64,000 bases of DNA, taken from contig CAZUIU010000004.1 in assembly GCA_964620455.1 (NCBI GenBank), positions 111,562-175,561 on the forward strand. The letters run 5' to 3'. Positions 1 to 64,000 of the stretch are shown here, piece by piece. The notes below the pieces were generated by a model. That model searched no databases. It saw nothing but the letters and a program-made list of their open reading frames with translations, and had not been told where the DNA came from. Position 1 is the stretch's first letter; each line of letters starts with the position of its first letter. The translations under genes were made by a program, and so were the position numbers. This DNA comes from an uncultured Candidatus Methanogranum sp. (GTDB taxonomy: Archaea; Thermoplasmatota; Thermoplasmata; Methanomassiliicoccales; Methanomethylophilaceae).

Positions 1-253
1 TCGGCAGAGGCAGACCGTAGAACGATGTCAATGACATCAGAGCATTCATCATGTTGCCCAATCCTGAACTCTGTATGGAGATCAGAGGTTTCCTACCACC
101 CATATATGCGCCCGCGCAGATCCCCACTCCATCCTCCTCACGTGTCAGATCCACGACATCGAAAGAATCATGAATCATGGATGTGAACAGCTTGTTACGG
201 TCACATGGCAGACTGGCTATGAGATCCACACCTGCCGATCTCAGAACCTCCAT
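1..253 (-). CDS. comD: sulfopyruvate decarboxylase alpha subunit (ComD), N-terminal part only; the gene runs off the window start
   Basis: My own minus-strand translation from ATG 253 gives MEVLRSAGVDLIASLPCDRNKLFTSMIHDSFDVVDLTREEDGVGICAGAYMGGRKPLISIQSSGLGNMMNALMSLTSFYGLPLP. This is a TPP-enzyme N-terminal fold with the ComD-like blocks 'TREEDGVG..GAY' and 'QSSGLGN..NAL'. A GAGG SD-like motif lies just upstream, and the gene starts 10 nt after the cysteate synthase stop. It is absent from the ORF track because it is truncated. Confidence 0.75.
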   Translation of the reverse strand, partial: MEVLRSAGVDLIASLPCDRNKLFTSMIHDSFDVVDLTREEDGVGICAGAYMGGRKPLISIQSSGLGNMMNALMSLTSFYGLPLP

Positions 254-263
254 TACCTTATCC

Positions 264-1514
264 TCATTCATTCAACAACCTCCTCAATTCATCCTCCGAA
301 ATATCTTTGTCAATGTTCGACTCAGGCTTTACGGTAACCATATCCAGATCCTCTTTGGCACGATCCAGACCGCCTCCGGTCATATTCAGGAAAATCCGAT
401 CTTCACAAGAAACGGAACCTTCCTCCACCGCTTTGATCAATGCCGCCAATGCCACGGAAGCCGCAGGATCGGGAACCACGGACTCGAATTTGCACCATAA
501 CTTCTCAGCTGAACGGGCCTCGGAGTTCGAAACACCAAAGAATTTACCTCCACACCTCGTCATGGCATCAAAAACCCCTCCATTCACACTATAAGGCGGT
601 TTGCGGTTAGTCAGCACATCCGAATAAACCTCCGCCTCATCCTTGGATGCATTACCTAGGTCCTCTTCGGTTATCTCCCTGCGACCCGCGTTCCATGCTT
701 TCACCATTGGAGCGAAAGGCATGTTCTGTGCAAGATCAAGCTTCGGAAGTTTGTCTCCGAAGCGACCATCCCCGATCAGACGTGTCGCAGCCTCCCATGC
801 AGCTATACCGCCGGTACCGCTACCGACAGCCTGGAAATAATGATCAGGTAACCTACCCATGAAGACTGCCCCTTCAAGAAGCACCGTCCCCATACCATCT
901 CTGCGTGCGATATTCTTGGCACCCCCCTCAGATACGAAACCGCCCAGTGCGGCTATGCGCTCCGACATCTGGATAGCATCGGTATAATCCCCGTCCACGG
1001 TGAACAACCTAACCTTACCTGTATCTTTCGTGATCTTGATACGGTCGCCCGATTTCTTAGGGACCACGATCACACACCGCTCCCCCGTATCCTCCGCCAC
1101 CTGGGCAAAGGCACGTGCCGTGTTACCGGCTGAGGCCAACAACATGGTGCCCCCTCCGCAATCCCTCAGACGGGCATATGTAGGAAGGGCTTCCATCTCT
1201 TTGAAGGAACAGGATTTCACGAATGCGTTCCTCTCGGGATAGTATCCCGTGAATCCTATACACAGGTCCTTGAGACCGAGTTCCCTGGATAGTTCGACAT
1301 TCCTGAACGCCACTGGTGCGGATACCGTGTCTATAACTGAGTGCACTGGGAGCCAGTCGTAGAATTTGAAAACACCTCCCATGTCCTTGACCTCAAGACG
1401 CTTGCTCTCATATTGCGCCCTCAACAACCCTTTATGACCATTCGGACAGGACAAGGTGTACCTTTCCTCTACCATCTCTCCCCCTTCCAAACACAACAAT
1501 GAATAATTACCCAT
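264..1514 (-). CDS. cysteate synthase-like PLP enzyme (threonine synthase fold), CoM biosynthesis
   Basis: Track ORF is 264..1535. The 1535 start is a TTG; I use ATG 1514, which gives a TGATG overlap with the upstream stop. The N-terminus 'MGNYSLLCLEGGEMVEERYTLSCPNGH' followed by a threonine-synthase-like body, and the position between the COG1900 gene and comD, fit the Methanosarcina-type cysteate synthase. Confidence 0.65.
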   Translation of the reverse strand: MGNYSLLCLEGGEMVEERYTLSCPNGHKGLLRAQYESKRLEVKDMGGVFKFYDWLPVHSVIDTVSAPVAFRNVELSRELGLKDLCIGFTGYYPERNAFVKSCSFKEMEALPTYARLRDCGGGTMLLASAGNTARAFAQVAEDTGERCVIVVPKKSGDRIKITKDTGKVRLFTVDGDYTDAIQMSERIAALGGFVSEGGAKNIARRDGMGTVLLEGAVFMGRLPDHYFQAVGSGTGGIAAWEAATRLIGDGRFGDKLPKLDLAQNMPFAPMVKAWNAGRREITEEDLGNASKDEAEVYSDVLTNRKPPYSVNGGVFDAMTRCGGKFFGVSNSEARSAEKLWCKFESVVPDPAASVALAALIKAVEEGSVSCEDRIFLNMTGGGLDRAKEDLDMVTVKPESNIDKDISEDELRRLLNE

Positions 1515-2755
1515 CAGAACACCTTCAGATTCCAATCGCCTTTCAACACCCTTTCTTTCAGATCTCTGCAGATCGCCTCTGCCTTGTAACGTGAGGACTG
1601 CCTCAGAGATATGGGCACTCTGACACCCTCACAATCGATATCACCCATATCGGCACTGAAAACATGACCTACGCATGAATCCACACAGCAACCGCACGAG
1701 ATGCAACGCCCCTCATCCCTCAGGCCGTACTCATCCAATGCGTTCGTGGGGCATACCCTCCTCGCCTTGCAGTCACAGCATCTGATGCACCTGGAGAAGT
1801 CCGCTTCCACACACAGATCTGTGTTCCCCCAAACCGATTCGTACCTCCCCACCTGTATCGGGACCCTGTCATGCACATCCGCTATGGGCATCGGTACATC
1901 CTTGTCCAAACAGGAGAGCCCCTTTATCGAATCCTCATCCAACACCGGTATGGCAACCGCTACGGAGGTCATGCACTCAGGCCCCCTGGATGTCCTGAAA
2001 CCACCCATATACTCCGGCACCATGCACCATATATCTGCAACTATGGAGAGGTTGGGTTTCTCGGATGTGCTCCTGGTACCCTCACCTATTATCATACCCG
2101 GGGCCCCATTCAACAGAACCGATGAACCCGAATGGAGATAACGCATATCCGGATCGTTCTGCAAGGGATTTATCTCCCCGCACCCACTGACCGTGGCCTC
2201 CGACAGATTACCATGCAACCCTTTTATGGTGGAAAATATCGTCTCCTCCACCCCTGAAGAATGATTGACGAAACACGTGTAGTTCTTGAATGAACTGCGG
2301 GTGGTCATCATCCTGGCGAACGGAAGGTCCTTCTTCGTTATACGGTTCTTGTACTGCCTGCCGTCGGACCAGACCGTCACATCTATCGGATTGCCCTCCA
2401 CTATGTCTTTGAAAAGATGACCTCCGCCATAATCCATATCCCTATGCGTTGTACCGTACACGATACAGTCCACCAGGCCCAGGGATTCATTCGGACATGG
2501 CCCCACATTACCCGGAACACCGTTGAGTTCTATGCGGTCGGCCTTCTTGAAAATACCTGGCCCCGCTACTGGGACCGTAAGTATCATCATAGTCCCCGAC
2601 ATTATGCCGAATGTCCCGCAGGTGACCGCATCCACATCATCCGGATTGATCTTCCTGCCACCACGCACCATCGCTTTGAACTCCGATGCGGTGTAGACCT
2701 TGGCATCTCTCTTGGAGACCTTGTCCTGAATCTGATCGATGTCCTTCATGGTCAT
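1514..2755 (-). CDS. COG1900/DUF39 sulfur-incorporation domain fused to a 2x[4Fe-4S] ferredoxin domain (MJ1681/ComF-like; candidate sulfoacetaldehyde to CoM enzyme)
   Basis: Track ORF is 1514..2797. I moved the start to ATG 2755, which gives a TGATG overlap. The resulting N-terminus 'MTMKDIDQIQDKVSKRDAKVYTASEF' is typical of the family. The C-terminal Cys clusters are 'CIRCCDCKARRVCP' and 'CISCGCCVDSC'. Confidence 0.65.
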   Translation of the reverse strand: MTMKDIDQIQDKVSKRDAKVYTASEFKAMVRGGRKINPDDVDAVTCGTFGIMSGTMMILTVPVAGPGIFKKADRIELNGVPGNVGPCPNESLGLVDCIVYGTTHRDMDYGGGHLFKDIVEGNPIDVTVWSDGRQYKNRITKKDLPFARMMTTRSSFKNYTCFVNHSSGVEETIFSTIKGLHGNLSEATVSGCGEINPLQNDPDMRYLHSGSSVLLNGAPGMIIGEGTRSTSEKPNLSIVADIWCMVPEYMGGFRTSRGPECMTSVAVAIPVLDEDSIKGLSCLDKDVPMPIADVHDRVPIQVGRYESVWGNTDLCVEADFSRCIRCCDCKARRVCPTNALDEYGLRDEGRCISCGCCVDSCVGHVFSADMGDIDCEGVRVPISLRQSSRYKAEAICRDLKERVLKGDWNLKVF

Positions 2756-3402
2756 CACATTATAACGATATCCTCTACCCTCACGTGAAGTCCCCATGGT
2801 TTTCCTATAACCATATTGACGAAACCTGTATGAGCCCTATCCATCATGCATGAGCCAGGGAGGAAACTGTATCTCCTCCCGAACTGAGGTTCCTCTGTTA
2901 CGGGAACCGCCATACCTTCGAATCCCAACATGTGATACTCCCTTATATCCTTAATTTCCTTGCCCCTTGAGAACTGAGGCCCCACTACATGTCCAGTTAT
3001 TACACCTGTGATAACATCTGCACTGATGACCCTTATGACATGTTGTACAGGACATCCCGCTCCCGAAGGACGACCTACCACGATATCCCCCTCATGGATA
3101 TCCCATTTTTCCACCAGATCAGGTCTGAAAGGCAGGATTATCTTCCTGGCAGACGGTTCCCCTAGTATCGGTTGCATCACGAAAGAATATCTTTGTCCTG
3201 TTATGTCCACACCGCTGTAGTTATGCTTGAGGATATCGTCCGATGGCTTCTTCACAGCTATGAAGAACGGACATGCCCTTTGAGATACCTTGCCCTCTGC
3301 GACCCTCGACATGAATTCATCACACGATGAGGACCCACAGGCCCCGCAGTTCTTCCCAGGAGGGACCCAGTCATTCTCCACGGTATATGTTGTCTTCATC
3401 AT
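2755..3402 (-). CDS. Fe-S cluster domain protein (RnfB/CdhE N-terminal-type 4-Cys motif) with an uncharacterised C-terminal domain
   Basis: The N-terminal 'CGACGSSSCDEF..(16)..CP' is a CX2CX4CX16CP pattern, as in the putative Fe-S domain of RnfB and the ACDS gamma subunit. An AGGAGG SD lies 4-5 nt upstream of the ATG-ATG start, inside the 3' end of the upstream gene (32-nt overlap). Confidence 0.55.
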   Translation of the reverse strand: MMKTTYTVENDWVPPGKNCGACGSSSCDEFMSRVAEGKVSQRACPFFIAVKKPSDDILKHNYSGVDITGQRYSFVMQPILGEPSARKIILPFRPDLVEKWDIHEGDIVVGRPSGAGCPVQHVIRVISADVITGVITGHVVGPQFSRGKEIKDIREYHMLGFEGMAVPVTEEPQFGRRYSFLPGSCMMDRAHTGFVNMVIGKPWGLHVRVEDIVIM

Positions 3403-4084
3403 CCAACCTCCTGATTACACCGAAATGATTCTGCCAACCAACTTCCTTCTTACCTATGCATATGGTACAGACGCCTAGGGGTGGAATACCTCTCAATTTT
3501 ACACTTGATATATCGCCGATACTGTCCACGGAATCCATGAGACGGTATAGATACTTCATCCCGGTACCCTGTATGGCATTAGTCTCGATTATGTCCATAT
3601 CCGGAGAGACCCTGCGTATGGATTCTCTGAACACCTCCTTCTCCGCCTGTGATATAAGATCGGTCTTGGTAACGACACATACATCCGAAAGGGCTATCAT
3701 AGGCGCCATCTTCAAAGGCGCATGCATTCCTGATATGGCAGACATGACACATATACCGAGTGAGTTCGTTAGATATGGTGTGCATCTAAGACACAGCCCC
3801 GCACTCTCATATATGAGAACGTCCGCACCCTCACCCTCAGCCCAATCAAGAGCATCACGGACGACCATTATGCCCATGTGATCCGGACAGACATCACCCG
3901 AGTACACCTTCTTGGTCGGTATACCATAATCCTTCTGCAGTTCCTCATCCTCGAATGCCGCGACCACGTCCACCTTCAGATACGCGACCTTTTTTGACGG
4001 AAGGAGATGTTCTATCATCTGCCTGACCACAGCCGTCTTGCCTGCACTCGGAGGGCCCGCGATTACCATCAGTGTGACGTTCAA
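3371..4084 (-). CDS. P-loop NTPase, SIMIBI/G3E-like (HypB/UreG/CooC-like metallochaperone family candidate)
   Basis: Walker A is 'GPPSAGKT', the Walker B-like region with Cys pair is 'LIYESAGLCLRC', and the NKxD-like motif is 'VVTKTDL'. The start is either TTG 4084 (TTGA overlap with the upstream stop) or ATG 4069. Confidence 0.5.
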   Translation of the reverse strand: MNVTLMVIAGPPSAGKTAVVRQMIEHLLPSKKVAYLKVDVVAAFEDEELQKDYGIPTKKVYSGDVCPDHMGIMVVRDALDWAEGEGADVLIYESAGLCLRCTPYLTNSLGICVMSAISGMHAPLKMAPMIALSDVCVVTKTDLISQAEKEVFRESIRRVSPDMDIIETNAIQGTGMKYLYRLMDSVDSIGDISSVKLRGIPPLGVCTICIGKKEVGWQNHFGVIRRLDDEDNIYRGE

Positions 4085-4860
4085 ATCGACACACCTCTGA
4101 TTATCTCGCCCATCCTTATCCTCTCGCGTATATCCATGAATACCTCGTCCATCCTGCTTATCATCTTGAGAGCCTCCTTCTCACTGTCCTCAGGATACAA
4201 GATGGACACGACTTCTCCGCCCCTCATCACGATACGGCGGTCTGAAAGCAGAGAAACATATGGATCATGTGTCACGAAGATCACAGCTTTTCCCAATTCC
4301 TTTATCCTGGAGATCACGACATCCTTGAATATACCGGCATTCTCGATCTCATCCAGAAGCAGTATCGGTGCATCGGAGATCATGACCGCATCAGCGATCA
4401 TCATGGAACGCGTCTGCCCACCTGACAACGAAGATATCCTTGTATCTGCGTTCATCTTCTCACCTGTGAACTCATTGGCCAGCGACACAGTTACGGGAAC
4501 GATGTCACTGACGGCATTACCGCGTGTGGATGCATGCATGGACAGAAACTCGCCAACGGTGAGATCCGCCAGACACTTGGAGTTCTGGGTTATCATCGCT
4601 ATAGGCTTGCATGCTGGATCTCTGACGAAACTCTCCGGCGGTACCTCACCGTTGACCATGACCCTACGTTTGGTCACGGTGTCCCCTTGTGCGAAAACCT
4701 CTATATCGTTTATCAGTGCGGTTTTACCGGATCCCGTCGGACCCACTATGGATATTGTATCCCCTGGACGGATATCTATCGGTTCGAAAACCTCTTTCCT
4801 TCCATCTTTTGTCGTTCCGGGATGGATTGTAACGATTATACCTTCAGAGAATGCGCTCAT
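4081..4860 (-). CDS. ABC-type ATPase with no permease or substrate-binding partner in the window
   Basis: Walker A is 'GPTGSGKT', the ABC signature is 'LSGGQ', Walker B is 'ILLLDE' and the H-loop is 'VTHD'. It is the first gene of the co-directional block that ends in the CoM genes. Confidence 0.75.
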   Translation of the reverse strand: MSAFSEGIIVTIHPGTTKDGRKEVFEPIDIRPGDTISIVGPTGSGKTALINDIEVFAQGDTVTKRRVMVNGEVPPESFVRDPACKPIAMITQNSKCLADLTVGEFLSMHASTRGNAVSDIVPVTVSLANEFTGEKMNADTRISSLSGGQTRSMMIADAVMISDAPILLLDEIENAGIFKDVVISRIKELGKAVIFVTHDPYVSLLSDRRIVMRGGEVVSILYPEDSEKEALKMISRMDEVFMDIRERIRMGEIIRGVSI

Positions 4861-4882
4861 GATTGTCGAAGGAACAACACAG

Positions 4883-4895
4883 ATATTATATATTT
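4883..4895 (-). promoter_or_regulatory. TATA-like box for the 4860..1 operon (leaderless-type spacing)
   Basis: The minus strand reads AAATATATAATAT, centred about 29 nt upstream of the ATG at 4860. It lies in an AT-rich 160-nt spacer. The call rests on motif and position only. Confidence 0.35.
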
Positions 4896-5019
4896 CGGAT
4901 AATTTCTCCTAATTAGGATAAATTATTTAATAAAATCAATTTTGTATAATGAATATACAAAAGTAATAGGTCCTTTCGGACCTGTAATAGGTTTGTAGTG
5001 CTTAGACCGAATATCCAAA

Positions 5020-6537
5020 TCAATTGTACATGGTGTCGCCGATGTGCTCATTCTCTAGATAATAGTCCGACTTCTCATTCTGAGCCTTGGACATATCCTT
5101 GGACATACCCTTCTGATAAGAGCCGTACTTCTCCTTTATCTGATCCTCTGCAGGCCTCGATCTCTTCTCGGCCAGCCTTATATGGTCAGCAGTTATGAGT
5201 TTGGAACCGCTCATGACAGCTATGTCACCCGCAGCTCTTATGAGACCGCCCATCTCACGCAGCCTCAAGGTCAACGAGTTGAGTTGATTGTCTGCTTTCG
5301 CACGCCTCCTGCCCTCATCGATTATGACTCCCACGGCCTCGATGGTCGCAGGCGGTATATGACCGTCCATCTGTATCTCCTGAGCCACGAACTGCGCATA
5401 CTTGGCACGGTTGTGAGGTGTGTCAGGCATGGCCACATCCACAAGGACCTCATAACCGTTACCTATTATTCTGGACCTGAGAGGAGATAATATGTTCTCC
5501 AGATCCTGTATGTTACATGCCGCCACCAATATGAAATCGCAAGGTACATTGTCAACTTTGACACTAGCACCGGCTGACTGGGGGTTCCTTCCGGCTATAG
5601 GGAACTTCTTGTCCTGCATAGCCGTGAGTATGAACCTCTGAAGGGCACCGAGATGCGAGATCTCGTCTATGAACAACACGCCTTCATGAGCCTCGTGTAT
5701 GGACCCAGCAACGACCCTCTCGTAAGCAGGGGTACCGAGTTTCTCGTGACCTCCATAAGGATCGTGTCTGACGTCTCCTAGCAGTTCCGTCTCGGATGCC
5801 CCAGTGGCCATAACGAAAGGATCCCTGTTGAGTCTGACAAGGACCTTCTGATTGGACTTCTTGTTGAGCTGACTCCTCTTCTGGAGAGATTTGTTGTCCA
5901 ACATCCTTATCTTCTCACCGGCACGCTCGAAGACGACTGTCTCCTCCGTACCGTCAGCCAGCACACGCGTGGTGTGAACCTTCTCCTTGCCTGCCGCTAC
6001 CTGCGGCATCGCGGATTCCAACAGACCACCTATCAGATCTCCGAAAGGATTGTTGTTCACGCCGACATCCATCTTGCTCTTCTGACATGACGGACATGTG
6101 ACCTCGCTCGGAGAGGAGTAGGTCTTGCAGTACTTGCACAAGTAACCCAGACGCTCGGCGACATTCGCCGGTGCGGTCTCCGGATCAAGAAGCTTGCCCA
6201 CTGACTCCGCACGTATGTCCTCTTCCTCCATGACCTGATCCTTGTTCAGGATCTCCAGGAACGGTCTTTCGGAATTCTCGGGATTCTTCACGACCCTTAT
6301 CTCCTGACCGGGTTTGGGAAGATTCATGGATATCGCACGAGCTATCATGGACTTCCCTGTACCGGGCGGACCCACGAGAAGCAGGTGCCTACGTTGGATC
6401 GCAGCCACCTTGGCCAACTCTATGGCCTCCTCCTGCCCCAACACCCGGTCCAGTGGATCGGCCGGTATCTGGATCTCGGCAGTACTCTTGAGAGCCATCA
6501 CGTCATCCCAGGTATCGACCAATTTCTTCTTGACCAT
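5020..6537 (-). CDS. Lon-related AAA+ ATPase lacking a protease domain, with a zinc-ribbon insertion
   Basis: Walker A is 'GPPGTGKS', Walker B is 'VLFIDEI', and the sensor/arginine region is 'LRSR'. A roughly 230-aa insertion between Walker A and B contains 'CKYCKTYSSPSEVTCPSC' (6085-6138). The protein ends right after the AAA lid, with no Ser-Lys protease domain and no TM segment. Confidence 0.55.
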   Translation of the reverse strand: MVKKKLVDTWDDVMALKSTAEIQIPADPLDRVLGQEEAIELAKVAAIQRRHLLLVGPPGTGKSMIARAISMNLPKPGQEIRVVKNPENSERPFLEILNKDQVMEEEDIRAESVGKLLDPETAPANVAERLGYLCKYCKTYSSPSEVTCPSCQKSKMDVGVNNNPFGDLIGGLLESAMPQVAAGKEKVHTTRVLADGTEETVVFERAGEKIRMLDNKSLQKRSQLNKKSNQKVLVRLNRDPFVMATGASETELLGDVRHDPYGGHEKLGTPAYERVVAGSIHEAHEGVLFIDEISHLGALQRFILTAMQDKKFPIAGRNPQSAGASVKVDNVPCDFILVAACNIQDLENILSPLRSRIIGNGYEVLVDVAMPDTPHNRAKYAQFVAQEIQMDGHIPPATIEAVGVIIDEGRRRAKADNQLNSLTLRLREMGGLIRAAGDIAVMSGSKLITADHIRLAEKRSRPAEDQIKEKYGSYQKGMSKDMSKAQNEKSDYYLENEHIGDTMYN

Positions 6538-6546
6538 CGGACCGCC

Positions 6547-8220
6547 TCAGTATAGGTCTTCCTTAGTCCATATGACTATGTCCGAAGGCATCTTCGTTAT
6601 GTTACCCTTGCGCGTACCCACTACGATGCCTATGCCCTTGTCTGCGGAAACATCGACGATCCTCTGAGATATCACGCCATCGAACACTATCCTGGCCACG
6701 CCTTCGGAATCCTCTTTAAGGGAATTTACGAGGCTCTTCACAGCGACCTCTCTGAGAACAGTGTTGTCCTCAGAGAGTATCTTCGCATTGTGAGTAGATG
6801 ACATGTCGAGGAGCATGTCCCTAAGAATCTCCTGCTCCGGAGACAGGGTCTTGGTATTCCTGTCCTTCTTGGAGCGTAATGTCCTCTTGGGCTTATCCTC
6901 TTCAACGTTCTCACGCGGCTTCCTGGTCTTCTTCTCAGTAACCTCTGCATCCTCAGCCATGACGACCTCTACCTGCTCCGGAACCGCAACCTGGGGTTCC
7001 TGCACGGGTACGTTCTCCACAGGCGCATCCTCCTTGGGAGCATCTGTCACATCAGAGTTCTGAACGGGTTTCTTCCTGTATTTATCAGCATTCTCGGAAC
7101 TGAATCTCTCCTTGCGGTCACGGCGCTCTTCCGAGTCGCCATCCCTGGAACGGGTGTCCCTCCTTCTGTCGGGTCTGTCGGACCTATCAGATCTGTCCCT
7201 GCGGTCGCGACGATCATCACGTCTGTTATCATCACGTCTGTTATCATCGCGCTCCCTCCTGGGCTTTTCCTCCTCGCGGTCATGGGTGTTCTCCCTGCGG
7301 TCGCGACGCTCCTCACGCCTGCTGTCCTCGCGCTCACCCTCACGGAGATCACGCTCAGCAGCCTCATCCAACACTTTCTCCTCGTAACTGAGACCGTTCA
7401 TCTCCATGTACTGGTCACCAGGTACTTTGTTACGAAGACATTTTAGAATCTGCTTGGATGTCAGTTCCTCCACCTCGTGTGCACGCGGTGCACGAGCGAC
7501 GAAATCTATCTCCGAGGTCTGGAAGAGCTCCCTCAGTATGAGTTCCCCTCCTCTGTCACCATCGGTGAATGCCGTGGCAACTTTCTCTCTGGAGAGATCC
7601 TGCACAGTCTTGGGTATGTTGGTACCTTCGACAGCTATCGCGTTCTTGATACCGGCCCTCAGAAGATTGAGAACGTCCGACCTTCCCTCGACGATTATTA
7701 TAGATTCAGAATCCTTGACTGCCGGTCCTGCCGGACACCTGTCTTTACCATAGGTCGTTATCTCCTCCACCTGTATGGACTGCCTGATACTCTGGGTAAG
7801 GTTGGACGACGTTCCCTTGGACTGCGCTATGAGATCCACTAGCAGCTCCTTGGCACGTTCTACGACCTTCTCCCTCTTGGTTATACGGACGTCCTCTATA
7901 CCGAGGACACGTATGCTCGCCTTACAGGGGCCGACGCGGTCTATCGTCTCCAGAGCGGATGCCAAAATAACAGTCTCTACCTGGTCTAAAGAAGAGGCCA
8001 TGTAGATTATACCCTCGGATTTACCGCCCTTGGATACTATCTCGACCTCTATCCTTCCTATCCTTCCGGATTTCTGAAGGTCCCTTAGGTCCAGATCATC
8101 CCCGAGAAGCCCTTCCGTCTGTCCGAAGATCGCACCGACGACGTCTGGTTTCTCGACTATGCCGTCAGCGTTTATCTTCGCTTTGATCATGTATTTTGTC
8201 GCATTAGGATCTATATTCAT
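6547..8220 (-). CDS. dnaG: archaeal DnaG primase (Toprim) with a long charged low-complexity insertion
   Basis: Toprim motifs are 'IIIVEGRSDVLNLLRAG' and 'TDGDRGGELI'. The N-terminus 'MNIDPNATKYMIKAKINADGIVEKPDVVGAIFGQTEGLLG' is typical. The track ORF extends to a TTG at 8301; the first ATG is 8220. Confidence 0.85.
   Translation of the reverse strand: MNIDPNATKYMIKAKINADGIVEKPDVVGAIFGQTEGLLGDDLDLRDLQKSGRIGRIEVEIVSKGGKSEGIIYMASSLDQVETVILASALETIDRVGPCKASIRVLGIEDVRITKREKVVERAKELLVDLIAQSKGTSSNLTQSIRQSIQVEEITTYGKDRCPAGPAVKDSESIIIVEGRSDVLNLLRAGIKNAIAVEGTNIPKTVQDLSREKVATAFTDGDRGGELILRELFQTSEIDFVARAPRAHEVEELTSKQILKCLRNKVPGDQYMEMNGLSYEEKVLDEAAERDLREGEREDSRREERRDRRENTHDREEEKPRRERDDNRRDDNRRDDRRDRRDRSDRSDRPDRRRDTRSRDGDSEERRDRKERFSSENADKYRKKPVQNSDVTDAPKEDAPVENVPVQEPQVAVPEQVEVVMAEDAEVTEKKTRKPRENVEEDKPKRTLRSKKDRNTKTLSPEQEILRDMLLDMSSTHNAKILSEDNTVLREVAVKSLVNSLKEDSEGVARIVFDGVISQRIVDVSADKGIGIVVGTRKGNITKMPSDIVIWTKEDLY
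7197..7308. repeat. short tandem and direct repeats inside the dnaG low-complexity region
   Basis: A perfect 15-bp tandem 'tcatcacgtctgtta' occurs at 7214-7228 and 7229-7243, with a partial third copy; it encodes DDNRR DDNRR. A 16-bp direct repeat 'ccctgcggtcgcgacg' occurs at 7197-7212 and 7293-7308. Confidence 0.9.
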
Positions 8221-8471
8221 GTGTATCTTCCCTTTGAAAGTGAAGGAAATACACTCTCCCTGCTCTTCTGCCGTCTGTTTATGGCATGCACTCTGGAGCA
8301 ATGGCCCCTATGCAATATGCCTCTACGCTTCCCACCTTAATGCCGTTTATTTTTGAGCCAGCGGAATCCGCTTGGCACGGTTGTTGTGTCTCACCCGCTT
8401 TCTTGCGGGGTATGTGATAGTGAATCAGTGAACAGGGAATCTGTGTGTTCCCTTGACACTCCATAGTCACC

Positions 8472-8483
8472 TTATATTTAAAT
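8472..8483 (-). promoter_or_regulatory. TATA-like box upstream of dnaG (would give a long leader)
   Basis: The minus strand reads TTTAAATATAAG. It lies about 255 nt upstream of the dnaG ATG at 8220, and I saw no better TATA closer to the ATG. Confidence 0.3.
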
Positions 8484-8503
8484 CACTTTTGGTATACAGA
8501 AGG

Positions 8504-10702
8504 TCAAGACAATTCTACCACTCCGCATCTGGCATCCGATGAAGCCATCGACAGCACATCTGCATCGCATGTGAACAATATTATCTGCATCTCATCGGAT
8601 ATGTCGACCAGCGCATTGAATGCATTGCGCTTCCTATCGGAATCGAAAGTCAGGAGAACATCATCCAACAGGATGGGGAGTCTTTCCACCGATGAAATCT
8701 CCTTCGCGATCGCCAATTTTATGGAAAGGTACACTTGATCGCCCAGTCCCGTGCTCCATTCGGAATCCCTCTTCCTTCCAGCATCGGAAACCAGTGTGAC
8801 CTCGTTCTTCCTCACATCCATGTCCAGCCCATACCTGCCGCCAGTCATGCGTCTGATGAGTCCATCGGCCGTACCTATCACCTTGGGTTGGACATCGGAA
8901 TACATGGTGTTGCATGCATCCTCCACCATGGAAGATGCCAATGATAGTACCGCCCACCTCTTCACTGCATTAAACAATTCTGTACGCAGTGATGAATCTA
9001 GATCCATGAGTCTCTCCATGCCCTCATCGTCGTGTATCGCCTTCAACTGTGCGTCAATCTCCCCCATCCTCCTCTGCACGGATGCCATATCCTCACGTAC
9101 ACCAGCGGTGTCTGGAGGCTCCGATTCTGTTCCCGTATCTGGTGATCCTGAGGAAATTATACTCTCCTTCAAAGTATCTATCTCCCGGCATACGTTCTCA
9201 TAATCCAGCAACATACGTGAGAGTATCAGGAATCTCTCTTCTGAACCGAACTTTGATAAGAAGGAGTGCAATTCGTCTTTCGCACACTTCTCAGTTACCT
9301 TGGATTGATCCAGGATCTTCTTTGCCCTGTGAACAGTAGGAGCGTTCATTGCTGCATCGAACAGAAGACCCACATCAGCACCGAAGGATGTCCTCGACAT
9401 CCCACATCTCGATGCAATCAGATCCAATTCCCTGTCCATACCTGCGAGCTCCGCCGACAGTGCTTGTGACCTGACATCCAAAACATGTGAATTATTATCC
9501 GTCTGGTCATTACGATCGGGCAACAATTTTCTGCGTCCGGTCAGGAATGCTGCGAAGATCACCACCAGAGATATCGCAGCACCTACTGCAGCAATCGATA
9601 GATCTGTCAGCAATCCTGCGACAAACGATGAGGCCATCAACACCGCACCGATCAACAACATCATATTGCGGCCCCTCCTCGAATGCTCCCTGGATTCGTC
9701 CCTTGCATACACACAACGATCGGATTCTGTCGGCATAGATATTTGCAATCTGTTCAATTCATTTGAAAGCCTATTGTAACCCTGTTCCCTCTGTTTGAGC
9801 TCCAATATCTCATTGCGATATCTGATGAGCGCCTCGGGATCCAATCCGGATATGGATGACTCCACTTCAGATAACGCAGCTGTTGCATCCCTGGTAGAAT
9901 CAAAGGCAGAATTACACTTCCCTTTGAGGACTCCGTACCTGTCGATGTCATCCCTTGTCAAGGATGCTGATGCCGACATAGAGTCCCTCCTGCCTTCCAG
10001 CTCCTTCAATTTGGATAGATTCACCGATTGCGACTTGCGTATACCATAAGCCTCCAAAGCAACATTCAGACCGTCCATTTCGGAATCAAGTTCCTTCAAA
10101 CGGACTTCCAGATGCCTGCGTTCGTCACACAGATCGGAGTATTCACCATCCCTGCGGACAAGAGGATCCATCTTCGACTTGACAACATCAATCTCATTCC
10201 TTATGGACTCCATTTTCGTTGAGGATGAACGTCTGTCAGGACTCATTATCATCCTCATCTCGGAATCTATAGCTCCTATAATCTCCGGTAATGATTCACC
10301 GCCGGGAACCGTGAGGAAACGGTTCTTTATATCACCCGAAGATATCACCTTGGAATTTCTCAGATCATCAGATGACATGGCAAATACGGCCCTGTATGTC
10401 GATGGATCCACACGGGACATATCCGGAAAAGTCCCTTCTGATGATACTTTCTTTCCTTCGCGTAGAAGTATCAACTCCTGACCCGTGTCGGTGAGCAATT
10501 TCATCTCCCCCACATCAGAGGACGTGTGTTCGGGATAGTGCTTCCTCTGGGAGTCTGGGAAAAGAGTGCTCCTAATGAACTCCATCAATGAGGTCTTCCC
10601 GGCCTCGTTACCCCCATAGATCACGGTCATCGGGGATTCTGTATACAGATCAATATCCCTCAGATTGCCGAAAGACCTTATCTTGACAGAGGAAATCCTC
10701 AA
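8504..10702 (-). CDS. Rad50/SbcC-like ABC ATPase of the YhaN (SbcE) type with a central transmembrane hairpin
   Basis: The N-terminal Walker A is in 'IYGGNEAGKTSLMEFI'. The C-terminal signature-like motif is 'STGLGDQVYLSIKLA' and Walker B is 'LPILLDDVLLTFD'. Long helical arms lie between them. Two hydrophobic helices, 'MMLLIGAVLMASSFVAGLLT' and 'IAAVGAAISLVVIFAAFLTG', map to 9536-9664. There is no CxxC anywhere in the protein. Confidence 0.65.
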   Translation of the reverse strand: MRISSVKIRSFGNLRDIDLYTESPMTVIYGGNEAGKTSLMEFIRSTLFPDSQRKHYPEHTSSDVGEMKLLTDTGQELILLREGKKVSSEGTFPDMSRVDPSTYRAVFAMSSDDLRNSKVISSGDIKNRFLTVPGGESLPEIIGAIDSEMRMIMSPDRRSSSTKMESIRNEIDVVKSKMDPLVRRDGEYSDLCDERRHLEVRLKELDSEMDGLNVALEAYGIRKSQSVNLSKLKELEGRRDSMSASASLTRDDIDRYGVLKGKCNSAFDSTRDATAALSEVESSISGLDPEALIRYRNEILELKQREQGYNRLSNELNRLQISMPTESDRCVYARDESREHSRRGRNMMLLIGAVLMASSFVAGLLTDLSIAAVGAAISLVVIFAAFLTGRRKLLPDRNDQTDNNSHVLDVRSQALSAELAGMDRELDLIASRCGMSRTSFGADVGLLFDAAMNAPTVHRAKKILDQSKVTEKCAKDELHSFLSKFGSEERFLILSRMLLDYENVCREIDTLKESIISSGSPDTGTESEPPDTAGVREDMASVQRRMGEIDAQLKAIHDDEGMERLMDLDSSLRTELFNAVKRWAVLSLASSMVEDACNTMYSDVQPKVIGTADGLIRRMTGGRYGLDMDVRKNEVTLVSDAGRKRDSEWSTGLGDQVYLSIKLAIAKEISSVERLPILLDDVLLTFDSDRKRNAFNALVDISDEMQIILFTCDADVLSMASSDARCGVVELS

Positions 10703-11889
10703 TCCAATCCCCCCGTAAAACTATCGACCAGCATCGTCTCCGCATCATGAACCATTGCATGCAGTTCCTCATCACTAAGCCAATCCAACATGTACCTGAT
10801 GGACGAGGACTGCCTGGTTGAACATATCTTATCAATTAATGCACCCCTATCCAATATACTCATCGAATCCGACACACGGATTATCCTAGCTCTCATATCA
10901 TCGCCCTGCGACAGTACACTCCTGTCCAATTCTGGATAGGTGTCGAGACGAATGTCCGCCACCTTGCATCCGGTCTCTGATTCTACGCATCTCAGGAATC
11001 CATCGATATCATTACGTAATGCCGGATCCAGTGGTCCCTTTCCAAAAAGTCTGAGACTGATCACAGACCCGAATTCGGAAACAGATGCGATGTCGCCCAT
11101 CAGAGAACGCATGTCCTTGCCACGGATATCGCAGCAAATATCCTCCCACAGGACCTCCTGAGTGGGAAAGAACACTGTATCGACCACATGACTATCGGAC
11201 ACAGTCACAATGTATGCTCCCTTGGGACCGGTCTCCTTCCTGTTCCTCCCTTGTATATTGCCTGGATATATAACATAAGGGCTATCGGATATCTCCGTCC
11301 TTTTGTGTATGTGACCCAGTGCCCAGTAGTCTACATTCCTGTTATGCATGTCAGAGAGTCTGCATGGTCCATAGACCTCGTCCATGGATACGGCATCAAC
11401 GCTGCAATGTAGTACCGCTATCGAAAACATGTCCGGCCTACCGTGAATGGACTGCACAGGGTCCGCAGATGAATGCGCCGAAGGGAAGCTGATCCCCAGA
11501 ACTTCTATATCCCCGGTCTTTAACCCCAGAATGATGCTTTCAGCATCCTTTCCAAAAACATGTACATTATTCGGGTAGGGAATGCTGCTGGTCCATGACA
11601 TTACATGATCGTGATTCCCAAGACATATAAAGACAGGAATATCCAACCTGGACAGCTGCCTGGCGAACCTGTAACGTGTCGCTGGGGTTTCGCATGTCTC
11701 ATCGAACACATCCCCCGATATCACCATCAGATCGACATTCTCAGATAATGCCTTGTCAACAATCCTTGAGAACGAGACGAAAAGAGCCTCGGTCATCCTC
11801 TTACCCAACTCAGAATCCATGCCCGCTATGCCATACGGCCTGCTCCCGAGATGGAGATCGGCACAATGAATGAATTTGAAACTGACCAC
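10699..11889 (-). CDS. Mre11/SbcD-family metallophosphoesterase nuclease (YhaO/SbcF-like)
   Basis: Phosphoesterase motifs are 'CADLHLG', 'ISGDVFD', 'LGNHDH', 'VLHCS' and 'LGHIH'. It has a 4-nt ATGA-type overlap with the downstream ATPase gene. Confidence 0.75.
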   Translation of the reverse strand: MVSFKFIHCADLHLGSRPYGIAGMDSELGKRMTEALFVSFSRIVDKALSENVDLMVISGDVFDETCETPATRYRFARQLSRLDIPVFICLGNHDHVMSWTSSIPYPNNVHVFGKDAESIILGLKTGDIEVLGISFPSAHSSADPVQSIHGRPDMFSIAVLHCSVDAVSMDEVYGPCRLSDMHNRNVDYWALGHIHKRTEISDSPYVIYPGNIQGRNRKETGPKGAYIVTVSDSHVVDTVFFPTQEVLWEDICCDIRGKDMRSLMGDIASVSEFGSVISLRLFGKGPLDPALRNDIDGFLRCVESETGCKVADIRLDTYPELDRSVLSQGDDMRARIIRVSDSMSILDRGALIDKICSTRQSSSIRYMLDWLSDEELHAMVHDAETMLVDSFTGGLD

Positions 11890-12064
11890 GCCACCTAATC
11901 TTGGAATTTGGATATAAACTGTTCAAGGGGGTCATCGAAAATGACCGTATTGGAAAATTGGCGTTATCGTCCATATACTGCGTTTACATCGTACAAGAAA
12001 ACGGCACTGACCGAAAACGCTTATCACTGTTCAATCCATACACCGTTTAGCGTGGGTTTAACAC

Positions 12065-13882
12065 ATGGAGAATATAACCAACAAGGTGAGATCCGAGATA
12101 GAGTTGGGATGGATCGGCCCCAACAAAGAATGTCCGTACCATCCGAGTCACTTCACTGGTCAGGACTGCACGTTTTGCTATTGCCCATTCTACCCATGTC
12201 ATGATGACGACCTGGGGGAGAACATAATCTCCAAGCACGGAAAAGATGTATGGAGTTGCACCAACTGCTTATTCATACACAAGCCGGAAGTTGGTAAATT
12301 CGTGATGTCAGAGATAAATAGAATGAACATAACCGATCCTAAAGATCCTCGCATAAAGGATATCTTGCCAGATGCAAAGGCCAGATTCTTCCGTCAAGGC
12401 AAGGCGCTCATGGTGGTCGGTACCACATCCGATGCAGGTAAATCGATAACAGTAGCCGCCATATGCAGGATACTGCACAGAAAAGGTTTCCTCGTATGCC
12501 CCTTCAAATCCCAGAACATGAGCCTGAACTCCAAGGTAACGATGAAGGGATCCGAAATCGCGATGATACAGGTCCTGCAGTCGAAAGCCGCCGGACTAAA
12601 GAATCCCGATCATCACATGAACCCAATACTACTGAAACCCAAGGGTGAAACAAGATCACAGGTCATGGTGGAAGGGGAACCCTTCGCTGACTATGATGTG
12701 GAGGGATACTACAATGATTTCGTACCGGGGCCAGGAGTTGAGATCGTACGCAGCAACATCGAGTTCCTGAAGAAACGTTACGACTACATAGTGATGGAAG
12801 GAGCCGGATCCCCGGCTGAGATAAACATCTATGATAAGGATATAGCTAACATGCGTGCGGCCGAGATAGCAGATGCCGACTGCCTGCTCGTGGTAAATGT
12901 CGAATGGGGCGGTGCTTTCGCATACGTGGTAGGCACAATAGATCTCATACCTGAGAAGGATAGGAGAAGGATCAAGGGCGTGATCCTGAACAATGTACGC
13001 GGAGAAATGGACAGTATAAGAGAAGGTGCCAGAAAACTGGAGGGGATCATAGGCATACCTGTTATCGGGATTATCCCCCACGCCGATCTTTTCCTGCCCT
13101 CAGAGGATTCAGAAGCCTTCAGGGACAGGGATTCGGTCGGGAACGGTAAGATGATAATATCCGTTATCAAATTCCCAAGAATCGCGAACTTCACAGATCT
13201 GGATCCGTTGTTCCTCGAAGACACCACCATCAGATATATCAAGAACCCCAATGAACTCAAGGGATCGGACGCGATAGTACTACCTGGTACTAAGAACACA
13301 GTTGATGATATGATCTGGATGAATGAAACAGGCATATCCGATGCACTGAAAGGCTACAGAGGGAAGATACCTATGCTCGGAATATGCGGAGGATACCAGA
13401 TGATGGGAAAGGTCCTCAGAGACCCAAACGGACTCGAAGGCAAAGTACCTGGTGATACAGCCGGATTAGGATTCTTCAACAACATATCAGAATGGGCCGA
13501 ATACAAGAAAAAGGTCATACAGAGTGAGGGAACACTGATCAAGAATGGAGAACCGGTTGTCGGATACGAAATACACATGGGACTCTCCGAGGTCAATGAA
13601 GAACCGATGTTCAGAATACACAGACTGACCGGAGACGAGAACGAAGGTTCTGTCAGAGAAAATGAGATGCTGTTCGGAACCTATCTGCACGGATGCTTCG
13701 ATAAACCTGCCTTCAGGAAGTATTTCCTCTCTTTCGTGAGACATGAAGGTGAACCGGTCGAGATAACCGATGTGAAGGACTACGACGATGTTCTGGAGGA
13801 CAGCATAAACAAGATGGCAGACACCTTCGAATCAGGATTCGATATGGAAAAGCTAATGAACATACTGGGGGCAGACTTATGA
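12065..13882 (+). CDS. cobQ: cobyric acid synthase (CobQ/CbiP) with an N-terminal Cys-rich small domain
   Basis: The ATPase domain has 'GTTSDAGKS'. The C-terminal GATase has the nucleophile 'LGICGGYQMMG' and 'YEIHMG'. The N-terminal 112 aa carry seven Cys in 'CPYHPSHFTGQDCTFCYCPFYPCH...WSCTNC'. Confidence 0.85.
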   Translation: MENITNKVRSEIELGWIGPNKECPYHPSHFTGQDCTFCYCPFYPCHDDDLGENIISKHGKDVWSCTNCLFIHKPEVGKFVMSEINRMNITDPKDPRIKDILPDAKARFFRQGKALMVVGTTSDAGKSITVAAICRILHRKGFLVCPFKSQNMSLNSKVTMKGSEIAMIQVLQSKAAGLKNPDHHMNPILLKPKGETRSQVMVEGEPFADYDVEGYYNDFVPGPGVEIVRSNIEFLKKRYDYIVMEGAGSPAEINIYDKDIANMRAAEIADADCLLVVNVEWGGAFAYVVGTIDLIPEKDRRRIKGVILNNVRGEMDSIREGARKLEGIIGIPVIGIIPHADLFLPSEDSEAFRDRDSVGNGKMIISVIKFPRIANFTDLDPLFLEDTTIRYIKNPNELKGSDAIVLPGTKNTVDDMIWMNETGISDALKGYRGKIPMLGICGGYQMMGKVLRDPNGLEGKVPGDTAGLGFFNNISEWAEYKKKVIQSEGTLIKNGEPVVGYEIHMGLSEVNEEPMFRIHRLTGDENEGSVRENEMLFGTYLHGCFDKPAFRKYFLSFVRHEGEPVEITDVKDYDDVLEDSINKMADTFESGFDMEKLMNILGADL

Positions 13883-14712
13883 GGATACTGTTCTTGGGTA
13901 CATCATCGGGAGCGGGGAAGACTACCCTGGCAGCAATGTACTGCAGATATCTTAAGAAGAAAGGTCTGGATGTCGTACCATTCAAAGCTTCCAACCTGTC
14001 CTTGAACTCCTATGTCACGAAGAACAGCAAAGAGATAGGTATGGGGCAGGCATTTCAAGCCTGGGCCTCCGATGTGGAACCCAATGAGGACATGAACCCA
14101 GTCCTGCTCAAACCATCAGGTAATGGAACCATACAACTCATCGTCAGAGGAGAACCGCTGACCGATATAACCAAGGATAAACCGATGAACAGGGAACAGG
14201 TTATGGAGATGGTCGTGGAATCCTACGACAAACTTATCAACACACATGATGCAGTCGTCTGCGAGGGATCAGGATCCCCTGTGGAACTGAATCTCATGGA
14301 AAGGGATCTGGCCAACATCGGCATGATGAAGGCGAGGTCCATTCCTGCGGTGATCGTCGGTGACATAGAACGGGGAGGCGTGTTCGCAGCCATCTACGGA
14401 ACATGGAAACTCATACCGGCAGAACAGAAACCCCTGCTGAAAGGCTTCATAATAAACAGGTTCAGAGGAGAGGTATCCATACTCAAGAGCGGTATAGACC
14501 GTTTGGAGGAACTCACCGGCATGAAATGCCTCGGAATATTGCCGTACATGGATCTGAAATTTCCCGAAGAGGATTCAATGTCCGAAAAGGAAGGGAAGAT
14601 CAGAGGAGACGATATCAGAAAAGCCTTCATGGACAACCTCGATGAGCTGTTGGATGTGGCAGCGGAAAACGGATTGGACCTTCAATCAATCGAAGGATTT
14701 TCCGAGATATGA
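13879..14712 (+). CDS. CobQ N-terminal (CbiA/AAA-type) domain paralogue lacking the glutamine amidotransferase domain
   Basis: It has an ATGA overlap with cobQ. It aligns by eye with the CobQ ATPase half: 'GTSSGAGKTT' vs 'GTTSDAGKSI', 'MNPVLLKP' vs 'MNPILLKP', 'EGSGSPVELNL' vs 'EGAGSPAEINI'. It ends after 'PYMDLKFPEEDS', the equivalent of CobQ 'PHADLFLPSEDS', where the GATase would begin. Confidence 0.65.
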   Translation: MRILFLGTSSGAGKTTLAAMYCRYLKKKGLDVVPFKASNLSLNSYVTKNSKEIGMGQAFQAWASDVEPNEDMNPVLLKPSGNGTIQLIVRGEPLTDITKDKPMNREQVMEMVVESYDKLINTHDAVVCEGSGSPVELNLMERDLANIGMMKARSIPAVIVGDIERGGVFAAIYGTWKLIPAEQKPLLKGFIINRFRGEVSILKSGIDRLEELTGMKCLGILPYMDLKFPEEDSMSEKEGKIRGDDIRKAFMDNLDELLDVAAENGLDLQSIEGFSEI

Positions 14713-14937
14713 TCACCCACCTGATGCCACCTTTATCGCCTTGACGACCATACCGTCCTCCAAAGGTGTATCCATAGGAACCGGTACCCCGCTCTTGAGA
14801 TATATGAAGGAATCAGGATGTGCACCCTGAGACAGCATCGCAGACTCTATAGTACCGCCTGCAGCAAACTCCAGGACCTTTCCGCCAACATGTATGACCG
14901 CGACCATATGATGATGATAGGATACGTCGTATTTCAT
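14713..14937 (-). CDS. ThiS/MoaD-type ubiquitin-fold protein ending in Gly-Gly (SAMP-like)
   Basis: It is 74 aa, or 64 aa from ATG 14907. The C-terminus is '...VVKAIKVASGG' followed by the stop. Size and the terminal GG are typical of ThiS/MoaD/SAMP sulfur carriers. Confidence 0.5.
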   Translation of the reverse strand: MKYDVSYHHHMVAVIHVGGKVLEFAAGGTIESAMLSQGAHPDSFIYLKSGVPVPMDTPLEDGMVVKAIKVASGG

Positions 14938-14965
14938 CTATACCCCCATTAAATAGGTTAATCCC

Positions 14966-15589
14966 ATGTCGAAAACGATGAAAACCGTAGCCGTGTTGAT
15001 TGCGATTGTAGCGATCACGATGATCCCAATGTCTTTGATGGGATCGTCAACCGGCGATAGTACATATTGCACAGTACATTATTCCGAAACAGATGGGATA
15101 GAAGTGACATTCATGAACGGAACGACATCAGGAAGCGATAAGACGGTTATTGAGATGGGCGGAGAACTTGTTTTCACAGCCTATTCGGAAATTTACGACC
15201 TATCATTATCAGGTATAACGTTCTTCGAATACTACCCGACCACCGGAGAAACAGATACTGAAATCACATACACGTTCAGCAATTATGAGACTCCCTACCG
15301 TTCCGAATACACATCGTACTTCACAATATATGGCGTAGATGCGAATGTAGAGATGGTCTTCACCAACACCATCGATTACACAGAGGATCCGATATCCGAG
15401 GAAGATGATTCAGGAAACGAAACAACACCCGAGACCATATCCTACGACACAGAATCCAGCTATGATTTATCATTGAACATGGACATCATCATCGCATCCT
15501 TTGCATTATTGGTATCTCTCACCCTATTGTGTTTGTGTGTAAGGGAATATTTGCTGGCATCCAAAACATTGGAGGATTTAGAGAAATGA
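14966..15589 (+). CDS. hypothetical secreted or membrane-anchored protein (signal peptide plus C-terminal TM)
   Basis: The N-terminal hydrophobic signal is 'KTVAVLIAIVAITMIPMSLMG'. The body is T/E/Y-rich with N-x-T sequons. The C-terminal TM is 'IIIASFALLVSLTLLCLCV'. I recognised no family. Confidence 0.4.
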   Translation: MSKTMKTVAVLIAIVAITMIPMSLMGSSTGDSTYCTVHYSETDGIEVTFMNGTTSGSDKTVIEMGGELVFTAYSEIYDLSLSGITFFEYYPTTGETDTEITYTFSNYETPYRSEYTSYFTIYGVDANVEMVFTNTIDYTEDPISEEDDSGNETTPETISYDTESSYDLSLNMDIIIASFALLVSLTLLCLCVREYLLASKTLEDLEK

Positions 15590-16212
15590 CTGATCTTTTC
15601 TCTTTCGATGAGGATTGCAACGAAGTGTTCGTTCTTGATACAGAGACCACCGGCCTTTACGGTGCGCCAAAAGATGTGGTTGTGGACATAGGCATATGTG
15701 TCGTGGACCTCTCCAAAGGTACGGTCAGAGAAGCCTATTCCGCCGTTGTAGGACATGATGTGGGAAAATGGGATGATTACAAACGCGATGCATGGATATT
15801 CCAGAACACCGACATGACATTGGAGATGGTCGAAAAGGGCCGTCCGTTTGATAAGGTCAGAAGCGATGTCACGTCGCTCCTCAGGGGTAAACGGGTCACT
15901 GCGTACAACACAGGCTACGACTTCGGTAAATTCCTCTTCAAATCGCCATGGAACCTAAGAAGCACTTTCGATGAATATCAGGATGTCATGCTCGCAGCAA
16001 CATACGCCTGCAAACTCAAATCCATGAACTACTTCGAAGAATACAGATGGCCCAAACTGGACGTGGCGTACAAGATGATATTGAAAGGTGACGATCCTGC
16101 AGGGATCAACGGCAAACAGGATCACCGTGCACTCTCGGATGCACGTATGGCATCATACATAATGTTAGAGATGTACGACAACGGAGCCTATCCAATCGTG
16201 AAGAAGAATTAA
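15586..16212 (+). CDS. DEDDh 3'-5' exonuclease (DnaQ/epsilon-like)
   Basis: ExoI is 'FVLDTETTGL', ExoII is 'AYNTGYDFGKFL' and ExoIII is 'HRALSDARM'. I placed the start at ATG 15586, which has an ATGA overlap with the upstream stop; the track ORF begins at 15529. Confidence 0.7.
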   Translation: MTDLFSFDEDCNEVFVLDTETTGLYGAPKDVVVDIGICVVDLSKGTVREAYSAVVGHDVGKWDDYKRDAWIFQNTDMTLEMVEKGRPFDKVRSDVTSLLRGKRVTAYNTGYDFGKFLFKSPWNLRSTFDEYQDVMLAATYACKLKSMNYFEEYRWPKLDVAYKMILKGDDPAGINGKQDHRALSDARMASYIMLEMYDNGAYPIVKKN

Positions 16213-18800
16213 CGTCTATCCTCGTCGTCGAGGTCACTCTCCTTCTCCAGCTCCTTCTGGAACCTTCTGTCGAAGAAATCCTCCGTCACGCGTATTATGA
16301 AAGAATCACTCTTCTGCCTGTTTATAATAATCGCACATACGAACCATGCTATCGAAACAGCAATCAGAGCAACATAATAATGGATCGGAAGGTACATCAT
16401 AGATGCCAGACCGACGGATATCGCAGGAACCAGGTAAACGATTGCCACAACACCGAAGAGCAGTACTGCAAGGAACATGGGGAACAGATGTCTGTTGCAT
16501 ACCCCGTCCTTGTCCATGAACTTGAAAGCAGGATAGATCAGGAAGAGTTCCATTATACCGGCCAGCACTATGAAGAACAACAGAGCGTTCCTTGCCGCTA
16601 CCTCAGCCAATGTGGCCACCGTGTCCTCTGTAGATGTGGACCCCGACATGTGATCCAGGAACTGAGCATATGATTCACTGGGGAATAACGCATGGTACTG
16701 CTCCCATGTTGATGCGAAGGATATGTCTGAGAACCAGCCATTGCTCACACCCAGCGATATCACTGCATATATGGCAAGTGCGAAAACCACGATAGACAAT
16801 GCAGTGGGAACGCAGAATCTCAGGACACCAGGTAGTATCATCTCCTTGTTATCAGAGGGTTTGGCCCATATGGCCATGAGGAACGCTGCGAATGACACCG
16901 TGACAAGAGCATAGTATGCATTCTGTATAGGCAAAAGGGGAAGTCTTTGCATTATCAGAAGCAATACCCCTACCAACATCGCGAGAACGAAATTACGTGT
17001 AAGATATAGCCTAAGTATGTCACGCATACCGGTCACGGTCCTCTTGCCCTCCATTATGGCCTTTGGAAGGGAATCGAAACGGTCATCCACTAGGACCATG
17101 TCCGCAACCCCCCTCGTCGCACCTGAGCCGCTCTGCAAAGCCACGCCTACCTGGGCAGCCTTTAGGGATTTGACATCGTTGACACCATCACCGACCATAG
17201 CCACATACCTGCCGGCCCCTCTGAGGGTCTTTATGACATCCTCCTTCTGATCGGGCTTCATGCGACCGAATATATTGGTCTTCAGTATTATGTCCCTGCG
17301 GTCATCTCCCTGAAGCACCTCCAGTTGATCCCCTGATATTATGTTCCTATCCCCTGGAATCCCGGCCTGTGTGAACAACGCGTCCACAGTCTCCGGATCA
17401 TCACCGGATATAACCTTTAGGTCCATCCCACCGTCTACGAACTCGGATATTATCTCCCTGCAATCCGGCCTGACCTCATCTCTTATTGACACTATGGCCA
17501 CAGGGAACAGCGTGGACTCCGACGGATCCTCGCCGACATATAGACCGGGTTCCTCAGCTAGACAGATGAGGACCGTTCTAAGTCCCTTCCTAGAGAAACC
17601 TGATATTATCTCGCCCACATCCGCCTCGGAGACTATCCTGGGCCTGAGCACCTGATACGCCCCGACGAATATCGAACGTTCAACACCCCCGTCGTTAACA
17701 TGTACGGCACTGAACTTCCTATCGGAGGAGAACTGTATCTCCTCTACGAGTTCCACATCTATCCTGCCGTATTCGGATTCCATAGCCTTGACCGTATGGT
17801 TCCTGCTGCCGGTGGATGATATGAAACATGACACTATCCTTTTGGCTTCTTCCTCATCCATCAGGTATTCTGCACCATCGAAAACGAGATTGTTGGTAGT
17901 GATAGTTCCGGTCTTGTCCATGCACACCGTGTCCACATGACTCATCGATTCGACGGAACTGGAATTCTGCAACAGTATGCCGCTATTCGCCATGCGGACT
18001 GCGGCAATCATATATGTTATGGTTATCAGAAGGAAGAGCGCGATGGGCACTATGTCCAATATTATTACTGACTGTATCAGCGAATCTATCGCATGCTTAC
18101 CTGAGAATATGTTTATAACCACGGTCAGAGCGAGATAGAAGAACGATATGATCATCAACATCTCCGTCACAGTGGCGGTCTCCATCTGAAGAGGGGTCCT
18201 CTTCTTCTTGAACTTCTTGGCACTGGACAGCATCTTCGATGCGAAGGTATCCTCACCCAATGCCGTGACCCTGTAATAGCACTCCCCGATCACGCAGTAG
18301 GCCCCAGAGTATATCGTATCACCTTCATGCTTCCTTCTGGTACTGGACTCACCTGTCAGAAGTGACTCGTCCATCTCGAAAGATGTGCATTCCAGAACGA
18401 CCCCATCCACCTGTGCCTGATCCCCGGATTCCATCCTTATAATGTCATCCATGACAATCGCAGATGGATCGGATTCCATCTCCACACCGTCTCTGATGAG
18501 CCTGACCCTCGGCCTCAGGAGGACGGCTATCTTATCCAGCCTCCTCTTCGCCTTCATCTCCTGTATCGTCGATATGAGGACGTTTATCAAGATCACGCCC
18601 GTAGCTGCTAGAGCATTGGTGTATTCATCGAAGAAGACCAACGCCACACCTAGTATTATCAGTATAAGGTTGAACGAAGTGCAGAAATTCTTTATGACTA
18701 TGTCAGCATAACTGCGGCTGACGGGGGACTCGAAGGTGTTCACCCTGCCCTCTTTCTGCCTGCTCTTGACTTCGTCCTGCGTGAGTCCCTTAGGTGGCAT
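16209..18800 (-). CDS. cation-transporting P-type ATPase (P2/P3-like)
   Basis: The TGES motif is 'LTGESS', the phosphorylation site is 'CMDKTGTITTN' and the hinge is 'MVGDGVNDVKSLKAAQVG'. There are multiple TM segments, and the TM4 motif is 'VPIAL'. I moved the start to ATG 18800 ('MPPKGLTQDEVKSRQKEGRVN'); the track ORF runs to 18920. Confidence 0.85.
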   Translation of the reverse strand: MPPKGLTQDEVKSRQKEGRVNTFESPVSRSYADIVIKNFCTSFNLILIILGVALVFFDEYTNALAATGVILINVLISTIQEMKAKRRLDKIAVLLRPRVRLIRDGVEMESDPSAIVMDDIIRMESGDQAQVDGVVLECTSFEMDESLLTGESSTRRKHEGDTIYSGAYCVIGECYYRVTALGEDTFASKMLSSAKKFKKKRTPLQMETATVTEMLMIISFFYLALTVVINIFSGKHAIDSLIQSVIILDIVPIALFLLITITYMIAAVRMANSGILLQNSSSVESMSHVDTVCMDKTGTITTNNLVFDGAEYLMDEEEAKRIVSCFISSTGSRNHTVKAMESEYGRIDVELVEEIQFSSDRKFSAVHVNDGGVERSIFVGAYQVLRPRIVSEADVGEIISGFSRKGLRTVLICLAEEPGLYVGEDPSESTLFPVAIVSIRDEVRPDCREIISEFVDGGMDLKVISGDDPETVDALFTQAGIPGDRNIISGDQLEVLQGDDRRDIILKTNIFGRMKPDQKEDVIKTLRGAGRYVAMVGDGVNDVKSLKAAQVGVALQSGSGATRGVADMVLVDDRFDSLPKAIMEGKRTVTGMRDILRLYLTRNFVLAMLVGVLLLIMQRLPLLPIQNAYYALVTVSFAAFLMAIWAKPSDNKEMILPGVLRFCVPTALSIVVFALAIYAVISLGVSNGWFSDISFASTWEQYHALFPSESYAQFLDHMSGSTSTEDTVATLAEVAARNALLFFIVLAGIMELFLIYPAFKFMDKDGVCNRHLFPMFLAVLLFGVVAIVYLVPAISVGLASMMYLPIHYYVALIAVSIAWFVCAIIINRQKSDSFIIRVTEDFFDRRFQKELEKESDLDDEDRR

Positions 18801-18826
18801 CTGTTGAAGAGAACACGTCCGATTAT

Positions 18827-21772
18827 TTATGTATAATCTGCCAGACGTTCCATTATCGATTTCTTGATAAACGGCTCGAAGACCACACTGCGACCCTGGG
18901 AAACATAATCTATGATGCACACCGCCCGCTTACCAGTCACTTCCATTGCAGCATTGGCATAGACACTGAGCTGCATCCTGTACTCGTCCTCGAAACGGTC
19001 GGAAACGTCGGTCTTATAGTCATGTATCTCCACATGGTCAGGGAACTCCACATACAGATCTATTACGCCTCTGAGCGTTATTCCCAGATCATTGAACGAT
19101 AATGAACATTCTATCTCCGGTTCCATGTAGACTGAATCGGACAGGGAATCCAGGATCTCCTTTATACGGACGGTCTCAGGCATCTCATCCTGTTCCACTC
19201 CCGGAGGCAGACCTCTCGCCATGAGTTCGGCCACATGGTGGACCTTCGTTCCGTACTCCATACCCTTACCGCACACCTGGTCCGAACCTTCAGGAGGAAC
19301 CTCCTCACCTTCGAAATGCAGTATGTCGTGCACACCTATGTTCCTCCTACGTCTGCTAAATTCCGCTATCTCCGGACGATCAGACAGTTCGGAAACCCCC
19401 GTACCGCACATGGATGAGACCGCCCCCTTCCCGCATACGGAGTGTTCAGAGAACGGTTCCAAACCCTTGAAGAACTCGGAAGGCTTATCCGCGGAAGTAA
19501 ATGTCAGATACTGTTTGGCCCGGGATATGACGACAAAGAGTAGCCTCCTCTCCTCACTATAGTCCCGCGGAACCGCTGCGGACACCAACCGGGACTTCCA
19601 CGATTTCATTATGCATTCGTCATCACCTACGGTGACGATCTCACTCTTGGACCTTATTCCCGTCATATCGCTGAACACGTATTCAGACCTGTCACCGTTA
19701 GTGTCCGGAAAAGATTTGGTGTTGAAACCCGCGGCTATTACAACCGGATACTCCAGACCTTTGGATTTATGCATGGTCTGTATGACGACGGCCTTGGTAT
19801 CAAGTGAGGAATCCATGTTATAGGTGGTCTCCTCCTCTATATCCTTCTCAATCATGCGCACCATGTCTGAGATCGTCAACAGTGAGCCTCTGTGAGCGGA
19901 TGACATGATAGAGATTATGGCCTGAGTTATATCGTTGTTAAGACCATAGTATTCGAAAACCGAGGTGATGAGACTGGTCACCCTCCTCTTCTTGCGTATG
20001 AGTTCCTTTCTAAACCCAACTATGTCCTCGGGAAGACCGGTATCCGAACCGCGGTCCATCATCTCCCTCATCTCACACAAGGGATACCCCTGATCGGCCA
20101 GTATGGTGCATATGCCCCATGGATCATCCTCGTTATTGGTGTATTTCAGCCATGCCAAAAGGAGCTTCCCTTCCCTGGACCCCATAACCTCCACATCTCC
20201 CTGGAGGAAAACCGGCATACCGGCATCCCTCACTGCCTCGTAGACCTCACGGGCCATAGATCTCTTCCTGCACAGTACCGCTATATCGGAATATGTTACC
20301 TTACGGAAACTCCCCTCCCCCTCACATATGACATACCTGTCATCTATGATGTAGTGCTGTATACGTCTGACGATCTCCCTGACCTCTTCATCCTGAGATG
20401 ACGCCGAAACAGATTCTATAGCCGTATATCCATCCAGATACTCTTTGGCCGCCTTGATGACCTGTATATTGTCCAGGTGCACCTCCTCCTTGTCTGTTGC
20501 CTTTATATCAAGGGCCTTGTAGGCGAGGTCGATTATCCTCTGGGAACTCCTGTAATTGACATCCAGAGACAGGGATATACACTCTGGTAAACTGAAAGGG
20601 ATACGCACCTTGTCATCATTCAGGAACCTACAGAGCTCCCTTCCGCGGTCCTGGAACCTAGTTATGTTCTCCACCGATACATACCTGAATCCGTATATGC
20701 CTTGTTTCCAATCACCAACGACACACATGTTGGGTTCCTCGAGCAGCATGAGCGATATCATGAACTGGTTGCTGTTCGTATCCTGGAACTCATCGACCAT
20801 CAGATATCTGCAACGCATCCTCTCTCTGGTACGGTCATCCGCATAGAGAACGACGAAAGCGAACAACGCAACGAGTCCGAATGTCAGACGATCGTCGATT
20901 ATTGAGCGCCTTATGAATTCGTAATAGATATCGTGCATGAAATCCAACAGCCCGCCCCTATCGTCACAGGCCGCCATGCGCAGTATATCCTCCGGAAACG
21001 CGTTGATCTCTTTGAGGGACACCCCAGGTATCTCCGAGACGCCGTTGCCACCGCTACGGAAACTCCTCAGCAAATCGCACATGCGGTTACTGCCCTCTTC
21101 TAGGGCGTTCATACGTACAAGTTCCCCGAACACCGACCCTGAGTCCCCGGTCAGAACCCTGCCATCATCCCCTCCGAACCAACCCTTCCTCAGCGGCATT
21201 ATACCCCTGGCCATCAGACTGTTGATAAGACTGTACAGATCCTGTATATTTTGACTCGCAATGGTCGCCACCGCCCCGTAGTCGTCTCCATGATCGGCAA
21301 GGAAACGGTCCGCCATGTCCGAGAAATAGACCCTGTTCAGTGTCTCGTTCTCCACAGTCCTTGAACCGCGGGTCATCCTCTCATCTATGCCGAAGAAACG
21401 GCTGACCGTCTCCGGAGACTCCATGAGAACAGAGAAACAGAACGAATCGAAAGTACTGACGCGCACATCCTTGCACATCCTTGAACATCCCTCTAGGATC
21501 ATCCTGGACTTTATCCTCTCCTCCATCTCCTGAGCGGCATTACGAGTAAATGTCATCAGAACTATGTCCTTGGGCTGTACATCCTCAGATATCATGTTTA
21601 TGTAGCGTTCCACGATAGTCTTCGTCTTCCCTGTGCCCGGACCAGCATCCACCACCACCATACCATTCAATGTCTTGGCTATACTGTCCTGGGATTCGTT
21701 CAGATCACTCTTCGCCACTGGAATCACCCGACCCTTCTGTCTTGGACATGTACATGGTGCATGCTTTGACAT
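18827..21772 (-). CDS. AddA/RecB-like UvrD-family helicase with a C-terminal PD-(D/E)XK nuclease
   Basis: SF1 motifs are 'DAGPGTGKTKT', 'TFTRNAAQEM', 'MVDEFQDTN', 'VGDWKQGIYGFR', 'NYRSSQRI', 'TMHKSKGLEYPVV' and 'RRLLFVVISRAKQYL'. The nuclease region is 'GVIDLYVEF..EIHDYKTD..QLSVYANA'. The start is uncertain: ATG 21772 overlaps the upstream gene by 68 nt, and there are in-frame GTGs at 21727 and 21718. Confidence 0.7.
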   Translation of the reverse strand: MSKHAPCTCPRQKGRVIPVAKSDLNESQDSIAKTLNGMVVVDAGPGTGKTKTIVERYINMISEDVQPKDIVLMTFTRNAAQEMEERIKSRMILEGCSRMCKDVRVSTFDSFCFSVLMESPETVSRFFGIDERMTRGSRTVENETLNRVYFSDMADRFLADHGDDYGAVATIASQNIQDLYSLINSLMARGIMPLRKGWFGGDDGRVLTGDSGSVFGELVRMNALEEGSNRMCDLLRSFRSGGNGVSEIPGVSLKEINAFPEDILRMAACDDRGGLLDFMHDIYYEFIRRSIIDDRLTFGLVALFAFVVLYADDRTRERMRCRYLMVDEFQDTNSNQFMISLMLLEEPNMCVVGDWKQGIYGFRYVSVENITRFQDRGRELCRFLNDDKVRIPFSLPECISLSLDVNYRSSQRIIDLAYKALDIKATDKEEVHLDNIQVIKAAKEYLDGYTAIESVSASSQDEEVREIVRRIQHYIIDDRYVICEGEGSFRKVTYSDIAVLCRKRSMAREVYEAVRDAGMPVFLQGDVEVMGSREGKLLLAWLKYTNNEDDPWGICTILADQGYPLCEMREMMDRGSDTGLPEDIVGFRKELIRKKRRVTSLITSVFEYYGLNNDITQAIISIMSSAHRGSLLTISDMVRMIEKDIEEETTYNMDSSLDTKAVVIQTMHKSKGLEYPVVIAAGFNTKSFPDTNGDRSEYVFSDMTGIRSKSEIVTVGDDECIMKSWKSRLVSAAVPRDYSEERRLLFVVISRAKQYLTFTSADKPSEFFKGLEPFSEHSVCGKGAVSSMCGTGVSELSDRPEIAEFSRRRRNIGVHDILHFEGEEVPPEGSDQVCGKGMEYGTKVHHVAELMARGLPPGVEQDEMPETVRIKEILDSLSDSVYMEPEIECSLSFNDLGITLRGVIDLYVEFPDHVEIHDYKTDVSDRFEDEYRMQLSVYANAAMEVTGKRAVCIIDYVSQGRSVVFEPFIKKSIMERLADYT

Positions 21773-24362
21773 AATTGCATTTGGAACATCCCTTCAGAGG
21801 ATTAGCATCGAACATGGAGACTGTCATGTCTGAAACAGTGTCATGATCATTACGCAGACGGCACAAGAAATCATCCATGGTGTCCCTGGGAATTACCAAT
21901 ATACCATTGCAGAACATATGACCCGATATCATCTTGGCTATCTTGTCTATCGCCTTCTTGGCATTACCCATGTTAGTCTTGTTGACGTTCATACCGATCG
22001 CGGCTAGCACGGATTCCCTCAGCCCTTCGTCGTTCGAACACTCCCCTATTCTATCCCATCCGAATGCAGACAGTACATCGATGAAAGCACCCCATGAATC
22101 GCAGAACTTAGAATAGGTCTTCCCGAAATCCGACTTCAAACAGCAATCCTCATTGCGGATGTATCCTTCGAAATCGGAATCCACGAACTCTATGGCTCTC
22201 ACATTGCGCATCACATCGTAGCTGTCATCGGTGAGGGATTCCATCGGATTGTCCGCCACGTACAGCTGGTTGAACCTGCACGGAAGCCTTCCGAGAGATT
22301 GGTGAAGCAGGGCGAGATATATTATCGGCTGGAACTCCGGATGGTCCACCGCTGCGATCATCCCGTCCCTTATCTCGGAGATCTTCTTGGAACCGCCTGT
22401 TTTGTAGTCGGTGATCAGTGCACCTGTGACCAGATCGAACTCCCCGAACATAGGATCCTTGGATGACCTGAAATCCGTCTCTGTTATACTACTATATAGG
22501 TCGTATCCTTCCGAGGACATCAACATGTTAGGATACTTGCGCTTGGAATTCGAACGATCCAGTCTGACATTATTGGGTGCCATACGATCCAGATAACGCA
22601 TCACATTGAGCATACTGGCACGCATCCTGGTCCTGTCGACCCCTTCCATCTGACTGCATGATATCCCAGAAAACCTGCTCTGCATGCTATCTATGTAGTG
22701 ATCCAACCCTTTCGACCTCACGGTATCGGGATAACACAGGTAGAATTCCGCGAACTCGTGAACCATGCTGCCAAACACCGTGTACTCCGAATCAGGTGTC
22801 CTCATGAGATCTCCGAACATATAGGCACGAGGACACTGACGGAAAAGATCGTATGTGCTTTTTGAGAACTTCCAATCCGTAACGGGTACACGGTCTACGA
22901 ATTCGTCCCCCTTCTTCGAGAAAATTCTGCACTCTTCTGAATACCAAGGACCGCATACCAACTCGTCACATATGTCCCCAAACCCCTCTATGACCCTGTC
23001 ATCATATATCGATTCAAACAACTCACAAGGCCTAGCCTGCTTACCACCTCTCATAAGGTTCACGGCATACACCCGCGATTCACCCTGTTGCAACAACACG
23101 GAGAACCTCTTGACATCCTTCTCCGCCTCCTCCTCGCGATCTATGTACTCCTTACCTATCACACTGGTGGACCATTCTGGCCCGATTCCCACGAACACGA
23201 TGAACGGCCTGTCAACATACACTGAGTTTTTGCAATCTACCAACAACACCCCTCTCTTCTCATCATCAGGTATCTGCTCGTTATGGTGAAGGTCTGCCAC
23301 GTTGTTGACCGCATACATCATCTGACTCACAAGTTTTGATGTGATCTTCTGATCGGTCACCATCAGATCGTCAAGAAGTATCCTAACCTGCGGCCTCTGC
23401 ATAGGATGCACAACCTCTGTCATGACCTCCCCGAACGTCATGGAACGAAGATCGCGCATAACCTCGGCCAACCTAACAGCCCTCTCGTTACGGAGATTGT
23501 CGATATTCTTGGATAGGAGATACTCATCCTGTTTTGACCTCACATACCCCCCGTAATTAGAGAATAGCTCTCTGACATGCCTCATCCTAAGCGTATCATA
23601 TCCCAATCCCAGTGAAAGGAACTGCAAGAAATCCCTTATCTGTGAAAGATCCCTGACCGACATCTTGTTCTTGAACGGTAGGCCCCTTCTGTAAAGTGCA
23701 GATCTGACCGCATCCGCTACCGCTCCCTCGGTATCCAGGACTATTGCGGAATCCTCTGACATTTCCGGAGTTATCAGACTGACGATGTTCTCGGCAATCT
23801 GCCTATCATTGCCTACCTGACGTATGACCTCGATATCATAATCGTCATCCGCGAAAAGATCTACATCCTTGAACTCAGAAGGTACGAAGTGTTTATCGAG
23901 GTCGTCGAAGAGATCCAACCCAATCACTGCGACATTTCCCCTGCCGCGATAAAGCTCGCTCTTAGACGGATCGTATGATGCCATGACCTTCTCGATAGTC
24001 GGTAATGCGGCAAAAGATCTGTATACCTCCTTGGAAGACGGAGAATAAAGATAATTCTCCGGATTGGCCCTGTATCTGCGTATGGTACGTATGTTCTCCA
24101 ACTCACCATGCACGTACTTGAAATCGAAACCCGTCTCCTCTACTATTGAGGATATGGTCCTAAGATCGCCCATTACACCCCTGCCGAGAACCCTGACAGC
24201 TTCCTTGCCGGCAATCTGTCTGGGAGTGTATGCGAAACTCCCTATCGTGGCCTTGCGAACCCTGGAATTCAAAGCAGTGGCCAAGGGTGCATCGTTGGTG
24301 ATAACAAGGTCACAATCCATGACCTCTGTGTAAAGTTCATCGATGCTCTTGGATCTGCGCAT
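21705..24362 (-). CDS. AddB-like subunit: helicase-dead scaffold with a C-terminal RecB/Cas4-type iron-staple nuclease
   Basis: It is 885 aa from ATG 24362; the track ORF extends to 24632. I found no Walker A by eye. Nuclease motifs are 'GSMVHEF', 'GEFDLV', 'ITDYKTG' and 'QPIIYLALL'. They are bracketed by 'FRQCPRAY' and the terminal 'CSKCNYVKAC', giving the C...CX2CX5C pattern. Confidence 0.55.
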   Translation of the reverse strand: MRRSKSIDELYTEVMDCDLVITNDAPLATALNSRVRKATIGSFAYTPRQIAGKEAVRVLGRGVMGDLRTISSIVEETGFDFKYVHGELENIRTIRRYRANPENYLYSPSSKEVYRSFAALPTIEKVMASYDPSKSELYRGRGNVAVIGLDLFDDLDKHFVPSEFKDVDLFADDDYDIEVIRQVGNDRQIAENIVSLITPEMSEDSAIVLDTEGAVADAVRSALYRRGLPFKNKMSVRDLSQIRDFLQFLSLGLGYDTLRMRHVRELFSNYGGYVRSKQDEYLLSKNIDNLRNERAVRLAEVMRDLRSMTFGEVMTEVVHPMQRPQVRILLDDLMVTDQKITSKLVSQMMYAVNNVADLHHNEQIPDDEKRGVLLVDCKNSVYVDRPFIVFVGIGPEWSTSVIGKEYIDREEEAEKDVKRFSVLLQQGESRVYAVNLMRGGKQARPCELFESIYDDRVIEGFGDICDELVCGPWYSEECRIFSKKGDEFVDRVPVTDWKFSKSTYDLFRQCPRAYMFGDLMRTPDSEYTVFGSMVHEFAEFYLCYPDTVRSKGLDHYIDSMQSRFSGISCSQMEGVDRTRMRASMLNVMRYLDRMAPNNVRLDRSNSKRKYPNMLMSSEGYDLYSSITETDFRSSKDPMFGEFDLVTGALITDYKTGGSKKISEIRDGMIAAVDHPEFQPIIYLALLHQSLGRLPCRFNQLYVADNPMESLTDDSYDVMRNVRAIEFVDSDFEGYIRNEDCCLKSDFGKTYSKFCDSWGAFIDVLSAFGWDRIGECSNDEGLRESVLAAIGMNVNKTNMGNAKKAIDKIAKMISGHMFCNGILVIPRDTMDDFLCRLRNDHDTVSDMTVSMFDANPLKGCSKCNYVKACTMYMSKTEGSGDSSGEE

Positions 24363-24505
24363 GCCACGAATGATGCGTTGTCGATATAAAAACTGGAGTG
24401 ATTCCGATGCAAGATAGATCAGGATTACACGAACCGCACCTGTACTGTCATCAGAACATAGAATGTAAGGTGAATAACGATTTGAACAAATGATACAAAA
24501 CGTTG

Positions 24506-24516
24506 TATTATATATT
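24506..24516 (+). promoter_or_regulatory. TATA-like box for the 24539 gene (leaderless-type spacing)
   Basis: 'tattatatatt' is centred about 28 nt upstream of ATG 24539. It lies in the divergent spacer between the AddB-like gene and the 24539 gene. Confidence 0.35.
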
Positions 24517-24538
24517 GGATATATGTTCCATCCATAAT

Positions 24539-25249
24539 ATGAGTATGTGGAGAGATGATGATCATACGGTCGGTTATCTAGCCGAAAAAGAACCGTCCCA
24601 AAACACTTGGAACGACGTACAGGCAATATCATCTGAACCCCACGTCAACACACTTGAAGATCGTGAGGAGAAAATCAACCAGATCAAGAACGAAATCATG
24701 AGAGATGTGGTGGAGCACCTGTCATCTGTGAAAGGAATCTCCTCCGTATTCCCCCTGAATCCCGATCTCTTATCGATGATACAGGCTGAGGAGAGCAACA
24801 TCAGATGCTCCGGCGGTATAACCTATGAGAACATGGCCCTCATGGAATGCCTCAGGAAAAATTCCGCTTTGTGCATGTTCTGCGACGGTTTCCTGGAGGA
24901 ACAGAGAGAAATATCCATGATATTGGTAGATGATTACGGAAACATAACCGGTAACGATGTCCCCAAATGCAAAGAAGAGGAGTACCGGAGCAGAAAGGAC
25001 GTGATCTGGCTTTCCGATAATTTCATAATATACTCCAAAGCCGAACAGAAATCCGAATCCAAAATGACGATACTACCCAGAAGATTCAGAACACTCGATC
25101 AGATACCGGGAGCAAAGAATGCAATGTACTTCTACCCGACAATAGGGACGGATATCATGCTCAAAAAGACATTGATGAAAGATTACGACCCTACAATGTG
25201 CTCCATAATAGTGGGTTTCGATACGGAACCTCTGTATGGGAAATATTAA
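24539..25249 (+). CDS. hypothetical protein (no recognisable family)
   Basis: The track ORF starts at TTG 24503. I prefer ATG 24539 because of the TATA spacing. The protein has several Cys ('CSGG', 'CMFCDG') but I can name no motif. It is followed 24 nt later by the degenerate exonuclease-like gene. Confidence 0.4.
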   Translation: MSMWRDDDHTVGYLAEKEPSQNTWNDVQAISSEPHVNTLEDREEKINQIKNEIMRDVVEHLSSVKGISSVFPLNPDLLSMIQAEESNIRCSGGITYENMALMECLRKNSALCMFCDGFLEEQREISMILVDDYGNITGNDVPKCKEEEYRSRKDVIWLSDNFIIYSKAEQKSESKMTILPRRFRTLDQIPGAKNAMYFYPTIGTDIMLKKTLMKDYDPTMCSIIVGFDTEPLYGKY

Positions 25250-25273
25250 TCTACCAATTACATTGACCGTGAC

Positions 25274-25831
25274 ATGGTGAACGAGCTTTACGTCGTCCAA
25301 ACGATAACCACCGGACCCAACGGATACCCTTATGACGAGATAATCGACATAGGGATCTGCAAAGTCGACCTTGAGGCGATGGAGTTCGAATGCATTTACA
25401 GCAATCTGGTTTTCTATGACCCCAAGGAATTGGGTAAGAGCAAACTGGACTACCTATCGGAGAATTTCGGCTTGATGCCGGAGATGATATATTCCGGTGA
25501 ATCTGAGGAAAAAATCTCCAAAGAGGTTTTAGAAATCATAAAGGGCAACGACGTGGCATGTTATGACATAAGGCAAGAGTTCGGAAGATATATGGTATGC
25601 GCCCCTTGGGACATAACCCACGAGACCACGATAATGCCATCCATATCATCCAGAATGCCCATAAGCCTCAAATGCAAGGACCCTTCCGACGAAGCGCAGG
25701 TGATAATGAAGGCATACCACAAGCTGATGAGACATGATCCTGCCGACGTCGGTAAAAGCAGACGCGCTGAGGATCTTGCCAAAATGGCCACGTGCCTGAT
25801 GTTCCATATGAGGAACAGAGGCAAGTACTGA
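25274..25831 (+). CDS. degenerate (probably inactive) DEDD-exonuclease-fold paralogue
   Basis: It aligns ungapped with the 15586..16212 protein at about 20 of 43 positions, e.g. 'ELYVVQTITTGPNGYPYDEIIDIGICKVDL' vs 'EVFVLDTETTGLYGAPKDVVVDIGICVVDL'. The catalytic residues are replaced: ExoI DxE becomes QxI, and the ExoIII His becomes Arg ('RRAEDLAKM'). Confidence 0.5.
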   Translation: MVNELYVVQTITTGPNGYPYDEIIDIGICKVDLEAMEFECIYSNLVFYDPKELGKSKLDYLSENFGLMPEMIYSGESEEKISKEVLEIIKGNDVACYDIRQEFGRYMVCAPWDITHETTIMPSISSRMPISLKCKDPSDEAQVIMKAYHKLMRHDPADVGKSRRAEDLAKMATCLMFHMRNRGKY

Positions 25832-25849
25832 TTATCAACTACTTTCAGA

Positions 25850-26320
25850 TCAGTACTTGAAGGCCCTCACCGATCCGAAAAGCGCATCGATGACAGAACC
25901 CAGTGCCGTTGACAGATATATCAGGGTAAGGATTATGTACGCGACTATTCTGAAAACCCCTACGAATACCCCTGTGTTCCAGACATTGGTTATCAGCAAC
26001 ACCGACGGTATAAAGAATACCAGACCCACAAGCAGGAAGAAATATCCCTTCCCATCCTTGCAATCACGGTATATCTGAGCGAGACCCAACACACCGAAGA
26101 AAGCCGGAACTATTGCCAATATAAGCATTATTATACGATCGTTGCCGGCAAATTGACATTCGCTTCTTCCTTTGTTGCAAACCGTATCAGAACCCGTTCC
26201 ACAATTTTGACCATCTTCTCTGACACCGTCATCCTCACGTGGAAGGCTTTTGTAGCATTTAGGACAAGTTATACAGTTGCTGGGAACGGCTACCCCACAG
26301 TACGGACAGTATCTGGTCAT
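25850..26320 (-). CDS. zinc-ribbon membrane protein
   Basis: The N-terminal 'CPYCG...CITCPKC' forms a zinc ribbon. It is followed by 3-4 hydrophobic helices. It has an ATGA overlap with the upstream thioesterase gene. Confidence 0.5.
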   Translation of the reverse strand: MTRYCPYCGVAVPSNCITCPKCYKSLPREDDGVREDGQNCGTGSDTVCNKGRSECQFAGNDRIIMLILAIVPAFFGVLGLAQIYRDCKDGKGYFFLLVGLVFFIPSVLLITNVWNTGVFVGVFRIVAYIILTLIYLSTALGSVIDALFGSVRAFKY

Positions 26321-26754
26321 CTCTTCCTATCCTCCAGTTTGAAGCCTGTACAGGTAGCGGATACTCTGAGTTTACCGCCGCTGTACAATCTGACTTCGAA
26401 GATCAACAACGATTTGGATGCATTTATAAGTCTGGCTTCCGACGTAATCTCCGTATCCATACACGGCCTGTGATAAATTATATTGCAACACTGACCAGTG
26501 CAATCATCCGATACATTAGATGCAACAGCGAATGTATGATCCAGAAGACCGAACAAAACAGCACCGTGTACCCTGCCCATGCTGTTCATATCCTGCTGAC
26601 ACACAACCTTCTTCATACAAGTACAGTCCGCGGTCAGACTCACCAACTCTATGCCGTTGGCGACTGCAAAAGGCGCATCGCACATCTCCTTTATACGCGG
26701 AAGGTAGTTGTGGAGATCAGGACTCACAACCTCCCTCAATGCATCCATATCCAT
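26317..26754 (-). CDS. PaaI/hotdog-fold thioesterase family protein
   Basis: It is 145 aa. 'GRVHGAVLFGLLDHTFAVA' is the typical PaaI-type helix/active-site region. Confidence 0.55.
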   Translation of the reverse strand: MDMDALREVVSPDLHNYLPRIKEMCDAPFAVANGIELVSLTADCTCMKKVVCQQDMNSMGRVHGAVLFGLLDHTFAVASNVSDDCTGQCCNIIYHRPCMDTEITSEARLINASKSLLIFEVRLYSGGKLRVSATCTGFKLEDRKR

Positions 26755-26820
26755 GCCTAGGCCATGGATTATTTCCTATTTTAGCCAAACGCTATATCGT
26801 TGCGAACCGATACAGGGGCG

Positions 26821-28086
26821 ATGGATGAGACGATAACTGTCACACAATTGAACACCCGTGTGAAATCCCTGATGACCGATGCCCCGGGAATAACCAACGT
26901 CTGGGTAACTGGGGAGATCTCCAACTTCAAGGTTTATTCGTCCGGACATTGCTACTTCACACTCAAAGACAGAGGCAGTGAGATACGTTGCGTCATGTTC
27001 AGATCCGCCAAGGCCCGTATAGATTTCGAACCCAAGGACAGCATGGAGATCGCGATGTACGGAAATGTCGACCTTTACGTGGAGAGAGGCGCATACCAGT
27101 TCATAGTGCAAACCATGAGGCGCGGAGGCATGGGTAACCTTTACGCAGAATTCGAAAGACTTAAGAATAAACTCGCTGCAGAGGGACTTTTCGAACAGAG
27201 CAGGAAGAGAAGGATACCTGCTTATCCAAAGGTGGTCGGAGTGGTTACATCCTCGACAGGCGCTGTTATCCACGACATAGTGACGACCGCCAAGAGAAGA
27301 TTTCCGGCAGACATCCTTCTTGCACCAGCACAAGTACAAGGAGAAGGTGCATCCGCCTCCATATCCAATGGCATAGCCGTCCTGAACGATATGGGAGTAG
27401 ATGTCATAATCGTGGGCAGAGGTGGAGGGTCGATAGAGGACCTGTGGGCCTTCAACGAGGAGATCACAGTCAGGGCTATAGCCTCATCCAGGGTTCCTAT
27501 AATATCCGCTGTGGGACACGAATCAGACTTCACATTGGCCGATTTCACCGCCGACGCCCGTGCCGCGACACCGACCGCCGCCGCAGAGATGGCATTCGGG
27601 GACATGGGGGACATCATAAACCAACTGAACAACTATTCCATAAGATCCAACAGGGCATTGGGGTTCACGATAGAGAGAATGAGGAGCAGGTTCAACTCTG
27701 TTGATGCGAAACTTTCACCTGTCCGCGCAGAAGAAATGGTGGCAATGAGAGAGATGCGCTTGGATAACCTATCAACCAGATTGGTATCCGCTTTGAAGGG
27801 GACCATCGAGATCATGAGGAAAAGATACATTACTGCCGAGATGAAACTTGAAAGGGCCCCGGAAGGCATGTTATCCCCACTGAAAACCAAGATAGATGGA
27901 TTCTCAGGTCGGTTGGATGCGCTGAATCCGTACAGGGTCCTTGGAAGAGGATACAGCATGATTACCGATGGCAAAGGAAATACCATCATATCGACAAAGG
28001 AATTAAGAGAAGGTATGGATATCGCCATTCGTATGCGCGATGGTCGTGCAGATGCCAGAATAGAGAAGGTGGATATGGATGACTGA
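26821..28086 (+). CDS. xseA: exodeoxyribonuclease VII large subunit
   Basis: The N-terminal OB-fold region is 'TVTQLNTRVKSLM...VWVTGEISNFKVYSSGHCYFTLKD'. Further conserved blocks are 'VVGVVTSSTGAVIHDI' and 'GRGGGSIEDLWAFNEE', followed by a coiled-coil tail. The start is ATG 26821; the track ORF begins at 26800. Confidence 0.85.
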   Translation: MDETITVTQLNTRVKSLMTDAPGITNVWVTGEISNFKVYSSGHCYFTLKDRGSEIRCVMFRSAKARIDFEPKDSMEIAMYGNVDLYVERGAYQFIVQTMRRGGMGNLYAEFERLKNKLAAEGLFEQSRKRRIPAYPKVVGVVTSSTGAVIHDIVTTAKRRFPADILLAPAQVQGEGASASISNGIAVLNDMGVDVIIVGRGGGSIEDLWAFNEEITVRAIASSRVPIISAVGHESDFTLADFTADARAATPTAAAEMAFGDMGDIINQLNNYSIRSNRALGFTIERMRSRFNSVDAKLSPVRAEEMVAMREMRLDNLSTRLVSALKGTIEIMRKRYITAEMKLERAPEGMLSPLKTKIDGFSGRLDALNPYRVLGRGYSMITDGKGNTIISTKELREGMDIAIRMRDGRADARIEKVDMDD

Positions 28087-28312
28087 TGACAAGGAACCAG
28101 GCTTCGAAGAGAGCATGAAAGCCCTTGAGGAGATGGTCAAGAAACTCGAGAACGGCGGACTGGACCTCGACGAGAGTCTCAAGGTATACGAAGAGGCCAT
28201 CGTACTCAGGGATCGTTGCAAGAAGATACTCGAAGAGAGCGATCGCAAAGTACAGGTTATAATGAACAGTGCCAACGGAACTTCTGTCAAAAATCTGGAA
28301 CTGGATGACTGA
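28079..28312 (+). CDS. xseB: exodeoxyribonuclease VII small subunit
   Basis: It is 77 aa with 'FEESMKALEEMVKKLENGGLDLDESLKVYEEAIVLRDRCKKILEE'. It overlaps xseA by 8 nt. Confidence 0.8.
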   Translation: MTDDKEPGFEESMKALEEMVKKLENGGLDLDESLKVYEEAIVLRDRCKKILEESDRKVQVIMNSANGTSVKNLELDD

Positions 28313-29156
28313 CCCAGAGCGGATTGCCTGAGCTGGCACTCCATTCATATGTGCACGAATAGAGATTGGTCTCCGAGAAATAACCGAAGGAAAATGCCAA
28401 CCTTAGAGACCCACTAACCTGACCCTCCTTCAGACCGCGTCCGTTGTATGATCCGAATATCTCAGATATGCCCATCGTGAGAACCGCCACGGCATCGTGT
28501 CCCCTCACCACCAACCAAGGATCCTTAAGGGATTTCAACTCGGCCCCCAGTTTTTGAAGGGCGTCCTTCTTACCGATCATGGGTGCTCTCGATATCGAGA
28601 ATACATCCTCTATCATCCTTCTGGGATTCAGTTTCAGGGTCCTCCTATCGATGAACGATCTGTAATCCAGATTCTTGAATGAGAGCCCTAGGTCATCACG
28701 TTCCGATATGTACATCAACATACCGATGGGGGCCACAGCCTTAGCGATCACGTCCCTGACATTCCCATTAACCTCTTCGAAACTTTTCAAAGCATCCATG
28801 TCCGCATACTCATACAGCACATCCTCCAATGCATGGGAGCACATGACCATCGTTTCCTGGTCGCGCCTATCTGTATCGAATACCGGAAACCTGCATTCGC
28901 GTCTCCCTATGCGATCCAGATCGGGATCCACGATACCGATGACTTTGGTATCGTTCCTTCTCCCCCTGAGCTCGTTTACCGAACGCTTCACATTATCCTT
29001 AGAGAATGCGACCACGACTTTGGCATCATCTACTGTGAATTTACTGTAAAGTCTACTGTCGGTCACACCTTCAACAACGACGAAAGTACCCTTGAACGAG
29101 GACCTCATCATAGATATCTCGTTCGCGACGTCCGAAGCACTCAGGTTCTCGATCAT
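28287..29156 (-). CDS. DUF4435/OLD-type Toprim nuclease-like protein (AriB-like)
   Basis: The Toprim Glu lies in 'FVVVEGVTDSRLY' and the DxD lies in 'IGIVDPDLD'. The 289-aa size fits. It has an ATGA overlap with the upstream ATPase gene, and its 3' end overlaps convergent xseB by 26 nt. Confidence 0.55.
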   Translation of the reverse strand: MIENLSASDVANEISMMRSSFKGTFVVVEGVTDSRLYSKFTVDDAKVVVAFSKDNVKRSVNELRGRRNDTKVIGIVDPDLDRIGRRECRFPVFDTDRRDQETMVMCSHALEDVLYEYADMDALKSFEEVNGNVRDVIAKAVAPIGMLMYISERDDLGLSFKNLDYRSFIDRRTLKLNPRRMIEDVFSISRAPMIGKKDALQKLGAELKSLKDPWLVVRGHDAVAVLTMGISEIFGSYNGRGLKEGQVSGSLRLAFSFGYFSETNLYSCTYEWSASSGNPLWVSHPVPDF

Positions 29157-30190
29157 CTCTCAACTTTCAACTCCACTGCAAGATCCCAGTCATCGTGTAT
29201 GATCTGTGGCGAATGCGTTGCCACTATCAGATGAAGCTTCCTCAACCTGGCCACATCAGCGAAGAACCTCCCCATCTGCTGCTGCCAGGTTATATGAAGA
29301 GACATCTCTGGCTCGTCGATTATAACCAACGAACCTATATCTGTCTGGAACAGGAGACGATAGAATATGACCAGAATGTGCTTTTCACCTGATGACAGCT
29401 TATCTATGGATAGCGATGACCCGTTATCCAGCTTCACTATCATGGTTCCGCTCTCGTTTATGAAAACAGTCTTGTTTATGAACACATTATTCACAACATC
29501 CATGAACACTATTATGGATTCCGCCAAACAATAATGCCTCTTGACATAATCGTCCACCTCGTATGCCAGATCCTTGTATTCTTGACGATACTCCATTATC
29601 TCGAACCTAGACGGAGGGAACCTATATCCTGAAGGCATATCAGGCTCAAACCCGGCCTGCTTTATGAATTCCAACTTGGCCTTGATGTCCTTGCACCAGA
29701 ACTCCAATTCATCATCGGTATAATCTGTCATAATTTCCTTGGGCTGCTCACAGAGCGTGCAATCCGATTTGGCGTTCTTTATACTCTGAGTAAGCTCTTC
29801 AACATATTCTTTCAAAGCCGGAACCATACAATCGTCCTTCATGACCACCATCCTCTCCGGCGGTATGTAGGTCACTTTCAAGATGCTCTTCAGATCGTCT
29901 ACAGACAGCTCCTCTTCAACCTGGTTCCTCTGTATCTGCACCAGCAGATCGCCTCCCCTGTTCTCAACGAATAGGAACGTCTCCCCATCGAAACCAAGAT
30001 CCAACCTTTCAAAAGGAGTGACGGCCACATCTTCCAAATTACCCGTCAGGACGTTGAATACCAGTTTCATGAGCGTCGATTTGCCGAAACCGTTCTGAGA
30101 ATGTATGAACGTCATACCTTTGTCACTCAGTTCGACATCATAGTCGTATTCGTGGAACAATCCGTAAACCTTTATCGACTTCAGCATCAT
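29153..30190 (-). CDS. ABC/SMC-type (AAA_21-like) ATPase (AriA-like)
   Basis: Walker A is 'QNGFGKST'. A helical insertion of about 200 aa follows. The signature is 'LSSGEKHIL', Walker B is 'LVIIDEPEMSLH' and the H-loop is 'VATHSP'. I placed the start at ATG 30190/30187 ('MMLKSIKVYGLF'); the track start 30235 is a TTG. Confidence 0.6.
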   Translation of the reverse strand: MMLKSIKVYGLFHEYDYDVELSDKGMTFIHSQNGFGKSTLMKLVFNVLTGNLEDVAVTPFERLDLGFDGETFLFVENRGGDLLVQIQRNQVEEELSVDDLKSILKVTYIPPERMVVMKDDCMVPALKEYVEELTQSIKNAKSDCTLCEQPKEIMTDYTDDELEFWCKDIKAKLEFIKQAGFEPDMPSGYRFPPSRFEIMEYRQEYKDLAYEVDDYVKRHYCLAESIIVFMDVVNNVFINKTVFINESGTMIVKLDNGSSLSIDKLSSGEKHILVIFYRLLFQTDIGSLVIIDEPEMSLHITWQQQMGRFFADVARLRKLHLIVATHSPQIIHDDWDLAVELKVER

Positions 30191-30272
30191 GGGCGATCTA
30201 TTCGTAATCAACCTGAAGATATACATATCTTTCAACTCAAGATTTATCTCAATAGACAGTATCGCACCTCAC

Positions 30273-31112
30273 ATGGATGTGAACCAAGCCCTGAGGGAGG
30301 TTCAGACGAACATAGGCTCCGGAAACAGAGAAGCCGCATGCACACAGATAGTTCAGATAGTATTGGACAATTCGGAAGACCCAGTCATCCTCCTCACATG
30401 CACCTCACTGTTGAAGACGATCGGTGAACGTGAAAAAACGGACTGGACCGTAGATGTTCTGATGAAGTGCCTGTCTACAGATCAAACTTCCAGATTGGAG
30501 ATCGCCAAGGGATTGAACGGATTGGGACGGTTTGCAGATGCAAAAAAGATACTATCAGAACTGGATGGTAATGATAATGTATATCGGGAAATCATGCGCA
30601 CTTCCTACGGCCTAGGGGATTATTCAGAGGCCGCAACTGCATACAAAAGGATGAACACCCCGAATACAGATGACAGGACGATGATGGTGGATACACTTTG
30701 CTCACTGAGGGACTTCAAGGCAGCAGATGATAAGAGTTCCGAAATGCTCTTGAGGACACCGGATGATTACAGCATCCAGAGATGCCGTTGCTCCATGCTG
30801 CTTAGAGCCGGCCGCAACAAGGAAGCGGAAGGTTTTGTCAGAGAAATATTGAAAAAGGACAAGAAATCCGCTGATGCAAATGCATTGGCTGCTTATTTCA
30901 TGTGGATGAACGGAAAGATATCCGCGGCAGGCGGTTATGCAACCAAAGCCGTGAAAACCGATCCTAAACACATAGGCGCTATGGAGACCCTTGCCCTATG
31001 TCTAATCGAAAAAGGGAAAATGAACGAGGCAAGGATAGTGGCCGGGGCCATCAACGAGCAATCACCCGGACATCAGTCGGTGACACGCATACTCGAAATG
31101 TGCTCACAGTGA
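30273..31112 (+). CDS. TPR-repeat protein
   Basis: It has repeated helical hairpins of about 34 aa with A/Y/L spacing, e.g. 'YGLGDYSEAATAYKRM' and 'KISAAGGYATKAVKTDPKH'. The start is ATG 30273; the track ORF begins at 30189 inside the divergent spacer. Confidence 0.55.
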   Translation: MDVNQALREVQTNIGSGNREAACTQIVQIVLDNSEDPVILLTCTSLLKTIGEREKTDWTVDVLMKCLSTDQTSRLEIAKGLNGLGRFADAKKILSELDGNDNVYREIMRTSYGLGDYSEAATAYKRMNTPNTDDRTMMVDTLCSLRDFKAADDKSSEMLLRTPDDYSIQRCRCSMLLRAGRNKEAEGFVREILKKDKKSADANALAAYFMWMNGKISAAGGYATKAVKTDPKHIGAMETLALCLIEKGKMNEARIVAGAINEQSPGHQSVTRILEMCSQ

Positions 31113-31113
31113 A

Positions 31114-32685
31114 TCATCTCTTCCTGGAGTACAAGGTATCCTTCATCCTCTTGTTCCTGTTATGTTTGGAAACGTAATTCGTGTTCAGTATAACGTCCTC
31201 CCAGAACGTCCTTGTGAACAATATGAGGACCATGAACACCTCCAAACGTCCTATCCACATAAGCGCACACAGTATCATTTTAGAGAAAACCGAGAGGTCG
31301 TTTATCGATCCATTCGGTCCGAAATCTCCTAACCCTGCACCTATGTTACTCATGCATGAGACACAAAGCCCCATACTATCCAGAAGGTCTATATCAGGTT
31401 CGACAGCGAGCAACAGCACGATACCTACCACTGCCATAACCAGGAACGATATTGCTATGACCAGGGCCGACATGAGCGCATCGCTGTTCACTATACGGCC
31501 GTCGAACTTGACCTCCTTTATGGCATTGGGATGCAGCATCTTGTAGAATCCGTTTGAGACATAGGATCTTATTATCAGCATCCTATAGATCTTGATACCG
31601 CCTGCGGTCGAACCGGACATAGCACCGAACAACCCCAGGAAAAGGAAAATGAACGATGCGGCAACCGGCCATATAGAATAATCGTAAATTGTAAAACCTG
31701 TGGCCGTACCTATGGAGACGACCGTGAATATGGAATCCCAAAGCGTACTGAGAGCGCCCGCCGATTCGTCCACTCCCGCCACCAAAACAAGCCCGGCGAT
31801 CACCAATGATGCTATGAGGAACCACATGAAGGTCCAAACAAATTCCTGACTCCTTATGTAAGCCTTGTACTCATGTTTGTAGAGAGTACGGTAATGCAGG
31901 TAGAAATTCGTACCTCCAAGAAACATGAACACCACCACTATGAACTGCACAAGGACGGAATAAGAAGCCATACTGTCATTCCTGACAGACATTCCACCCG
32001 TCGATAGACAGGACATGGTTATACATGATGAATCCAAAAGACCTACACCGGACAGTACCAGGAGCACAGTCTCCAATATGGTGAAAAGCAGGTAGATGTA
32101 GATGAAGCTCATAGCCACACCCTTCATCTTGACAGAGTAGTTCTGCACTTCTGTACCCGACAGTTCGTTGTTCAGGAACGCCCTGCCTCCGATACCCATC
32201 ATCGGAAGGAGGAACATGAACACCAAAACCACCGCTATACCTCCGCACCACTGGGAGAAAGACCTCCAGAAAAGCATGCTCTTCGGTAAGGACTCAACAT
32301 CCGTTATTGTCGTGAATCCGGTAGTCGTGAATCCGCTCACAGACTCGAATATCGAATTATACCACTCAAGACCATAAAGATAGTATGGTATAGCTATCAC
32401 GAAGAATGTTATGAACCAAGCCAATGCCATCACAAGGATTCCTATGGAGGGAGACATCCTCTCACCCATGGAGAACAGAAGATATTGCACAAGACCCATC
32501 ACAGCCAATATCGGGACCGGTGCCAGGAAATACCATGTAGTCTCCCCATATATCAATGCTATAATAGTAGGCGCCAGTAGTATGAGAGCAAGGACCATCT
32601 CCACTGCCCCCATTATCCTGATGGTACTGTTGTTCCACCTCGCCATATGGCGTACGCCCAGCCTTATAGAATCGAACATCCTCAC
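31114..32685 (-). CDS. trkH: Trk-type K+ uptake membrane subunit
   Basis: It is a polytopic membrane protein with the repeated pore-loop 'TTGF'/'TGG'/'GTATGF' pattern typical of TrkH/KtrB. A GTG start overlaps the trkA stop (alternative ATG at 32679). Confidence 0.85.
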   Translation of the reverse strand: MRMFDSIRLGVRHMARWNNSTIRIMGAVEMVLALILLAPTIIALIYGETTWYFLAPVPILAVMGLVQYLLFSMGERMSPSIGILVMALAWFITFFVIAIPYYLYGLEWYNSIFESVSGFTTTGFTTITDVESLPKSMLFWRSFSQWCGGIAVVLVFMFLLPMMGIGGRAFLNNELSGTEVQNYSVKMKGVAMSFIYIYLLFTILETVLLVLSGVGLLDSSCITMSCLSTGGMSVRNDSMASYSVLVQFIVVVFMFLGGTNFYLHYRTLYKHEYKAYIRSQEFVWTFMWFLIASLVIAGLVLVAGVDESAGALSTLWDSIFTVVSIGTATGFTIYDYSIWPVAASFIFLFLGLFGAMSGSTAGGIKIYRMLIIRSYVSNGFYKMLHPNAIKEVKFDGRIVNSDALMSALVIAISFLVMAVVGIVLLLAVEPDIDLLDSMGLCVSCMSNIGAGLGDFGPNGSINDLSVFSKMILCALMWIGRLEVFMVLILFTRTFWEDVILNTNYVSKHNRNKRMKDTLYSRKR

Positions 32686-34034
32686 AACTCCACTGGCGTG
32701 TCATGCCCTATGAACTTGGCCAGTTTCACAGGGTTAGCATTATGCGAGAAAACCATCACCCTGTCATCCTTGCGGAACACTGTATTAAACCTAGGATAGA
32801 TTATGTCGTCCCCGCGCATTATGGCCACCAGACGTATACCATTAGGTACCCTTACATCACCATAGCATTGATCGACTATGACAGAATTCTCTCCTATGGT
32901 CATATCGAAGAGGTACTCATCTTCATGGTCGAGTACCAAGATCGCCTCCTCATCATACACGAGATTCTTCGTGACTTCGTTCGATATGACCCGATGATAT
33001 CCGATTATGGACTCTATACCAGTGTACTTGAATATCTCCTCATACTCCTCCGTGGAATACTTGGTTATAATCTTCTTGATTCCGAACCTCAGCGCAGCCA
33101 TACATGTCAACAGATTGCGCTCATCGCTTGGAGAAACACTTACAATCACATCCGCCCTATCGATGTTCTCAGCCTTCATTATGACCGGATCCGCGATGTC
33201 CGCATTTACCACGATGACCTCGCTCAACGCCCTTGCAGCATTCCTGCAGTTGAACTCGTCACGATCAATTATCTTTATGAATCTCCTCTTACCGGATTGG
33301 GATAGGGCCCGGGCTATCGATATACCCGAGGTGGTAGCACCGATTATGACGTACTCCTTTGCCTCCTTACGTATGCCCATAAGCTTGTTGAATGACTCAG
33401 CTGCCTCAGCGGTACCCAGTACACATATCCTATCGTCCACGTGAATCTGGGCACTTTCTGTATCCACAATTATGTTGTCACCACGATATATGGATACGAC
33501 AGAACAGTTGTCTGGCATGTCTATATCCATGACGACCTCGCCCACCAGATCGCTTTCGTTGGTGACTCTGAAGGTCACCAATGCGACCCCCCTGCGGTCG
33601 ATGTAATCGTACTGGACCACATTCTCCAGAGATGCGATCTTGCTTATCTTATCAGCCATGATCTGTTCAGGGGAGATGAACATGTCTATACCTTCAACTC
33701 CCTCAGAAGCAGTCTTTATCTCGTAATCGGGATCCCTGAGACAAGCTACCGTCTTGATGCTCGGTTTATAACGCTTGACTATCATCCCGATGAACAGGTT
33801 GAGTCCATCATCCGGAAGTGCAGAGAACACAATATCCGCATCCATCCGCTCTATCGCGGACTTCAGCACCTTGGGATTGCTCCCATCCTCATGAAGCACC
33901 GATACATTGAGCAGACTCTTGATGTTATCGGCTTTGACGGAATCTTTCTCCACAACCAGAACATCATGAACCTTGCAGAGGGCCTCAGCGGAAGTGTAAC
34001 CTACATTTCCGCCTCCTATGATGATCACCTTCAT
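32682..34034 (-). CDS. trkA: Trk system NAD-binding subunit (two RCK/KTN domains)
   Basis: The Rossmann motif 'MKVIIIGGGNVGYTSA' is followed by a second one, 'YVIIGATTSGISIARAL'. Confidence 0.85.
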   Translation of the reverse strand: MKVIIIGGGNVGYTSAEALCKVHDVLVVEKDSVKADNIKSLLNVSVLHEDGSNPKVLKSAIERMDADIVFSALPDDGLNLFIGMIVKRYKPSIKTVACLRDPDYEIKTASEGVEGIDMFISPEQIMADKISKIASLENVVQYDYIDRRGVALVTFRVTNESDLVGEVVMDIDMPDNCSVVSIYRGDNIIVDTESAQIHVDDRICVLGTAEAAESFNKLMGIRKEAKEYVIIGATTSGISIARALSQSGKRRFIKIIDRDEFNCRNAARALSEVIVVNADIADPVIMKAENIDRADVIVSVSPSDERNLLTCMAALRFGIKKIITKYSTEEYEEIFKYTGIESIIGYHRVISNEVTKNLVYDEEAILVLDHEDEYLFDMTIGENSVIVDQCYGDVRVPNGIRLVAIMRGDDIIYPRFNTVFRKDDRVMVFSHNANPVKLAKFIGHDTPVEL

Positions 34035-34111
34035 TGTCCCTGCCTTCGGTTCATAAGAGCCTATAGACGTTATAAGGTTTTACACTGGTAACGCCTACGG
34101 GACATGCAATA

Positions 34112-35014
34112 TCATCCCGATATGTCGGTCATCCTCTTGACAGGTGAGTAGGCTTTGTCGATGACCTCCTCGGGAAGGATAACCTCGTTGCATTCTTCCT
34201 CCAAAACATGGAGAATTGACTCAGGTTCGATCATCTTCATGGTCATGCACACGGCCTGAGGAGGGAAATAGAAATGCTTATCCGGGCAGGCCTTCTCCAA
34301 CCTGTGCTTCATACCGACCTCGGTCAACACGATGAAATCATCAGCATCGCTGCCTTCCGCCTCGCTTAATATCTTCTCTGTAGAACCTATGAAATCCGCC
34401 AGAGATAGGACCTCCATCCTGCATTCGGGATGTGCAAGAACTTTGGCCTTGGGATACTTGGCCTTGAGATCCGTAACCTGCTTCACGGTTATACACTGAT
34501 GAACCGGGCAGAAACCATCCCATAGTAAAATATCCTTATCAACTAAGGATGCGACATAACTGCCGAGATTTACATCTGGCACGAACACGATTTTGTCATT
34601 GTCAAGTGTCCTAACAACATTCAGGGCGTTAGAAGATGTACAGCATACATCCATCTCCGTCTTGGCCTCCGCCGTGGTGTTCACATAACCAACAACTGAA
34701 TAACCCGGATAATCTTTCTTAACCTGCCTTATCTGGGCCGCTGTGCACATCGATGCCATCGCACATAGAGCGGATGGTTCCGGCAGTAGGACCTTTTTCC
34801 CCGGACTCAGTATTTTAGCGGTCTCACCCATGAATGACACACCACAAAATACTATTATATCTGCATCCGTCTGCGAAGCTCTTATTGAAAGACCCAAAGA
34901 ATCTCCTACGTAATCTGCCAGATCCTGTACTTCGGAGGAGGTGTAGTTGTGTGCCAATATTACTGCCCTCTTCTCACGTTTGAGCTGCTGTATGCGCTCT
35001 TTTACGGATGCCAT
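34112..35014 (-). CDS. nadA: quinolinate synthase
   Basis: Conserved regions are 'AVILAHNYTSSEVQDLADYVGDSLGLS' and 'FCGVSFMGETAKIL'. The first ATG is 35014; the track start 35032 is a GTG. Confidence 0.85.
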   Translation of the reverse strand: MASVKERIQQLKREKRAVILAHNYTSSEVQDLADYVGDSLGLSIRASQTDADIIVFCGVSFMGETAKILSPGKKVLLPEPSALCAMASMCTAAQIRQVKKDYPGYSVVGYVNTTAEAKTEMDVCCTSSNALNVVRTLDNDKIVFVPDVNLGSYVASLVDKDILLWDGFCPVHQCITVKQVTDLKAKYPKAKVLAHPECRMEVLSLADFIGSTEKILSEAEGSDADDFIVLTEVGMKHRLEKACPDKHFYFPPQAVCMTMKMIEPESILHVLEEECNEVILPEEVIDKAYSPVKRMTDISG

Positions 35015-35066
35015 AACTTCGGTATAGCACACATTCTTTAAATCTTACGCCCGTCTACCCGCATAC

Positions 35067-35447
35067 ATGGACAGAGAAATCCTTGCAGCAGAGAGGTTCA
35101 ACTGCACCATACGGGAACGCGCCTTGTTCGAATCGGGCATAAAGATGGGGACAATATACCACCAGTTCGTGGGAGTTCCAGTTAGCATCGACAACGTGGA
35201 TGTGCTGGAAAGATCCATCGAAGGCGGCGTTAAGATACAACCGTACGTAGAGGACGTGAAAGTGAAGATATGCAGGGACATGCTCACACTGAAAAAGGAT
35301 AGATACTCCTACTGTTCCCTAACCGGCGACATGTTAGATGTGGTCCTAAAAATAAAGATAGAGGATGTAGTCGTAACATCGAAAATGCATTTTGACGAGG
35401 AATTGAAATACCCTCTGATGTACATCTCAGACATCCAGACAAATTGA
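35067..35447 (+). CDS. archaeal dihydroneopterin aldolase (MptD-like)
   Basis: It is 126 aa. 'ERALFESGIKMGTIYHQFVGVPVS' resembles the conserved MptD/MJ0408 block. This was recognised from memory only. Confidence 0.5.
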   Translation: MDREILAAERFNCTIRERALFESGIKMGTIYHQFVGVPVSIDNVDVLERSIEGGVKIQPYVEDVKVKICRDMLTLKKDRYSYCSLTGDMLDVVLKIKIEDVVVTSKMHFDEELKYPLMYISDIQTN

Positions 35448-35497
35448 TTTATAGTCATAACGACATGCTGGAACGCGAATTGCGTTCAAGAGATACC

Positions 35498-36043
35498 ATG
35501 ATTAACGACATCAAAATAGGCATCACAGGGCTCCCAGGTTCAGGAAAGACTTACGCGTTGCTACGCGTGATAGAGATGCTAAAAGAAGAGGGGCTCACCA
35601 TAGGCGGTATGATCGATGAACCAATTTCAGATGGAAGGCACAAAACTGGTTTCACTGTTAAGAACCTATTGACTGGGGAATCCCAGATTTTCGCCAGTCA
35701 GGAGATCGAAAGCAAGGTCATGATAGGTAAAATCGGTGTCGACCTCGCAAAATTCGAAGAGGTTAGCGTGGCAGCCATTAAGGATGCATGTGAAAAATGT
35801 GACATCATTGTGATAGATGAGGTCGGTAAAGTAGAGGTTGAGAGCCAGGCATTTATAGATGCTGTCAAGGACGCACTCGACGTCGACAAACCCATGATAC
35901 TCACACTTCATAAAAAATCAAGGAACCCTCTCCTCCAGGACATAAGGAGAAGGGATGACGTCAGGATCTTGGAAGTGACACCCACAAACAGAAACCTCCT
36001 GCCGTACAAGATAATTCGCCTCATGAAAGGTGAAAACGTCTGA
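35498..36043 (+). CDS. nucleoside-triphosphatase THEP1 family
   Basis: The start region is 'MINDIKIGITGLPGSGKTY' and Walker B is 'IIVIDEVGKVE'. The roughly 180-aa size fits. The track ORF begins at TTG 35444. Confidence 0.65.
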   Translation: MINDIKIGITGLPGSGKTYALLRVIEMLKEEGLTIGGMIDEPISDGRHKTGFTVKNLLTGESQIFASQEIESKVMIGKIGVDLAKFEEVSVAAIKDACEKCDIIVIDEVGKVEVESQAFIDAVKDALDVDKPMILTLHKKSRNPLLQDIRRRDDVRILEVTPTNRNLLPYKIIRLMKGENV

Positions 36044-37149
36044 TGAAACAAACCACTATATGCGAGGGTCCAACAAGGATAATCGTTCCTGAGGATCATT
36101 CCACACATGGACCGGGTACGAAAACCGGTGGTGTTTTTTTCAACGAACAGATGTCTTTCAACAGAGATATCAGTGTGATGTTTTTACGTTCCCTGGAAAA
36201 AAAGGAATTGACAGTGTGTGATGCCATGACAGCGACAGGATCAAGGGCCGTCAGGATTGCAAACGAAGTTCCCGGAACCATTGTCACAGCCAACGATATA
36301 AATCCTGATACAAAACCTATCATAGAAGCCAACATAAAGATCAACGGATTGTCTAACTGTAAAGCTTCCAATAGGAACATGCGCTCCCTCCTAGCAGAGG
36401 AATCCTTCGATTATGTGGATCTGGATCCGTTCGGATCCCCGGCACCCTACATACAATCCGCTATAGTCGGATGCAAGAAAAGAGGGATACTTGCTATAAC
36501 TGCCACCGACACCGCGCCCTTGGCCGGAGCTCATGCCGTCAAATGCCGGAGAAGATACCAATCCGAGCCAATACGGGGATATATGTGCCATGAAGGAGGA
36601 CTTCGCATACTTATGTGCACATTGGCAAAGGAACTGGCCAAATTCGACAGAGGTATGGAACCATTGCTATCATTCTACGCCGACCATTATCTGAGAACCT
36701 ACGTTCAGGTCACCGAGGGAGCGGACGCAGCGGATAGCACATTATCAAGATTGGGATACATGGGATATGATCCTACCACACTGGAAAGATCTACTTCTGA
36801 GAAATACGATGAATCCCACAAGTTCGGACCATTCTGGTTGGGTCCGCTTCACAATGCGAACCTTCTGAATTCAATGAGCACTGAGAAAACCGCCAACGAA
36901 AAAAGGTGTACGAAGATATTGGACATATGGAAGAACGAACTCGACGAGGTTTTCCTCTACGATCTCAGCGAACTTTCCTCTTTCACCAAGATGTCTCCTC
37001 CCAGATTAGAAGACATGATAGAATCATTGAATGCATACGGACATGCATCTAAAACCCATATGAGTCCCACATCATTCAAGACAGACCTGACATCGGACGA
37101 AGTGATATCGATATACAGATCCGCCAGCCCTGAGAACAGACACAACTGA
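36043..37149 (+). CDS. trm1: tRNA (guanine26-N2)-dimethyltransferase
   Basis: Conserved blocks are 'FFNEQMSFNRDISV', 'DAMTATGSRAVRIA' and 'VDLDPFGSPAPYI'. Confidence 0.8.
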   Translation: MKQTTICEGPTRIIVPEDHSTHGPGTKTGGVFFNEQMSFNRDISVMFLRSLEKKELTVCDAMTATGSRAVRIANEVPGTIVTANDINPDTKPIIEANIKINGLSNCKASNRNMRSLLAEESFDYVDLDPFGSPAPYIQSAIVGCKKRGILAITATDTAPLAGAHAVKCRRRYQSEPIRGYMCHEGGLRILMCTLAKELAKFDRGMEPLLSFYADHYLRTYVQVTEGADAADSTLSRLGYMGYDPTTLERSTSEKYDESHKFGPFWLGPLHNANLLNSMSTEKTANEKRCTKILDIWKNELDEVFLYDLSELSSFTKMSPPRLEDMIESLNAYGHASKTHMSPTSFKTDLTSDEVISIYRSASPENRHN

Positions 37150-37196
37150 GATAACTTTTATAGGCAATAATGATCTGACGAGGTATAGGTAAGTTC

Positions 37197-38504
37197 ATGC
37201 CAAGTCTTGCGATCATTGGTGCCCAGTGGGGCGACGAAGGTAAAGGAAAGATAACCGACTATCTTGATGAGAAAGCTGATCTCATCGTACGTTTTCAAGG
37301 AGGCAACAACGCCGGACACACCATAGTCGTCGGAGACAAAGTGTTCAAACTCCACGGATTACCGTCGGGAGTCGTGAGACCAGGAAAGATCGCGGTCATC
37401 GGAAACGGTGTGGTCGTGAACATGGAAGAGCTCATTGAAGAGATGGACCAGGTCGAATCCGAGGGAGGATCTCTGGAGGGACTCCGCATATCAGACAGGG
37501 CACATGTCATAATGAACTACCATAAGAAACTGGACGGTGCAGAGGAGAAATACCGCGGCAAGAATGTAGTCGGTACCACGAAGAAAGGTATCGGCCCCGC
37601 CTATCAAGATAAGATTGCCAGGATAGGTTTCAGAGCTGGAGATCTTTTGGAAGAGGATGTCCTCAGAGAGAAGATATCCTTCATACTGCCCTACAAGAAA
37701 GACCTTATGGACATGCTGGATGCAGAGAATTGCAACTGCACCGTGGAATCACTTTTCGACAAGATGATGGGATGGAAGAAAAGAGTGGGAGACTGCATAT
37801 GCGATACCTCCGTACTCATAAATGATTCCCTGGATAATGGCGGGAACGTCATGTTCGAAGGCGCACAAGGCGCGATGCTGGATATCGATCACGGTACATA
37901 CCCTTATGTCACATCCTCGGCTACATGCGGCGGAGGAGTCTGTACAGGTGCAGGAGTTGCACCGAACAGGATAGACAAGATAATCGGATGCCTGAAGGCG
38001 TACACTACGCGTGTGGGCGAAGGGCCCCTTGTTACCGAGCTCAGAGGGGAAGACGAGGAACGCCTTCAGAAGAAGGGCGGAGAATTCGGTGTGACAACTG
38101 GAAGAGGCAGAAGATGCGGTTGGCTCGATCTGGTCGTCGCAGAGCATGCATCCAGAATGTGCGGTTTCACCTCCCTTGCAATAACCAAACTGGATGTTCT
38201 GAACGATTACGATATCATCCCGGTCTGCACAGCATATGAAATCGATGGCAAAGTGGAGAAACACTTCCCCGCATCTATATCCAAGATCAAAAGAGCGAAA
38301 CCCGTATATGAGGAACTGAAAGGGTGGAAATCATGGAACGACACCGATGCCGTCCTTAAAGGGGGATATGATGCCCTGCCAGATGAGATGAAACATTATA
38401 TCAGATTCATAGAAGAGGAACTTAAAGTCCCTGCTGACCTGATAAGTATAGGTCCCAAGAGGGATGAGACCATAGACCGCAGAAATGACCAGTGGTGGAA
38501 CTGA
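37197..38504 (+). CDS. purA: adenylosuccinate synthase
   Basis: Conserved blocks are 'GAQWGDEGKGKITD', 'GGNNAGHT', 'TTKKGIGPAY' and 'FGVTTGRGRRCGW'. Confidence 0.9.
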   Translation: MPSLAIIGAQWGDEGKGKITDYLDEKADLIVRFQGGNNAGHTIVVGDKVFKLHGLPSGVVRPGKIAVIGNGVVVNMEELIEEMDQVESEGGSLEGLRISDRAHVIMNYHKKLDGAEEKYRGKNVVGTTKKGIGPAYQDKIARIGFRAGDLLEEDVLREKISFILPYKKDLMDMLDAENCNCTVESLFDKMMGWKKRVGDCICDTSVLINDSLDNGGNVMFEGAQGAMLDIDHGTYPYVTSSATCGGGVCTGAGVAPNRIDKIIGCLKAYTTRVGEGPLVTELRGEDEERLQKKGGEFGVTTGRGRRCGWLDLVVAEHASRMCGFTSLAITKLDVLNDYDIIPVCTAYEIDGKVEKHFPASISKIKRAKPVYEELKGWKSWNDTDAVLKGGYDALPDEMKHYIRFIEEELKVPADLISIGPKRDETIDRRNDQWWN

Positions 38505-38511
38505 TTAGATC

Positions 38512-40056
38512 TCACAAAGGAATCTGGCCGGTGTCACCCACCAGATATCCTTTGGCGATCCTTTCGAACTCTCCAACATTAGCCGGATACCAGGATCTGA
38601 AATCAGACCCTTGAGATTCGACAGCCTTACCTACATCCTCCAGGAACGATGGTACATCCTTCTGCAATATTTTACCGATCGGAGTCCCAAAACATTCCTC
38701 CCCAGCCATATGTGACCCGTTCACCGACACCAGAAACGCAGGCTGTGATTCTCCGTTCGAATCCCTCACCGAGGTCCCCTGAAGGCCTATTATGCCTATC
38801 TGATGCGCAGCACAGGACGATGTGCATCCTGATATCCGGATACGTGGCAACACACCGTCACGGAATGTGTTCCTTCTGGACATCTCAACGAGTTCATCAA
38901 GAAGGCCGCGCGAATCCCTCAGACCCTGTTGACATATCGTCGAACCGACACATGATACGGAGGTCTCGAAAAGATTGATGGCTCCGTCATCCGTTATAAT
39001 TTGAACCCTCTCGGCCTCTTTTGCATTACAGTTTATTATGTACAATGTCTGATCGGGCGATGTGCGCAGCTCCACACCAGGCATATCCTTTATGGTTTCG
39101 TAGATCTCCCTAAACTTTCCAGGTCTGGGATCTCCGCCAACTGCATGGTATTCCACATAATACAGCCCATCCTGCTTCTGAGAATGAACCCTCGGCATAT
39201 CAATTGATCCTTTGCCCTTTTTCAGAATCGGAATGATCTCCGGATCCATATCCAATCCGCCATATTTGAGGGACTCTTCTAGTTCAGAACAGAACGCCTT
39301 CCTGTAACCTTCCTCCCCCAATGTCTCCTGCATGTAACGAGTCCTGGCCCTCGACCTGTTCTCGTAATCACCATGTTTGACAAATGTCCTGACCATAGCC
39401 CTCACATAGTAAAGCACAAGCGTGGGATCCACATCTTCGGCCACCAGAAGACCCATACGAGGATCCTTACCGAGACCGCCCGCACTGTACACATCGAATC
39501 TGCCATCCGACCTGGCCAGGAATCCGAGATCCCTGAAAGTTGCATGGACCTCATTCCTCTTTGAGTTGGAAAAACCGACCTTCAACTTCCTGGGTAGTTT
39601 AACATTACCTATGATTGATAACAGGTAACCCTCAACAACCCTCGCATAAGGCAGTATATCGAAACACTCATCGATCTCGACACCGGAAAGCGGAGATGCC
39701 GTGACATTACGTGGAAAATCTCCACCTCCTCCGAGAGTCATTATTCCATGTTCTATGGCTTCTTTCACCAGATTACATGCATCTTCACCATCCAAACCAT
39801 GGAGCTGCACGGCTTGACATGTGGTCTGATGCACGAAATCTACCCCGTATCTCTCTATACTTTCAACAATGAAACGGAGTCTGTCTACATCTATGGCACC
39901 TCCGACCAGGCGGAGACGTACCATGCTCTTGGACATACCCTTCTGAGCATAACTGCCGAACCCACCGGATATGCTCTTGTACTCCTTCACACTGGACTTT
40001 CCGGCATAGAACCTCCGTGTGGCCTCACGGAAGTCCTCCAGATCCATCGCAGTCAT
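38512..40056 (-). CDS. siroheme-[4Fe-4S] sulfite/nitrite reductase-type hemoprotein
   Basis: The classical coupling motif is present as 'CVGSTIC' (CX5C) plus 'CTSSC' (CX3C). A duplicated nitrite/sulfite reductase ferredoxin-like half-domain layout is visible. The start overlaps the ubiD-like stop (ATGA). Confidence 0.7.
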   Translation of the reverse strand: MTAMDLEDFREATRRFYAGKSSVKEYKSISGGFGSYAQKGMSKSMVRLRLVGGAIDVDRLRFIVESIERYGVDFVHQTTCQAVQLHGLDGEDACNLVKEAIEHGIMTLGGGGDFPRNVTASPLSGVEIDECFDILPYARVVEGYLLSIIGNVKLPRKLKVGFSNSKRNEVHATFRDLGFLARSDGRFDVYSAGGLGKDPRMGLLVAEDVDPTLVLYYVRAMVRTFVKHGDYENRSRARTRYMQETLGEEGYRKAFCSELEESLKYGGLDMDPEIIPILKKGKGSIDMPRVHSQKQDGLYYVEYHAVGGDPRPGKFREIYETIKDMPGVELRTSPDQTLYIINCNAKEAERVQIITDDGAINLFETSVSCVGSTICQQGLRDSRGLLDELVEMSRRNTFRDGVLPRIRISGCTSSCAAHQIGIIGLQGTSVRDSNGESQPAFLVSVNGSHMAGEECFGTPIGKILQKDVPSFLEDVGKAVESQGSDFRSWYPANVGEFERIAKGYLVGDTGQIPL

Positions 40057-41312
40057 AACGTGGCCTTTTTGAACATCTTCTTATCTGAATCCAATGGAAT
40101 AGTCGCATCGAATCCGACTTTGTATGTTGTACCATGCGTACTAGGATCCAAAGAAGAACCTGCCGCTCCGGGTATCTTGATTATTCTGTCCCCCTGCATC
40201 CTAGTAGCCACCGCCCATTCCACTTCACGGTCGTCGAATATGTTTATGTCATCGTCGACAACTATGACGTTCTTCATGGAAGGATGACCTGTGAATGCGG
40301 CAAGTATCGCGTTCACACCATCCCCCTCCTTGTTCTTGGTTATGGATACCACTCCGTTGAGCCAACAACACCCTCCCTCGGTCAGACGAACGTTCCTAAC
40401 CCTGGGCACAGCCTGCCTCACCGTTTTGAATATCATGGGTTCCCTTGGAAGTCCCATGAGCAAGAAATGATCGTATCCTCCGGGAAGCAGAAGGTGGAAA
40501 TAAGGATCTGTGTTGGACCAGACTTTGTCGATTTTTATAACTGGCTGACTGCGGACGTAATCATACGTTCCCGTTATGTCCACAAAAGGCCCTTCCTGAG
40601 TGGTCTCTAGGGTTATCCTTCCCTCCATGACATAATCACACTCTGACGGGACCAGTATGCCATTATCACATCTTCCGACCTTCAACGGAGAACCGTGGTC
40701 CCTGTTCATAAGAGAAGAAGCTACCCTTAACTCATCCCCTCCGTAATCCATGGCAACGGCCGCGGACAGGAGGACCTCCACAGGTGCACCTACGCAGATG
40801 GCTATGTTCAACTCCTTACCGGAGTTCTTGGATTCCGTGAACATGGTGTAAAGATGCCTGGGCACCAAACGGACAGCGATACTGTTCTTATCCATTATCA
40901 TCATCCGATGGAACGAGACATTCCTTTTCCCGTCGAATTCCGCTATGATTACACCCGCTGTGATGTAGCGTCCCCCGTCCTCCGGGAAATACTTGGGTAT
41001 AGGTAATGAGGTCAGATCTACATCCAATTCCCTGGATCTGAACACCGGGTCATCGACCTCCACAGTATCCATCGGCATATCGATTGCTGTCATCAGACTT
41101 TCCACGATGCCATCGGGGGATATCCCCATGGATTCGGCTATCTTCTTCCTTGTCGAGAAGACGTTACCGGCAGCTTTGCCGCCATTGAGATCCTTGAAGA
41201 TGAAAGTGGTCTCCTGATCACTCGTGAGAATCCTGGTGACTTCGCAGGAATCAGAATCTATCGTATCATCCACAACACGAACGTTTCCATGGAACGAGTC
41301 CTTCAAAGACAT
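40053..41312 (-). CDS. UbiD-family (prFMN-dependent) decarboxylase
   Basis: Conserved blocks are 'AVRLVPRHLY', 'GPFVDITGTYD' and 'VVVDDDINIFD'. The protein is about 420 aa. I prefer the start at ATG 41312 because of a TATA-like box 25 nt upstream; the alternative is ATG 41330. Confidence 0.75.
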   Translation of the reverse strand: MSLKDSFHGNVRVVDDTIDSDSCEVTRILTSDQETTFIFKDLNGGKAAGNVFSTRKKIAESMGISPDGIVESLMTAIDMPMDTVEVDDPVFRSRELDVDLTSLPIPKYFPEDGGRYITAGVIIAEFDGKRNVSFHRMMIMDKNSIAVRLVPRHLYTMFTESKNSGKELNIAICVGAPVEVLLSAAVAMDYGGDELRVASSLMNRDHGSPLKVGRCDNGILVPSECDYVMEGRITLETTQEGPFVDITGTYDYVRSQPVIKIDKVWSNTDPYFHLLLPGGYDHFLLMGLPREPMIFKTVRQAVPRVRNVRLTEGGCCWLNGVVSITKNKEGDGVNAILAAFTGHPSMKNVIVVDDDINIFDDREVEWAVATRMQGDRIIKIPGAAGSSLDPSTHGTTYKVGFDATIPLDSDKKMFKKATL

Positions 41313-41332
41313 GCATAAGCCATCGCACATAC

Positions 41333-41340
41333 AATATTTA
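41333..41340 (-). promoter_or_regulatory. TATA-like box for the ubiD-like/sulfite reductase-like pair
   Basis: The minus strand reads TAAATATT, centred about 25 nt upstream of ATG 41312. Confidence 0.3.
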
Positions 41341-41485
41341 GTCGTATCCTGAACTGATATTGATTCTATTGATAAGAGCCCCAGACATCTTAGTATATGT
41401 ACGTAAACATGGAAAAACAGAACCCATGAAAAAGCAAAAAAGCAAACGTTAATAACTATCCAAACAGTACTTGTAACGATTGCAC

Positions 41486-41956
41486 ATGATGTACGGCATA
41501 GATTGGAAGAAGATGATACTCTGCCTTGCGATATGCTTGATTGCCGGCATGGTATCCGGTCTGTTGACGGTTAACAGCCCCGAAGTATACGGTAACCTCA
41601 AACTCCCTGATATCTCACCGCCTGGTTTCCTTTTCCCGATAGTATGGACGATACTTTACATCCTGATGGGCATATCACTCTACCTGATTGTGGAATCCGA
41701 CGCACCCATGCGTAAGATGGGACTGATGATATTCTGTGCACAGTTGATTGTCAACTTCATTTGGGCACCAATATTCTTCACTTATGGGGAATATCTGTTG
41801 GCATTCGTTCTCGCAGTGTTGCTGTGGATACTTGTTGCCGCGATGATATTGACGTTCATGAAGATCGACAGAAGGGCTGCATACATACAAGTGCCCTATC
41901 TGATATGGCTGGTAGTAGCCTGTTATCTGAGCTACAGTGTCTATGTGTTGAACTGA
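41486..41956 (+). CDS. tspO: TspO/MBR tryptophan-rich sensory protein
   Basis: It has five TM helices with 'PPGFLFPIVWTILYILMG' and 'NFIWAPIFF'. The first ATG is 41486; the track start 41480 is a TTG. Confidence 0.8.
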   Translation: MMYGIDWKKMILCLAICLIAGMVSGLLTVNSPEVYGNLKLPDISPPGFLFPIVWTILYILMGISLYLIVESDAPMRKMGLMIFCAQLIVNFIWAPIFFTYGEYLLAFVLAVLLWILVAAMILTFMKIDRRAAYIQVPYLIWLVVACYLSYSVYVLN

Positions 41957-41980
41957 TCGTAGACTCGCTTAATCGGCTTC

Positions 41981-42841
41981 CTATCCGACAAACCGGCAGA
42001 TTGGGTCGAAGTAACTGTTCCCCTTGAACCTGCTCAACCACAACCTCATATCTTCGGGGGTCACCCAACCTTTTTTCAAAGCAACCATCTCAGGACTGCC
42101 GACCAGTTCCCCGTCCCTCTCGATGAGACGCACTGCGTTACAGGCCTCTGCCATGGATTCGAAAGTCCCTGTGTCCATCCACATGACATCCTCATCCAAC
42201 AACTTGACACTCAGCAAACCATCCCTGAGATACGATATATTGAGGTCAGTGATCTCCAGCTCACCACGTTTCGAAGGCGTCAATTTTTCAGCACGGTCGG
42301 AAGCGGTACCATCATAGAAATAAAGCCCCACAACCGCGTAATCTGATTTAGGATTCTCGGGTTTCTCCTCCAGTGAAAGGACCGTGCCATTATCATCGAA
42401 ACCGACAACGCCGAATCTTTTAGGATCGGCCACCCTGTAACCGAACACCACAGCAGGTTCGTATGATTCTGCTGCCTCTTTCACGAGATCGTCAATCCCT
42501 CTGCCATGAAATACGTTGTCCCCCAATATGAGAACAACCCTGTCACCAGCAATGTAATCTCTAGCAATTAAGAAAGCATCCGCTATACCACGTTGAACCG
42601 GCTGTACGGCATAGCTTATCCTGACACCGAATTGTGATCCGTCACCTAGCGTTCTCCTGAATGTCTCCTTGTCACTTTCGCTGACTATTATCAGTATATC
42701 CCGGATACCAGCGGTCATGAGGGTACACAGAGGATAGTATAGCATTGGCTTGTCGTATATGGTCAGCAGTATTTTGGATACTGGCAACGACGCCGGATAC
42801 AACCTGGTGCCATTACCGGCAGCAAGGATTATTCCCTTCAT
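41981..42841 (-). CDS. rfbA: glucose-1-phosphate thymidylyltransferase
   Basis: Conserved blocks are 'MKGIILAAGNGTRLYPASLPVSKILLTIYDKPMLYYPL' and 'LILGDNVFHG'. It is the only CDS in the window that ends in TAG. Confidence 0.85.
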   Translation of the reverse strand: MKGIILAAGNGTRLYPASLPVSKILLTIYDKPMLYYPLCTLMTAGIRDILIIVSESDKETFRRTLGDGSQFGVRISYAVQPVQRGIADAFLIARDYIAGDRVVLILGDNVFHGRGIDDLVKEAAESYEPAVVFGYRVADPKRFGVVGFDDNGTVLSLEEKPENPKSDYAVVGLYFYDGTASDRAEKLTPSKRGELEITDLNISYLRDGLLSVKLLDEDVMWMDTGTFESMAEACNAVRLIERDGELVGSPEMVALKKGWVTPEDMRLWLSRFKGNSYFDPICRFVG

Positions 42842-43125
42842 GCATCAGCATCAGTCACATCATATTTGAATGATTTTTCAGATCGGCTAGAGCATAACTC
42901 AGATATCGTAAACATCTCATATTTTGACATTACTATGCTCCTACGCATGCGTCCAGGGTTAGAATAAACAGTTAAGCCTGACACGATACTATATAAGGGT
43001 TCGAAGGATAATACGGAAACCAGGTTGGAACATCTTTCAGTTAATCGACAGAGTCGGATTTCTCATCGATGATATGACTGTATGGATTGATGACATCATC
43101 CCCAACTGCAACGGGAGCATAAACA

Positions 43126-44154
43126 ATGAAGATGAACTCCGAATCACTACAACAGATGGAATCCGAAATAAGCGGATTCCCCAAAAATCTGTCAGAAGCC
43201 CTTGGCATGAACTCAGGTGTCAGCAAACACTACGGGAACGTGTTGATATGCGGAATGGGTGCTTCAGCGATCGGCGGCGAGATCTTTGCCAACTCCATGT
43301 ACTACACATCCAAGGTATGCGTCACAACAGCTAAGACTATGGCCTTGCCGTACTGGGTCGGAAACGACACATTGTTCATCGCGTGCAGTTACTCGGGCAA
43401 CACATTCGAAACCGTGTCCATGTACGAGATGGCTGTGAAAAAAGAATTGGACACCATGGTTATAACCGCAGGGGGCAGATTAGAGGAGTTGGCCCTTGAA
43501 AACGGATCCATGATAATGAAGATCGGCGGTGAACCCATACAGCCGCGCAGTGCGATAGGTTGGTTCATAGGACTGTTAGCAGGAATAATAGAGGATGTGG
43601 GAGGGCCGAATCTTCGGGACAAACTTAAGGCTATACTTCCCAATGTATTCCAATACAGCGACGAGATGGACAGAGCGGGTTCCATACCGTGGAAGATAGC
43701 CAGCCAGATAACCAACAGAACCCCTATAATCTACTCCGTACCGAACATGGCAGCAGTGGCCATGAGATGGAAGACACAGATTAACGAAAACTCCAAGATG
43801 ATAGCTTTCTCAGGAGTCATGCCAGAATTCAACCACAACGAAATAGTCGGTTGGTGCAACGATCCCCTGAAATCCAAATTCATACCCATTCTGATCAAAG
43901 AGGACAGCGACGTCGAGATAACCAAGACCCTTAACGCCACACTCAACACCCTGAAGGATAACGGAGTAAATCCCCTGGTAGTCGATTCCAAAGGTGATGA
44001 CCTACTGGAACGCACCATATACTCATTGATGGTCGGTGACTACACCTCCTTGTTCATAGCGAACAATCTCAATATCGATCCATTGAATGTCGACTCCATA
44101 GTGAATGTTAAGAGACACCTTAAGTCAGAATGTGAGAAGGATTCGAAAATCTGA
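43126..44154 (+). CDS. SIS-domain bifunctional phosphoglucose/phosphomannose isomerase-like protein
   Basis: The SIS motif region is 'VLICGMGASAIGGE...ACSYSGNTFET'. Size and two-SIS layout match archaeal PGI/PMI. Confidence 0.6.
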   Translation: MKMNSESLQQMESEISGFPKNLSEALGMNSGVSKHYGNVLICGMGASAIGGEIFANSMYYTSKVCVTTAKTMALPYWVGNDTLFIACSYSGNTFETVSMYEMAVKKELDTMVITAGGRLEELALENGSMIMKIGGEPIQPRSAIGWFIGLLAGIIEDVGGPNLRDKLKAILPNVFQYSDEMDRAGSIPWKIASQITNRTPIIYSVPNMAAVAMRWKTQINENSKMIAFSGVMPEFNHNEIVGWCNDPLKSKFIPILIKEDSDVEITKTLNATLNTLKDNGVNPLVVDSKGDDLLERTIYSLMVGDYTSLFIANNLNIDPLNVDSIVNVKRHLKSECEKDSKI

Positions 44155-44245
44155 ATCCTTTATTCTGAGACTTAGAATCCATAAACCATGCCCATACATC
44201 GTTCAAAAAGCGAATGATAAATACGGGAATCAGAATGTCCGTAGT

Positions 44246-45931
44246 ATGTCAGGGGAGTCAATAGAGGACACGATAACAAAATTCGCACTGCAGAATGCCA
44301 TATTCTTCAAAGGAAAGGCAAATCCCAAAGCAGTGGTGGGCAAGATACTCGGAGGTTTTCCTGAATACAGAGATAAGGTCGGAGAGATCTCCCATTTGGT
44401 GGAAGGTATCGTCAATGACGTGAACTCCATGGATCTCGCCTCTCAGATATCCAGACTGGAAAAAATGGATTCATCCCTTCTCGTGAAAGAAAAGAAAGAG
44501 AGAACGTATCATCTACCTGACTTGGAAAACGCAGAAGATGGAAATGTCGTTATGCGTATAGCTCCTGGACCTTCGGGGCCTCTGCACATAGGACACACGA
44601 GAGTATCAATCCTTAATGACGAATATGTCAAGAGATACAACGGTAAACTCATATTGAGATTCGAGGACACCAACCCGGAAAAAATCGACCCCGAAGCGTA
44701 CAGTATGATCCCTGAGGACCTTGATTGGTTGGGTGTCAAAGTTGACGAATCGTTCATACAATCATCTAGATTCGAGATTTATTATGATTACACCCGTAAA
44801 ATGATCGAGATGGGCAAGGCTTACGTCTGTACATGCAACGGAGATCACTGGAGAGGATTAAAGGAGAAGGGCCTGGCATGTCCATGTCATGACCTCCCAG
44901 TAGAAACGCAGATGGAAAGGTATGACAGATTCCTAGCCGGGGAGTACAAGGAAGGAGAGGCAGTCACGGTCATCAAGACCGACCTCAAACATCCGAACCC
45001 CGCGGTCCGTGATTTCGTGGCTCTCAGGATAGTCGACCATCCGCACCCACTAACAGGATCGAAATACTGCGCCTACCCTATGATGAATCTGTCAGTGGCT
45101 GTAGATGACCACCTGATGGGCATGACCCATGTGATAAGGGGTAAGGATCATCTCAACAACACGATAAGGCAGCAGTACATATTCGATTACTTCGGATGGA
45201 AAGAACCCATCTACCACCACTATGGTCTGGTGAACATACCTGACACGGTTCTCAAGACCTCATTGATAAAACAAAGCATAAACGCAGGGGAGTACAGCGG
45301 CTGGGATGATGTTCGGACCGGTACCGTCAGAGCCCTCGAAAGAAGAGGGATAAGACCAGAAGCGCTCAGAAGGTACTGGGTTGAGAGTGGCATAAAATCA
45401 GTGGACATACAATTCTCATGGGATAATCTATACAGCATGAACCGGGAGATCATAGATAATGAATCCAACAGGTATTTCTTCGTTAACAACCCCGTCAGAT
45501 ATGATATAGAAGGCATAGACAGCATAACAGGAAAGGCTCCGCTGCATCCCGATCATCCAGAACGTGGGAACAGGGAATACAAGATAGATGGGAGCAAGAC
45601 GATATTCGTCTCCAAAGAGGATTCCAAAACGTTCTCGGAAACCGGAAAAACAAGATTGAAGGACCTTTGCAACCTCGATTACGCCACACCTGCAAAATAC
45701 GCCGGAAACGACGTTTCAATCCTCAAACAAGGCATCAAGGCAGTCCAATGGGTTGGCAGAGACAGCGTTAAAACGGAGCTTCTCATGCCAGATGGGAGCA
45801 CGATGTCCGGTCTTACGGAAAGAAGCATACTCGATGAAACCTCAGATTCGGTACAATTCGAGAGGATCGGATTCGTTAGGATAGAGGACAAGAACGAGAA
45901 TCTCATCAAAACGGTGTTCACACACCGTTAA
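44246..45931 (+). CDS. gltX: glutamyl-tRNA synthetase (archaeal type)
   Basis: The HIGH motif is in 'PSGPLHIGHTR'. Other blocks are 'LRFEDTNPEK' and 'VIRGKDHLNNT'. The start is ATG 44246; the track ORF begins at 44105 inside the upstream gene. Confidence 0.85.
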   Translation: MSGESIEDTITKFALQNAIFFKGKANPKAVVGKILGGFPEYRDKVGEISHLVEGIVNDVNSMDLASQISRLEKMDSSLLVKEKKERTYHLPDLENAEDGNVVMRIAPGPSGPLHIGHTRVSILNDEYVKRYNGKLILRFEDTNPEKIDPEAYSMIPEDLDWLGVKVDESFIQSSRFEIYYDYTRKMIEMGKAYVCTCNGDHWRGLKEKGLACPCHDLPVETQMERYDRFLAGEYKEGEAVTVIKTDLKHPNPAVRDFVALRIVDHPHPLTGSKYCAYPMMNLSVAVDDHLMGMTHVIRGKDHLNNTIRQQYIFDYFGWKEPIYHHYGLVNIPDTVLKTSLIKQSINAGEYSGWDDVRTGTVRALERRGIRPEALRRYWVESGIKSVDIQFSWDNLYSMNREIIDNESNRYFFVNNPVRYDIEGIDSITGKAPLHPDHPERGNREYKIDGSKTIFVSKEDSKTFSETGKTRLKDLCNLDYATPAKYAGNDVSILKQGIKAVQWVGRDSVKTELLMPDGSTMSGLTERSILDETSDSVQFERIGFVRIEDKNENLIKTVFTHR

Positions 45932-45956
45932 TCTCCGTATTCCCTGTGAATATCCA

Positions 45957-47858
45957 TCACAGGATACTCAAAGCCAGATTCACGGCAGTGCCCATGAGTA
46001 TGGCCACACCGCATGATACCAACGATATTGCAACTGTATCCCTGAGTCCCATCTCCCGCCACATGACAGTGAGAGTGGCTATACATGGAACATAAGTGGC
46101 CATTACCACCCCGAACACAACGAACTGATTAGGGGTCATAACCGTAAGCAACCCAAGTAGGGCCAACATACCGACTGCCATCTCTTTTCTGAGTATACCA
46201 ACTATGAACGCGATTACACATGTAGCTGGTAGACCCAACATGCCCACGGTGATGAACGACATCGGATTAACCACACAATCCAGCAAATCGTAAGTCAGGA
46301 GAAGTTCCACTATAACACTGCCGACAACCAATAATGGGAAGGCTATGTAGAAAAAGTCCTTTATCCTCTCCCATGTCTTGAACAACACGTTGCTCATCTG
46401 CGGCATAACCAGATCTGGAAGTTCCATAGCTAGGCTGCTCGGTTCTTTGGGTAGAAACCTGTTCATCGTGAATCCCACGACACATCCAAGCACGACCAGG
46501 AGGCCCAGTATCGCGAAGGCGTATGGAATGCCTGCATACTTCCCCGTTATTCCCATCAGTATGGCCATCTGAGCCGAACATGGCACGGCCATCACTATTA
46601 TAGCCGTCACTATGGTCCTCTCCCTTCTCGACTGTATGGTACGGGTTGCCATTACCGCTGGAACATTGCAACCTATCCCCACCAACACAGGCACTATAGC
46701 GCCCCCGTGCAGACCGAAACGATGCATAATAGTATCGAGCAAAACTACTACACGGGTAAGATATCCAGAATCCTCCAGGAGGCCCAGTATGATGTAGAAT
46801 ACCATTATGTACGGGATAACCAGGGTCAGTATCGCCCCTATGCTGCTGTTCACACCCACTACAACAGCCTTCCAGAAGGGGCCCATGTTCTCAGAAACAT
46901 TATCCAGCCAATCACCTATGGCCATCGAATACACATTCGAAACCACATCATCCAGGAACGAACCCACATAGACGATGGTCAGGAATATTACGCCCAAAAC
47001 AGCCATCAGAATCGGTATACCCACCAGAGGAGTTATCGTCAGATCTGAGAAGACCTCCCTGCCTGTCTGCGACCTCTGTGACCTCCTGACCACACCTTTG
47101 ACCATTATGTCAGCCAGAGCATACCTTTCACGCCCTATCGTCTGATCTGGGGATTCACCGTTAAAACGTGTGAGCATCATGCGGAACTTCTCCGCATTCT
47201 CAGTCACATCATCAGAAACCATATCGATGAAGTCCTGAGTACCTTCCATCACCTTGATTGCCACACCGAAAGGCCTGTACTTGGATTCCGGTATGAGTTC
47301 AGCCAAAGAATTGGCTGCCGCGGTTATATTCCTCCTGTAACTGACTTTGAAATCAGGAGCCTTGGCCATACCTGCACATACAACATCCACCAGGGCATCC
47401 ACTCCCTCTGATGTCTTAGCAGACACGGGTATAACAGGAATGCCCATGCTCTTTGACAGAGCCTCCGTATCTATATCGAACTTCTTACGAGCCGCATCTA
47501 TTTTGTTCAAAGCCAGGATAGAAGGCAAACCCAGTTCCAAAACCTCAAAACACAGAACTATGCTACTCTCCAGATTCGTGGCATCAGCAACTATGATGAC
47601 CGCATCGTTCTTCGGATCCGCCAGCATCTTGATCGCAGCATCCTCATCGGGAGAGTTTCTGGAAAGACTGTATATCCCAGGAAGATCGTGAACATTAACG
47701 GCAACGTCGTTCCTGACAATCGTCGCCTCCTCGAACTCCACAGTCGTACCTGCGTAATTGGATGATATGACACCTACGCCAGTCATCCTGGTGAACAGGG
47801 CTGATTTACCTACGTTGGGCTGCCCTATTAGCGCGACTTGAACGATATTGTTAACCAT
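45957..47858 (-). CDS. feoB: ferrous iron transporter FeoB
   Basis: The N-terminal G-domain has 'VALIGQPNVGKSALF', 'DLPGIYSL' and 'ALNKID'. A polytopic membrane domain follows. Confidence 0.85.
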   Translation of the reverse strand: MVNNIVQVALIGQPNVGKSALFTRMTGVGVISSNYAGTTVEFEEATIVRNDVAVNVHDLPGIYSLSRNSPDEDAAIKMLADPKNDAVIIVADATNLESSIVLCFEVLELGLPSILALNKIDAARKKFDIDTEALSKSMGIPVIPVSAKTSEGVDALVDVVCAGMAKAPDFKVSYRRNITAAANSLAELIPESKYRPFGVAIKVMEGTQDFIDMVSDDVTENAEKFRMMLTRFNGESPDQTIGRERYALADIMVKGVVRRSQRSQTGREVFSDLTITPLVGIPILMAVLGVIFLTIVYVGSFLDDVVSNVYSMAIGDWLDNVSENMGPFWKAVVVGVNSSIGAILTLVIPYIMVFYIILGLLEDSGYLTRVVVLLDTIMHRFGLHGGAIVPVLVGIGCNVPAVMATRTIQSRRERTIVTAIIVMAVPCSAQMAILMGITGKYAGIPYAFAILGLLVVLGCVVGFTMNRFLPKEPSSLAMELPDLVMPQMSNVLFKTWERIKDFFYIAFPLLVVGSVIVELLLTYDLLDCVVNPMSFITVGMLGLPATCVIAFIVGILRKEMAVGMLALLGLLTVMTPNQFVVFGVVMATYVPCIATLTVMWREMGLRDTVAISLVSCGVAILMGTAVNLALSIL

Positions 47859-48520
47859 CAGTCTTCAACATCCACATAAATCGCTGACGCGAGACATATG
47901 TCCAAGGCTATAGTCGAATCCCCTATACCGATTATACGGGGACCCCTGTCAGATACCCTGCCTTCCACGGATACCTCCCGACCTGGTACAAATCCCATGG
48001 ATATCAACCTCTTGACGATATCTGGATCCTCACTCTTTATGTGAGAGATCATTCCGTGCTCACCCATATCCATAGCATCCAGGGTCTCCACATCCAATCT
48101 CTCACCTGTCGCCGCCTTGCACGGACTCTTACAGCTTTTGCAATCGTTGTCCACAGGGCTACCAACCATCTGACACAACCTGAGCATGGAATCATCGGAT
48201 ATTGCATGCTCCATCTTACATGCCTCCTCGTGTGCCATCTGATGATCGACATTGAGAACATTCATAAGGAAACTCTCCATGACGTGATGTTTCTTCCTTA
48301 TATTTCTGGCATAATCCAAGCCAGATTCAGTCAGAGTCACACCCTTGTACTTTTCGTACTCGACATACCCCTCTCCTGCCAGAACCTTCAACATCTCTGT
48401 GACACTAGCAGGAGATACGTTCATGAAAGTTGCCAATTCAGTGGTCTTAGCTGTCTTCTCTCCTTCAGTAAGTCTCAAAATGCTGATAAGATAGTCCTCA
48501 CGGTTCCCTGAGCTCATCAT
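47858..48520 (-). CDS. DtxR/MntR-family metal-dependent regulator with a C-terminal FeoA/SH3-like domain
   Basis: The winged-HTH region is 'REDYLISILRL...TTELATFMNVSPASVTEMLKVL'. The metal-site region is 'HHVMESFL...HEEACKMEH'. The C-terminal region is 'GFVPGREVSV'. The stop overlaps the feoB start (TGATG). The start is ATG 48520. Confidence 0.7.
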   Translation of the reverse strand: MMSSGNREDYLISILRLTEGEKTAKTTELATFMNVSPASVTEMLKVLAGEGYVEYEKYKGVTLTESGLDYARNIRKKHHVMESFLMNVLNVDHQMAHEEACKMEHAISDDSMLRLCQMVGSPVDNDCKSCKSPCKAATGERLDVETLDAMDMGEHGMISHIKSEDPDIVKRLISMGFVPGREVSVEGRVSDRGPRIIGIGDSTIALDICLASAIYVDVED

Positions 48521-48539
48521 CGGAGTAGAGAACGAACGA

Positions 48540-48547
48540 ATATTTAA
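48540..48547 (-). promoter_or_regulatory. TATA-like box for the dtxR-feoB operon
   Basis: The minus strand reads TTAAATAT, centred about 24 nt upstream of ATG 48520. Confidence 0.35.
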
Positions 48548-48655
48548 GGTATTCCTAAAAAACACATCATAACAAATATACCCAGAACATAAACGAGAAC
48601 AAAATCAACAAAACCAGACATACAGAATCGAAAACACACAATCTTGTATCGGATT

Positions 48656-48685
48656 GCCCCGGGCCTTATAACCGTAACCCGGGGC
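48656..48685 (-). terminator. GC-rich stem-loop immediately downstream of glyA
   Basis: There is a perfect 8-bp stem, 'gccccggg' (48656-63) with 'cccggggc' (48678-85), and a 14-nt loop. It begins 10 nt after the glyA stop and is followed on the minus strand by the T-rich 'TTGTGTGTTTTCG'. Confidence 0.45.
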
Positions 48686-48695
48686 TAGAAAATGT

Positions 48696-49979
48696 TTAAT
48701 CAACAAGTTTGTGATATTCGTACGCCGGCTCACCGGAGTTGAAACAGAACTGTATCGTAGAGAACTCCTTCTTGAAGGCTTTAACATCCTCAGCTACCTT
48801 CTTCGGATCCTCTTTCTTCACCACGACACGCGATATGAACTCAGCGACCTGCTTCATCTCGCTCTCCTTCATTCCGAGACGAGTCATCTCTTGAGAACCG
48901 AGCCTGAGACCAGAAGGCCTAACAGAACTGGTATCCTGGGGGAGCATGTTCTTGTTACAGATTATGTTAGCATCCTCCAACAATTTGGCGCAATCCTTCC
49001 CTCCTCCGAACTGAGATACATCCACAGCGATAGCGTGTGATCTGGTGAATCCGAGATCTGGACAGAGTACGGGTACACCGAGTTCATAAAGTGCTTGTCC
49101 CAATGCCCTGGAATTCTTGCATGCCTGAGCTGCATAGTCCTTCGCATAAACGTCCATTTCAGCCAAGGTTATCGCCAAAGCGGCCATGGCATGAAGGTGA
49201 TGACTTGATGTTACTCCAGGGAAGACTGCCTTCTGTATCTTCTTCTCCTGGTCATCAGTGAGATTCGAACCTAGTATTATACCGTGATTGGGTCCTGGGA
49301 ACGTCTTATGAGTGGATGATGAGATTATATTGACACCCTCTCTCAATGGATCATGGAACTGTCCTCCTGCAATCAACCCGAGCACATGTGCACAATCCTC
49401 CCACACTAGACATCCTACCTCGTTGAATGTATCCTGAAGCTCCTTCAGGGGCGGTGGGAACAGGAACACGGACAAACCGAACTGTGCAACCTTGGGCTTC
49501 ACTTCCTTCAGCATCTTTATTGTACCATCAACATCGAGATTCATGTCCTCGACGTTGAAGGGATAGTTGACGGAGTTCACAGCCCTCTGCCCAAATGCAC
49601 CGAACTCACATGTGGATATGTGAGCACCCTGAGCAAGAGCACATGTTGTTATGGTATCCCCGGGTTGTGCGAATGCGAACAGAACCGCCATGTTGGCAAC
49701 CGTACCGGATATTGGTCTGACATCTGCGAAATCTGCCTTGAAAAGCTTTTTAGCAAGTTCTATGGCTTTGATCTCGACCTGATCCACGTAGATGTTACCT
49801 TGGTAATATCTCTTGCCGGGCATTCCCTCTGCGTATCTGTCAGCGAAGTCGGATATTAGCATCTCCTTGGCCAGAGGACTCATAAGATTCTCGGATGCGA
49901 TCATTGGGATGCATTCCTCGAACCATTTGTTGTGTGCCTGGACCTTCTCCCTGATATAACGGGCGTCTTCGATAGTCAT
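48696..49979 (-). CDS. glyA: serine hydroxymethyltransferase
   Basis: Conserved blocks are 'IASENLMSPLAKE', 'RYYQGN' and 'SSTHKTFPGP' (PLP lysine region). Confidence 0.9.
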   Translation of the reverse strand: MTIEDARYIREKVQAHNKWFEECIPMIASENLMSPLAKEMLISDFADRYAEGMPGKRYYQGNIYVDQVEIKAIELAKKLFKADFADVRPISGTVANMAVLFAFAQPGDTITTCALAQGAHISTCEFGAFGQRAVNSVNYPFNVEDMNLDVDGTIKMLKEVKPKVAQFGLSVFLFPPPLKELQDTFNEVGCLVWEDCAHVLGLIAGGQFHDPLREGVNIISSSTHKTFPGPNHGIILGSNLTDDQEKKIQKAVFPGVTSSHHLHAMAALAITLAEMDVYAKDYAAQACKNSRALGQALYELGVPVLCPDLGFTRSHAIAVDVSQFGGGKDCAKLLEDANIICNKNMLPQDTSSVRPSGLRLGSQEMTRLGMKESEMKQVAEFISRVVVKKEDPKKVAEDVKAFKKEFSTIQFCFNSGEPAYEYHKLVD

Positions 49980-50201
49980 GTTATCATGCGCATATATCCC
50001 ATGCTGTTAAAAATAGATTCGGTCCATGGTTCACCGGGAACCGATAGCATCCCCTCGTATAGTTTCATAAAGTCACGGTCAGAGGAAAAAGAGACATTTG
50101 ATAGAGGTCTGGAATATGAAATGCAAAGAATCGTAATCCTGTAGCGTATACAAAATGAACCAATACGATTCACTCCGTGGGGTTATCAGGAATCATACCA
50201 C

Positions 50202-50220
50202 AACCAACAGATTGGTTTTT
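50202..50220 (+). terminator. orphan hairpin plus T5 element in the glyA/ribB divergent spacer
   Basis: A perfect 6-bp stem, 'aaccaa'/'ttggtt', has a 4-nt loop and runs into TTTTT (50216-50220). It lies 66 nt upstream of the ribB ATG, with no plus-strand gene upstream of it. Confidence 0.3.
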
Positions 50221-50285
50221 ACAACAAATTAAGTAATAAACCATCTTTATTCTAATAAGTCACTCATTAGAAGGTCGGTAATCGC

Positions 50286-50992
50286 ATGAACTTAGAAAAA
50301 ACATTGAATGAGATAAAGGCCGGAAGACCCGTTCTTGTCTTTGATTTCGATGACAGGGAAAAGGAAAGCGACCTGACTGTCGCATCCGAATTCATAACCT
50401 GGGAACACATAAAAATGATGAGAAAGGAAGCGGGCGGTCTTATATGCACGACCACACCCCACAAACTGGCTAAGGATATCGGATTGCCGTTCATGGCCGA
50501 TGTCTATTGGGACGATAGGGAGAAGTACCCGGTGCTGAAGGATATGGCACCTAACGACATACCTTACGACAACACCAGATCTTCATTCGGTGTCACGATA
50601 AACCACAGGAAGACGTACACAGGCATTACCGATAGGGACCGGGCCCTCACAATAAGGGAATACAGCAAAACAATATTCGAAGATAAGCCTGCGAAAGAGA
50701 TCGAGAGAGATATCGGTGCCAATTTCCGTGCACCTGGACATGTTCACTTACTGAACACCTCATCAAAAATACTCAAGACCAGATTCGGACACACGGAACT
50801 CTGTACTGCATTGATGTACATGGCGGGAGTCAAACCCTCAGCCACCATATGCGAAATGATGGGTGACGATGGCGGGTCCATGCACAAAGAAGAGGTCATG
50901 TCCTTCGCCAAAACCAAGGGAATACCATTCATAACAGGCGAAGAAGTAATAAATGCCTGGAACGCTTTCTTGGAAAAGAACGATCTGGACTT

Positions 50993-50996
<4 letters not shown>
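50286..50996 (+). CDS. ribB: 3,4-dihydroxy-2-butanone 4-phosphate synthase
   Basis: Conserved blocks are 'VLVFDFDDREKESDLTVASE', 'GGLICT' and 'FRAPGHVHLL'. Confidence 0.85.
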
Positions 50997-51888
<892 letters not shown>

Positions 51889-51894
51889 TTAGAT

Positions 51895-52320
51895 ATGACA
51901 GGATACAAACTTGGAATGGTCGCAGCTGAATTCAACTACGACGTAACGATGATGATGATCGAGAGAGCAAGGGCCGAAGCGGAATTCCTCGACGTGGCCA
52001 TAAGTGAGACCATCATGGTCCCCGGCGTATTCGAGATACCTCTGGCCGTCCAGACCATGTTGGAAAGGACTGATGTTGATGCAGTCATCACCATAGGCGC
52101 CGTCATCACAGGCGAGACCGACCACGATCAGGTCGTCATCTCACAGGCATCTAGACAGATAGCAGACCTCTCCCTGAAATACGGCAAACCGGTGGCATTC
52201 GGTATAACCGGCCCCAACATGACCCAGCTTCAGGCTGTGGATCGCATAGAGAAGGGACGCGATGTCGTCGATGCTGCTGTGAAGATGCTCAAAAGACTTG
52301 AAAAAGTCGGTAAAAAATGA
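51895..52320 (+). CDS. ribH: 6,7-dimethyl-8-ribityllumazine synthase
   Basis: Conserved blocks are 'LGMVAAEFNYDVTMMM', 'VPGVFEIPLA' and 'ITIGAVITGETDHD'. Confidence 0.85.
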   Translation: MTGYKLGMVAAEFNYDVTMMMIERARAEAEFLDVAISETIMVPGVFEIPLAVQTMLERTDVDAVITIGAVITGETDHDQVVISQASRQIADLSLKYGKPVAFGITGPNMTQLQAVDRIEKGRDVVDAAVKMLKRLEKVGKK

Positions 52321-52327
52321 TTTAATA

Positions 52328-52353
52328 GCCGGGGGAACCCGGCATAATGTTTT
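52328..52353. terminator. GC stem-loop plus T-run between convergent ribH and the aminotransferase gene
   Basis: The element is 'gccggg ggaa cccggc', a 6-bp stem with a 4-nt loop (52328-52343), followed by 'tttt' at 52350-53. It occupies most of the 34-nt convergent spacer. Confidence 0.45.
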
Positions 52354-52354
52354 C

Positions 52355-53626
52355 TCATTGATGTCTGATCATGAACTTCTCAAGGAGATCGTAAGCTGTT
52401 TCCAGTGTCTCCATCGGCGGAAGAAGTATAGTCCTGAAATGTGACTGCCCGAACTCTTTACAGAAACCAGAACCGTGAACCAGCACAACCCCTTCCTCTT
52501 TGATAAGGTCAAACACGAAGTCCTTGTCCGAAGCCCATTCGTTACCCAGATCGATATGAGGGAACATATATAGCGCCCCCTTCGCCCTCTTGGTCGATAT
52601 TCCAGGTATCTCGTTGAGTCTCTTGTATGAGAAGTCAGCTCTTTCCTTGAGTTTCCTGTTCATGTCGACTATATAGTCCTGAGGTCCCTGCAACGATGCC
52701 CTGGCAGCCTCCTGACAAGGTACATTGGCACATATCCTGACACGGAATTGTTTCATCATGCCTTCACGTATCTCGTCCATGATACCATACCTGTCCATGA
52801 AATAACAGTAACCTTCCCTCCAGCCAGGCATGAGATTCACTTTGGAGAAACCGTTCATTATTATCCTCGGAACATCGTCAGATAGCCTGGATAACGAGAA
52901 GAACTTGCCACTGAACACAATCTTGTCATATATCTCGTCCGAGATTAGGGGGATCCCGTATTCGGCAGATATATCACCTATCTGCCTGAGATCCTTCTCA
53001 TCATAGACCGTGCCTGTGGGATTATTGGGATTTATGACCACGATCGCCTTTGTCTTGTCAGTGACCCTTTTCCTCATCATATCGATATCAGGTCTCCAAT
53101 CCTCCTCCTCGACTTGCCTGTATGGAACCGTTTTACCTTCGTAGAAATTGGTGTATTGTGCATATGAGGGATATCCTGGACCCGGGACAAGCACCTCATC
53201 CCCTGGCTCTATGAAAGTACCCATCAGGATGTTTATGCATTCACTGAGACCGGCCGTAACGTAGACGTCATCCGACGTTATCCTCGCCCCGTGCTTCTCG
53301 TATTCCCTCTGTACTATTGCCTCCCTGAGCCCGAGGCTACCTTGGGAGTCCCCGTATCCGTTATCGGTTTTGTCCACAGCCTCCCTAAGTGTGTTCTTGA
53401 AATACTCGGGAGTTTGGAAATCCCATTTGTTAGGATCTCCAATGTTGAGATTGTAAAGCTTCTTTCCTGCCTTTGCGGCGGCATCAGCTGGGACTACTAC
53501 CTCGCGTATCGCATAATCCATTCCCATTGCGCGCCTAGAAGCTTTAATCTTCTTCATTAGATCACTTTCCGCCCTCAGGTTGTTCTCTGTATTTAGATTT
53601 TCCAGAAAATCCATCTGAGTATCCAA
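52355..53626 (-). CDS. class I/II PLP aminotransferase (alanine/aspartate aminotransferase-like)
   Basis: Conserved blocks are 'LNIGDPNKWDF', 'YGDSQGSLGLREAI', 'INPNNPTG' and 'FSKVNLMPGWREGY' (PLP-Lys region). Confidence 0.8.
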   Translation of the reverse strand: MDTQMDFLENLNTENNLRAESDLMKKIKASRRAMGMDYAIREVVVPADAAAKAGKKLYNLNIGDPNKWDFQTPEYFKNTLREAVDKTDNGYGDSQGSLGLREAIVQREYEKHGARITSDDVYVTAGLSECINILMGTFIEPGDEVLVPGPGYPSYAQYTNFYEGKTVPYRQVEEEDWRPDIDMMRKRVTDKTKAIVVINPNNPTGTVYDEKDLRQIGDISAEYGIPLISDEIYDKIVFSGKFFSLSRLSDDVPRIIMNGFSKVNLMPGWREGYCYFMDRYGIMDEIREGMMKQFRVRICANVPCQEAARASLQGPQDYIVDMNRKLKERADFSYKRLNEIPGISTKRAKGALYMFPHIDLGNEWASDKDFVFDLIKEEGVVLVHGSGFCKEFGQSHFRTILLPPMETLETAYDLLEKFMIRHQ

Positions 53627-53699
53627 CTTCCGCGGACGGTGGAATCCCCCGCCAATTATTTATCCCGCATCCTCATGGGGAAGTGAGGAGTTGGATTTT

Positions 53700-55631
53700 G
53701 TGGGAGCTATAAGGCTGGGAAAGAATCATCTGAGATGGTGTAATGAATGCAATCTGCCCATAATGGAAAGGGAAAAATGTCCCGTATGTGGATCGTATAC
53801 GGTTGTTACCGAACTGACCCCCCCAGCAGATGCCAGACCGGCCTTTGAGAGCGATATAGTACGTATAAGGGATCTGATTGATCGCAACTTCGGGGAGGGT
53901 GCAGGCATGCACATTATACCCGAGGGTCACATAGTCATACTCAACAAATGTCCTGCCATAGACCGCATGGATGAGGTACTGGTCGACGGACGCGTCATGG
54001 GAACCATGAGATATGACATAGGGAGAGGTTGGCAGTTCCTGATGCGCATACAGGGCGCCATGCGTCTCCGCGGAAAACTCAGCAGAGGTTACGTTGTATG
54101 CGACCCCGGTGCCGTGAAATTCCTGCACGAAAGCAAAAATCTGATGGCCCCTGGCGTCCTAGATGCCCATCCTGACATCAAGGAAGGAGACGAAGTCATA
54201 ATTGTGGACCCTGAATCCAACATAGTAGCCACAGGTCTGGCGAAGATGACTGCATCAGAGATGCTCAAGCATGAGAAAGGCGTGGGAGTAAAGACAAGAT
54301 GGTACAAACCAGAGGAGTTCATAGAACCAGGCCAGACTCACACATGGGACGATGTGGTGAACGCGAACAGAGATGTCATGGAAAGTAGAATCACAGAAGC
54401 TATGGGTTTCATGAGGAACACGATGGCGAAATACGATATCCCAGCAGTCGTCTCGTTCTCCGGTGGAAAGGATTCACTTGCCACTTTGCTACTGTCTGTA
54501 GATGCGGGATTGAATCTGCCTGCAATGTTCGTGGATACTGGTCTCGAGTTCAATGAGACGACCGAACACGTTCATGATGTCTGCAAGAGACACGACGTTA
54601 AACTAATAGAAGAGAAGGCTCCGGTGGATGCCTTCTTCGGAAACCTTGTCCAGTTCGGTCCACCTGCAAAAGACTTCAGATGGTGCTGCAAAACCAACAA
54701 ACTGGGCCCCATGGTCGCTGCTATCACCAAGAACTTCCCAAACGGAGTACTATCATTCATCGGACAACGTAAATATGAATCAGAGGCGAGAAACGCAAAA
54801 CCACGCATATGGGAGAATCCTTGGACCCCTGGACAAATAGGTGCCTCGGCAATACAGAACTGGAGCGCCATGCATGTCTGGCTCTACATATTCATGAAAA
54901 AAGAACCGTACAATGTCTGGTACACGAGAGGTCTAGACAGAATAGGCTGTTTCCTCTGCCCCGCATCGGACCTTGCAGAATTCGATATAGTCAGATCCGC
55001 CGATAGATACGGACAGTGGGACACTTTCCTCGACGAGTACATGGTAAAGAACGGCCTCCCGTCTGAATGGAAGGAGTACGGCCTTTGGAGATGGAAATCT
55101 GCACCGCAATCTATACGTGATGAGATCGAAAGAATCACCGGTAACAGCGTTCCGGAACTCACCAGGAAAAGATTAGTCCATGAAGAAGGACCAGTTAGCA
55201 TCAAAGTACAGGAAGGGTACTCCCCATGTACAATGGGATACAGCATAGAGGCTGCATTGTCAAGGCCAATCGACCTTCACAAACTAAAGCCGTTCACCCA
55301 TGCACTGGGCTGGGTGATCAACCACAACGAGGAGGAGAACTACCTCGAAGCAGATTACGTCACATTCTACGGCGATGGTGCGATAATATCAAAGGCCTTC
55401 GTCGAGAACGATGCACGTCAACACATGGATGAGGCATTCCAACTTGTTGTGCGTTCAGAACAATGTGTGGGATGCGGACTCTGCGTCGCCAGATGCAAAG
55501 CTGGTGCCCTCTACATAGAAAACGGTAAAGTAGCTATACATGAGGATATGTGTATATTCTGCAAGGATTGTTTCGGACCCTGCCCTGCAGTGAAATTCGG
55601 AGCCGACAATTCGGAATCCTTCGATCAATGA
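53700..55631 (+). CDS. Zn-ribbon + PUA + PAPS-reductase-like PP-loop ATPase + 2x[4Fe-4S] ferredoxin multidomain protein
   Basis: The zinc ribbon is 'CNECNLPIMEREKCPVCG'. A PUA-like region follows. The PP-loop is 'VVSFSGGKDSLATLLL'. The C-terminal clusters are 'CVGCGLCVARC' and 'CIFCKDCFGPCP'. The start must be non-ATG: GTG 53700, 9 nt after the SD 'GTGAGGAG', or TTG 53691. Confidence 0.65.
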   Translation: MGAIRLGKNHLRWCNECNLPIMEREKCPVCGSYTVVTELTPPADARPAFESDIVRIRDLIDRNFGEGAGMHIIPEGHIVILNKCPAIDRMDEVLVDGRVMGTMRYDIGRGWQFLMRIQGAMRLRGKLSRGYVVCDPGAVKFLHESKNLMAPGVLDAHPDIKEGDEVIIVDPESNIVATGLAKMTASEMLKHEKGVGVKTRWYKPEEFIEPGQTHTWDDVVNANRDVMESRITEAMGFMRNTMAKYDIPAVVSFSGGKDSLATLLLSVDAGLNLPAMFVDTGLEFNETTEHVHDVCKRHDVKLIEEKAPVDAFFGNLVQFGPPAKDFRWCCKTNKLGPMVAAITKNFPNGVLSFIGQRKYESEARNAKPRIWENPWTPGQIGASAIQNWSAMHVWLYIFMKKEPYNVWYTRGLDRIGCFLCPASDLAEFDIVRSADRYGQWDTFLDEYMVKNGLPSEWKEYGLWRWKSAPQSIRDEIERITGNSVPELTRKRLVHEEGPVSIKVQEGYSPCTMGYSIEAALSRPIDLHKLKPFTHALGWVINHNEEENYLEADYVTFYGDGAIISKAFVENDARQHMDEAFQLVVRSEQCVGCGLCVARCKAGALYIENGKVAIHEDMCIFCKDCFGPCPAVKFGADNSESFDQ

Positions 55632-55706
55632 ACCTGGTATCCCGAGTACATTACCTATAAACTGCGAAGAACAGATAAATAAACAAGCCTCCATTGAGGT
55701 TACCAT

Positions 55707-56393
55707 ATGATGAGGATTGATCCCGACGACCTTAAAGCAGTCATGGAACGCGACCCTGCCATAATAGACAAGGCTGACGCCATCAAATTCCACACAGGCC
55801 TCCGCGCCGTGACGATGTACAGGCGTAGCCATGATCTGTGGCTCCAAGGGAAGTACATGAAAGCCAGGAAGATCAATTTCAAAGCACACCGGGAAACTGG
55901 ATGCGACATACACCCCGGAGCGACGATTGGGAAAGGATTTTTCATAGACCACGCAACTGGAGTGGTGATAGGGGAGACGGCCATAATAGGAGACAATGTC
56001 ACACTGTACCAAGGGGTGACATTGGGAGGAGTGTCCGCCAGTAAGGGCAAGAGACACCCCACCCTCGGCAACAACATCGTATGCGGAGCCAACTCAACCG
56101 TCCTGGGAGACATAGATATAGGAGACAACGTCAGGATAGGGGCGGGATCCGTCGTGGTCAAGAACGTACCCCCCAACTGCACCGTGGTCGGTGTCCCAGG
56201 AAAGATAGTGACCAAAGACGGCGTGAAACACGATCCATTAAGACACAACGACCTGCCGGACTGCTTCTCCGAGTGCATCCAGCAACTCGAAGAAAAGATC
56301 CGTATCCTGCAGGAAGATGTGACAAAACTACAGAAGAGATCTGAAACCGACAACTCCGGACAGACAGATGATAAAGAAAACAGGAAAGGATGA
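55707..56393 (+). CDS. cysE: serine O-acetyltransferase
   Basis: The hexapeptide-repeat core is 'IHPGATIGKGFFIDHATGVVIGETAIIGDNVTLYQGVTLGG'. There is an extra helical/charged C-terminal tail of about 45 aa. Confidence 0.85.
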   Translation: MMRIDPDDLKAVMERDPAIIDKADAIKFHTGLRAVTMYRRSHDLWLQGKYMKARKINFKAHRETGCDIHPGATIGKGFFIDHATGVVIGETAIIGDNVTLYQGVTLGGVSASKGKRHPTLGNNIVCGANSTVLGDIDIGDNVRIGAGSVVVKNVPPNCTVVGVPGKIVTKDGVKHDPLRHNDLPDCFSECIQQLEEKIRILQEDVTKLQKRSETDNSGQTDDKENRKG

Positions 56394-57820
56394 TGATGTC
56401 CCTCAGAATACACAACAACCTCACTAACAAAAAAGAGGATTTCGTTCCGTTGGAACCCGGTAAAGTAAGTATGTATGTATGCGGTGTCACGGTTTACGAT
56501 GACATACACATGGGACATGCCAGAAGCATGGTCGTCTTCGATATGGTGGCCAAATATCTAAGATACTCCGGGTACAAGGTGACCCACGTCACCAACTTCA
56601 CCGATGTCGATGACAAAATCATTATTAAGGCTAACAGGGAGGGCATCGAACCCCTCGAACTATCTGCTAGATACATAGAGGAATACTTCAAAGATGCTGC
56701 CAAACTAGGTGTAGGAAAAGCCGATGTGTATCCAAAGGCCAGCGAAAGCATGGATGATATAATGTCCATGGTCGGCAAGATAATCGAAAACGGTTACGGT
56801 TACACCACACCCGACGGCAGCGTCTATTTCGCCGTTAGGAAAAAACAGGATTACGGTAAACTCTCCAACAGAAAACTTGAGGATATGGAATCCTCAGGCC
56901 GCATCTCACAGGACGAACAGAAAAAGGACCCGCTGGATTTCGCCATATGGAAAGCCGCCAAACCCGAGGAGAACTGCAGCTGGAACTCCCCGTGGGGAGA
57001 AGGCAGACCTGGATGGCACATAGAGTGCTCAGCCATGATAAAACATCATCTCGGAGATACCATAGACATCCATGGCGGAGGAAACGATTTGATATTCCCT
57101 CACCATGAAAACGAGATCCTTCAGTCGGAAGCCGCCAATGGAAAACCTCTGGCGAACTACTGGATACACAACGGCATGTTGCAGGTGAAAGGCGTCGGTA
57201 ACTCCAAAGAGGAAAAGATGTCCAAATCACTCGGTAACTTCTTTAGAGTCAAAGACGTGGCTGAGAAATTCGACAAATACGCCATGCGTTTCTACTTCCT
57301 TAACACACACTACAGCAGTCCCCTTGTATACGGAGAGGATATGCTGGAGGAAGCCAAGAACTCCCTGGACAGACTTTGGAACAACTTCCGTGACTTGCAG
57401 TCTTATTCCAGGAATGGCCCGGAAGGGGAGCCTCAGATGCCTAGTCTGATAGACGAGCACAGGGCCGCATTCAAAGATGCTATGGATGATGATTTCAACA
57501 CCCGTTCCGCCATAGAGGACATATTCCAACTCGCACGTACCACAAACAAGGCCATGGGAGAACGTTCCATGACCAGGTCCGATGCAGAATCCGCTCTGAC
57601 AGTGCTAAAGGAATTCGATACGATACTCGGCATAATGCCAGAGGACGAGGATACCGTGGATGACGATTTCAATGCAGTCATGAATATAATAATAGATCTT
57701 CGCAAAGAGCTCAGAACCAGGAAACAGTACGATCTGGCAGATCAGATAAGGGACAGACTGAAAGATACCGGTTTTGTTCTCGAGGATTCCACGGACGGTG
57801 TCAAATGGAAGAGAATTTGA
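56390..57820 (+). CDS. cysS: cysteinyl-tRNA synthetase
   Basis: The HIGH-type motif is 'HMGHARS', the KMSKS motif is 'KMSKSLGN', and the zinc-site region includes 'MYVCGVTVYD'. Confidence 0.9.
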   Translation: MMMSLRIHNNLTNKKEDFVPLEPGKVSMYVCGVTVYDDIHMGHARSMVVFDMVAKYLRYSGYKVTHVTNFTDVDDKIIIKANREGIEPLELSARYIEEYFKDAAKLGVGKADVYPKASESMDDIMSMVGKIIENGYGYTTPDGSVYFAVRKKQDYGKLSNRKLEDMESSGRISQDEQKKDPLDFAIWKAAKPEENCSWNSPWGEGRPGWHIECSAMIKHHLGDTIDIHGGGNDLIFPHHENEILQSEAANGKPLANYWIHNGMLQVKGVGNSKEEKMSKSLGNFFRVKDVAEKFDKYAMRFYFLNTHYSSPLVYGEDMLEEAKNSLDRLWNNFRDLQSYSRNGPEGEPQMPSLIDEHRAAFKDAMDDDFNTRSAIEDIFQLARTTNKAMGERSMTRSDAESALTVLKEFDTILGIMPEDEDTVDDDFNAVMNIIIDLRKELRTRKQYDLADQIRDRLKDTGFVLEDSTDGVKWKRI

Positions 57821-58836
57821 TAAGAAAAAAAGCAGAGCTCATACTGGGTGGTGCTGTCAAGATCCCTGAAGGATTCCAGTTCCCATTCAGGACCTCCCAT
57901 TCGACCGCAGGTCCTGGCGCAGGGTACGAATCGGCAGTATTCGCATTTGGAGATCTCAGGGTTAAAAAGGCCATATCCTATGATTCCGGAGACTTCGAAC
58001 TGATTCCACATGAGAATAGATACTCGTTATCTAAAAATGGAGAACTGTTTTTAGACAACGTCAGATTGATTCCTGTCGTGTTCCATTGTCCAGAACAGGC
58101 GTTCTTCAATCTTGATCAGAGATGCATATACAATTGTGCATACTGTGCATCACCCATGCTGGACAAGAGCACATTCAAAGGTATTACCGACCAATACATA
58201 GTAGAAGGAGTGGGAAAGGCTGTTTCTGAGAAAAAAATCGTCTCAGTATCTCTGACCAGTGGAGTCGTAGGTTCAGTCGATGAAACCGTGTCCAGATTTG
58301 TATCCTGTATAAAATCTATCCGTGAAAAGTTCCCGGACATACCCATAGGCGTGGAACCCTATATTTCTGAAAAGAAACATATCATGATGCTCAAAGAAGC
58401 GGGAGCGAATGAGATAAAACTTAATCTGGAATCGTCTGACAAGAACGTATTCCAGAAGGTATGCCCTGAATTGGATTACGACTCCATATGGGATATGTTG
58501 TCATTCGCAGTTGATGTATTCGGAAAGGGAATGGTTAGCTCGAATATAATCTTCGGTATGGGAGAGACTGATGAGAACATAAGAACGTGCTTCGATAAAC
58601 TGTCTTCCATGGGGGTGGTGCCCACAGCTAGGGCCATCAGATGGAATACCATGAACCGCAATAATCTTGAAAAGGCCATAGGCAAACAACCGTACGTGAC
58701 TCCCGAACGTATGATCCGTATCGCAGAGATGCAGATGGACTCTCTGAAGAAGCACGGACTGGATACCAGACATCTACACACCATGTGTGTAGAATGCACA
58801 TGTTGTGACATAGTACCTTTCAGAGACATAGTGTGA
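57805..58836 (+). CDS. radical SAM protein (subfamily not recognised)
   Basis: 'CIYNCAYC' is the CX3CX2C cluster motif. The gene overlaps the cysS 3' end by 16 nt. Confidence 0.65.
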   Translation: MEENLIRKKAELILGGAVKIPEGFQFPFRTSHSTAGPGAGYESAVFAFGDLRVKKAISYDSGDFELIPHENRYSLSKNGELFLDNVRLIPVVFHCPEQAFFNLDQRCIYNCAYCASPMLDKSTFKGITDQYIVEGVGKAVSEKKIVSVSLTSGVVGSVDETVSRFVSCIKSIREKFPDIPIGVEPYISEKKHIMMLKEAGANEIKLNLESSDKNVFQKVCPELDYDSIWDMLSFAVDVFGKGMVSSNIIFGMGETDENIRTCFDKLSSMGVVPTARAIRWNTMNRNNLEKAIGKQPYVTPERMIRIAEMQMDSLKKHGLDTRHLHTMCVECTCCDIVPFRDIV

Positions 58837-58924
58837 ATAATCAGACGATCAGTGAATAGTACAGATTTTCGATGTTTTTAATAACAATGTATACATTCGG
58901 CATCCAACTTGCTAGAGTGATATT

Positions 58925-60370
58925 ATGAGTTCAGCAGATACAGCCAGCGATGCCATAGGCATATTCAACACATATGCCTGGTATATCGCATTCATTTTCT
59001 TGATAGGTCTCGGCCTATATTTTGCATACAGACTGAAGGGTGAGCAGATCACCCAAATAAAGGAATCCAGTAAACTAGCTTTCACAATCAAAAGTGACAG
59101 TGAAAAAACAGACCACATCTCATCTTTCGAAGCATTCTGCGTAGGTCTGGGTGCCCGTATAGGCGTAGGTAACATAGCCGGTGTGGCCACAGCCATCGTC
59201 CTAGGAGGGCCAGGTGCGGTTTTCTGGATGTGGATATTCGCAATAATCGGTGCTGGAACGAGTTTTATGGAATGCACCCTGGGACAGATATTCAAGGAAA
59301 GGAAATCCGACGGACTATTCCATGGAGGGCCTGCTTATTACATAAAGAACGGCCTTCACAGGAAATATTACTCCCTCCTGTTGGCATTTATGGTCATAGC
59401 ACTCTATGGTATCGGGTTCATCGGAGTCCAGGCTTCCAACGCAACCGATGCCTTCACGAACGCTTTCGACTTCGAAAACAACCAGCTGATAATAGCCATA
59501 TTGATCACAATCGCCGCGGCTGCGATAATATTTGGTGGCATAAGGCGTGTGGCCAAGGCATCAACCAAGATCGTTCCAGTAATGGCCCTCATGTGGATGA
59601 TCATAGCCATAGTAGCGATAATCAGCAACATAAGCGGTATAGGCAACGCATTCAACATGATCTTCGAGGGAGCATTCGGAGTAAAAGAATTCGTAGCCGG
59701 AGGAATGGGTATGGCAATCATGATGGGATTGAAGAGAGGAGTGTTCTCCAATGAGGCAGGAATAGGGTCCATACCTAATGTGGCATCCTCTGCACATGTG
59801 AAACATCCTGTCAAACAGGGACTCATACAATCTTTAGGAGTTCTCATAGACACCCTTGTTGTGTGTTCCGCTACCGCTTTCGTCATACTGACATACGGCA
59901 GCTTCGATCAAATCGTATCCGTGGCATCCGATGGAGGAGCACCTCTCGTACAGGGTATCCTCAACGAAGGATTCCTGGGAAGTCTCGCACCAGCGATATT
60001 GGCAGTGTTCATGATAGTATTCGCCTTCAGCAGCCTGATAGGATACTATTCCATGTGTGAAGCCAACACCAAATTCATATCCGACAGCCCTATCGCAACA
60101 AAACTGATACGTGTGATAATCATTGCTGTCGTGTTCATCTCCTCCATGATACCTTTGACACTCATGTGGGATCTCTGTGATGCACTCATGGCAGTCATGG
60201 GTGTTCTGAACATGCTTGCGGTTGGAATGTTGTCAAAATATGCATTCAGACTGTACAAGGACTACAGAGCACAGAGGAAAGCCGGTATAGAGACACCTGA
60301 ATTCAACTTGGAGTCCGATGTCCTGGAAGGCATGGATGTAAGCGGCATAACCTGTTGGAACAAAGAGTGA
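58925..60370 (+). CDS. alanine/glycine:cation symporter (AGCS family)
   Basis: Conserved blocks are 'VGNIAGVATAIVLGGPGAVFWMW' and 'FSNEAGIGS'. There are about 11 TM segments. Confidence 0.85.
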   Translation: MSSADTASDAIGIFNTYAWYIAFIFLIGLGLYFAYRLKGEQITQIKESSKLAFTIKSDSEKTDHISSFEAFCVGLGARIGVGNIAGVATAIVLGGPGAVFWMWIFAIIGAGTSFMECTLGQIFKERKSDGLFHGGPAYYIKNGLHRKYYSLLLAFMVIALYGIGFIGVQASNATDAFTNAFDFENNQLIIAILITIAAAAIIFGGIRRVAKASTKIVPVMALMWMIIAIVAIISNISGIGNAFNMIFEGAFGVKEFVAGGMGMAIMMGLKRGVFSNEAGIGSIPNVASSAHVKHPVKQGLIQSLGVLIDTLVVCSATAFVILTYGSFDQIVSVASDGGAPLVQGILNEGFLGSLAPAILAVFMIVFAFSSLIGYYSMCEANTKFISDSPIATKLIRVIIIAVVFISSMIPLTLMWDLCDALMAVMGVLNMLAVGMLSKYAFRLYKDYRAQRKAGIETPEFNLESDVLEGMDVSGITCWNKE

Positions 60371-60381
60371 GGATCTTAAGA

Positions 60382-61299
60382 TCATCTGTCCAACCTGGAT
60401 TTAACCAGGTCGGACAGTTCACATGCCTTGCACCTCGAACCTAACGTCGGCTCACCACAGGAACACATGTGGAGTTCGGCAGCGGGAAAACGATCCACCA
60501 GCATCGGACGTATCTGATCATATGATGACAGTATGCTGAATCTGGAACCAGGGGACCTGGTCTCCAGATCATCCACCACATCCCTGTACTGATTTCTAAG
60601 AGCCTCCTGCCAATAGGGACACTCTCCGTCCCAGAAGGATATTCCTGAGACCAATGCATAGAGCAGGGATTCCTTCTCCGGGATCATCCTGAGAGGATGG
60701 AATCTGGGCACCAGACCAGGTTGCACCTTGGTATGCGGTCCAAGCCTTGCCAACCTCTCCATATCCCCACGTACGAAGTTCATCATGATCGATTGAGCCA
60801 TATCATCCAGATTATGACCCGTAGCAAGAAAACGCGCCCCCATATTCCGAGCCTCATCATTCATGAGTTTACGCCTGAAGACACCACAGTACGTACATGG
60901 GCTGTTCTCCCCCGACACAGGGGCAACATCATCCATCTCCACCCCAAGCTCGGAGAACGAACGCACATGCCATTCTATGTCTCTCTCCTCACAGAATTTT
61001 TTAACGATATCCAGACTGGGGGGCCTGTATCCTTTGATACCTTCATCTATGGATATCGCACAGACATCTACATCTCTTCTCTCACCGAAAACGGATTGTA
61101 GCATATGCAGGGTGACCATACTGTCCTTTCCACCAGAGACCGCCACAGCTATCCTGTCACCCGATTGGACGTCTATCTGCTTCCTTATCTCCTTCTTCAC
61201 CCTCCTCTCGACATATCTCATGAAATGGTCCGAACAAAGATGGGAACCGTTGTAACGTATGAATGTGACCGCCTCATGGTCGCAGATATCGCATTTCAT
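60382..61299 (-). CDS. PP-loop tRNA 2-thiolation protein (TtuA/NcsA-like)
   Basis: The N-terminal Zn finger is 'CDICD...HLCSDH', the PP-loop is 'IAVAVSGGKDS', the central motif is 'PCTYCG', and the C-terminal motif is 'CSCG...CKAC'. Confidence 0.75.
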   Translation of the reverse strand: MKCDICDHEAVTFIRYNGSHLCSDHFMRYVERRVKKEIRKQIDVQSGDRIAVAVSGGKDSMVTLHMLQSVFGERRDVDVCAISIDEGIKGYRPPSLDIVKKFCEERDIEWHVRSFSELGVEMDDVAPVSGENSPCTYCGVFRRKLMNDEARNMGARFLATGHNLDDMAQSIMMNFVRGDMERLARLGPHTKVQPGLVPRFHPLRMIPEKESLLYALVSGISFWDGECPYWQEALRNQYRDVVDDLETRSPGSRFSILSSYDQIRPMLVDRFPAAELHMCSCGEPTLGSRCKACELSDLVKSRLDR

Positions 61300-61305
61300 C
61301 TCATC

Positions 61306-62487
61306 TCACCACCCATACTCATCGGTCGATTGAGGAGTATCAAGAAGATACTCCAGTTTCTTGGCCAGCTCCTTGGGAGGTATGTTAGGTATCGAGATAT
61401 ATGTGACCCTTCCGCCTTCCATCTCGCTTCTGACCTCCGTCGAGAGTATCCCGCTGTGCTCCATATCCTGTACATAGGTCCAGAACTGCGTGTGCTTCCT
61501 TGCGGGGTGTTCGTATTCCTCACAGACTATCGCATATGTCTTTTCGGCAGCCGTTATGCTTACATACGTCTCGGATTTGATGGCACGGGATATAGCCAAC
61601 AATGCCAGTTTCCTGTTTATGTCCAGATCCCTCAATTTGTTCTCCGACACATCACTGTATATCATGGCATTGGCCGTACGTATATCATCAGCAGTTATAC
61701 GGCCATAATCCTCGGTCTCAGCTATAGATGCAGATTTATCTATGAGTTCTATGGCGAACCTCGCATCACCATACTGCGATGCTATGTCCGCAAGAAGGGA
61801 TATACCATCCTCGTCGATGGAACCGCTTACAAGCGCCTCCCCGACCCTCGTGGATATTATTTCCTTCAGATCGTTTTTGGAATAACGTTCGAACCTGACC
61901 GTGTTGGCACGTTTGAATGTAGACATAGATGCCTCATCCAAAAGCTCGGCCACAGACACTTGGGAGATCATTATGAGAGATATCGACGAGTTCTTCAGCT
62001 CATCATTCATCCTGGTCAACTGATAAACCAGGTTCCTGCTGTTGTTCTTCAGGAGCATATCCACTTCATCAAGGACGACCACCATCGGCCTAGCCCTGCT
62101 CTCCACATGAGTACGGAACGATCTCAACATCTCATCTGCAGAGAAACCCCTCTCTGGGAACCCTGGATCGAAATGCCTCACCGACTGCAGAAGGATCCCG
62201 TATTCAGTGTTCCTTATCCTGCAGTTGACGAATATGTAATCCATCAATATGCTATTCTTGGCGCAGTAGGCCGACATGTCCTCGCAGAAACGCCTAGCGG
62301 TGACAGTCTTTCCGGTACCGACCCCTCCAGATAGGAATGCTGAACAGGGACGACCCTCCGTGACCATAGGGCGGAATAGCATCTCCAACGATCCCATCTG
62401 CTCCTCCCTGTGAGGAAGTTCCCCCGGCACATATTCAAAAGACAGCTTTGAACCGTCCTTTATTATCGTGGAAACACGGTCGAACAT
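61306..62487 (-). CDS. cdc6: Orc1/Cdc6 replication initiator
   Basis: Conserved blocks are 'YVPGELPHREEQM', Walker A 'GGVGTGKTV', Walker B 'VVVLDEVD' and a C-terminal winged helix. Confidence 0.9.
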   Translation of the reverse strand: MFDRVSTIIKDGSKLSFEYVPGELPHREEQMGSLEMLFRPMVTEGRPCSAFLSGGVGTGKTVTARRFCEDMSAYCAKNSILMDYIFVNCRIRNTEYGILLQSVRHFDPGFPERGFSADEMLRSFRTHVESRARPMVVVLDEVDMLLKNNSRNLVYQLTRMNDELKNSSISLIMISQVSVAELLDEASMSTFKRANTVRFERYSKNDLKEIISTRVGEALVSGSIDEDGISLLADIASQYGDARFAIELIDKSASIAETEDYGRITADDIRTANAMIYSDVSENKLRDLDINRKLALLAISRAIKSETYVSITAAEKTYAIVCEEYEHPARKHTQFWTYVQDMEHSGILSTEVRSEMEGGRVTYISIPNIPPKELAKKLEYLLDTPQSTDEYGW

Positions 62488-62488
62488 C

Positions 62489-63451
62489 TCAATTCCTACT
62501 GAACCTTGTGAACCCAGAACAACCGAATACCTCTATTCCCTTCTTTTCCCATACATCACACATGAGGTTTATACCGAGGGAATCGGAAGCCATATGACCG
62601 GATATAACCACGTTTATGTTATGTTTCCTGCATTCCTCCAGATGATCCTCTGGAAAATGCATACCCACCACTGTACCCACACCAGCTATGGCTAGTTTCT
62701 CATACAGTTCCTTGGGTCCTGAAGTTCCTCCTGTCATCTTGGATATCACTTTGCCACAGCGTCCCTTGGCATCACCAACCACTATCTTAGGAGGATCGTT
62801 CAGTTTGGATGCCGTCTGGAATTCTGGCTCCTTCATCAGCCTATCGATTATGTCTCCGAGATATCTGGGTTCCGACTCCTCGAACATCTTACTCATGAAA
62901 CCCTGCACCATATTGTCCGCGGGACTGTGGACGTTAAACATCAACATTCCAAGGAGTTTCGCGGCATCGACCGGCTTATTGTAGTTAGACCCCATGACAT
63001 TACGTTTTACCTCCTCCATCCTAGGTCTCATTAGACCTTCCAGGATGTTTATCGGTACATTCGCATCATCATACATCCCGGTCTGCATCCACATGACCTC
63101 TGGGAAACATGTCCTGGACCTGCCAATAGGATGGTGCGCTACTACCGCGGAGATCTTCTCACCCTTCTCCTTCAGCCTATCCGCCAGAAGTATTTCGGAC
63201 GTATCTATGTCTATACCCCACATGAACCTCTCCGCCTCGGTCTCCTTGGCAATATCCTCTCCCCACATGAAACGTGAATCAGCATATGGATTCCAAAGTC
63301 TCTCCTGATCAAAATAAGGCTTCTTGTCCTCAGCAAGCTTATCATAATTGTCTTTGGAATCATTGAGTACCGACTCCACATCACCTTTGGGACGCGGATC
63401 GTTCTTCATTCCTGTCTCTATGGCCAGCTTATACGCCTCGTGAACATTCAT
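62489..63451 (-). CDS. NIF3 (DUF34)-like dinuclear-metal protein
   Basis: His-rich blocks are 'AVVAHHPIG', 'NVHSPADN' and 'ISGHMASDSLG', resembling NIF3 family metal ligands. Recognition is weak. Confidence 0.45.
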   Translation of the reverse strand: MNVHEAYKLAIETGMKNDPRPKGDVESVLNDSKDNYDKLAEDKKPYFDQERLWNPYADSRFMWGEDIAKETEAERFMWGIDIDTSEILLADRLKEKGEKISAVVAHHPIGRSRTCFPEVMWMQTGMYDDANVPINILEGLMRPRMEEVKRNVMGSNYNKPVDAAKLLGMLMFNVHSPADNMVQGFMSKMFEESEPRYLGDIIDRLMKEPEFQTASKLNDPPKIVVGDAKGRCGKVISKMTGGTSGPKELYEKLAIAGVGTVVGMHFPEDHLEECRKHNINVVISGHMASDSLGINLMCDVWEKKGIEVFGCSGFTRFSRN

Positions 63452-63637
63452 ATGCTACGGTATCCGCTTATCGCGTTTAATCTATTCTCGTCAACGGAAA
63501 CCGACGGACATGATACGAAAAAGGATGGGAAGACCACCATAGGTCATCCCCCTTGAATAACGGATCGTCAACTAGGATGGGACGTATTGCGACAGTTTAT
63601 AAACGATTGTTGACTATAGAGTAGCACGGTGTTAACA

Positions 63638-64000
63638 GTGCTAGAGATTAAGAACCTACATGTGAAGGCCGGAGACAGGGAGATTCTCAAAGGGATAAAC
63701 CTCTCCATCCCTGACGGGCACACTTGTGTCCTGTTCGGGCCGAATGGTTCCGGCAAATCTACTTTGCTCGCATCCATAATGGGATACGGTACCTCAGAAA
63801 TCACAGAGGGTACCATAACATTCAAAGGAAAGGACATAACCCACCTATCCGTGGATGAGCGCGCCAAACTGGGCATAGGCATGATGATGCAGAGGCCACC
63901 GAACGTCACAGGTGTGAAACTTGGAGACCTCATAAAAGCAGCCGCCAAGAACGGTAAGTGCGAGGGCATACTGGAAAACGCTGATAAGTTCAAAATGGAA
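63638..64000 (+). CDS. sufC: SufC-like Fe-S assembly ABC ATPase, N-terminal part; runs off the window end
   Basis: My own translation from GTG 63638 (alternative GTG 63629) gives VLEIKNLHVKAGDREILKGINLSIPDGHTCVLFGPNGSGKSTLLASIMGYGTSEITEGTITFKGKDITHLSVDERAKLGIGMMMQ... It is not in the ORF track because it has a non-ATG start and is truncated. Confidence 0.7.
   Translation, partial: MLEIKNLHVKAGDREILKGINLSIPDGHTCVLFGPNGSGKSTLLASIMGYGTSEITEGTITFKGKDITHLSVDERAKLGIGMMMQRPPNVTGVKLGDLIKAAAKNGKCEGILENADKFKME

Follow-up and report, generated by a model that had tools for sequence, protein, structure and literature searches.

The first 4,860 nucleotides of the window (the whole 64,000-nucleotide stretch analysed, from an uncultured Candidatus Methanogranum sp.) hold six co-directional minus-strand genes, all of which were located and cleanly translated (Table 1). 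Judged by sequence, they form a coenzyme M (CoM) biosynthesis operon (MMP16/ComF, cysteate synthase, and ComDE) headed by a three-gene module, hereafter the trio, for an ABC-type ATPase, a G3E-family GTPase, and a COG2000 Fe-S protein. The ORFs and translations agree with the first-pass annotation, which had placed six genes here, and the translational coupling it described was read directly at the junctions: a TTGA overlap between the ATPase and GTPase genes (4081-4084), a 32-nt overlap between the GTPase and COG2000 genes (3371-3402) with AGGAGG at 3406-3411, and TGATG at both the COG2000/MMP16 (2753-2757) and MMP16/cysteate synthase (1512-1516) junctions. The cysteate synthase and ComD genes overlap by 8 nt (264-271). 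Candidate starts are TTG 4084 or ATG 4069 for the GTPase gene and 2797, 2755, or 2749 for MMP16; cysteate synthase likely starts at the ATG at 1514. A ComD gene is present at the edge as had been claimed, although its start is more likely at 271 than at the proposed 253. The TATA-like box reported ahead of the first ATG is also there, and the spacer containing it is a likely candidate for the operon promoter. The order ABC-G3E-COG2000-MMP16-cysteate synthase-ComD is not a chance arrangement, because it recurs identically in ~70 archaeal loci from three orders; the three upstream genes are, as first proposed, a conserved and tightly coupled part of CoM clusters.

Table 1. Features at the start of the window
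Feature	Position	Strand	Basis or remark
AT-rich spacer, 159 nt	4861..5019	(-)	GC dips to 0.44 in 4501-5000
TATA-like box AAATATATAAT	4885-4895		~29 nt before ATG at 4860; direct sequence reading
Soluble ABC-type ATPase, 259 aa	4081..4860	(-)	PF00005
G3E-family (HypB/UreG-like) P-loop GTPase, 237 aa	3371..4084	(-)	PF02492
COG2000 Fe-S protein, 215 aa	2755..3402	(-)	PF04060, N-terminal only
MMP16/ComF (COG1900 + 2x[4Fe-4S] ferredoxin domain)	1514..2797	(-)	TIGR03287
Cysteate synthase	264..1535	(-)	TIGR03844
ComD, N-terminal 90 aa; gene truncated by window edge	1..271	(-)	TIGR03845

Cysteate synthase converts O-phosphoserine and sulfite to cysteate. The gene in the window matches TIGR03844 with 579.5 bits (cut-off 324.9), and MMP16/ComF matches TIGR03287 with 504.5 bits (cut-off 363.95) over model positions 1-390 of 391. 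The edge-truncated ComD fragment scores 124.1 bits against TIGR03845 (cut-off 147.95) and covers model positions 1-90 of 160; full-length ComD/E comes next in the orthologous loci. MMP16/ComF is the CoM synthase (PMC12068725). It is established that ComA is not related to cysteate synthase and that sulfite is their sole common substrate (PMC12713407), and PMC3448663 leaves open where the sulfite for CoM comes from. The first-pass annotation regarded the trio as foreign to described CoM pathways, which is true of the families, but their co-localization with CoM genes had already been published: an ATPase, a Ni2+-binding GTPase, and a COG2000 Fe-S protein, "role unknown", were noted beside CoM genes by Chadwick et al. 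2025 (PLoS Genet, PMC12068725, Fig 2B). These are the same three families, which several methanogen orders have together with MMP16, cysteate synthase, and comDE, and the window genes correspond to the trio as defined there, where the co-localization was noted without analysis of the trio. New here are its bacterial distribution with ComA, its independence from MMP16, its archaeal link to cysteate synthase, the variants with NifS, ThiS, ThiF, and SsuA-like proteins, the nif-cluster relatives, and a conserved 2Cys/2His site.

The ABC ATPase matches PF00005 with 54.2 bits (cut-off 25), and its Walker A (G40-T47), Q-loop (Q92), LSGGQ (L145-Q149), Walker B (D170-E171), and H-loop (H198) are invariant in 29 orthologues. 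Together with its best solved relatives, which are importer ATPases (AlgS and MalK among them), and an SsuA-like binding protein near some trios, this match could mean that the ATPase energizes a CoM or sulfonate importer with its permease encoded elsewhere, the other two genes being unrelated neighbours. Such a role is very improbable: no permease or membrane-domain gene adjoins the trio in ~130 loci, so that the missing permease partner pointed out for this window holds for all loci examined; all NCBIfam transporter equivalogs score far under their cut-offs; and the three genes stay together in fixed order with overlaps. Some relatives of the ATPase carry a nitroreductase domain, and many are fused to a G3E GTPase, which suggests that the ATPase and the GTPase act together and also counts against the importer role.

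The GTPase matches PF02492 with 51.1 bits (cut-off 20.7), and its best solved relative is Methanocaldococcus jannaschii HypB (2hf8, E 1.9e-8). C66-P-D-H69, C98xxC101, C206xxC209, and H220 are invariant, and the protein is a putative metallochaperone of the G3E type, as its first description had it. HypB or UreG proper was rejected as its identity, since both models score below their equivalog cut-offs (TIGR00073, 68.6 bits vs 121.2; TIGR00101, 29.6 bits vs 204.2). In the COG2000 protein, PF04060 (38.8 bits, cut-off 23) covers residues 15-46 only, and the four cysteines of the CX2CX4CX16C motif (C19, C22, C27, and C44), invariant in all aligned family members, mark a predicted [4Fe-4S] cluster domain. 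Profile matches to 4djd_C (E 2.7e-8) and RnfB chains are confined to residues 6-51. The earlier label "RnfB-type" therefore suits a 33-residue N-terminal cluster domain but not the protein: the RnfB model NF041836 gives 19.9 bits against a cut-off of 445, over residues 13-46 only, and RnfB was rejected as the identity. The C-terminal domain is beta-rich with an invariant 2Cys/2His set, and R111, G116, C117, P118, H121, C185, and H191 are family-wide invariants. The AF2 model has a pLDDT of 86, and these remaining 160 residues match nothing in the PDB by sequence or by fold. The COG2000 protein resembles no known sulfite-forming enzyme, and no trio protein matches the NIR_SIR domain of siroheme sulfite reductases (PF01077). 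The genome has just one NIR_SIR gene, located elsewhere (window 38512-40056); it encodes a NirA/sulfite-reductase-like hemoprotein, which could be an alternative source of sulfite in the host.

The trio is a self-contained mobile module that also occurs in bacteria. Its order is kept in the ~70 archaeal loci, in 20/20 fetched bacterial loci, and in Bacteroidota loci, where a two-component system precedes it; the 24 bacterial COG2000 sequences are 52-90% identical and thus do not represent one recent clade. The first five bacterial genomes found with the trio all have ComA (5/5). Samples of 401 bacterial and 171 archaeal genomes, many of them incomplete MAGs, were then compared by tests uncorrected for phylogeny. 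ComA is present in 21/22 trio-bearing bacteria vs 111/379 others (29%; OR 51, p 3.7e-10, kinship ignored), and the link persists when conditioned on COG1900. Cysteate synthase is present in 38/38 trio-bearing archaea vs 48/133 others (p 4e-14, kinship ignored), so that 59/60 trio-bearing sampled genomes have one enzyme or the other. Gene neighbourhoods show the same association, with the trio adjoining ComA(-ComB) in five Clostridia-type loci (L081, L075, L069, L113, and L128) and cysteate synthase in L132.

The first-pass annotation suggested that the trio serves the COG1900 step by maturing the Fe-S-dependent MMP16/ComF or by feeding it electrons or sulfur, a proposal that can be broadened to COG1900 sulfurtransferases in general. 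The COG2000 gene lies immediately upstream of MMP16 and overlaps it in the ~70 loci, COG1900 is enriched in trio-bearing bacteria (17/22 vs 123/379, 32%; p 4e-5, kinship ignored), and some trios have sulfur carriers of the ThiS/ThiF type nearby. A fused COG2000::MMP16 ORF (P0363) points the same way, but it comes from a single contig and may be an artefact, because the genes overlap and a one-base error would join them. The expected co-occurrence with the CoM genes holds for cysteate synthase in all 38 archaea and fails for MMP16, as no protein exceeds the family cut-off in 25 trio-bearing bacterial genomes. Five trio-bearing genomes, one of them represented by a 3.1-Mb contig, have no COG1900 protein at all; the trio is present in only 1/94 COG1900-positive genomes without ComA; and a COG1900 gene adjoins it in no bacterial locus. 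In the archaeal loci L145-L156, the trio lies between cysteate synthase and ComDE, co-directional with both, while MMP16 is convergent, as it also is in L132. The constant companion of the trio is a sulfonate synthase that depends on sulfite, either ComA or cysteate synthase. A COG1900 client is unsupported, and we consider this proposal improbable, with maturation of ComF less likely than the supply of sulfite.

We instead favour, with a probability of roughly 0.4, a trio that provides the sulfur of the sulfonate group, in the form of sulfite or of a bound equivalent, for the sulfite-dependent first step. The trio is found almost only alongside a sulfite-using sulfonate synthase in archaea and bacteria alike, and as ComA and cysteate synthase overlap only in sulfite, this substrate is what a shared partner would be expected to provide. 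What is observed is the domain content and its conservation, the gene order, the co-occurrence across genomes, and the fusions; which step the trio serves, in which direction its sulfur chemistry runs, and what each protein does are inferred from them. In the proposed scheme, the sulfonate sulfur would come from sulfur in reduced or activated form, whether sulfide, a persulfide on a cysteine desulfurase, or a thiocarboxylate on ThiS. COG2000 would be the working metalloprotein, its N-terminal cluster transferring electrons and its 2Cys/2His set forming a second site within the conserved Arg/Lys-rich beta domain. Loading or upkeep of this metal site may fall to the G3E GTPase, and the ABC ATPase, GTPase-fused in relatives, may energize the process. 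Some neighbourhoods contain possible sulfur donors: a NifS/IscS-type cysteine desulfurase lies between the G3E and COG2000 genes in L134 and L138-L140, and in L138-L144 and L157 the genes flanking the trio include those for an SsuA-like protein, ThiF, and ThiS. A more specific version is doubtful, namely that the trio is an anaerobic, NTP-driven Fe-S "sulfite synthase" not recognized before, turning sulfide or cysteine sulfur into sulfite for cysteate synthase and phosphosulfolactate synthase, with the NifS-type desulfurase, ThiS/ThiF, and SsuA-like protein as lineage-specific helpers. We know of no precedent for sulfide being oxidized to sulfite by a single [4Fe-4S] cluster and one small metal site. 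If true, the sulfite-synthase reading would explain where strict anaerobes obtain the sulfur for the sulfonate groups of coenzyme M, of the sulfolactate in spores, and of further sulfonates.

Sulfite could also be made in the opposite direction, through NTP-driven reduction or cleavage of sulfate or thiosulfate that bypasses APS/PAPS reductase. Two NTPases and a low-potential cluster would suit such an energetically uphill reduction, CysN/C-like and CysD-like sulfate-activation genes lie ~3 kb from the trio in L061, and the nif-cluster relatives have oxyanion-binding proteins and Mod transporters as neighbours. A CysH-type APS/PAPS reductase occurs in only 1/22 trio-bearing genomes. The expected anticorrelation is not significant (1/21 vs 17/111, p 0.30), which counts against our favoured reading. 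The recurrent partners NifS and ThiS/ThiF mobilize reduced sulfur and are not sulfate activators, the hosts are mostly sulfide-assimilating anaerobes, and the ABC fold is no known adenylyl- or sulfuryl-transferase, which together make an oxyanion substrate improbable.

The trio is missing from 48/86 cysteate-synthase archaea and 111/132 ComA bacteria in the samples; hence it is not universal, there must be another source of sulfite, and the role of the trio may be no more than accessory. This dispensability also fits a reading in which the ATPase and GTPase mature metallocentres as a generic pair, with COG2000 as a client that has no part in making sulfite, acting as a sulfite carrier or chaperone, a sulfur relay, or a redox or sensing component that accompanies sulfonate synthesis. 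Among longer relatives of the ATPase, the closest are fusions (ABC::G3E and ABC::nitroreductase) encoded in nitrogenase clusters, where they adjoin genes for Mod transport, NifEN-like proteins, NifX, and NifU, and the G3E protein retains HypB-like metal ligands. In Methanothrix, a divergent COG2000 paralogue has no ABC or G3E neighbour and adjoins FeS_assembly_P and a LarE-like sulfurtransferase; the two-component system ahead of the Bacteroidota trio is likewise compatible with this reading. However, a generic pair leaves the 59/60 co-occurrence and the repeated adjacency unexplained, and it is not obvious why a passive carrier should require two NTPases (the ATPase and the GTPase) as well as a redox cluster. 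We regard the generic pair as possible though unlikely, and sulfite supply as the preferred reading.

In sulfur oxidizers, rDsr and sHdr oxidize protein-bound sulfane sulfur to sulfite. Their likeness to the trio is a functional analogy only, in which cytoplasmic carrier-bound reduced sulfur, fed by sulfur-relay proteins, becomes sulfite; no homology between them and the trio was detected. They use siroheme or non-cubane Hdr clusters with lipoate-binding proteins and serve energy metabolism, whereas the trio would serve biosynthesis. AcsC/CdhE, the large subunit of the corrinoid/Fe-S protein, and RnfB share the N-terminal PF04060 CX2CX4CX16C motif with COG2000 but differ in the beta-rich remainder. 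With HypB and UreG, the trio GTPase shares, by sequence, the G3E P-loop fold and a gene position beside a putative metalloprotein client, and its Cys-His motif (C66-P-D-H69) and second cysteine pair (C98/C101) align with the metal ligands of M. jannaschii HypB. It differs from them in an additional invariant C-terminal CxxC...H, in its pairing with an ABC ATPase (fused in relatives), and in the absence of a hydrogenase or urease near its gene. The uncharacterized ABC::G3E and ABC::nitroreductase fusion proteins of nitrogenase (nif/anf) clusters are 38-50% identical to the ABC ATPase and have SBP-like genes among their neighbours. Although they lack a COG2000 partner, they resemble the trio both in pairing an ABC ATPase with a G3E GTPase and in a setting of complex metallocluster assembly.

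The trio of genes for an ABC ATPase, a G3E GTPase and a COG2000 iron-sulfur protein opens a coenzyme M (CoM) operon in a 1.53 Mb, 99.9% complete genome, the closest relatives of which are Methanomassiliicoccales of the Methanogranum/Methanoplasma type. Six ORFs run from position 4860 to the window edge and overlap, in order, by 4, 32, 1-43, 1 and 8 nt. AGGAGG precedes the COG2000 start, and a TATA-like box lies about 29 nt 5' of the first ATG, within the sole AT-rich spacer. The ORFs, family scores, junctions and TATA-like box therefore bear out the six-gene overlapping operon described in the first-pass annotation, with minor start-codon caveats. Elsewhere in the window, a sulfite-reductase-like hemoprotein is encoded by the genome's only NIR_SIR gene, and could possibly be an alternative sulfite source or sink in this organism.

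Coordinates of the operon genes and other features (positions at L loci are locus-internal)
Feature	Place	Position	Strand	Remarks
ABC ATPase	window, 1st gene of operon	4081-4860	-	PF00005
G3E GTPase	window, 2nd gene of operon	3371-4084	-	PF02492; HypB model 68.6 bits, below cut-off
COG2000 protein	window, 3rd gene of operon	2755-3402	-	residues 1-46, PF04060 cluster domain
MMP16/ComF	window, 4th gene of operon	1514-2797	-	504.5 bits, above cut-off
Cysteate synthase	window, 5th gene of operon	264-1535	-	579.5 bits, above cut-off
ComD	window edge		-	first 90 residues only
NirA/sulfite-reductase-like hemoprotein	window	38512-40056	-	514 aa; PF01077 98.7 bits; below NirA, CysI and CobG equivalog cut-offs
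UbiD-family decarboxylase	window	40053-41330	-	upstream of hemoprotein gene, overlapping it
ABC::nitroreductase and G3E::ABC fusions	L135	5353-6945
	L136	6297-8512
	L137	3310-4836
ComA-ABC long ORF	L069	137-2017		Desulfotomaculum sp. UBA7919
Conserved ORF 5' of ComA	L081	6265-6669		132-150 aa; no Pfam match
	L075	6931-7329		as above
	L113	12952-13404		as above
	L128	6010-6408		as above
Trio split by SDR	L049	9261-12444		Candidatus Auribacterota MAG; SDR 331 aa
	L077	913-4052		UBP3 MAG; SDR 331 aa
COG2000 paralogue	L133	7708-9931		Methanothrix; divergent
Trio after two-component system	L095	6796-10669
	L097	4622-8586

Some 70 loci of Methanomassiliicoccales, Methanomicrobiales and Methanosarcinales share the order ABC-G3E-COG2000-MMP16-cysteate synthase-ComD(E); no named Methanococcales or Methanobacteriales (class I methanogens) were among the homologues or clusters examined. 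COG2000 is unusually conserved across orders (55-73% identity) and forms a small family, with 215 representatives at 50% clustering from 1.84 billion proteins searched. The trio, with its order kept, also occurs in Clostridia/Peptococcaceae-type bacteria, one Candidatus Auribacterota MAG, one UBP3 MAG and, behind a two-component system, Bacteroidota; the 24 bacterial COG2000 sequences compared share 52-90% identity. At L095 and L097, whose hosts are genomes of ~6 Mb and a Bacteroidota MAG, it comes straight after genes for a HisKA_3 histidine kinase and a LuxR-type response regulator. Full archaeal CoM operons also lie on contigs with bacterial bin names (L016, L017, L018, L020 and L030; Dialister hominis, Faecalibacterium sp., Eggerthellaceae, Acutalibacteraceae and Bacilli). 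Their COG2000 proteins are 57-60% identical to that of the window, and the contigs look like mis-binned Methanomethylophilaceae or Methanocorpusculum. M. acetivorans MA3300-MA3302 was rejected as a trio, MA3300 being a MoaD/ThiS protein.

MMP16 has been established as the main CoM synthase by Chadwick et al. 2025, who noted the trio beside CoM genes; the co-localisation is therefore not new (PMC12068725). The first-pass annotation proposed that the trio is a maturation, electron-delivery or sulfur-delivery module for the COG1900 (MMP16/ComF) step, and the genomic company of the trio argues against this client. ComA, the phosphosulfolactate synthase of the other sulfite-using route, is encoded in all five trio-bearing bacterial genomes tested first. 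A 401-genome sample of the phylum containing one of the trio-bearing bacteria includes 22 genomes with COG2000 at E < 1e-93, and ComA is present in 21 of these vs 111/379 others (OR 51, p 3.7e-10). COG1900 is enriched as well (17/22 vs 123/379), and the two genes are mutually independent in this sample (OR 1.0). Trio frequencies are 16/46 in genomes with both genes, 5/86 with ComA only, 1/94 with COG1900 only and 0/175 with neither; ComA is therefore a near-necessary companion, unlike COG1900, which may be a mere marker of sulfide-assimilating strict anaerobes. Maturation of ComF by the trio would fit this enrichment, the tight overlap of trio and MMP16 in the window and one fused COG2000-COG1900 ORF, but an MMP16 match above cut-off occurs in 0/25 trio-bearing bacterial genomes, most of which encode just an ordinary COG1900 homocysteine-type protein, and we consider it quite improbable.

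The archaeal companion of the trio is cysteate synthase. ComA is present in 0/5 trio-bearing archaeal genomes, and cysteate synthase in 38/38 COG2000-bearing vs 48/133 other genomes of a 171-genome sample (the phylum of Methanospirillum); these and the bacterial counts ignore shared ancestry, and many of the genomes are MAGs. In the bacterial sample, the trio and CysH-type APS/PAPS reductase showed no significant anticorrelation. ComA condenses PEP with sulfite and cysteate synthase uses O-phosphoserine and sulfite; the enzymes are unrelated, and sulfite is all that they have in common (PMC12713407 and established knowledge).

Gene neighbourhoods repeatedly place the trio beside these synthases. 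Bacterial loci show ComA-ComB-trio (L081, L113) or ComA-trio (L075, L128, L069) arrangements, and the neighbours at loci without adjacent ComA are mixed and uninformative (multihaem cytochrome, MCP, 2-oxoacid:ferredoxin oxidoreductase). An apparent ComA::ABC fusion at L069 was withdrawn as an artefact of an N run between the genes, and the adjacency alone stands; the G3E gene of that record is likewise broken by N. Four Clostridia-type loci carry a conserved short ORF 5' of ComA (see the table) and adjoin GerA germination genes, in keeping with a sporulation (sulfolactate) setting. At L112, L115, L119 and L120 the trio is preceded by a different ORF, which is Q-rich and ~110 aa long. Archaeal neighbourhoods come in three flavours. 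The first is the window arrangement; the second is cysteate synthase-ABC-G3E-COG2000-ComD-ComE with MMP16 on the other strand (L145-L156, L132); the third is SsuA-like, ThiF and ThiS genes followed by ABC-G3E-NifS-like desulfurase-COG2000 (L138-L144, L134), adjoining IscS-IscU, with cysteate synthase elsewhere in the same genomes. In Methanospirillum lacunae the CoM operon holds one trio (L045), and a second trio (L157) has SsuA-like, ThiF and ThiS genes downstream.

Two bacterial phyla have a trio interrupted by a 4,6-dehydratase-like SDR in a sugar-modification cluster (L049, L077). The SDR scores 86 bits against dTDP-glucose 4,6-dehydratases vs 24-30 bits against the SQD1 (UDP-sulfoquinovose synthase) model, the latter over the Rossmann start only. 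The nonulosonic-acid/sugar cluster includes DegT, PseG-like, NeuB, CMP-transferase and B12-radical SAM genes and may represent a pathway for a sulfonated sugar; ComA lies elsewhere in the Auribacterota genome. A Methanothrix COG2000 paralogue (L133) has neither an ABC nor a G3E neighbour. Its flanking genes encode FeS_assembly_P (PF01883) and a LarE-like ATP-dependent sulfurtransferase, with CysK and O-acetylhomoserine sulfhydrylase nearby. One Logan contig encodes P0363, a 629-aa protein in which COG2000 (69% identity) is joined to a COG1900/HcyBio domain in a single ORF; this may be a real fusion or a one-base error across an overlapping stop/start.

CoM is essential to all biological methane formation and to anaerobic alkane oxidation, and the first enzyme of both archaeal CoM routes requires sulfite. 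Methanogens, which live on sulfide and for the most part are unable to reduce sulfate, are poisoned by sulfite. Because the trio is nested in sulfonate-synthase genomes, repeatedly adjoins the synthases and is sometimes accompanied by cysteine desulfurase and ThiS/ThiF, the simplest explanation of these genomic patterns is that it supplies the sulfonate sulfur. We give this reading a probability of only about 0.4, since about half of the archaea with cysteate synthase and most of the bacteria with ComA have no trio, the CysH test was null, the window organism has its own NirA/sulfite-reductase-like hemoprotein, and the redox chemistry required has, to our knowledge, no precedent. The origin of CoM sulfite in sulfide-dependent methanogens has been posed as an explicit question, and the one proposed source, Dsr-LP, is absent in some methanogens and was doubted by its own authors (PMC3448663). 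If the trio does supply sulfonate sulfur, the last unexplained input of the CoM pathway would be filled, the sulfolactate synthesis of anaerobic spore formers would be explained, and a sulfur-oxidising or sulfur-delivering metalloenzyme of a new type would be at hand. Even if sulfite supply is the wrong reading, the comparative data steer experiments away from ComF maturation and yield clear, cheap genetic tests of the trio's role.

The predicted COG2000 model (pLDDT 86) consists of a small helical cluster domain and a beta-rich domain. The latter had no convincing match in the libraries tried (PDB, ESM Atlas), which is not proof of a new fold: a PDB profile search matched the N-terminal cluster domain alone, Foldseek against the PDB gave a best E of 0.16, VIA-align wide reached Z 4.5 with small PUA-like barrels, and the ESM Atlas returned its own family alone by fold and no match by feature. 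Four cluster cysteines and R111, G116, C117, P118, H121, P142, G163, P182, C185, H191 and G193 are invariant family-wide, divergent members included, and close orthologues add several invariant Arg/Lys. The resulting 2Cys/2His set may form a second metal site or else a small cluster beside an anion-binding surface, and this site would be serviced by the G3E protein. All catalytic motifs are present in the ABC ATPase. Of its longer relatives, the nearest are fusions of the types ABC::G3E and ABC::nitroreductase. The ABC::G3E fusions indicate that the two NTPases act together. A complex prediction in which ABC, G3E and COG2000 each had an alignment scored 0.01 vs a mark of 0.32, a value that speaks neither for nor against a complex. 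The pair could instead be a maturation system of which COG2000 is a client with another function, which we regard as rather unlikely.

The fusions also suggest that ABC and G3E together serve, as an accessory module, chemistry that depends on a metallocentre. The fusion relatives looked up lie within nitrogenase clusters in 3/3 cases. Genes for NifA-like, NifX, NifEN-like, NifU, ModABC, ModE-like, AnfO and NifH proteins surround the L135, L136 and L137 fusions, which make up an uncharacterised accessory module. In the nitrogenase cofactor, the 'ninth sulfur' is reported to be sulfite-derived (PMC10701300). The N-termini of the corrinoid iron-sulfur protein and of RnfB match the COG2000 cluster domain. 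The G3E GTPase has invariant C66-P-D-H69, C98xxC101, C206xxC209 and H220, and its alignment with M. jannaschii HypB spans the metal ligands.

What the first reader, a model, noticed from the sequence alone, without database searches (positions are those of the whole stretch)
28287..30190. PARIS-like (AriA/AriB-type) ABC-ATPase + DUF4435/Toprim two-gene module in an archaeon
Seen: two minus-strand genes overlap by ATGA. The upstream one, about 345 aa, has Walker A 'QNGFGKST', a helical insertion of about 200 aa, the signature 'LSSGEK', Walker B 'LVIIDEPEMSLH' and the H-loop 'ATHSP'. The downstream one, 289 aa, has the Toprim Glu in 'VVVEGVTDSRLY' and DxD in 'IVDPDLD'. My hand count of 29401-29600 gives about 40% GC, against about 47% for a 100-nt purA stretch (37201-37300). 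The module is wedged between housekeeping xseAB and a TPR/trk block, and its 3' end overlaps xseB convergently by 26 nt. Established: an ABC ATPase followed by a DUF4435 Toprim nuclease is the architecture of PARIS (AriA/AriB). PARIS is a bacterial abortive-infection system triggered by phage anti-restriction proteins, and its released nuclease cuts host tRNA. AbiL-like and split-OLD systems are related. To my knowledge such systems have been characterised only in bacteria. Inference: this is a horizontally acquired anti-virus module operating in a methanogen, with a shorter ATPase than I would expect for AriA, so it is possibly a distinct subtype with a different trigger or target.
Basis: partly seen in the sequence, partly recalled or inferred. 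Interest (0 to 1): 0.75.

Follow-up and report, generated by a model that had tools for sequence, protein, structure and literature searches.

The report
Fixed, sensor-trimmed PARIS-like pair in methanogens
The two genes really are relatives of the bacterial PARIS anti-phage system, but they are not a recently imported defence island: they form an old core operon, inherited vertically in the same place by a whole lineage of gut and sludge methanogens, and the ATPase has lost the segment thought to recognise viral triggers.

Summary
Two minus-strand genes overlap by ATGA: a 344/345-aa ABC ATPase (29153-30187) and a 289-aa DUF4435/Toprim protein (28287-29156). All quoted motifs are present. HMMs, PDB sequence search and Foldseek on high-confidence AlphaFold models all give AriA and AriB as the best or only significant matches.

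The pair has native composition (GC 0.472 against 0.484 for the window). It sits in the same slot, trkA-trkH-TPR | ATPase-DUF4435 | xseB-xseA, in all 80 species-level Methanomassiliicoccales genomes retrieved and in 5 of 5 loci chosen through the TPR neighbour. It co-diverges with housekeeping neighbours (Mantel r about 0.89) and has the same dN/dS (about 0.09).

The nearest relatives outside the clade are patchy: Methanosarcina, Clostridium beside a Shedu-type (SduA_C) gene, and a P4-like viral contig. Their ATPases are 440-463 aa. The fixed clade lacks about 100 aa that correspond by position to E. coli AriA IS1 and its pore loops.

Best reading: an anciently captured PARIS-type module, now a core gene pair. 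It is probably still an ATP-gated nuclease complex. Its role may have shifted from trigger-specific defence to a conserved host function, as with Cran1 in Sulfolobales. This is a new variant of a known kind.

The parts
29153..30187 (-). ABC ATPase gene, an AriA homologue of 344 aa (345 aa from the ATG at 30190). Walker A is N32-G-x-G-K-S37, the signature is S265-S-G-E268, Walker B is D291-E-P-E294 and the H-loop is T324-H-S-P327. Residues 124-235 form a helical bundle with an invariant F-P-P-x-R at 190-194. It lacks the roughly 100-aa block found in 440-464-aa AriA proteins.
28287..29156 (-). DUF4435/Toprim nuclease gene, an AriB homologue of 289 aa. Residues E29, D33, D77, D79, D81, D96, D99, E101 and R218-G-H-D221 are invariant. 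The first helix (residues 7-17) is nearly invariant.
29153..29156 (-). ATGA overlap of the ATPase stop with the DUF4435 start, which implies translational coupling. The same abutting arrangement is seen in related loci.
30188..30272 (.). AT-rich divergent intergenic region of about 85 nt, shared with the TPR gene. The true TPR start is probably ATG 30273. This is the presumed bidirectional promoter (inferred).
28287..28312 (.). 26-nt tail-to-tail overlap of the DUF4435 and xseB 3' ends.
26821..28312 (+). Context only: xseA (26821-28086) and xseB (28079-28312), the syntenic anchor on the 3' side. Not part of the operon.
30273..34034 (.). Context only: TPR gene (+, 30273-31112), trkH (-, 31114-32679) and trkA (-, 32682-34034), the syntenic anchor on the 5' side.

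Best explanation
The two genes are a PARIS-type (class 4 OLD family) operon encoding an ABC ATPase and a DUF4435/Toprim nuclease. The operon was captured before the Methanomethylophilaceae-type Methanomassiliicoccales diversified. Since then it has been inherited vertically at one chromosomal position as a core gene pair under strong purifying selection.

Shown:
- Both proteins are homologous to AriA and AriB in sequence and fold.
- The ATPase and Toprim catalytic residues are invariant.
- The position is fixed, the genes co-diverge with housekeeping neighbours, and dN/dS is low.
- The clade lacks about 100 aa of the ATPase that its full-length relatives carry.

Inferred by homology:
- The ATPase forms an ATP-sandwich dimer that docks the nuclease through the nuclease's conserved first helix and Toprim face, and holds it inactive.
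- A ligand sensed by the conserved helical bundle, together with ATP turnover, releases or activates the nuclease.
- The nuclease then cuts nucleic acid by two-metal Toprim chemistry using E29, D33, D77, D79 and E101. RNA or tRNA is the more likely substrate, by analogy with AriB.

Inferred from evolution:
- The hypervariable trigger-recognition segment (IS1 plus pore loops) is gone, the remaining sensor region is as conserved as the catalytic lobes, and every sampled member of the lineage keeps the pair. The module therefore most likely responds to a conserved signal, either host-derived or common to the lineage's viruses, rather than to fast-evolving viral proteins.
- It may have been co-opted for a host function, as the OLD-family ATPase Cran1 was in Sulfolobales.
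For: Homology:
- PADLOC gives AriA at 9.1e-27 and AriB at 1.7e-14. The same models hit a P4-like viral PARIS pair with similar scores.
- Pfam gives AAA_15/AAA_21 and DUF4435 above their cut-offs.
- By PDB sequence search the ATPase's best hit is AriA 8ux9/8v45 at 1.6e-14.
- The AlphaFold models have pLDDT 93 and 91. Foldseek finds only the AriB chains 8ux9_A and 8v46_D significant for the nuclease (5.5e-6 and 1.2e-5, full length), and AriA fills the top 15 matches for the ATPase (2e-18).
- Direct BLASTP to the viral-contig pair gives 27% identity over 269 aa (3e-20) and 35% over 230 aa (9e-28).

Catalytic conservation.

Fixation and vertical descent:
- All homologues above 230 bits come from Methanomassiliicoccales.
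- 80 of 80 species-level loci share the order trkA-trkH-TPR-ATPase-DUF4435-xseB-xseA.
- 5 of 5 loci chosen through the TPR gene also carry the pair. A deep-branching member does too.
- Mantel r is 0.89 and 0.88 against the mean xseA/trkA/trkH distances, with 0 of 999 permutations reaching the observed value.
- Median dN/dS is 0.10 and 0.084, against 0.07-0.12 for the neighbours.
- GC and GC3 are native.

Derived trimming:
- Relatives outside the clade have ATPases of 440-463 aa in unrelated, partly mobile or defence contexts.
- The alignment shows one block of about 100 aa missing in the clade. By position this equals E. coli AriA residues of about 90-190, which hold the central-pore loop 113-124, IS1 122-180 and the radial-pore loop 161-174 (PMC11464382).
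- The helical bundle is as conserved as the ATPase lobes: 0.59 against 0.585 and 0.68.

Complex formation:
- The genes overlap by ATGA.
- The first helix of the nuclease is nearly invariant. In E. coli that helix docks on AriA (PMC10802264).
- The ATPase and nuclease distance matrices correlate at r=0.87.

Precedent: Cran1, an OLD-family ATPase conserved and vertically inherited across Sulfolobales, acts in the cell cycle and not in defence (PMC12796447).
Against: - No experiment or expression data exist for this pair.
- Every biochemical step is inferred from E. coli PARIS, which shares only 12-19% identity in structural alignment. By sequence, the clade profile does not find E. coli AriB at all.
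- Equating the missing block with IS1 rests on position only, not on a residue-level structural superposition.
- In one cryo-EM study Ocr binds the coiled-coil interface rather than IS1 (PMC10802264). A trigger-binding surface may therefore survive.
- Lineage-wide conservation does not exclude defence. A guard-type sensor of a conserved perturbation could also be conserved.
- I could not measure how many genomes in the lineage lack the pair, nor whether Methanomassiliicoccus sensu stricto has it. The genome scan is pattern-based and gives a lower bound.
- The whole 15-kb block is syntenic, so a fixed position alone is weak evidence about function.
Confidence: 0.5

Rival explanations
1. The pair is still a working PARIS-type abortive-infection system, acquired long ago and kept by the whole lineage as constitutive innate immunity. 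The ATPase senses a viral protein or a virus-induced perturbation and releases the Toprim nuclease. The nuclease cuts tRNA and arrests the infected cell.
For: The best and only strong matches are AriA and AriB. The catalytic constellation is the same as in a mobile viral-contig PARIS. Relatives outside the clade sit in defence or mobile contexts, including a Clostridium copy next to SduA_C/Shedu and a P4-like contig. Both proteins match phage protein families. In E. coli, Ocr was seen bound at the coiled-coil interface, a region retained here (PMC10802264).
Against: The position is fixed in at least 80 species. The pair has housekeeping-like dN/dS and co-diverges with its neighbours. That is atypical for defence systems, which the literature describes as horizontally spread (PMC12796447). 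No integrase, tRNA gene or compositional boundary is present. The segment predicted to recognise triggers is lost. No hypervariable region remains apart from one 16-residue loop.
Confidence: 0.33
2. One reading: a recently horizontally acquired, compositionally foreign defence island inserted between xseAB and the TPR/trk block of this particular methanogen.
For: There is a local 200-nt GC dip to 0.40. Relatives occur in bacteria and on a viral contig.
Against: Module GC is 0.472 against 0.484 for the window, at the 27th percentile, and GC3 is typical. The insertion site is identical in 80 of 80 related species, in 5 of 5 TPR-anchored loci and in a deep branch. Divergence tracks the neighbours.
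Confidence: 0.03
3. A DNA-repair accessory. The ATPase-Toprim pair would act on DNA together with the neighbouring bacterial-type repair enzymes, exonuclease VII (xseAB) and the AddAB-like helicase-nuclease, in the manner of Rad50/Mre11 or RecF/RecR.
For: xseB abuts and overlaps the nuclease gene, and an AddAB-like pair lies 4-9 kb away. All are conserved in synteny. The ATPase fold also matches Rad50 at 1e-12. OLD-family Toprim domains can cut DNA.
Against: xseAB is convergent and not co-transcribed, and the whole block is syntenic, so adjacency says little. Relatives outside the clade have no xse or add neighbours. AriA matches are about six orders of magnitude better than Rad50. AriB-type Toprim domains were judged closer to RNase M5 than to OLD DNase (PMC10802264).
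Confidence: 0.1
4. A decaying relic with no function.
For: None beyond the shortened ATPase. One relative's ATPase ORF has also lost its usual stop codon.
Against: The reading frames are intact in all loci. Catalytic residues are invariant and dN/dS is about 0.09.
Confidence: 0.01

Closest known systems
PARIS (AriA/AriB; class 4 OLD family), E. coli B185 system, PDB 8UX9 and 8V45-8V49
   Same: A two-gene operon with the ABC ATPase upstream of a DUF4435/Toprim nuclease. AriA and AriB are the best HMM, PDB and fold matches. The nuclease has the same E..D / DxD / E acidic constellation and the ATPase has the shared 'DEPExSLHxxWQ' stretch. The first helix of the nuclease is conserved, and in E. 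coli that helix is the AriA docking element.
   Different: Structure-based identity is only 12-19%, and the nuclease is not detectable by sequence against E. coli AriB. The ATPase is about 120 aa shorter and lacks the block that by position holds IS1 and the pore loops. The AriA D401/E404 salt-bridge residues are T/Q here. The pair is chromosomal, fixed, vertically inherited and evolves like housekeeping genes, rather than being carried by satellites or prophages with a patchy distribution. The host is an archaeon.
Sister PARIS-like pairs found here: IMG/VR contig L087 (P4-like), Methanosarcina barkeri 3 (L088), Clostridium botulinum (L089), GCA_030604065.1 (L091)
   Same: They belong to the same DUF4435 subfamily (190-290 bits to the clade profile, full length) and hit the same best PADLOC models. 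The gene order and the tight coupling of the two genes are the same.
   Different: Their ATPases are 440-463 aa. Their genomic contexts are unrelated and partly mobile or defence-linked (Shedu neighbour, transposase fragment, P4 alpha-like primase). They are spread patchily across bacteria and archaea.
Cran1 (Sulfolobales OLD-family ATPase; EMBO Rep 2025, PMC12796447)
   Same: It is an OLD-family ATPase/nuclease in archaea that is conserved and vertically inherited across a whole taxon and has a conserved gene neighbourhood. It was shown not to act in defence but in cell-cycle progression. This is the evolutionary pattern seen here.
   Different: Cran1 is a single fused protein from a different OLD clade (U11) in Crenarchaeota. 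The present module is split and AriA/AriB-like, and sequence relatedness to Cran1 was not tested. That paper reported classes 3 and 4 as restricted to bacteria, which the Methanosarcina and Methanomassiliicoccales pairs found here contradict.
Rad50/SMC-type ABC ATPases and retron/Septu PtuA
   Same: The ABC ATPase head is shared, with a helical insertion between the two lobes.
   Different: Fold matches are weaker (1e-12 to 3e-13, against 2e-18 for AriA). The partner is a DUF4435 Toprim protein, not Mre11 or an HNH nuclease.

Membership tests
PARIS (AriA/AriB, class 4 OLD) | Two adjacent, co-oriented genes with the ATPase upstream of the nuclease | tested here: met
   ATGA overlap at 29153-29156. 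The same arrangement is seen in 79 of 80 related loci; the exception is a contig end.
PARIS (AriA/AriB, class 4 OLD) | AriA: ABC ATPase of the AAA_15/AAA_21 type with Walker A, signature, Walker B and H-loop motifs | tested here: met
   Pfam AAA_15 at 3.9e-15 and AAA_21 at 1.3e-14. PADLOC AriA at 9.1e-27. PDB AriA at 1.6e-14. The top 15 Foldseek matches are AriA. The motifs are invariant.
PARIS (AriA/AriB, class 4 OLD) | AriB: DUF4435 protein with an N-terminal Toprim domain carrying the metal-binding acidic residues, plus a C-terminal helical domain | tested here: met
   Pfam DUF4435 at 33 bits against a cut-off of 27. PADLOC AriB at 1.7e-14. The only significant Foldseek matches are AriB chains, aligned over the full length. 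E29, D33, D77, D79 and E101 are invariant.
PARIS (AriA/AriB, class 4 OLD) | AriA insertion sequence 1 and the pore loops (E. coli residues of about 113-180), predicted to recognise the viral trigger | tested here: not met
   A block of about 100 aa that is present in 440-463-aa relatives is absent from the whole clade. The equivalence to IS1 is inferred from position through shared anchors (PMC11464382). It was not verified by residue-level superposition.
PARIS (AriA/AriB, class 4 OLD) | Coiled-coil/IS2 aromatic interface that gives an AriA hexamer carrying three AriB subunits | not testable with these tools
   The monomer model shows a helical bundle at residues 124-235. No multimer prediction was available.
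PARIS (AriA/AriB, class 4 OLD) | Activation by phage anti-restriction proteins (for example Ocr), giving abortive infection | not testable with these tools
   This needs virus or trigger challenge assays.
PARIS (AriA/AriB, class 4 OLD) | The released AriB dimer cleaves host tRNA-Lys | not testable with these tools
   This needs biochemistry. Only the catalytic residues could be checked.
PARIS (AriA/AriB, class 4 OLD) | Typical rather than defining: patchy distribution linked to mobile elements or defence islands | tested here: not met
   Fixed position in 80 of 80 loci and 5 of 5 TPR-anchored loci, co-divergence at r=0.89, native GC, and no tRNA or integrase nearby.
OLD family classes 1-3 (P2 Old, Gabija GajA, retron-associated) | ATPase and Toprim domains fused in one polypeptide | tested here: not met
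   There are two separate ORFs. The PADLOC ATPase-Toprim and AriAB fused models score lower than AriA.
Cran1-type archaeal housekeeping OLD ATPases | Conservation across a whole taxon, vertical inheritance and a conserved neighbourhood | tested here: met
   This is a shared evolutionary pattern only. Sequence membership in clade U11 was not tested and is unlikely, because this module is split and AriA/AriB-like.
Rad50/Mre11 or RecF/RecR repair ATPase plus partner | The closest fold and partner should be Rad50/RecF with Mre11/RecR | tested here: not met
   Rad50 matches reach 1e-12 against 2e-18 for AriA. The partner's only significant fold match is AriB.
RNase M5 (small Toprim RNase) | Significant similarity to RNase M5. 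JGI gives this label to some relatives. | tested here: not met
   Small Toprim proteins 2fcj and 2i5r match only at E 0.17-0.7 over 82 columns. No NCBIfam hit was found.

The most novel reading that the evidence does not exclude
A PARIS/class 4 OLD module has been domesticated. After it lost its trigger-recognition insertion it became a core, possibly essential, ATP-gated Toprim (ribo)nuclease of the Methanomethylophilaceae-type methanogens. It would then serve a host process such as RNA/tRNA turnover, stress-induced growth arrest or cell-cycle control, rather than virus-specific defence. This would be a second, independent case, after Cran1, of an OLD-family immune module co-opted by an archaeal lineage, and the first for the split AriA/AriB type.
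Probability: 0.4. Interest if true: 0.8.

Novelty: new variant of a known kind. Interest (0 to 1): 0.6.

Why it matters
The literature describes defence systems as spreading horizontally. A PARIS-type pair frozen in one chromosomal slot across a whole family of host-associated methanogens runs against that picture. It evolves like a housekeeping operon and lacks the presumed trigger-sensing segment. It therefore offers a natural experiment on how immune modules become fixed or are co-opted.

It also corrects two views. Class 4 OLD/PARIS-like pairs are not restricted to bacteria, because Methanosarcina and the Methanomassiliicoccales carry them. And a hit from a defence-finder tool does not by itself mean a mobile, recently acquired defence island.

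In practice, automated defence catalogues will count this pair as 'PARIS' in every such genome, which inflates the apparent defence load of gut methanogens. If the pair is essential, it would be a lineage-specific target in the Methanomassiliicoccales relevant to gut and rumen methane.

Tried and rejected
1. Compositional evidence for HGT. Rejected.
2. Sequence search of the nuclease against the PDB, both as a single sequence and as a 20-sequence profile. It found no AriB, only chance hits to VSIG4 and spike constructs. The bona fide viral-contig AriB also fails this search. The failure therefore reflects divergence between PARIS clades rather than non-homology, and fold search resolved the question.
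3. NCBIfam. It gave no hit for the nuclease and only sub-threshold hits for the ATPase. Uninformative.
4. tRNA and Rfam scans of the window for integration-site or RNA components. Nothing was found.
5. Neighbour-joining tree of the clade plus 150 representatives. The clade is monophyletic, but deeper branches are too short to name a donor lineage. The origin (bacterial or archaeal) is left open.
6. The TPR neighbour as a third component. Rejected. It is absent from loci outside the clade, and the TPR|ATPase junction tolerates 1-3 kb insertions in several relatives.
7. An apparently truncated nuclease in L094. This is a gene-calling effect of a lost ATPase stop codon, and the nuclease frame is intact.
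8. Literature searches for PARIS or DUF4435 in Methanomassiliicoccales. No paper linking them was found.
9. Whether Methanomassiliicoccus sensu stricto lacks the pair.
Full report
**Observation**

The window carries two minus-strand ORFs at the stated place. The first is 29153..30235: 360 aa from TTG, 345 aa from the first ATG at 30190, and 344 aa as gene callers start it. The second is 28287..29156, 289 aa. They overlap by ATGA at 29153-29156. Every quoted motif is in the translations: HSQNGFGKST, KLSSGEK, LVIIDEPEMSLH, ATHSP, VVVEGVTDSRLY and IVDPDLD. The nuclease gene and xseB overlap tail to tail over 28287-28312. The neighbours are xseA/xseB on one side and a TPR gene, trkH and trkA on the other.

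The inference drawn from them fails. The module as a whole is 0.472 GC against 0.484 for the window, at the 27th percentile of same-sized windows. GC3 of the two genes (0.586 and 0.592) is typical of the window's genes. The window has no tRNA gene and no Rfam family.

**What the proteins are**

- Pfam gives AAA_15 (3.9e-15) and AAA_21 (1.3e-14) for the first protein and DUF4435 (33 bits, cut-off 27) for the second.
- In PADLOC the best model for the ATPase is AriA (9.1e-27). The only model hit by the second protein is AriB (1.7e-14).
- Against PDB sequences, the ATPase's best hits are the AriA chains of 8UX9 and 8V45-49 (1.6e-14).
- The nuclease finds nothing in the PDB by sequence, either alone or as a 20-sequence profile.
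- Its AlphaFold model (pLDDT 93) has exactly two significant Foldseek matches. Both are AriB chains aligned over their full length: 8ux9_A at 5.5e-6 and 8v46_D at 1.2e-5, with TM 0.51-0.55 and 12% identity.
- The ATPase model (pLDDT 91) has AriA as its top 15 matches (2e-18). Retron PtuA and Rad50 follow at about 1e-12.
- One IMG/VR contig (L087) carries a textbook mobile PARIS next to a P4 alpha-like primase and a CI-like repressor. The window proteins align to it at 27% over 269 aa (3e-20) and 35% over 230 aa (9e-28). That pair hits the same PADLOC models with similar scores.
- Both window proteins also match phage protein families.

**Who has it, and where**

All listed homologues of the nuclease (43-62% identity) and of the ATPase (48-68%) come from Methanomassiliicoccales. 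They include Methanogranum, Methanoplasma termitum, Methanomethylophilus, BRNA1 and LGM-RCC1. The source genome is closest to Ca. Methanogranum.

A scan of one genome per species found 95 genomes with a relative, of which the 80 best were kept. tblastn with the window's proteins shows the same gene order in essentially every locus: trkA-trkH-TPR, then ATPase-DUF4435, then xseB-xseA, a thioesterase, two small genes and an AddAB-like pair. The counts are:

| Gene | Loci with the gene (of 80) |
|---|---|
| DUF4435 | 80 |
| ATPase | 79 |
| xseB | 78 |
| xseA | 77 |
| TPR | 68 |

The ATPase gap is a contig end.

Those loci were chosen through the nuclease, so I drew an independent sample through the TPR neighbour. 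All five long contigs examined carry the pair between TPR and xseB. So does a deep-branching member.

**How it evolves**

- Over 47 loci plus the window, pairwise distances of the nuclease and the ATPase correlate with the mean distances of xseA, trkA and trkH at r=0.89 and 0.88. None of 999 permutations reached the observed value. That is as tight as the correlation among the housekeeping genes themselves.
- Mean divergence is 0.51 and 0.52, between xseA (0.44) and trkA/trkH (0.54 and 0.60).
- On 53 close species pairs, median dN/dS is 0.10 for the nuclease and 0.084 for the ATPase. The neighbours give 0.12 (xseA), 0.07 (xseB), 0.12 (trkH) and 0.07 (trkA).
- In the nuclease, E29, D33, D77, D79, D96, D99, E101 and R218-G-H-D221 are conserved in at least 95% of 81 sequences. 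D81 is invariant in the 20-sequence alignment. So are Walker A, the signature motif, Walker B and the H-loop in the ATPase.

That criterion is met.

**What lies just outside the clade**

An exhaustive profile search of 1.84 billion representatives finds 978 full-length relatives at E<=1e-30. About a dozen top hits belong to the clade, followed by a continuum at 190-260 bits.

Named or located examples are patchy in both taxonomy and context:

| Locus | Organism or source | ATPase length | Context |
|---|---|---|---|
| L088 | Methanosarcina barkeri 3 | 461 aa | near a transposase fragment |
| L089 | Clostridium botulinum | 452 aa | beside a Shedu SduA_C gene and an amidase |
| L091 | nearest outgroup (GCA_030604065.1) | 440 aa | unrelated genes |
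| L093 | metagenome contig | 463 aa | not informative |

The short ATPase and the xseB|TPR position are therefore derived features of the fixed clade. PARIS-like pairs do also occur elsewhere in archaea, which contradicts a recent statement that class 4 is restricted to bacteria (PMC12796447).

**The missing segment**

Aligning clade ATPases with the 450-461-aa relatives shows one block of about 100 aa absent from the clade, plus a few small gaps. The viral-contig AriA and E. coli AriA share numbering within a few residues at both conserved anchors. By position, the missing block therefore corresponds to E. coli residues of about 90-190. That stretch holds the central-pore loop (113-124), IS1 (122-180; three helices 'predicted to be involved in trigger recognition') and the radial-pore loop (161-174) (PMC11464382). 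This equivalence is an inference from position, not a superposition.

What remains of the inter-lobe region is a helical bundle at residues 124-235. In the clade it is as conserved as the catalytic lobes: 0.59 against 0.585 and 0.68. It includes an invariant FPPxR tip. In canonical PARIS the pore regions are poorly conserved.

**Mechanism**

Shown: the homology, the intact active sites, the tight gene coupling, and the co-divergence of the two proteins at r=0.87. The nuclease's first helix is nearly invariant (D9, N12, I14, S15, M16). In E. coli that helix docks on the AriA head dimer (PMC10802264).

Inferred: an ATP-sandwich ATPase dimer holds the nuclease inactive. A ligand sensed by the helical bundle, together with ATP turnover, frees or activates it. 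The Toprim site then cuts nucleic acid. RNA is the more likely substrate, because AriB resembles RNase M5 more than OLD DNase (PMC10802264).

The biological role is not settled. Fixation, a housekeeping-like rate, loss of the presumed trigger module and absence of a fast-evolving surface all point to a conserved signal. Together with the Cran1 precedent (PMC12796447) they point to possible co-option for a host function. I put this at about 0.5. Lineage-wide retention of genuine antiviral PARIS activity remains a serious rival at about 0.33, especially because one structure places Ocr on the coiled-coil interface, which is retained here. A dedicated repair role with ExoVII or AddAB is possible but weakly supported (about 0.1). 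Recent HGT (about 0.03) and decay (about 0.01) are essentially excluded.

**Comparison and novelty**

By architecture, HMMs and fold, the pair belongs to the PARIS/class 4 OLD family. It fails one feature tested here (IS1 and the pore loops) and departs from the family's usual mobile, patchy genomic distribution. The functional hallmarks (hexamer, Ocr-type trigger, tRNA-Lys cleavage) could not be tested. I therefore file it as a new variant of a known kind: a fixed, sensor-trimmed archaeal PARIS derivative. No paper linking PARIS or DUF4435 to Methanomassiliicoccales turned up.

Interest is moderate to high. A defence-finder hit in an archaeon is not in itself surprising. A family-wide, vertically inherited, trimmed PARIS is, and it makes the question of immune-module domestication directly testable.

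Noticed in passing
window 18827-24632 (-): An AddAB-like, bacterial-type helicase-nuclease pair: a UvrD+PD-(D/E)XK protein of 981 aa at 18827-21772, and a PDDEXK_1 ORF at 21705-24632 that other assemblies call as 885 aa. It is conserved in synteny with the locus across the lineage. Together with xseAB it forms a cluster of bacterial-type DNA-repair genes in an archaeon.
   Followed up: partly
window 30189-30275: The 307-aa TPR ORF is probably over-called. Homologues are 275-280 aa and cover about 90% of it, so the true start is likely ATG 30273. That leaves an AT-rich divergent intergenic region of about 85 nt shared with the ATPase gene, rather than back-to-back start codons.
   Followed up: partly
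L016, L020/L022, L029, L034, L041, L073, L037/L058, L083/L084/L086 (between TPR and ATPase): The TPR|ATPase junction tolerates insertions in relatives, with inserts of 0.7-3 kb. They encode a conserved zinc-ribbon/TPR-like protein of 450-480 aa (four loci), membrane proteins, or what looks by eye like a DUF4065/SocA-type protein (L016). The TPR gene is therefore not tied to the pair.
   Followed up: partly
L096 6542-10906: In one relative a phage-type integrase and an MmeI-family restriction-modification gene replace trkH next to the TPR gene. A real mobile defence insertion thus sits right beside the fixed PARIS-like pair.
   Followed up: no
L094 3081-4992: The ATPase ORF has lost its usual stop codon and runs about 65 codons into the nuclease gene in another frame. 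The gene caller therefore reports 409 aa and 229 aa. The nuclease frame is intact from its normal start.
   Followed up: yes
L028, L033, L038, L039, L084 (genome contigs records): Records titled Ruminococcus sp. CAG:579, Bacteroides ovatus, Bifidobacteriaceae, Lachnospiraceae and Anaerovoracaceae ('cleanbin' isolates) carry this fully archaeal syntenic locus. These bins are probably mislabelled or contaminated.
   Followed up: no
P0165 (Ca. Methanoplasma termitum), P0253/P0394 (JGI): Public annotations mislead. The M. termitum ATPase orthologue is named 'vitamin B12 import ATP-binding protein BtuD', other orthologues are named 'cytochrome c biogenesis ATPase', and JGI labels some DUF4435 relatives '5S rRNA maturation endonuclease (RNase M5)'.
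   Followed up: no
L088 (Methanosarcina barkeri 3, CP009517 1659070-1675942): A full-length PARIS-like pair (461 aa and 290 aa) occurs in some Methanosarcina strains, near a DDE transposase fragment. This is a patchy archaeal occurrence that contradicts the published statement that class 4 OLD systems are restricted to bacteria.
   Followed up: partly
window 1-64000: No tRNA gene and no Rfam family was detected anywhere in the 64-kb window.
   Followed up: no
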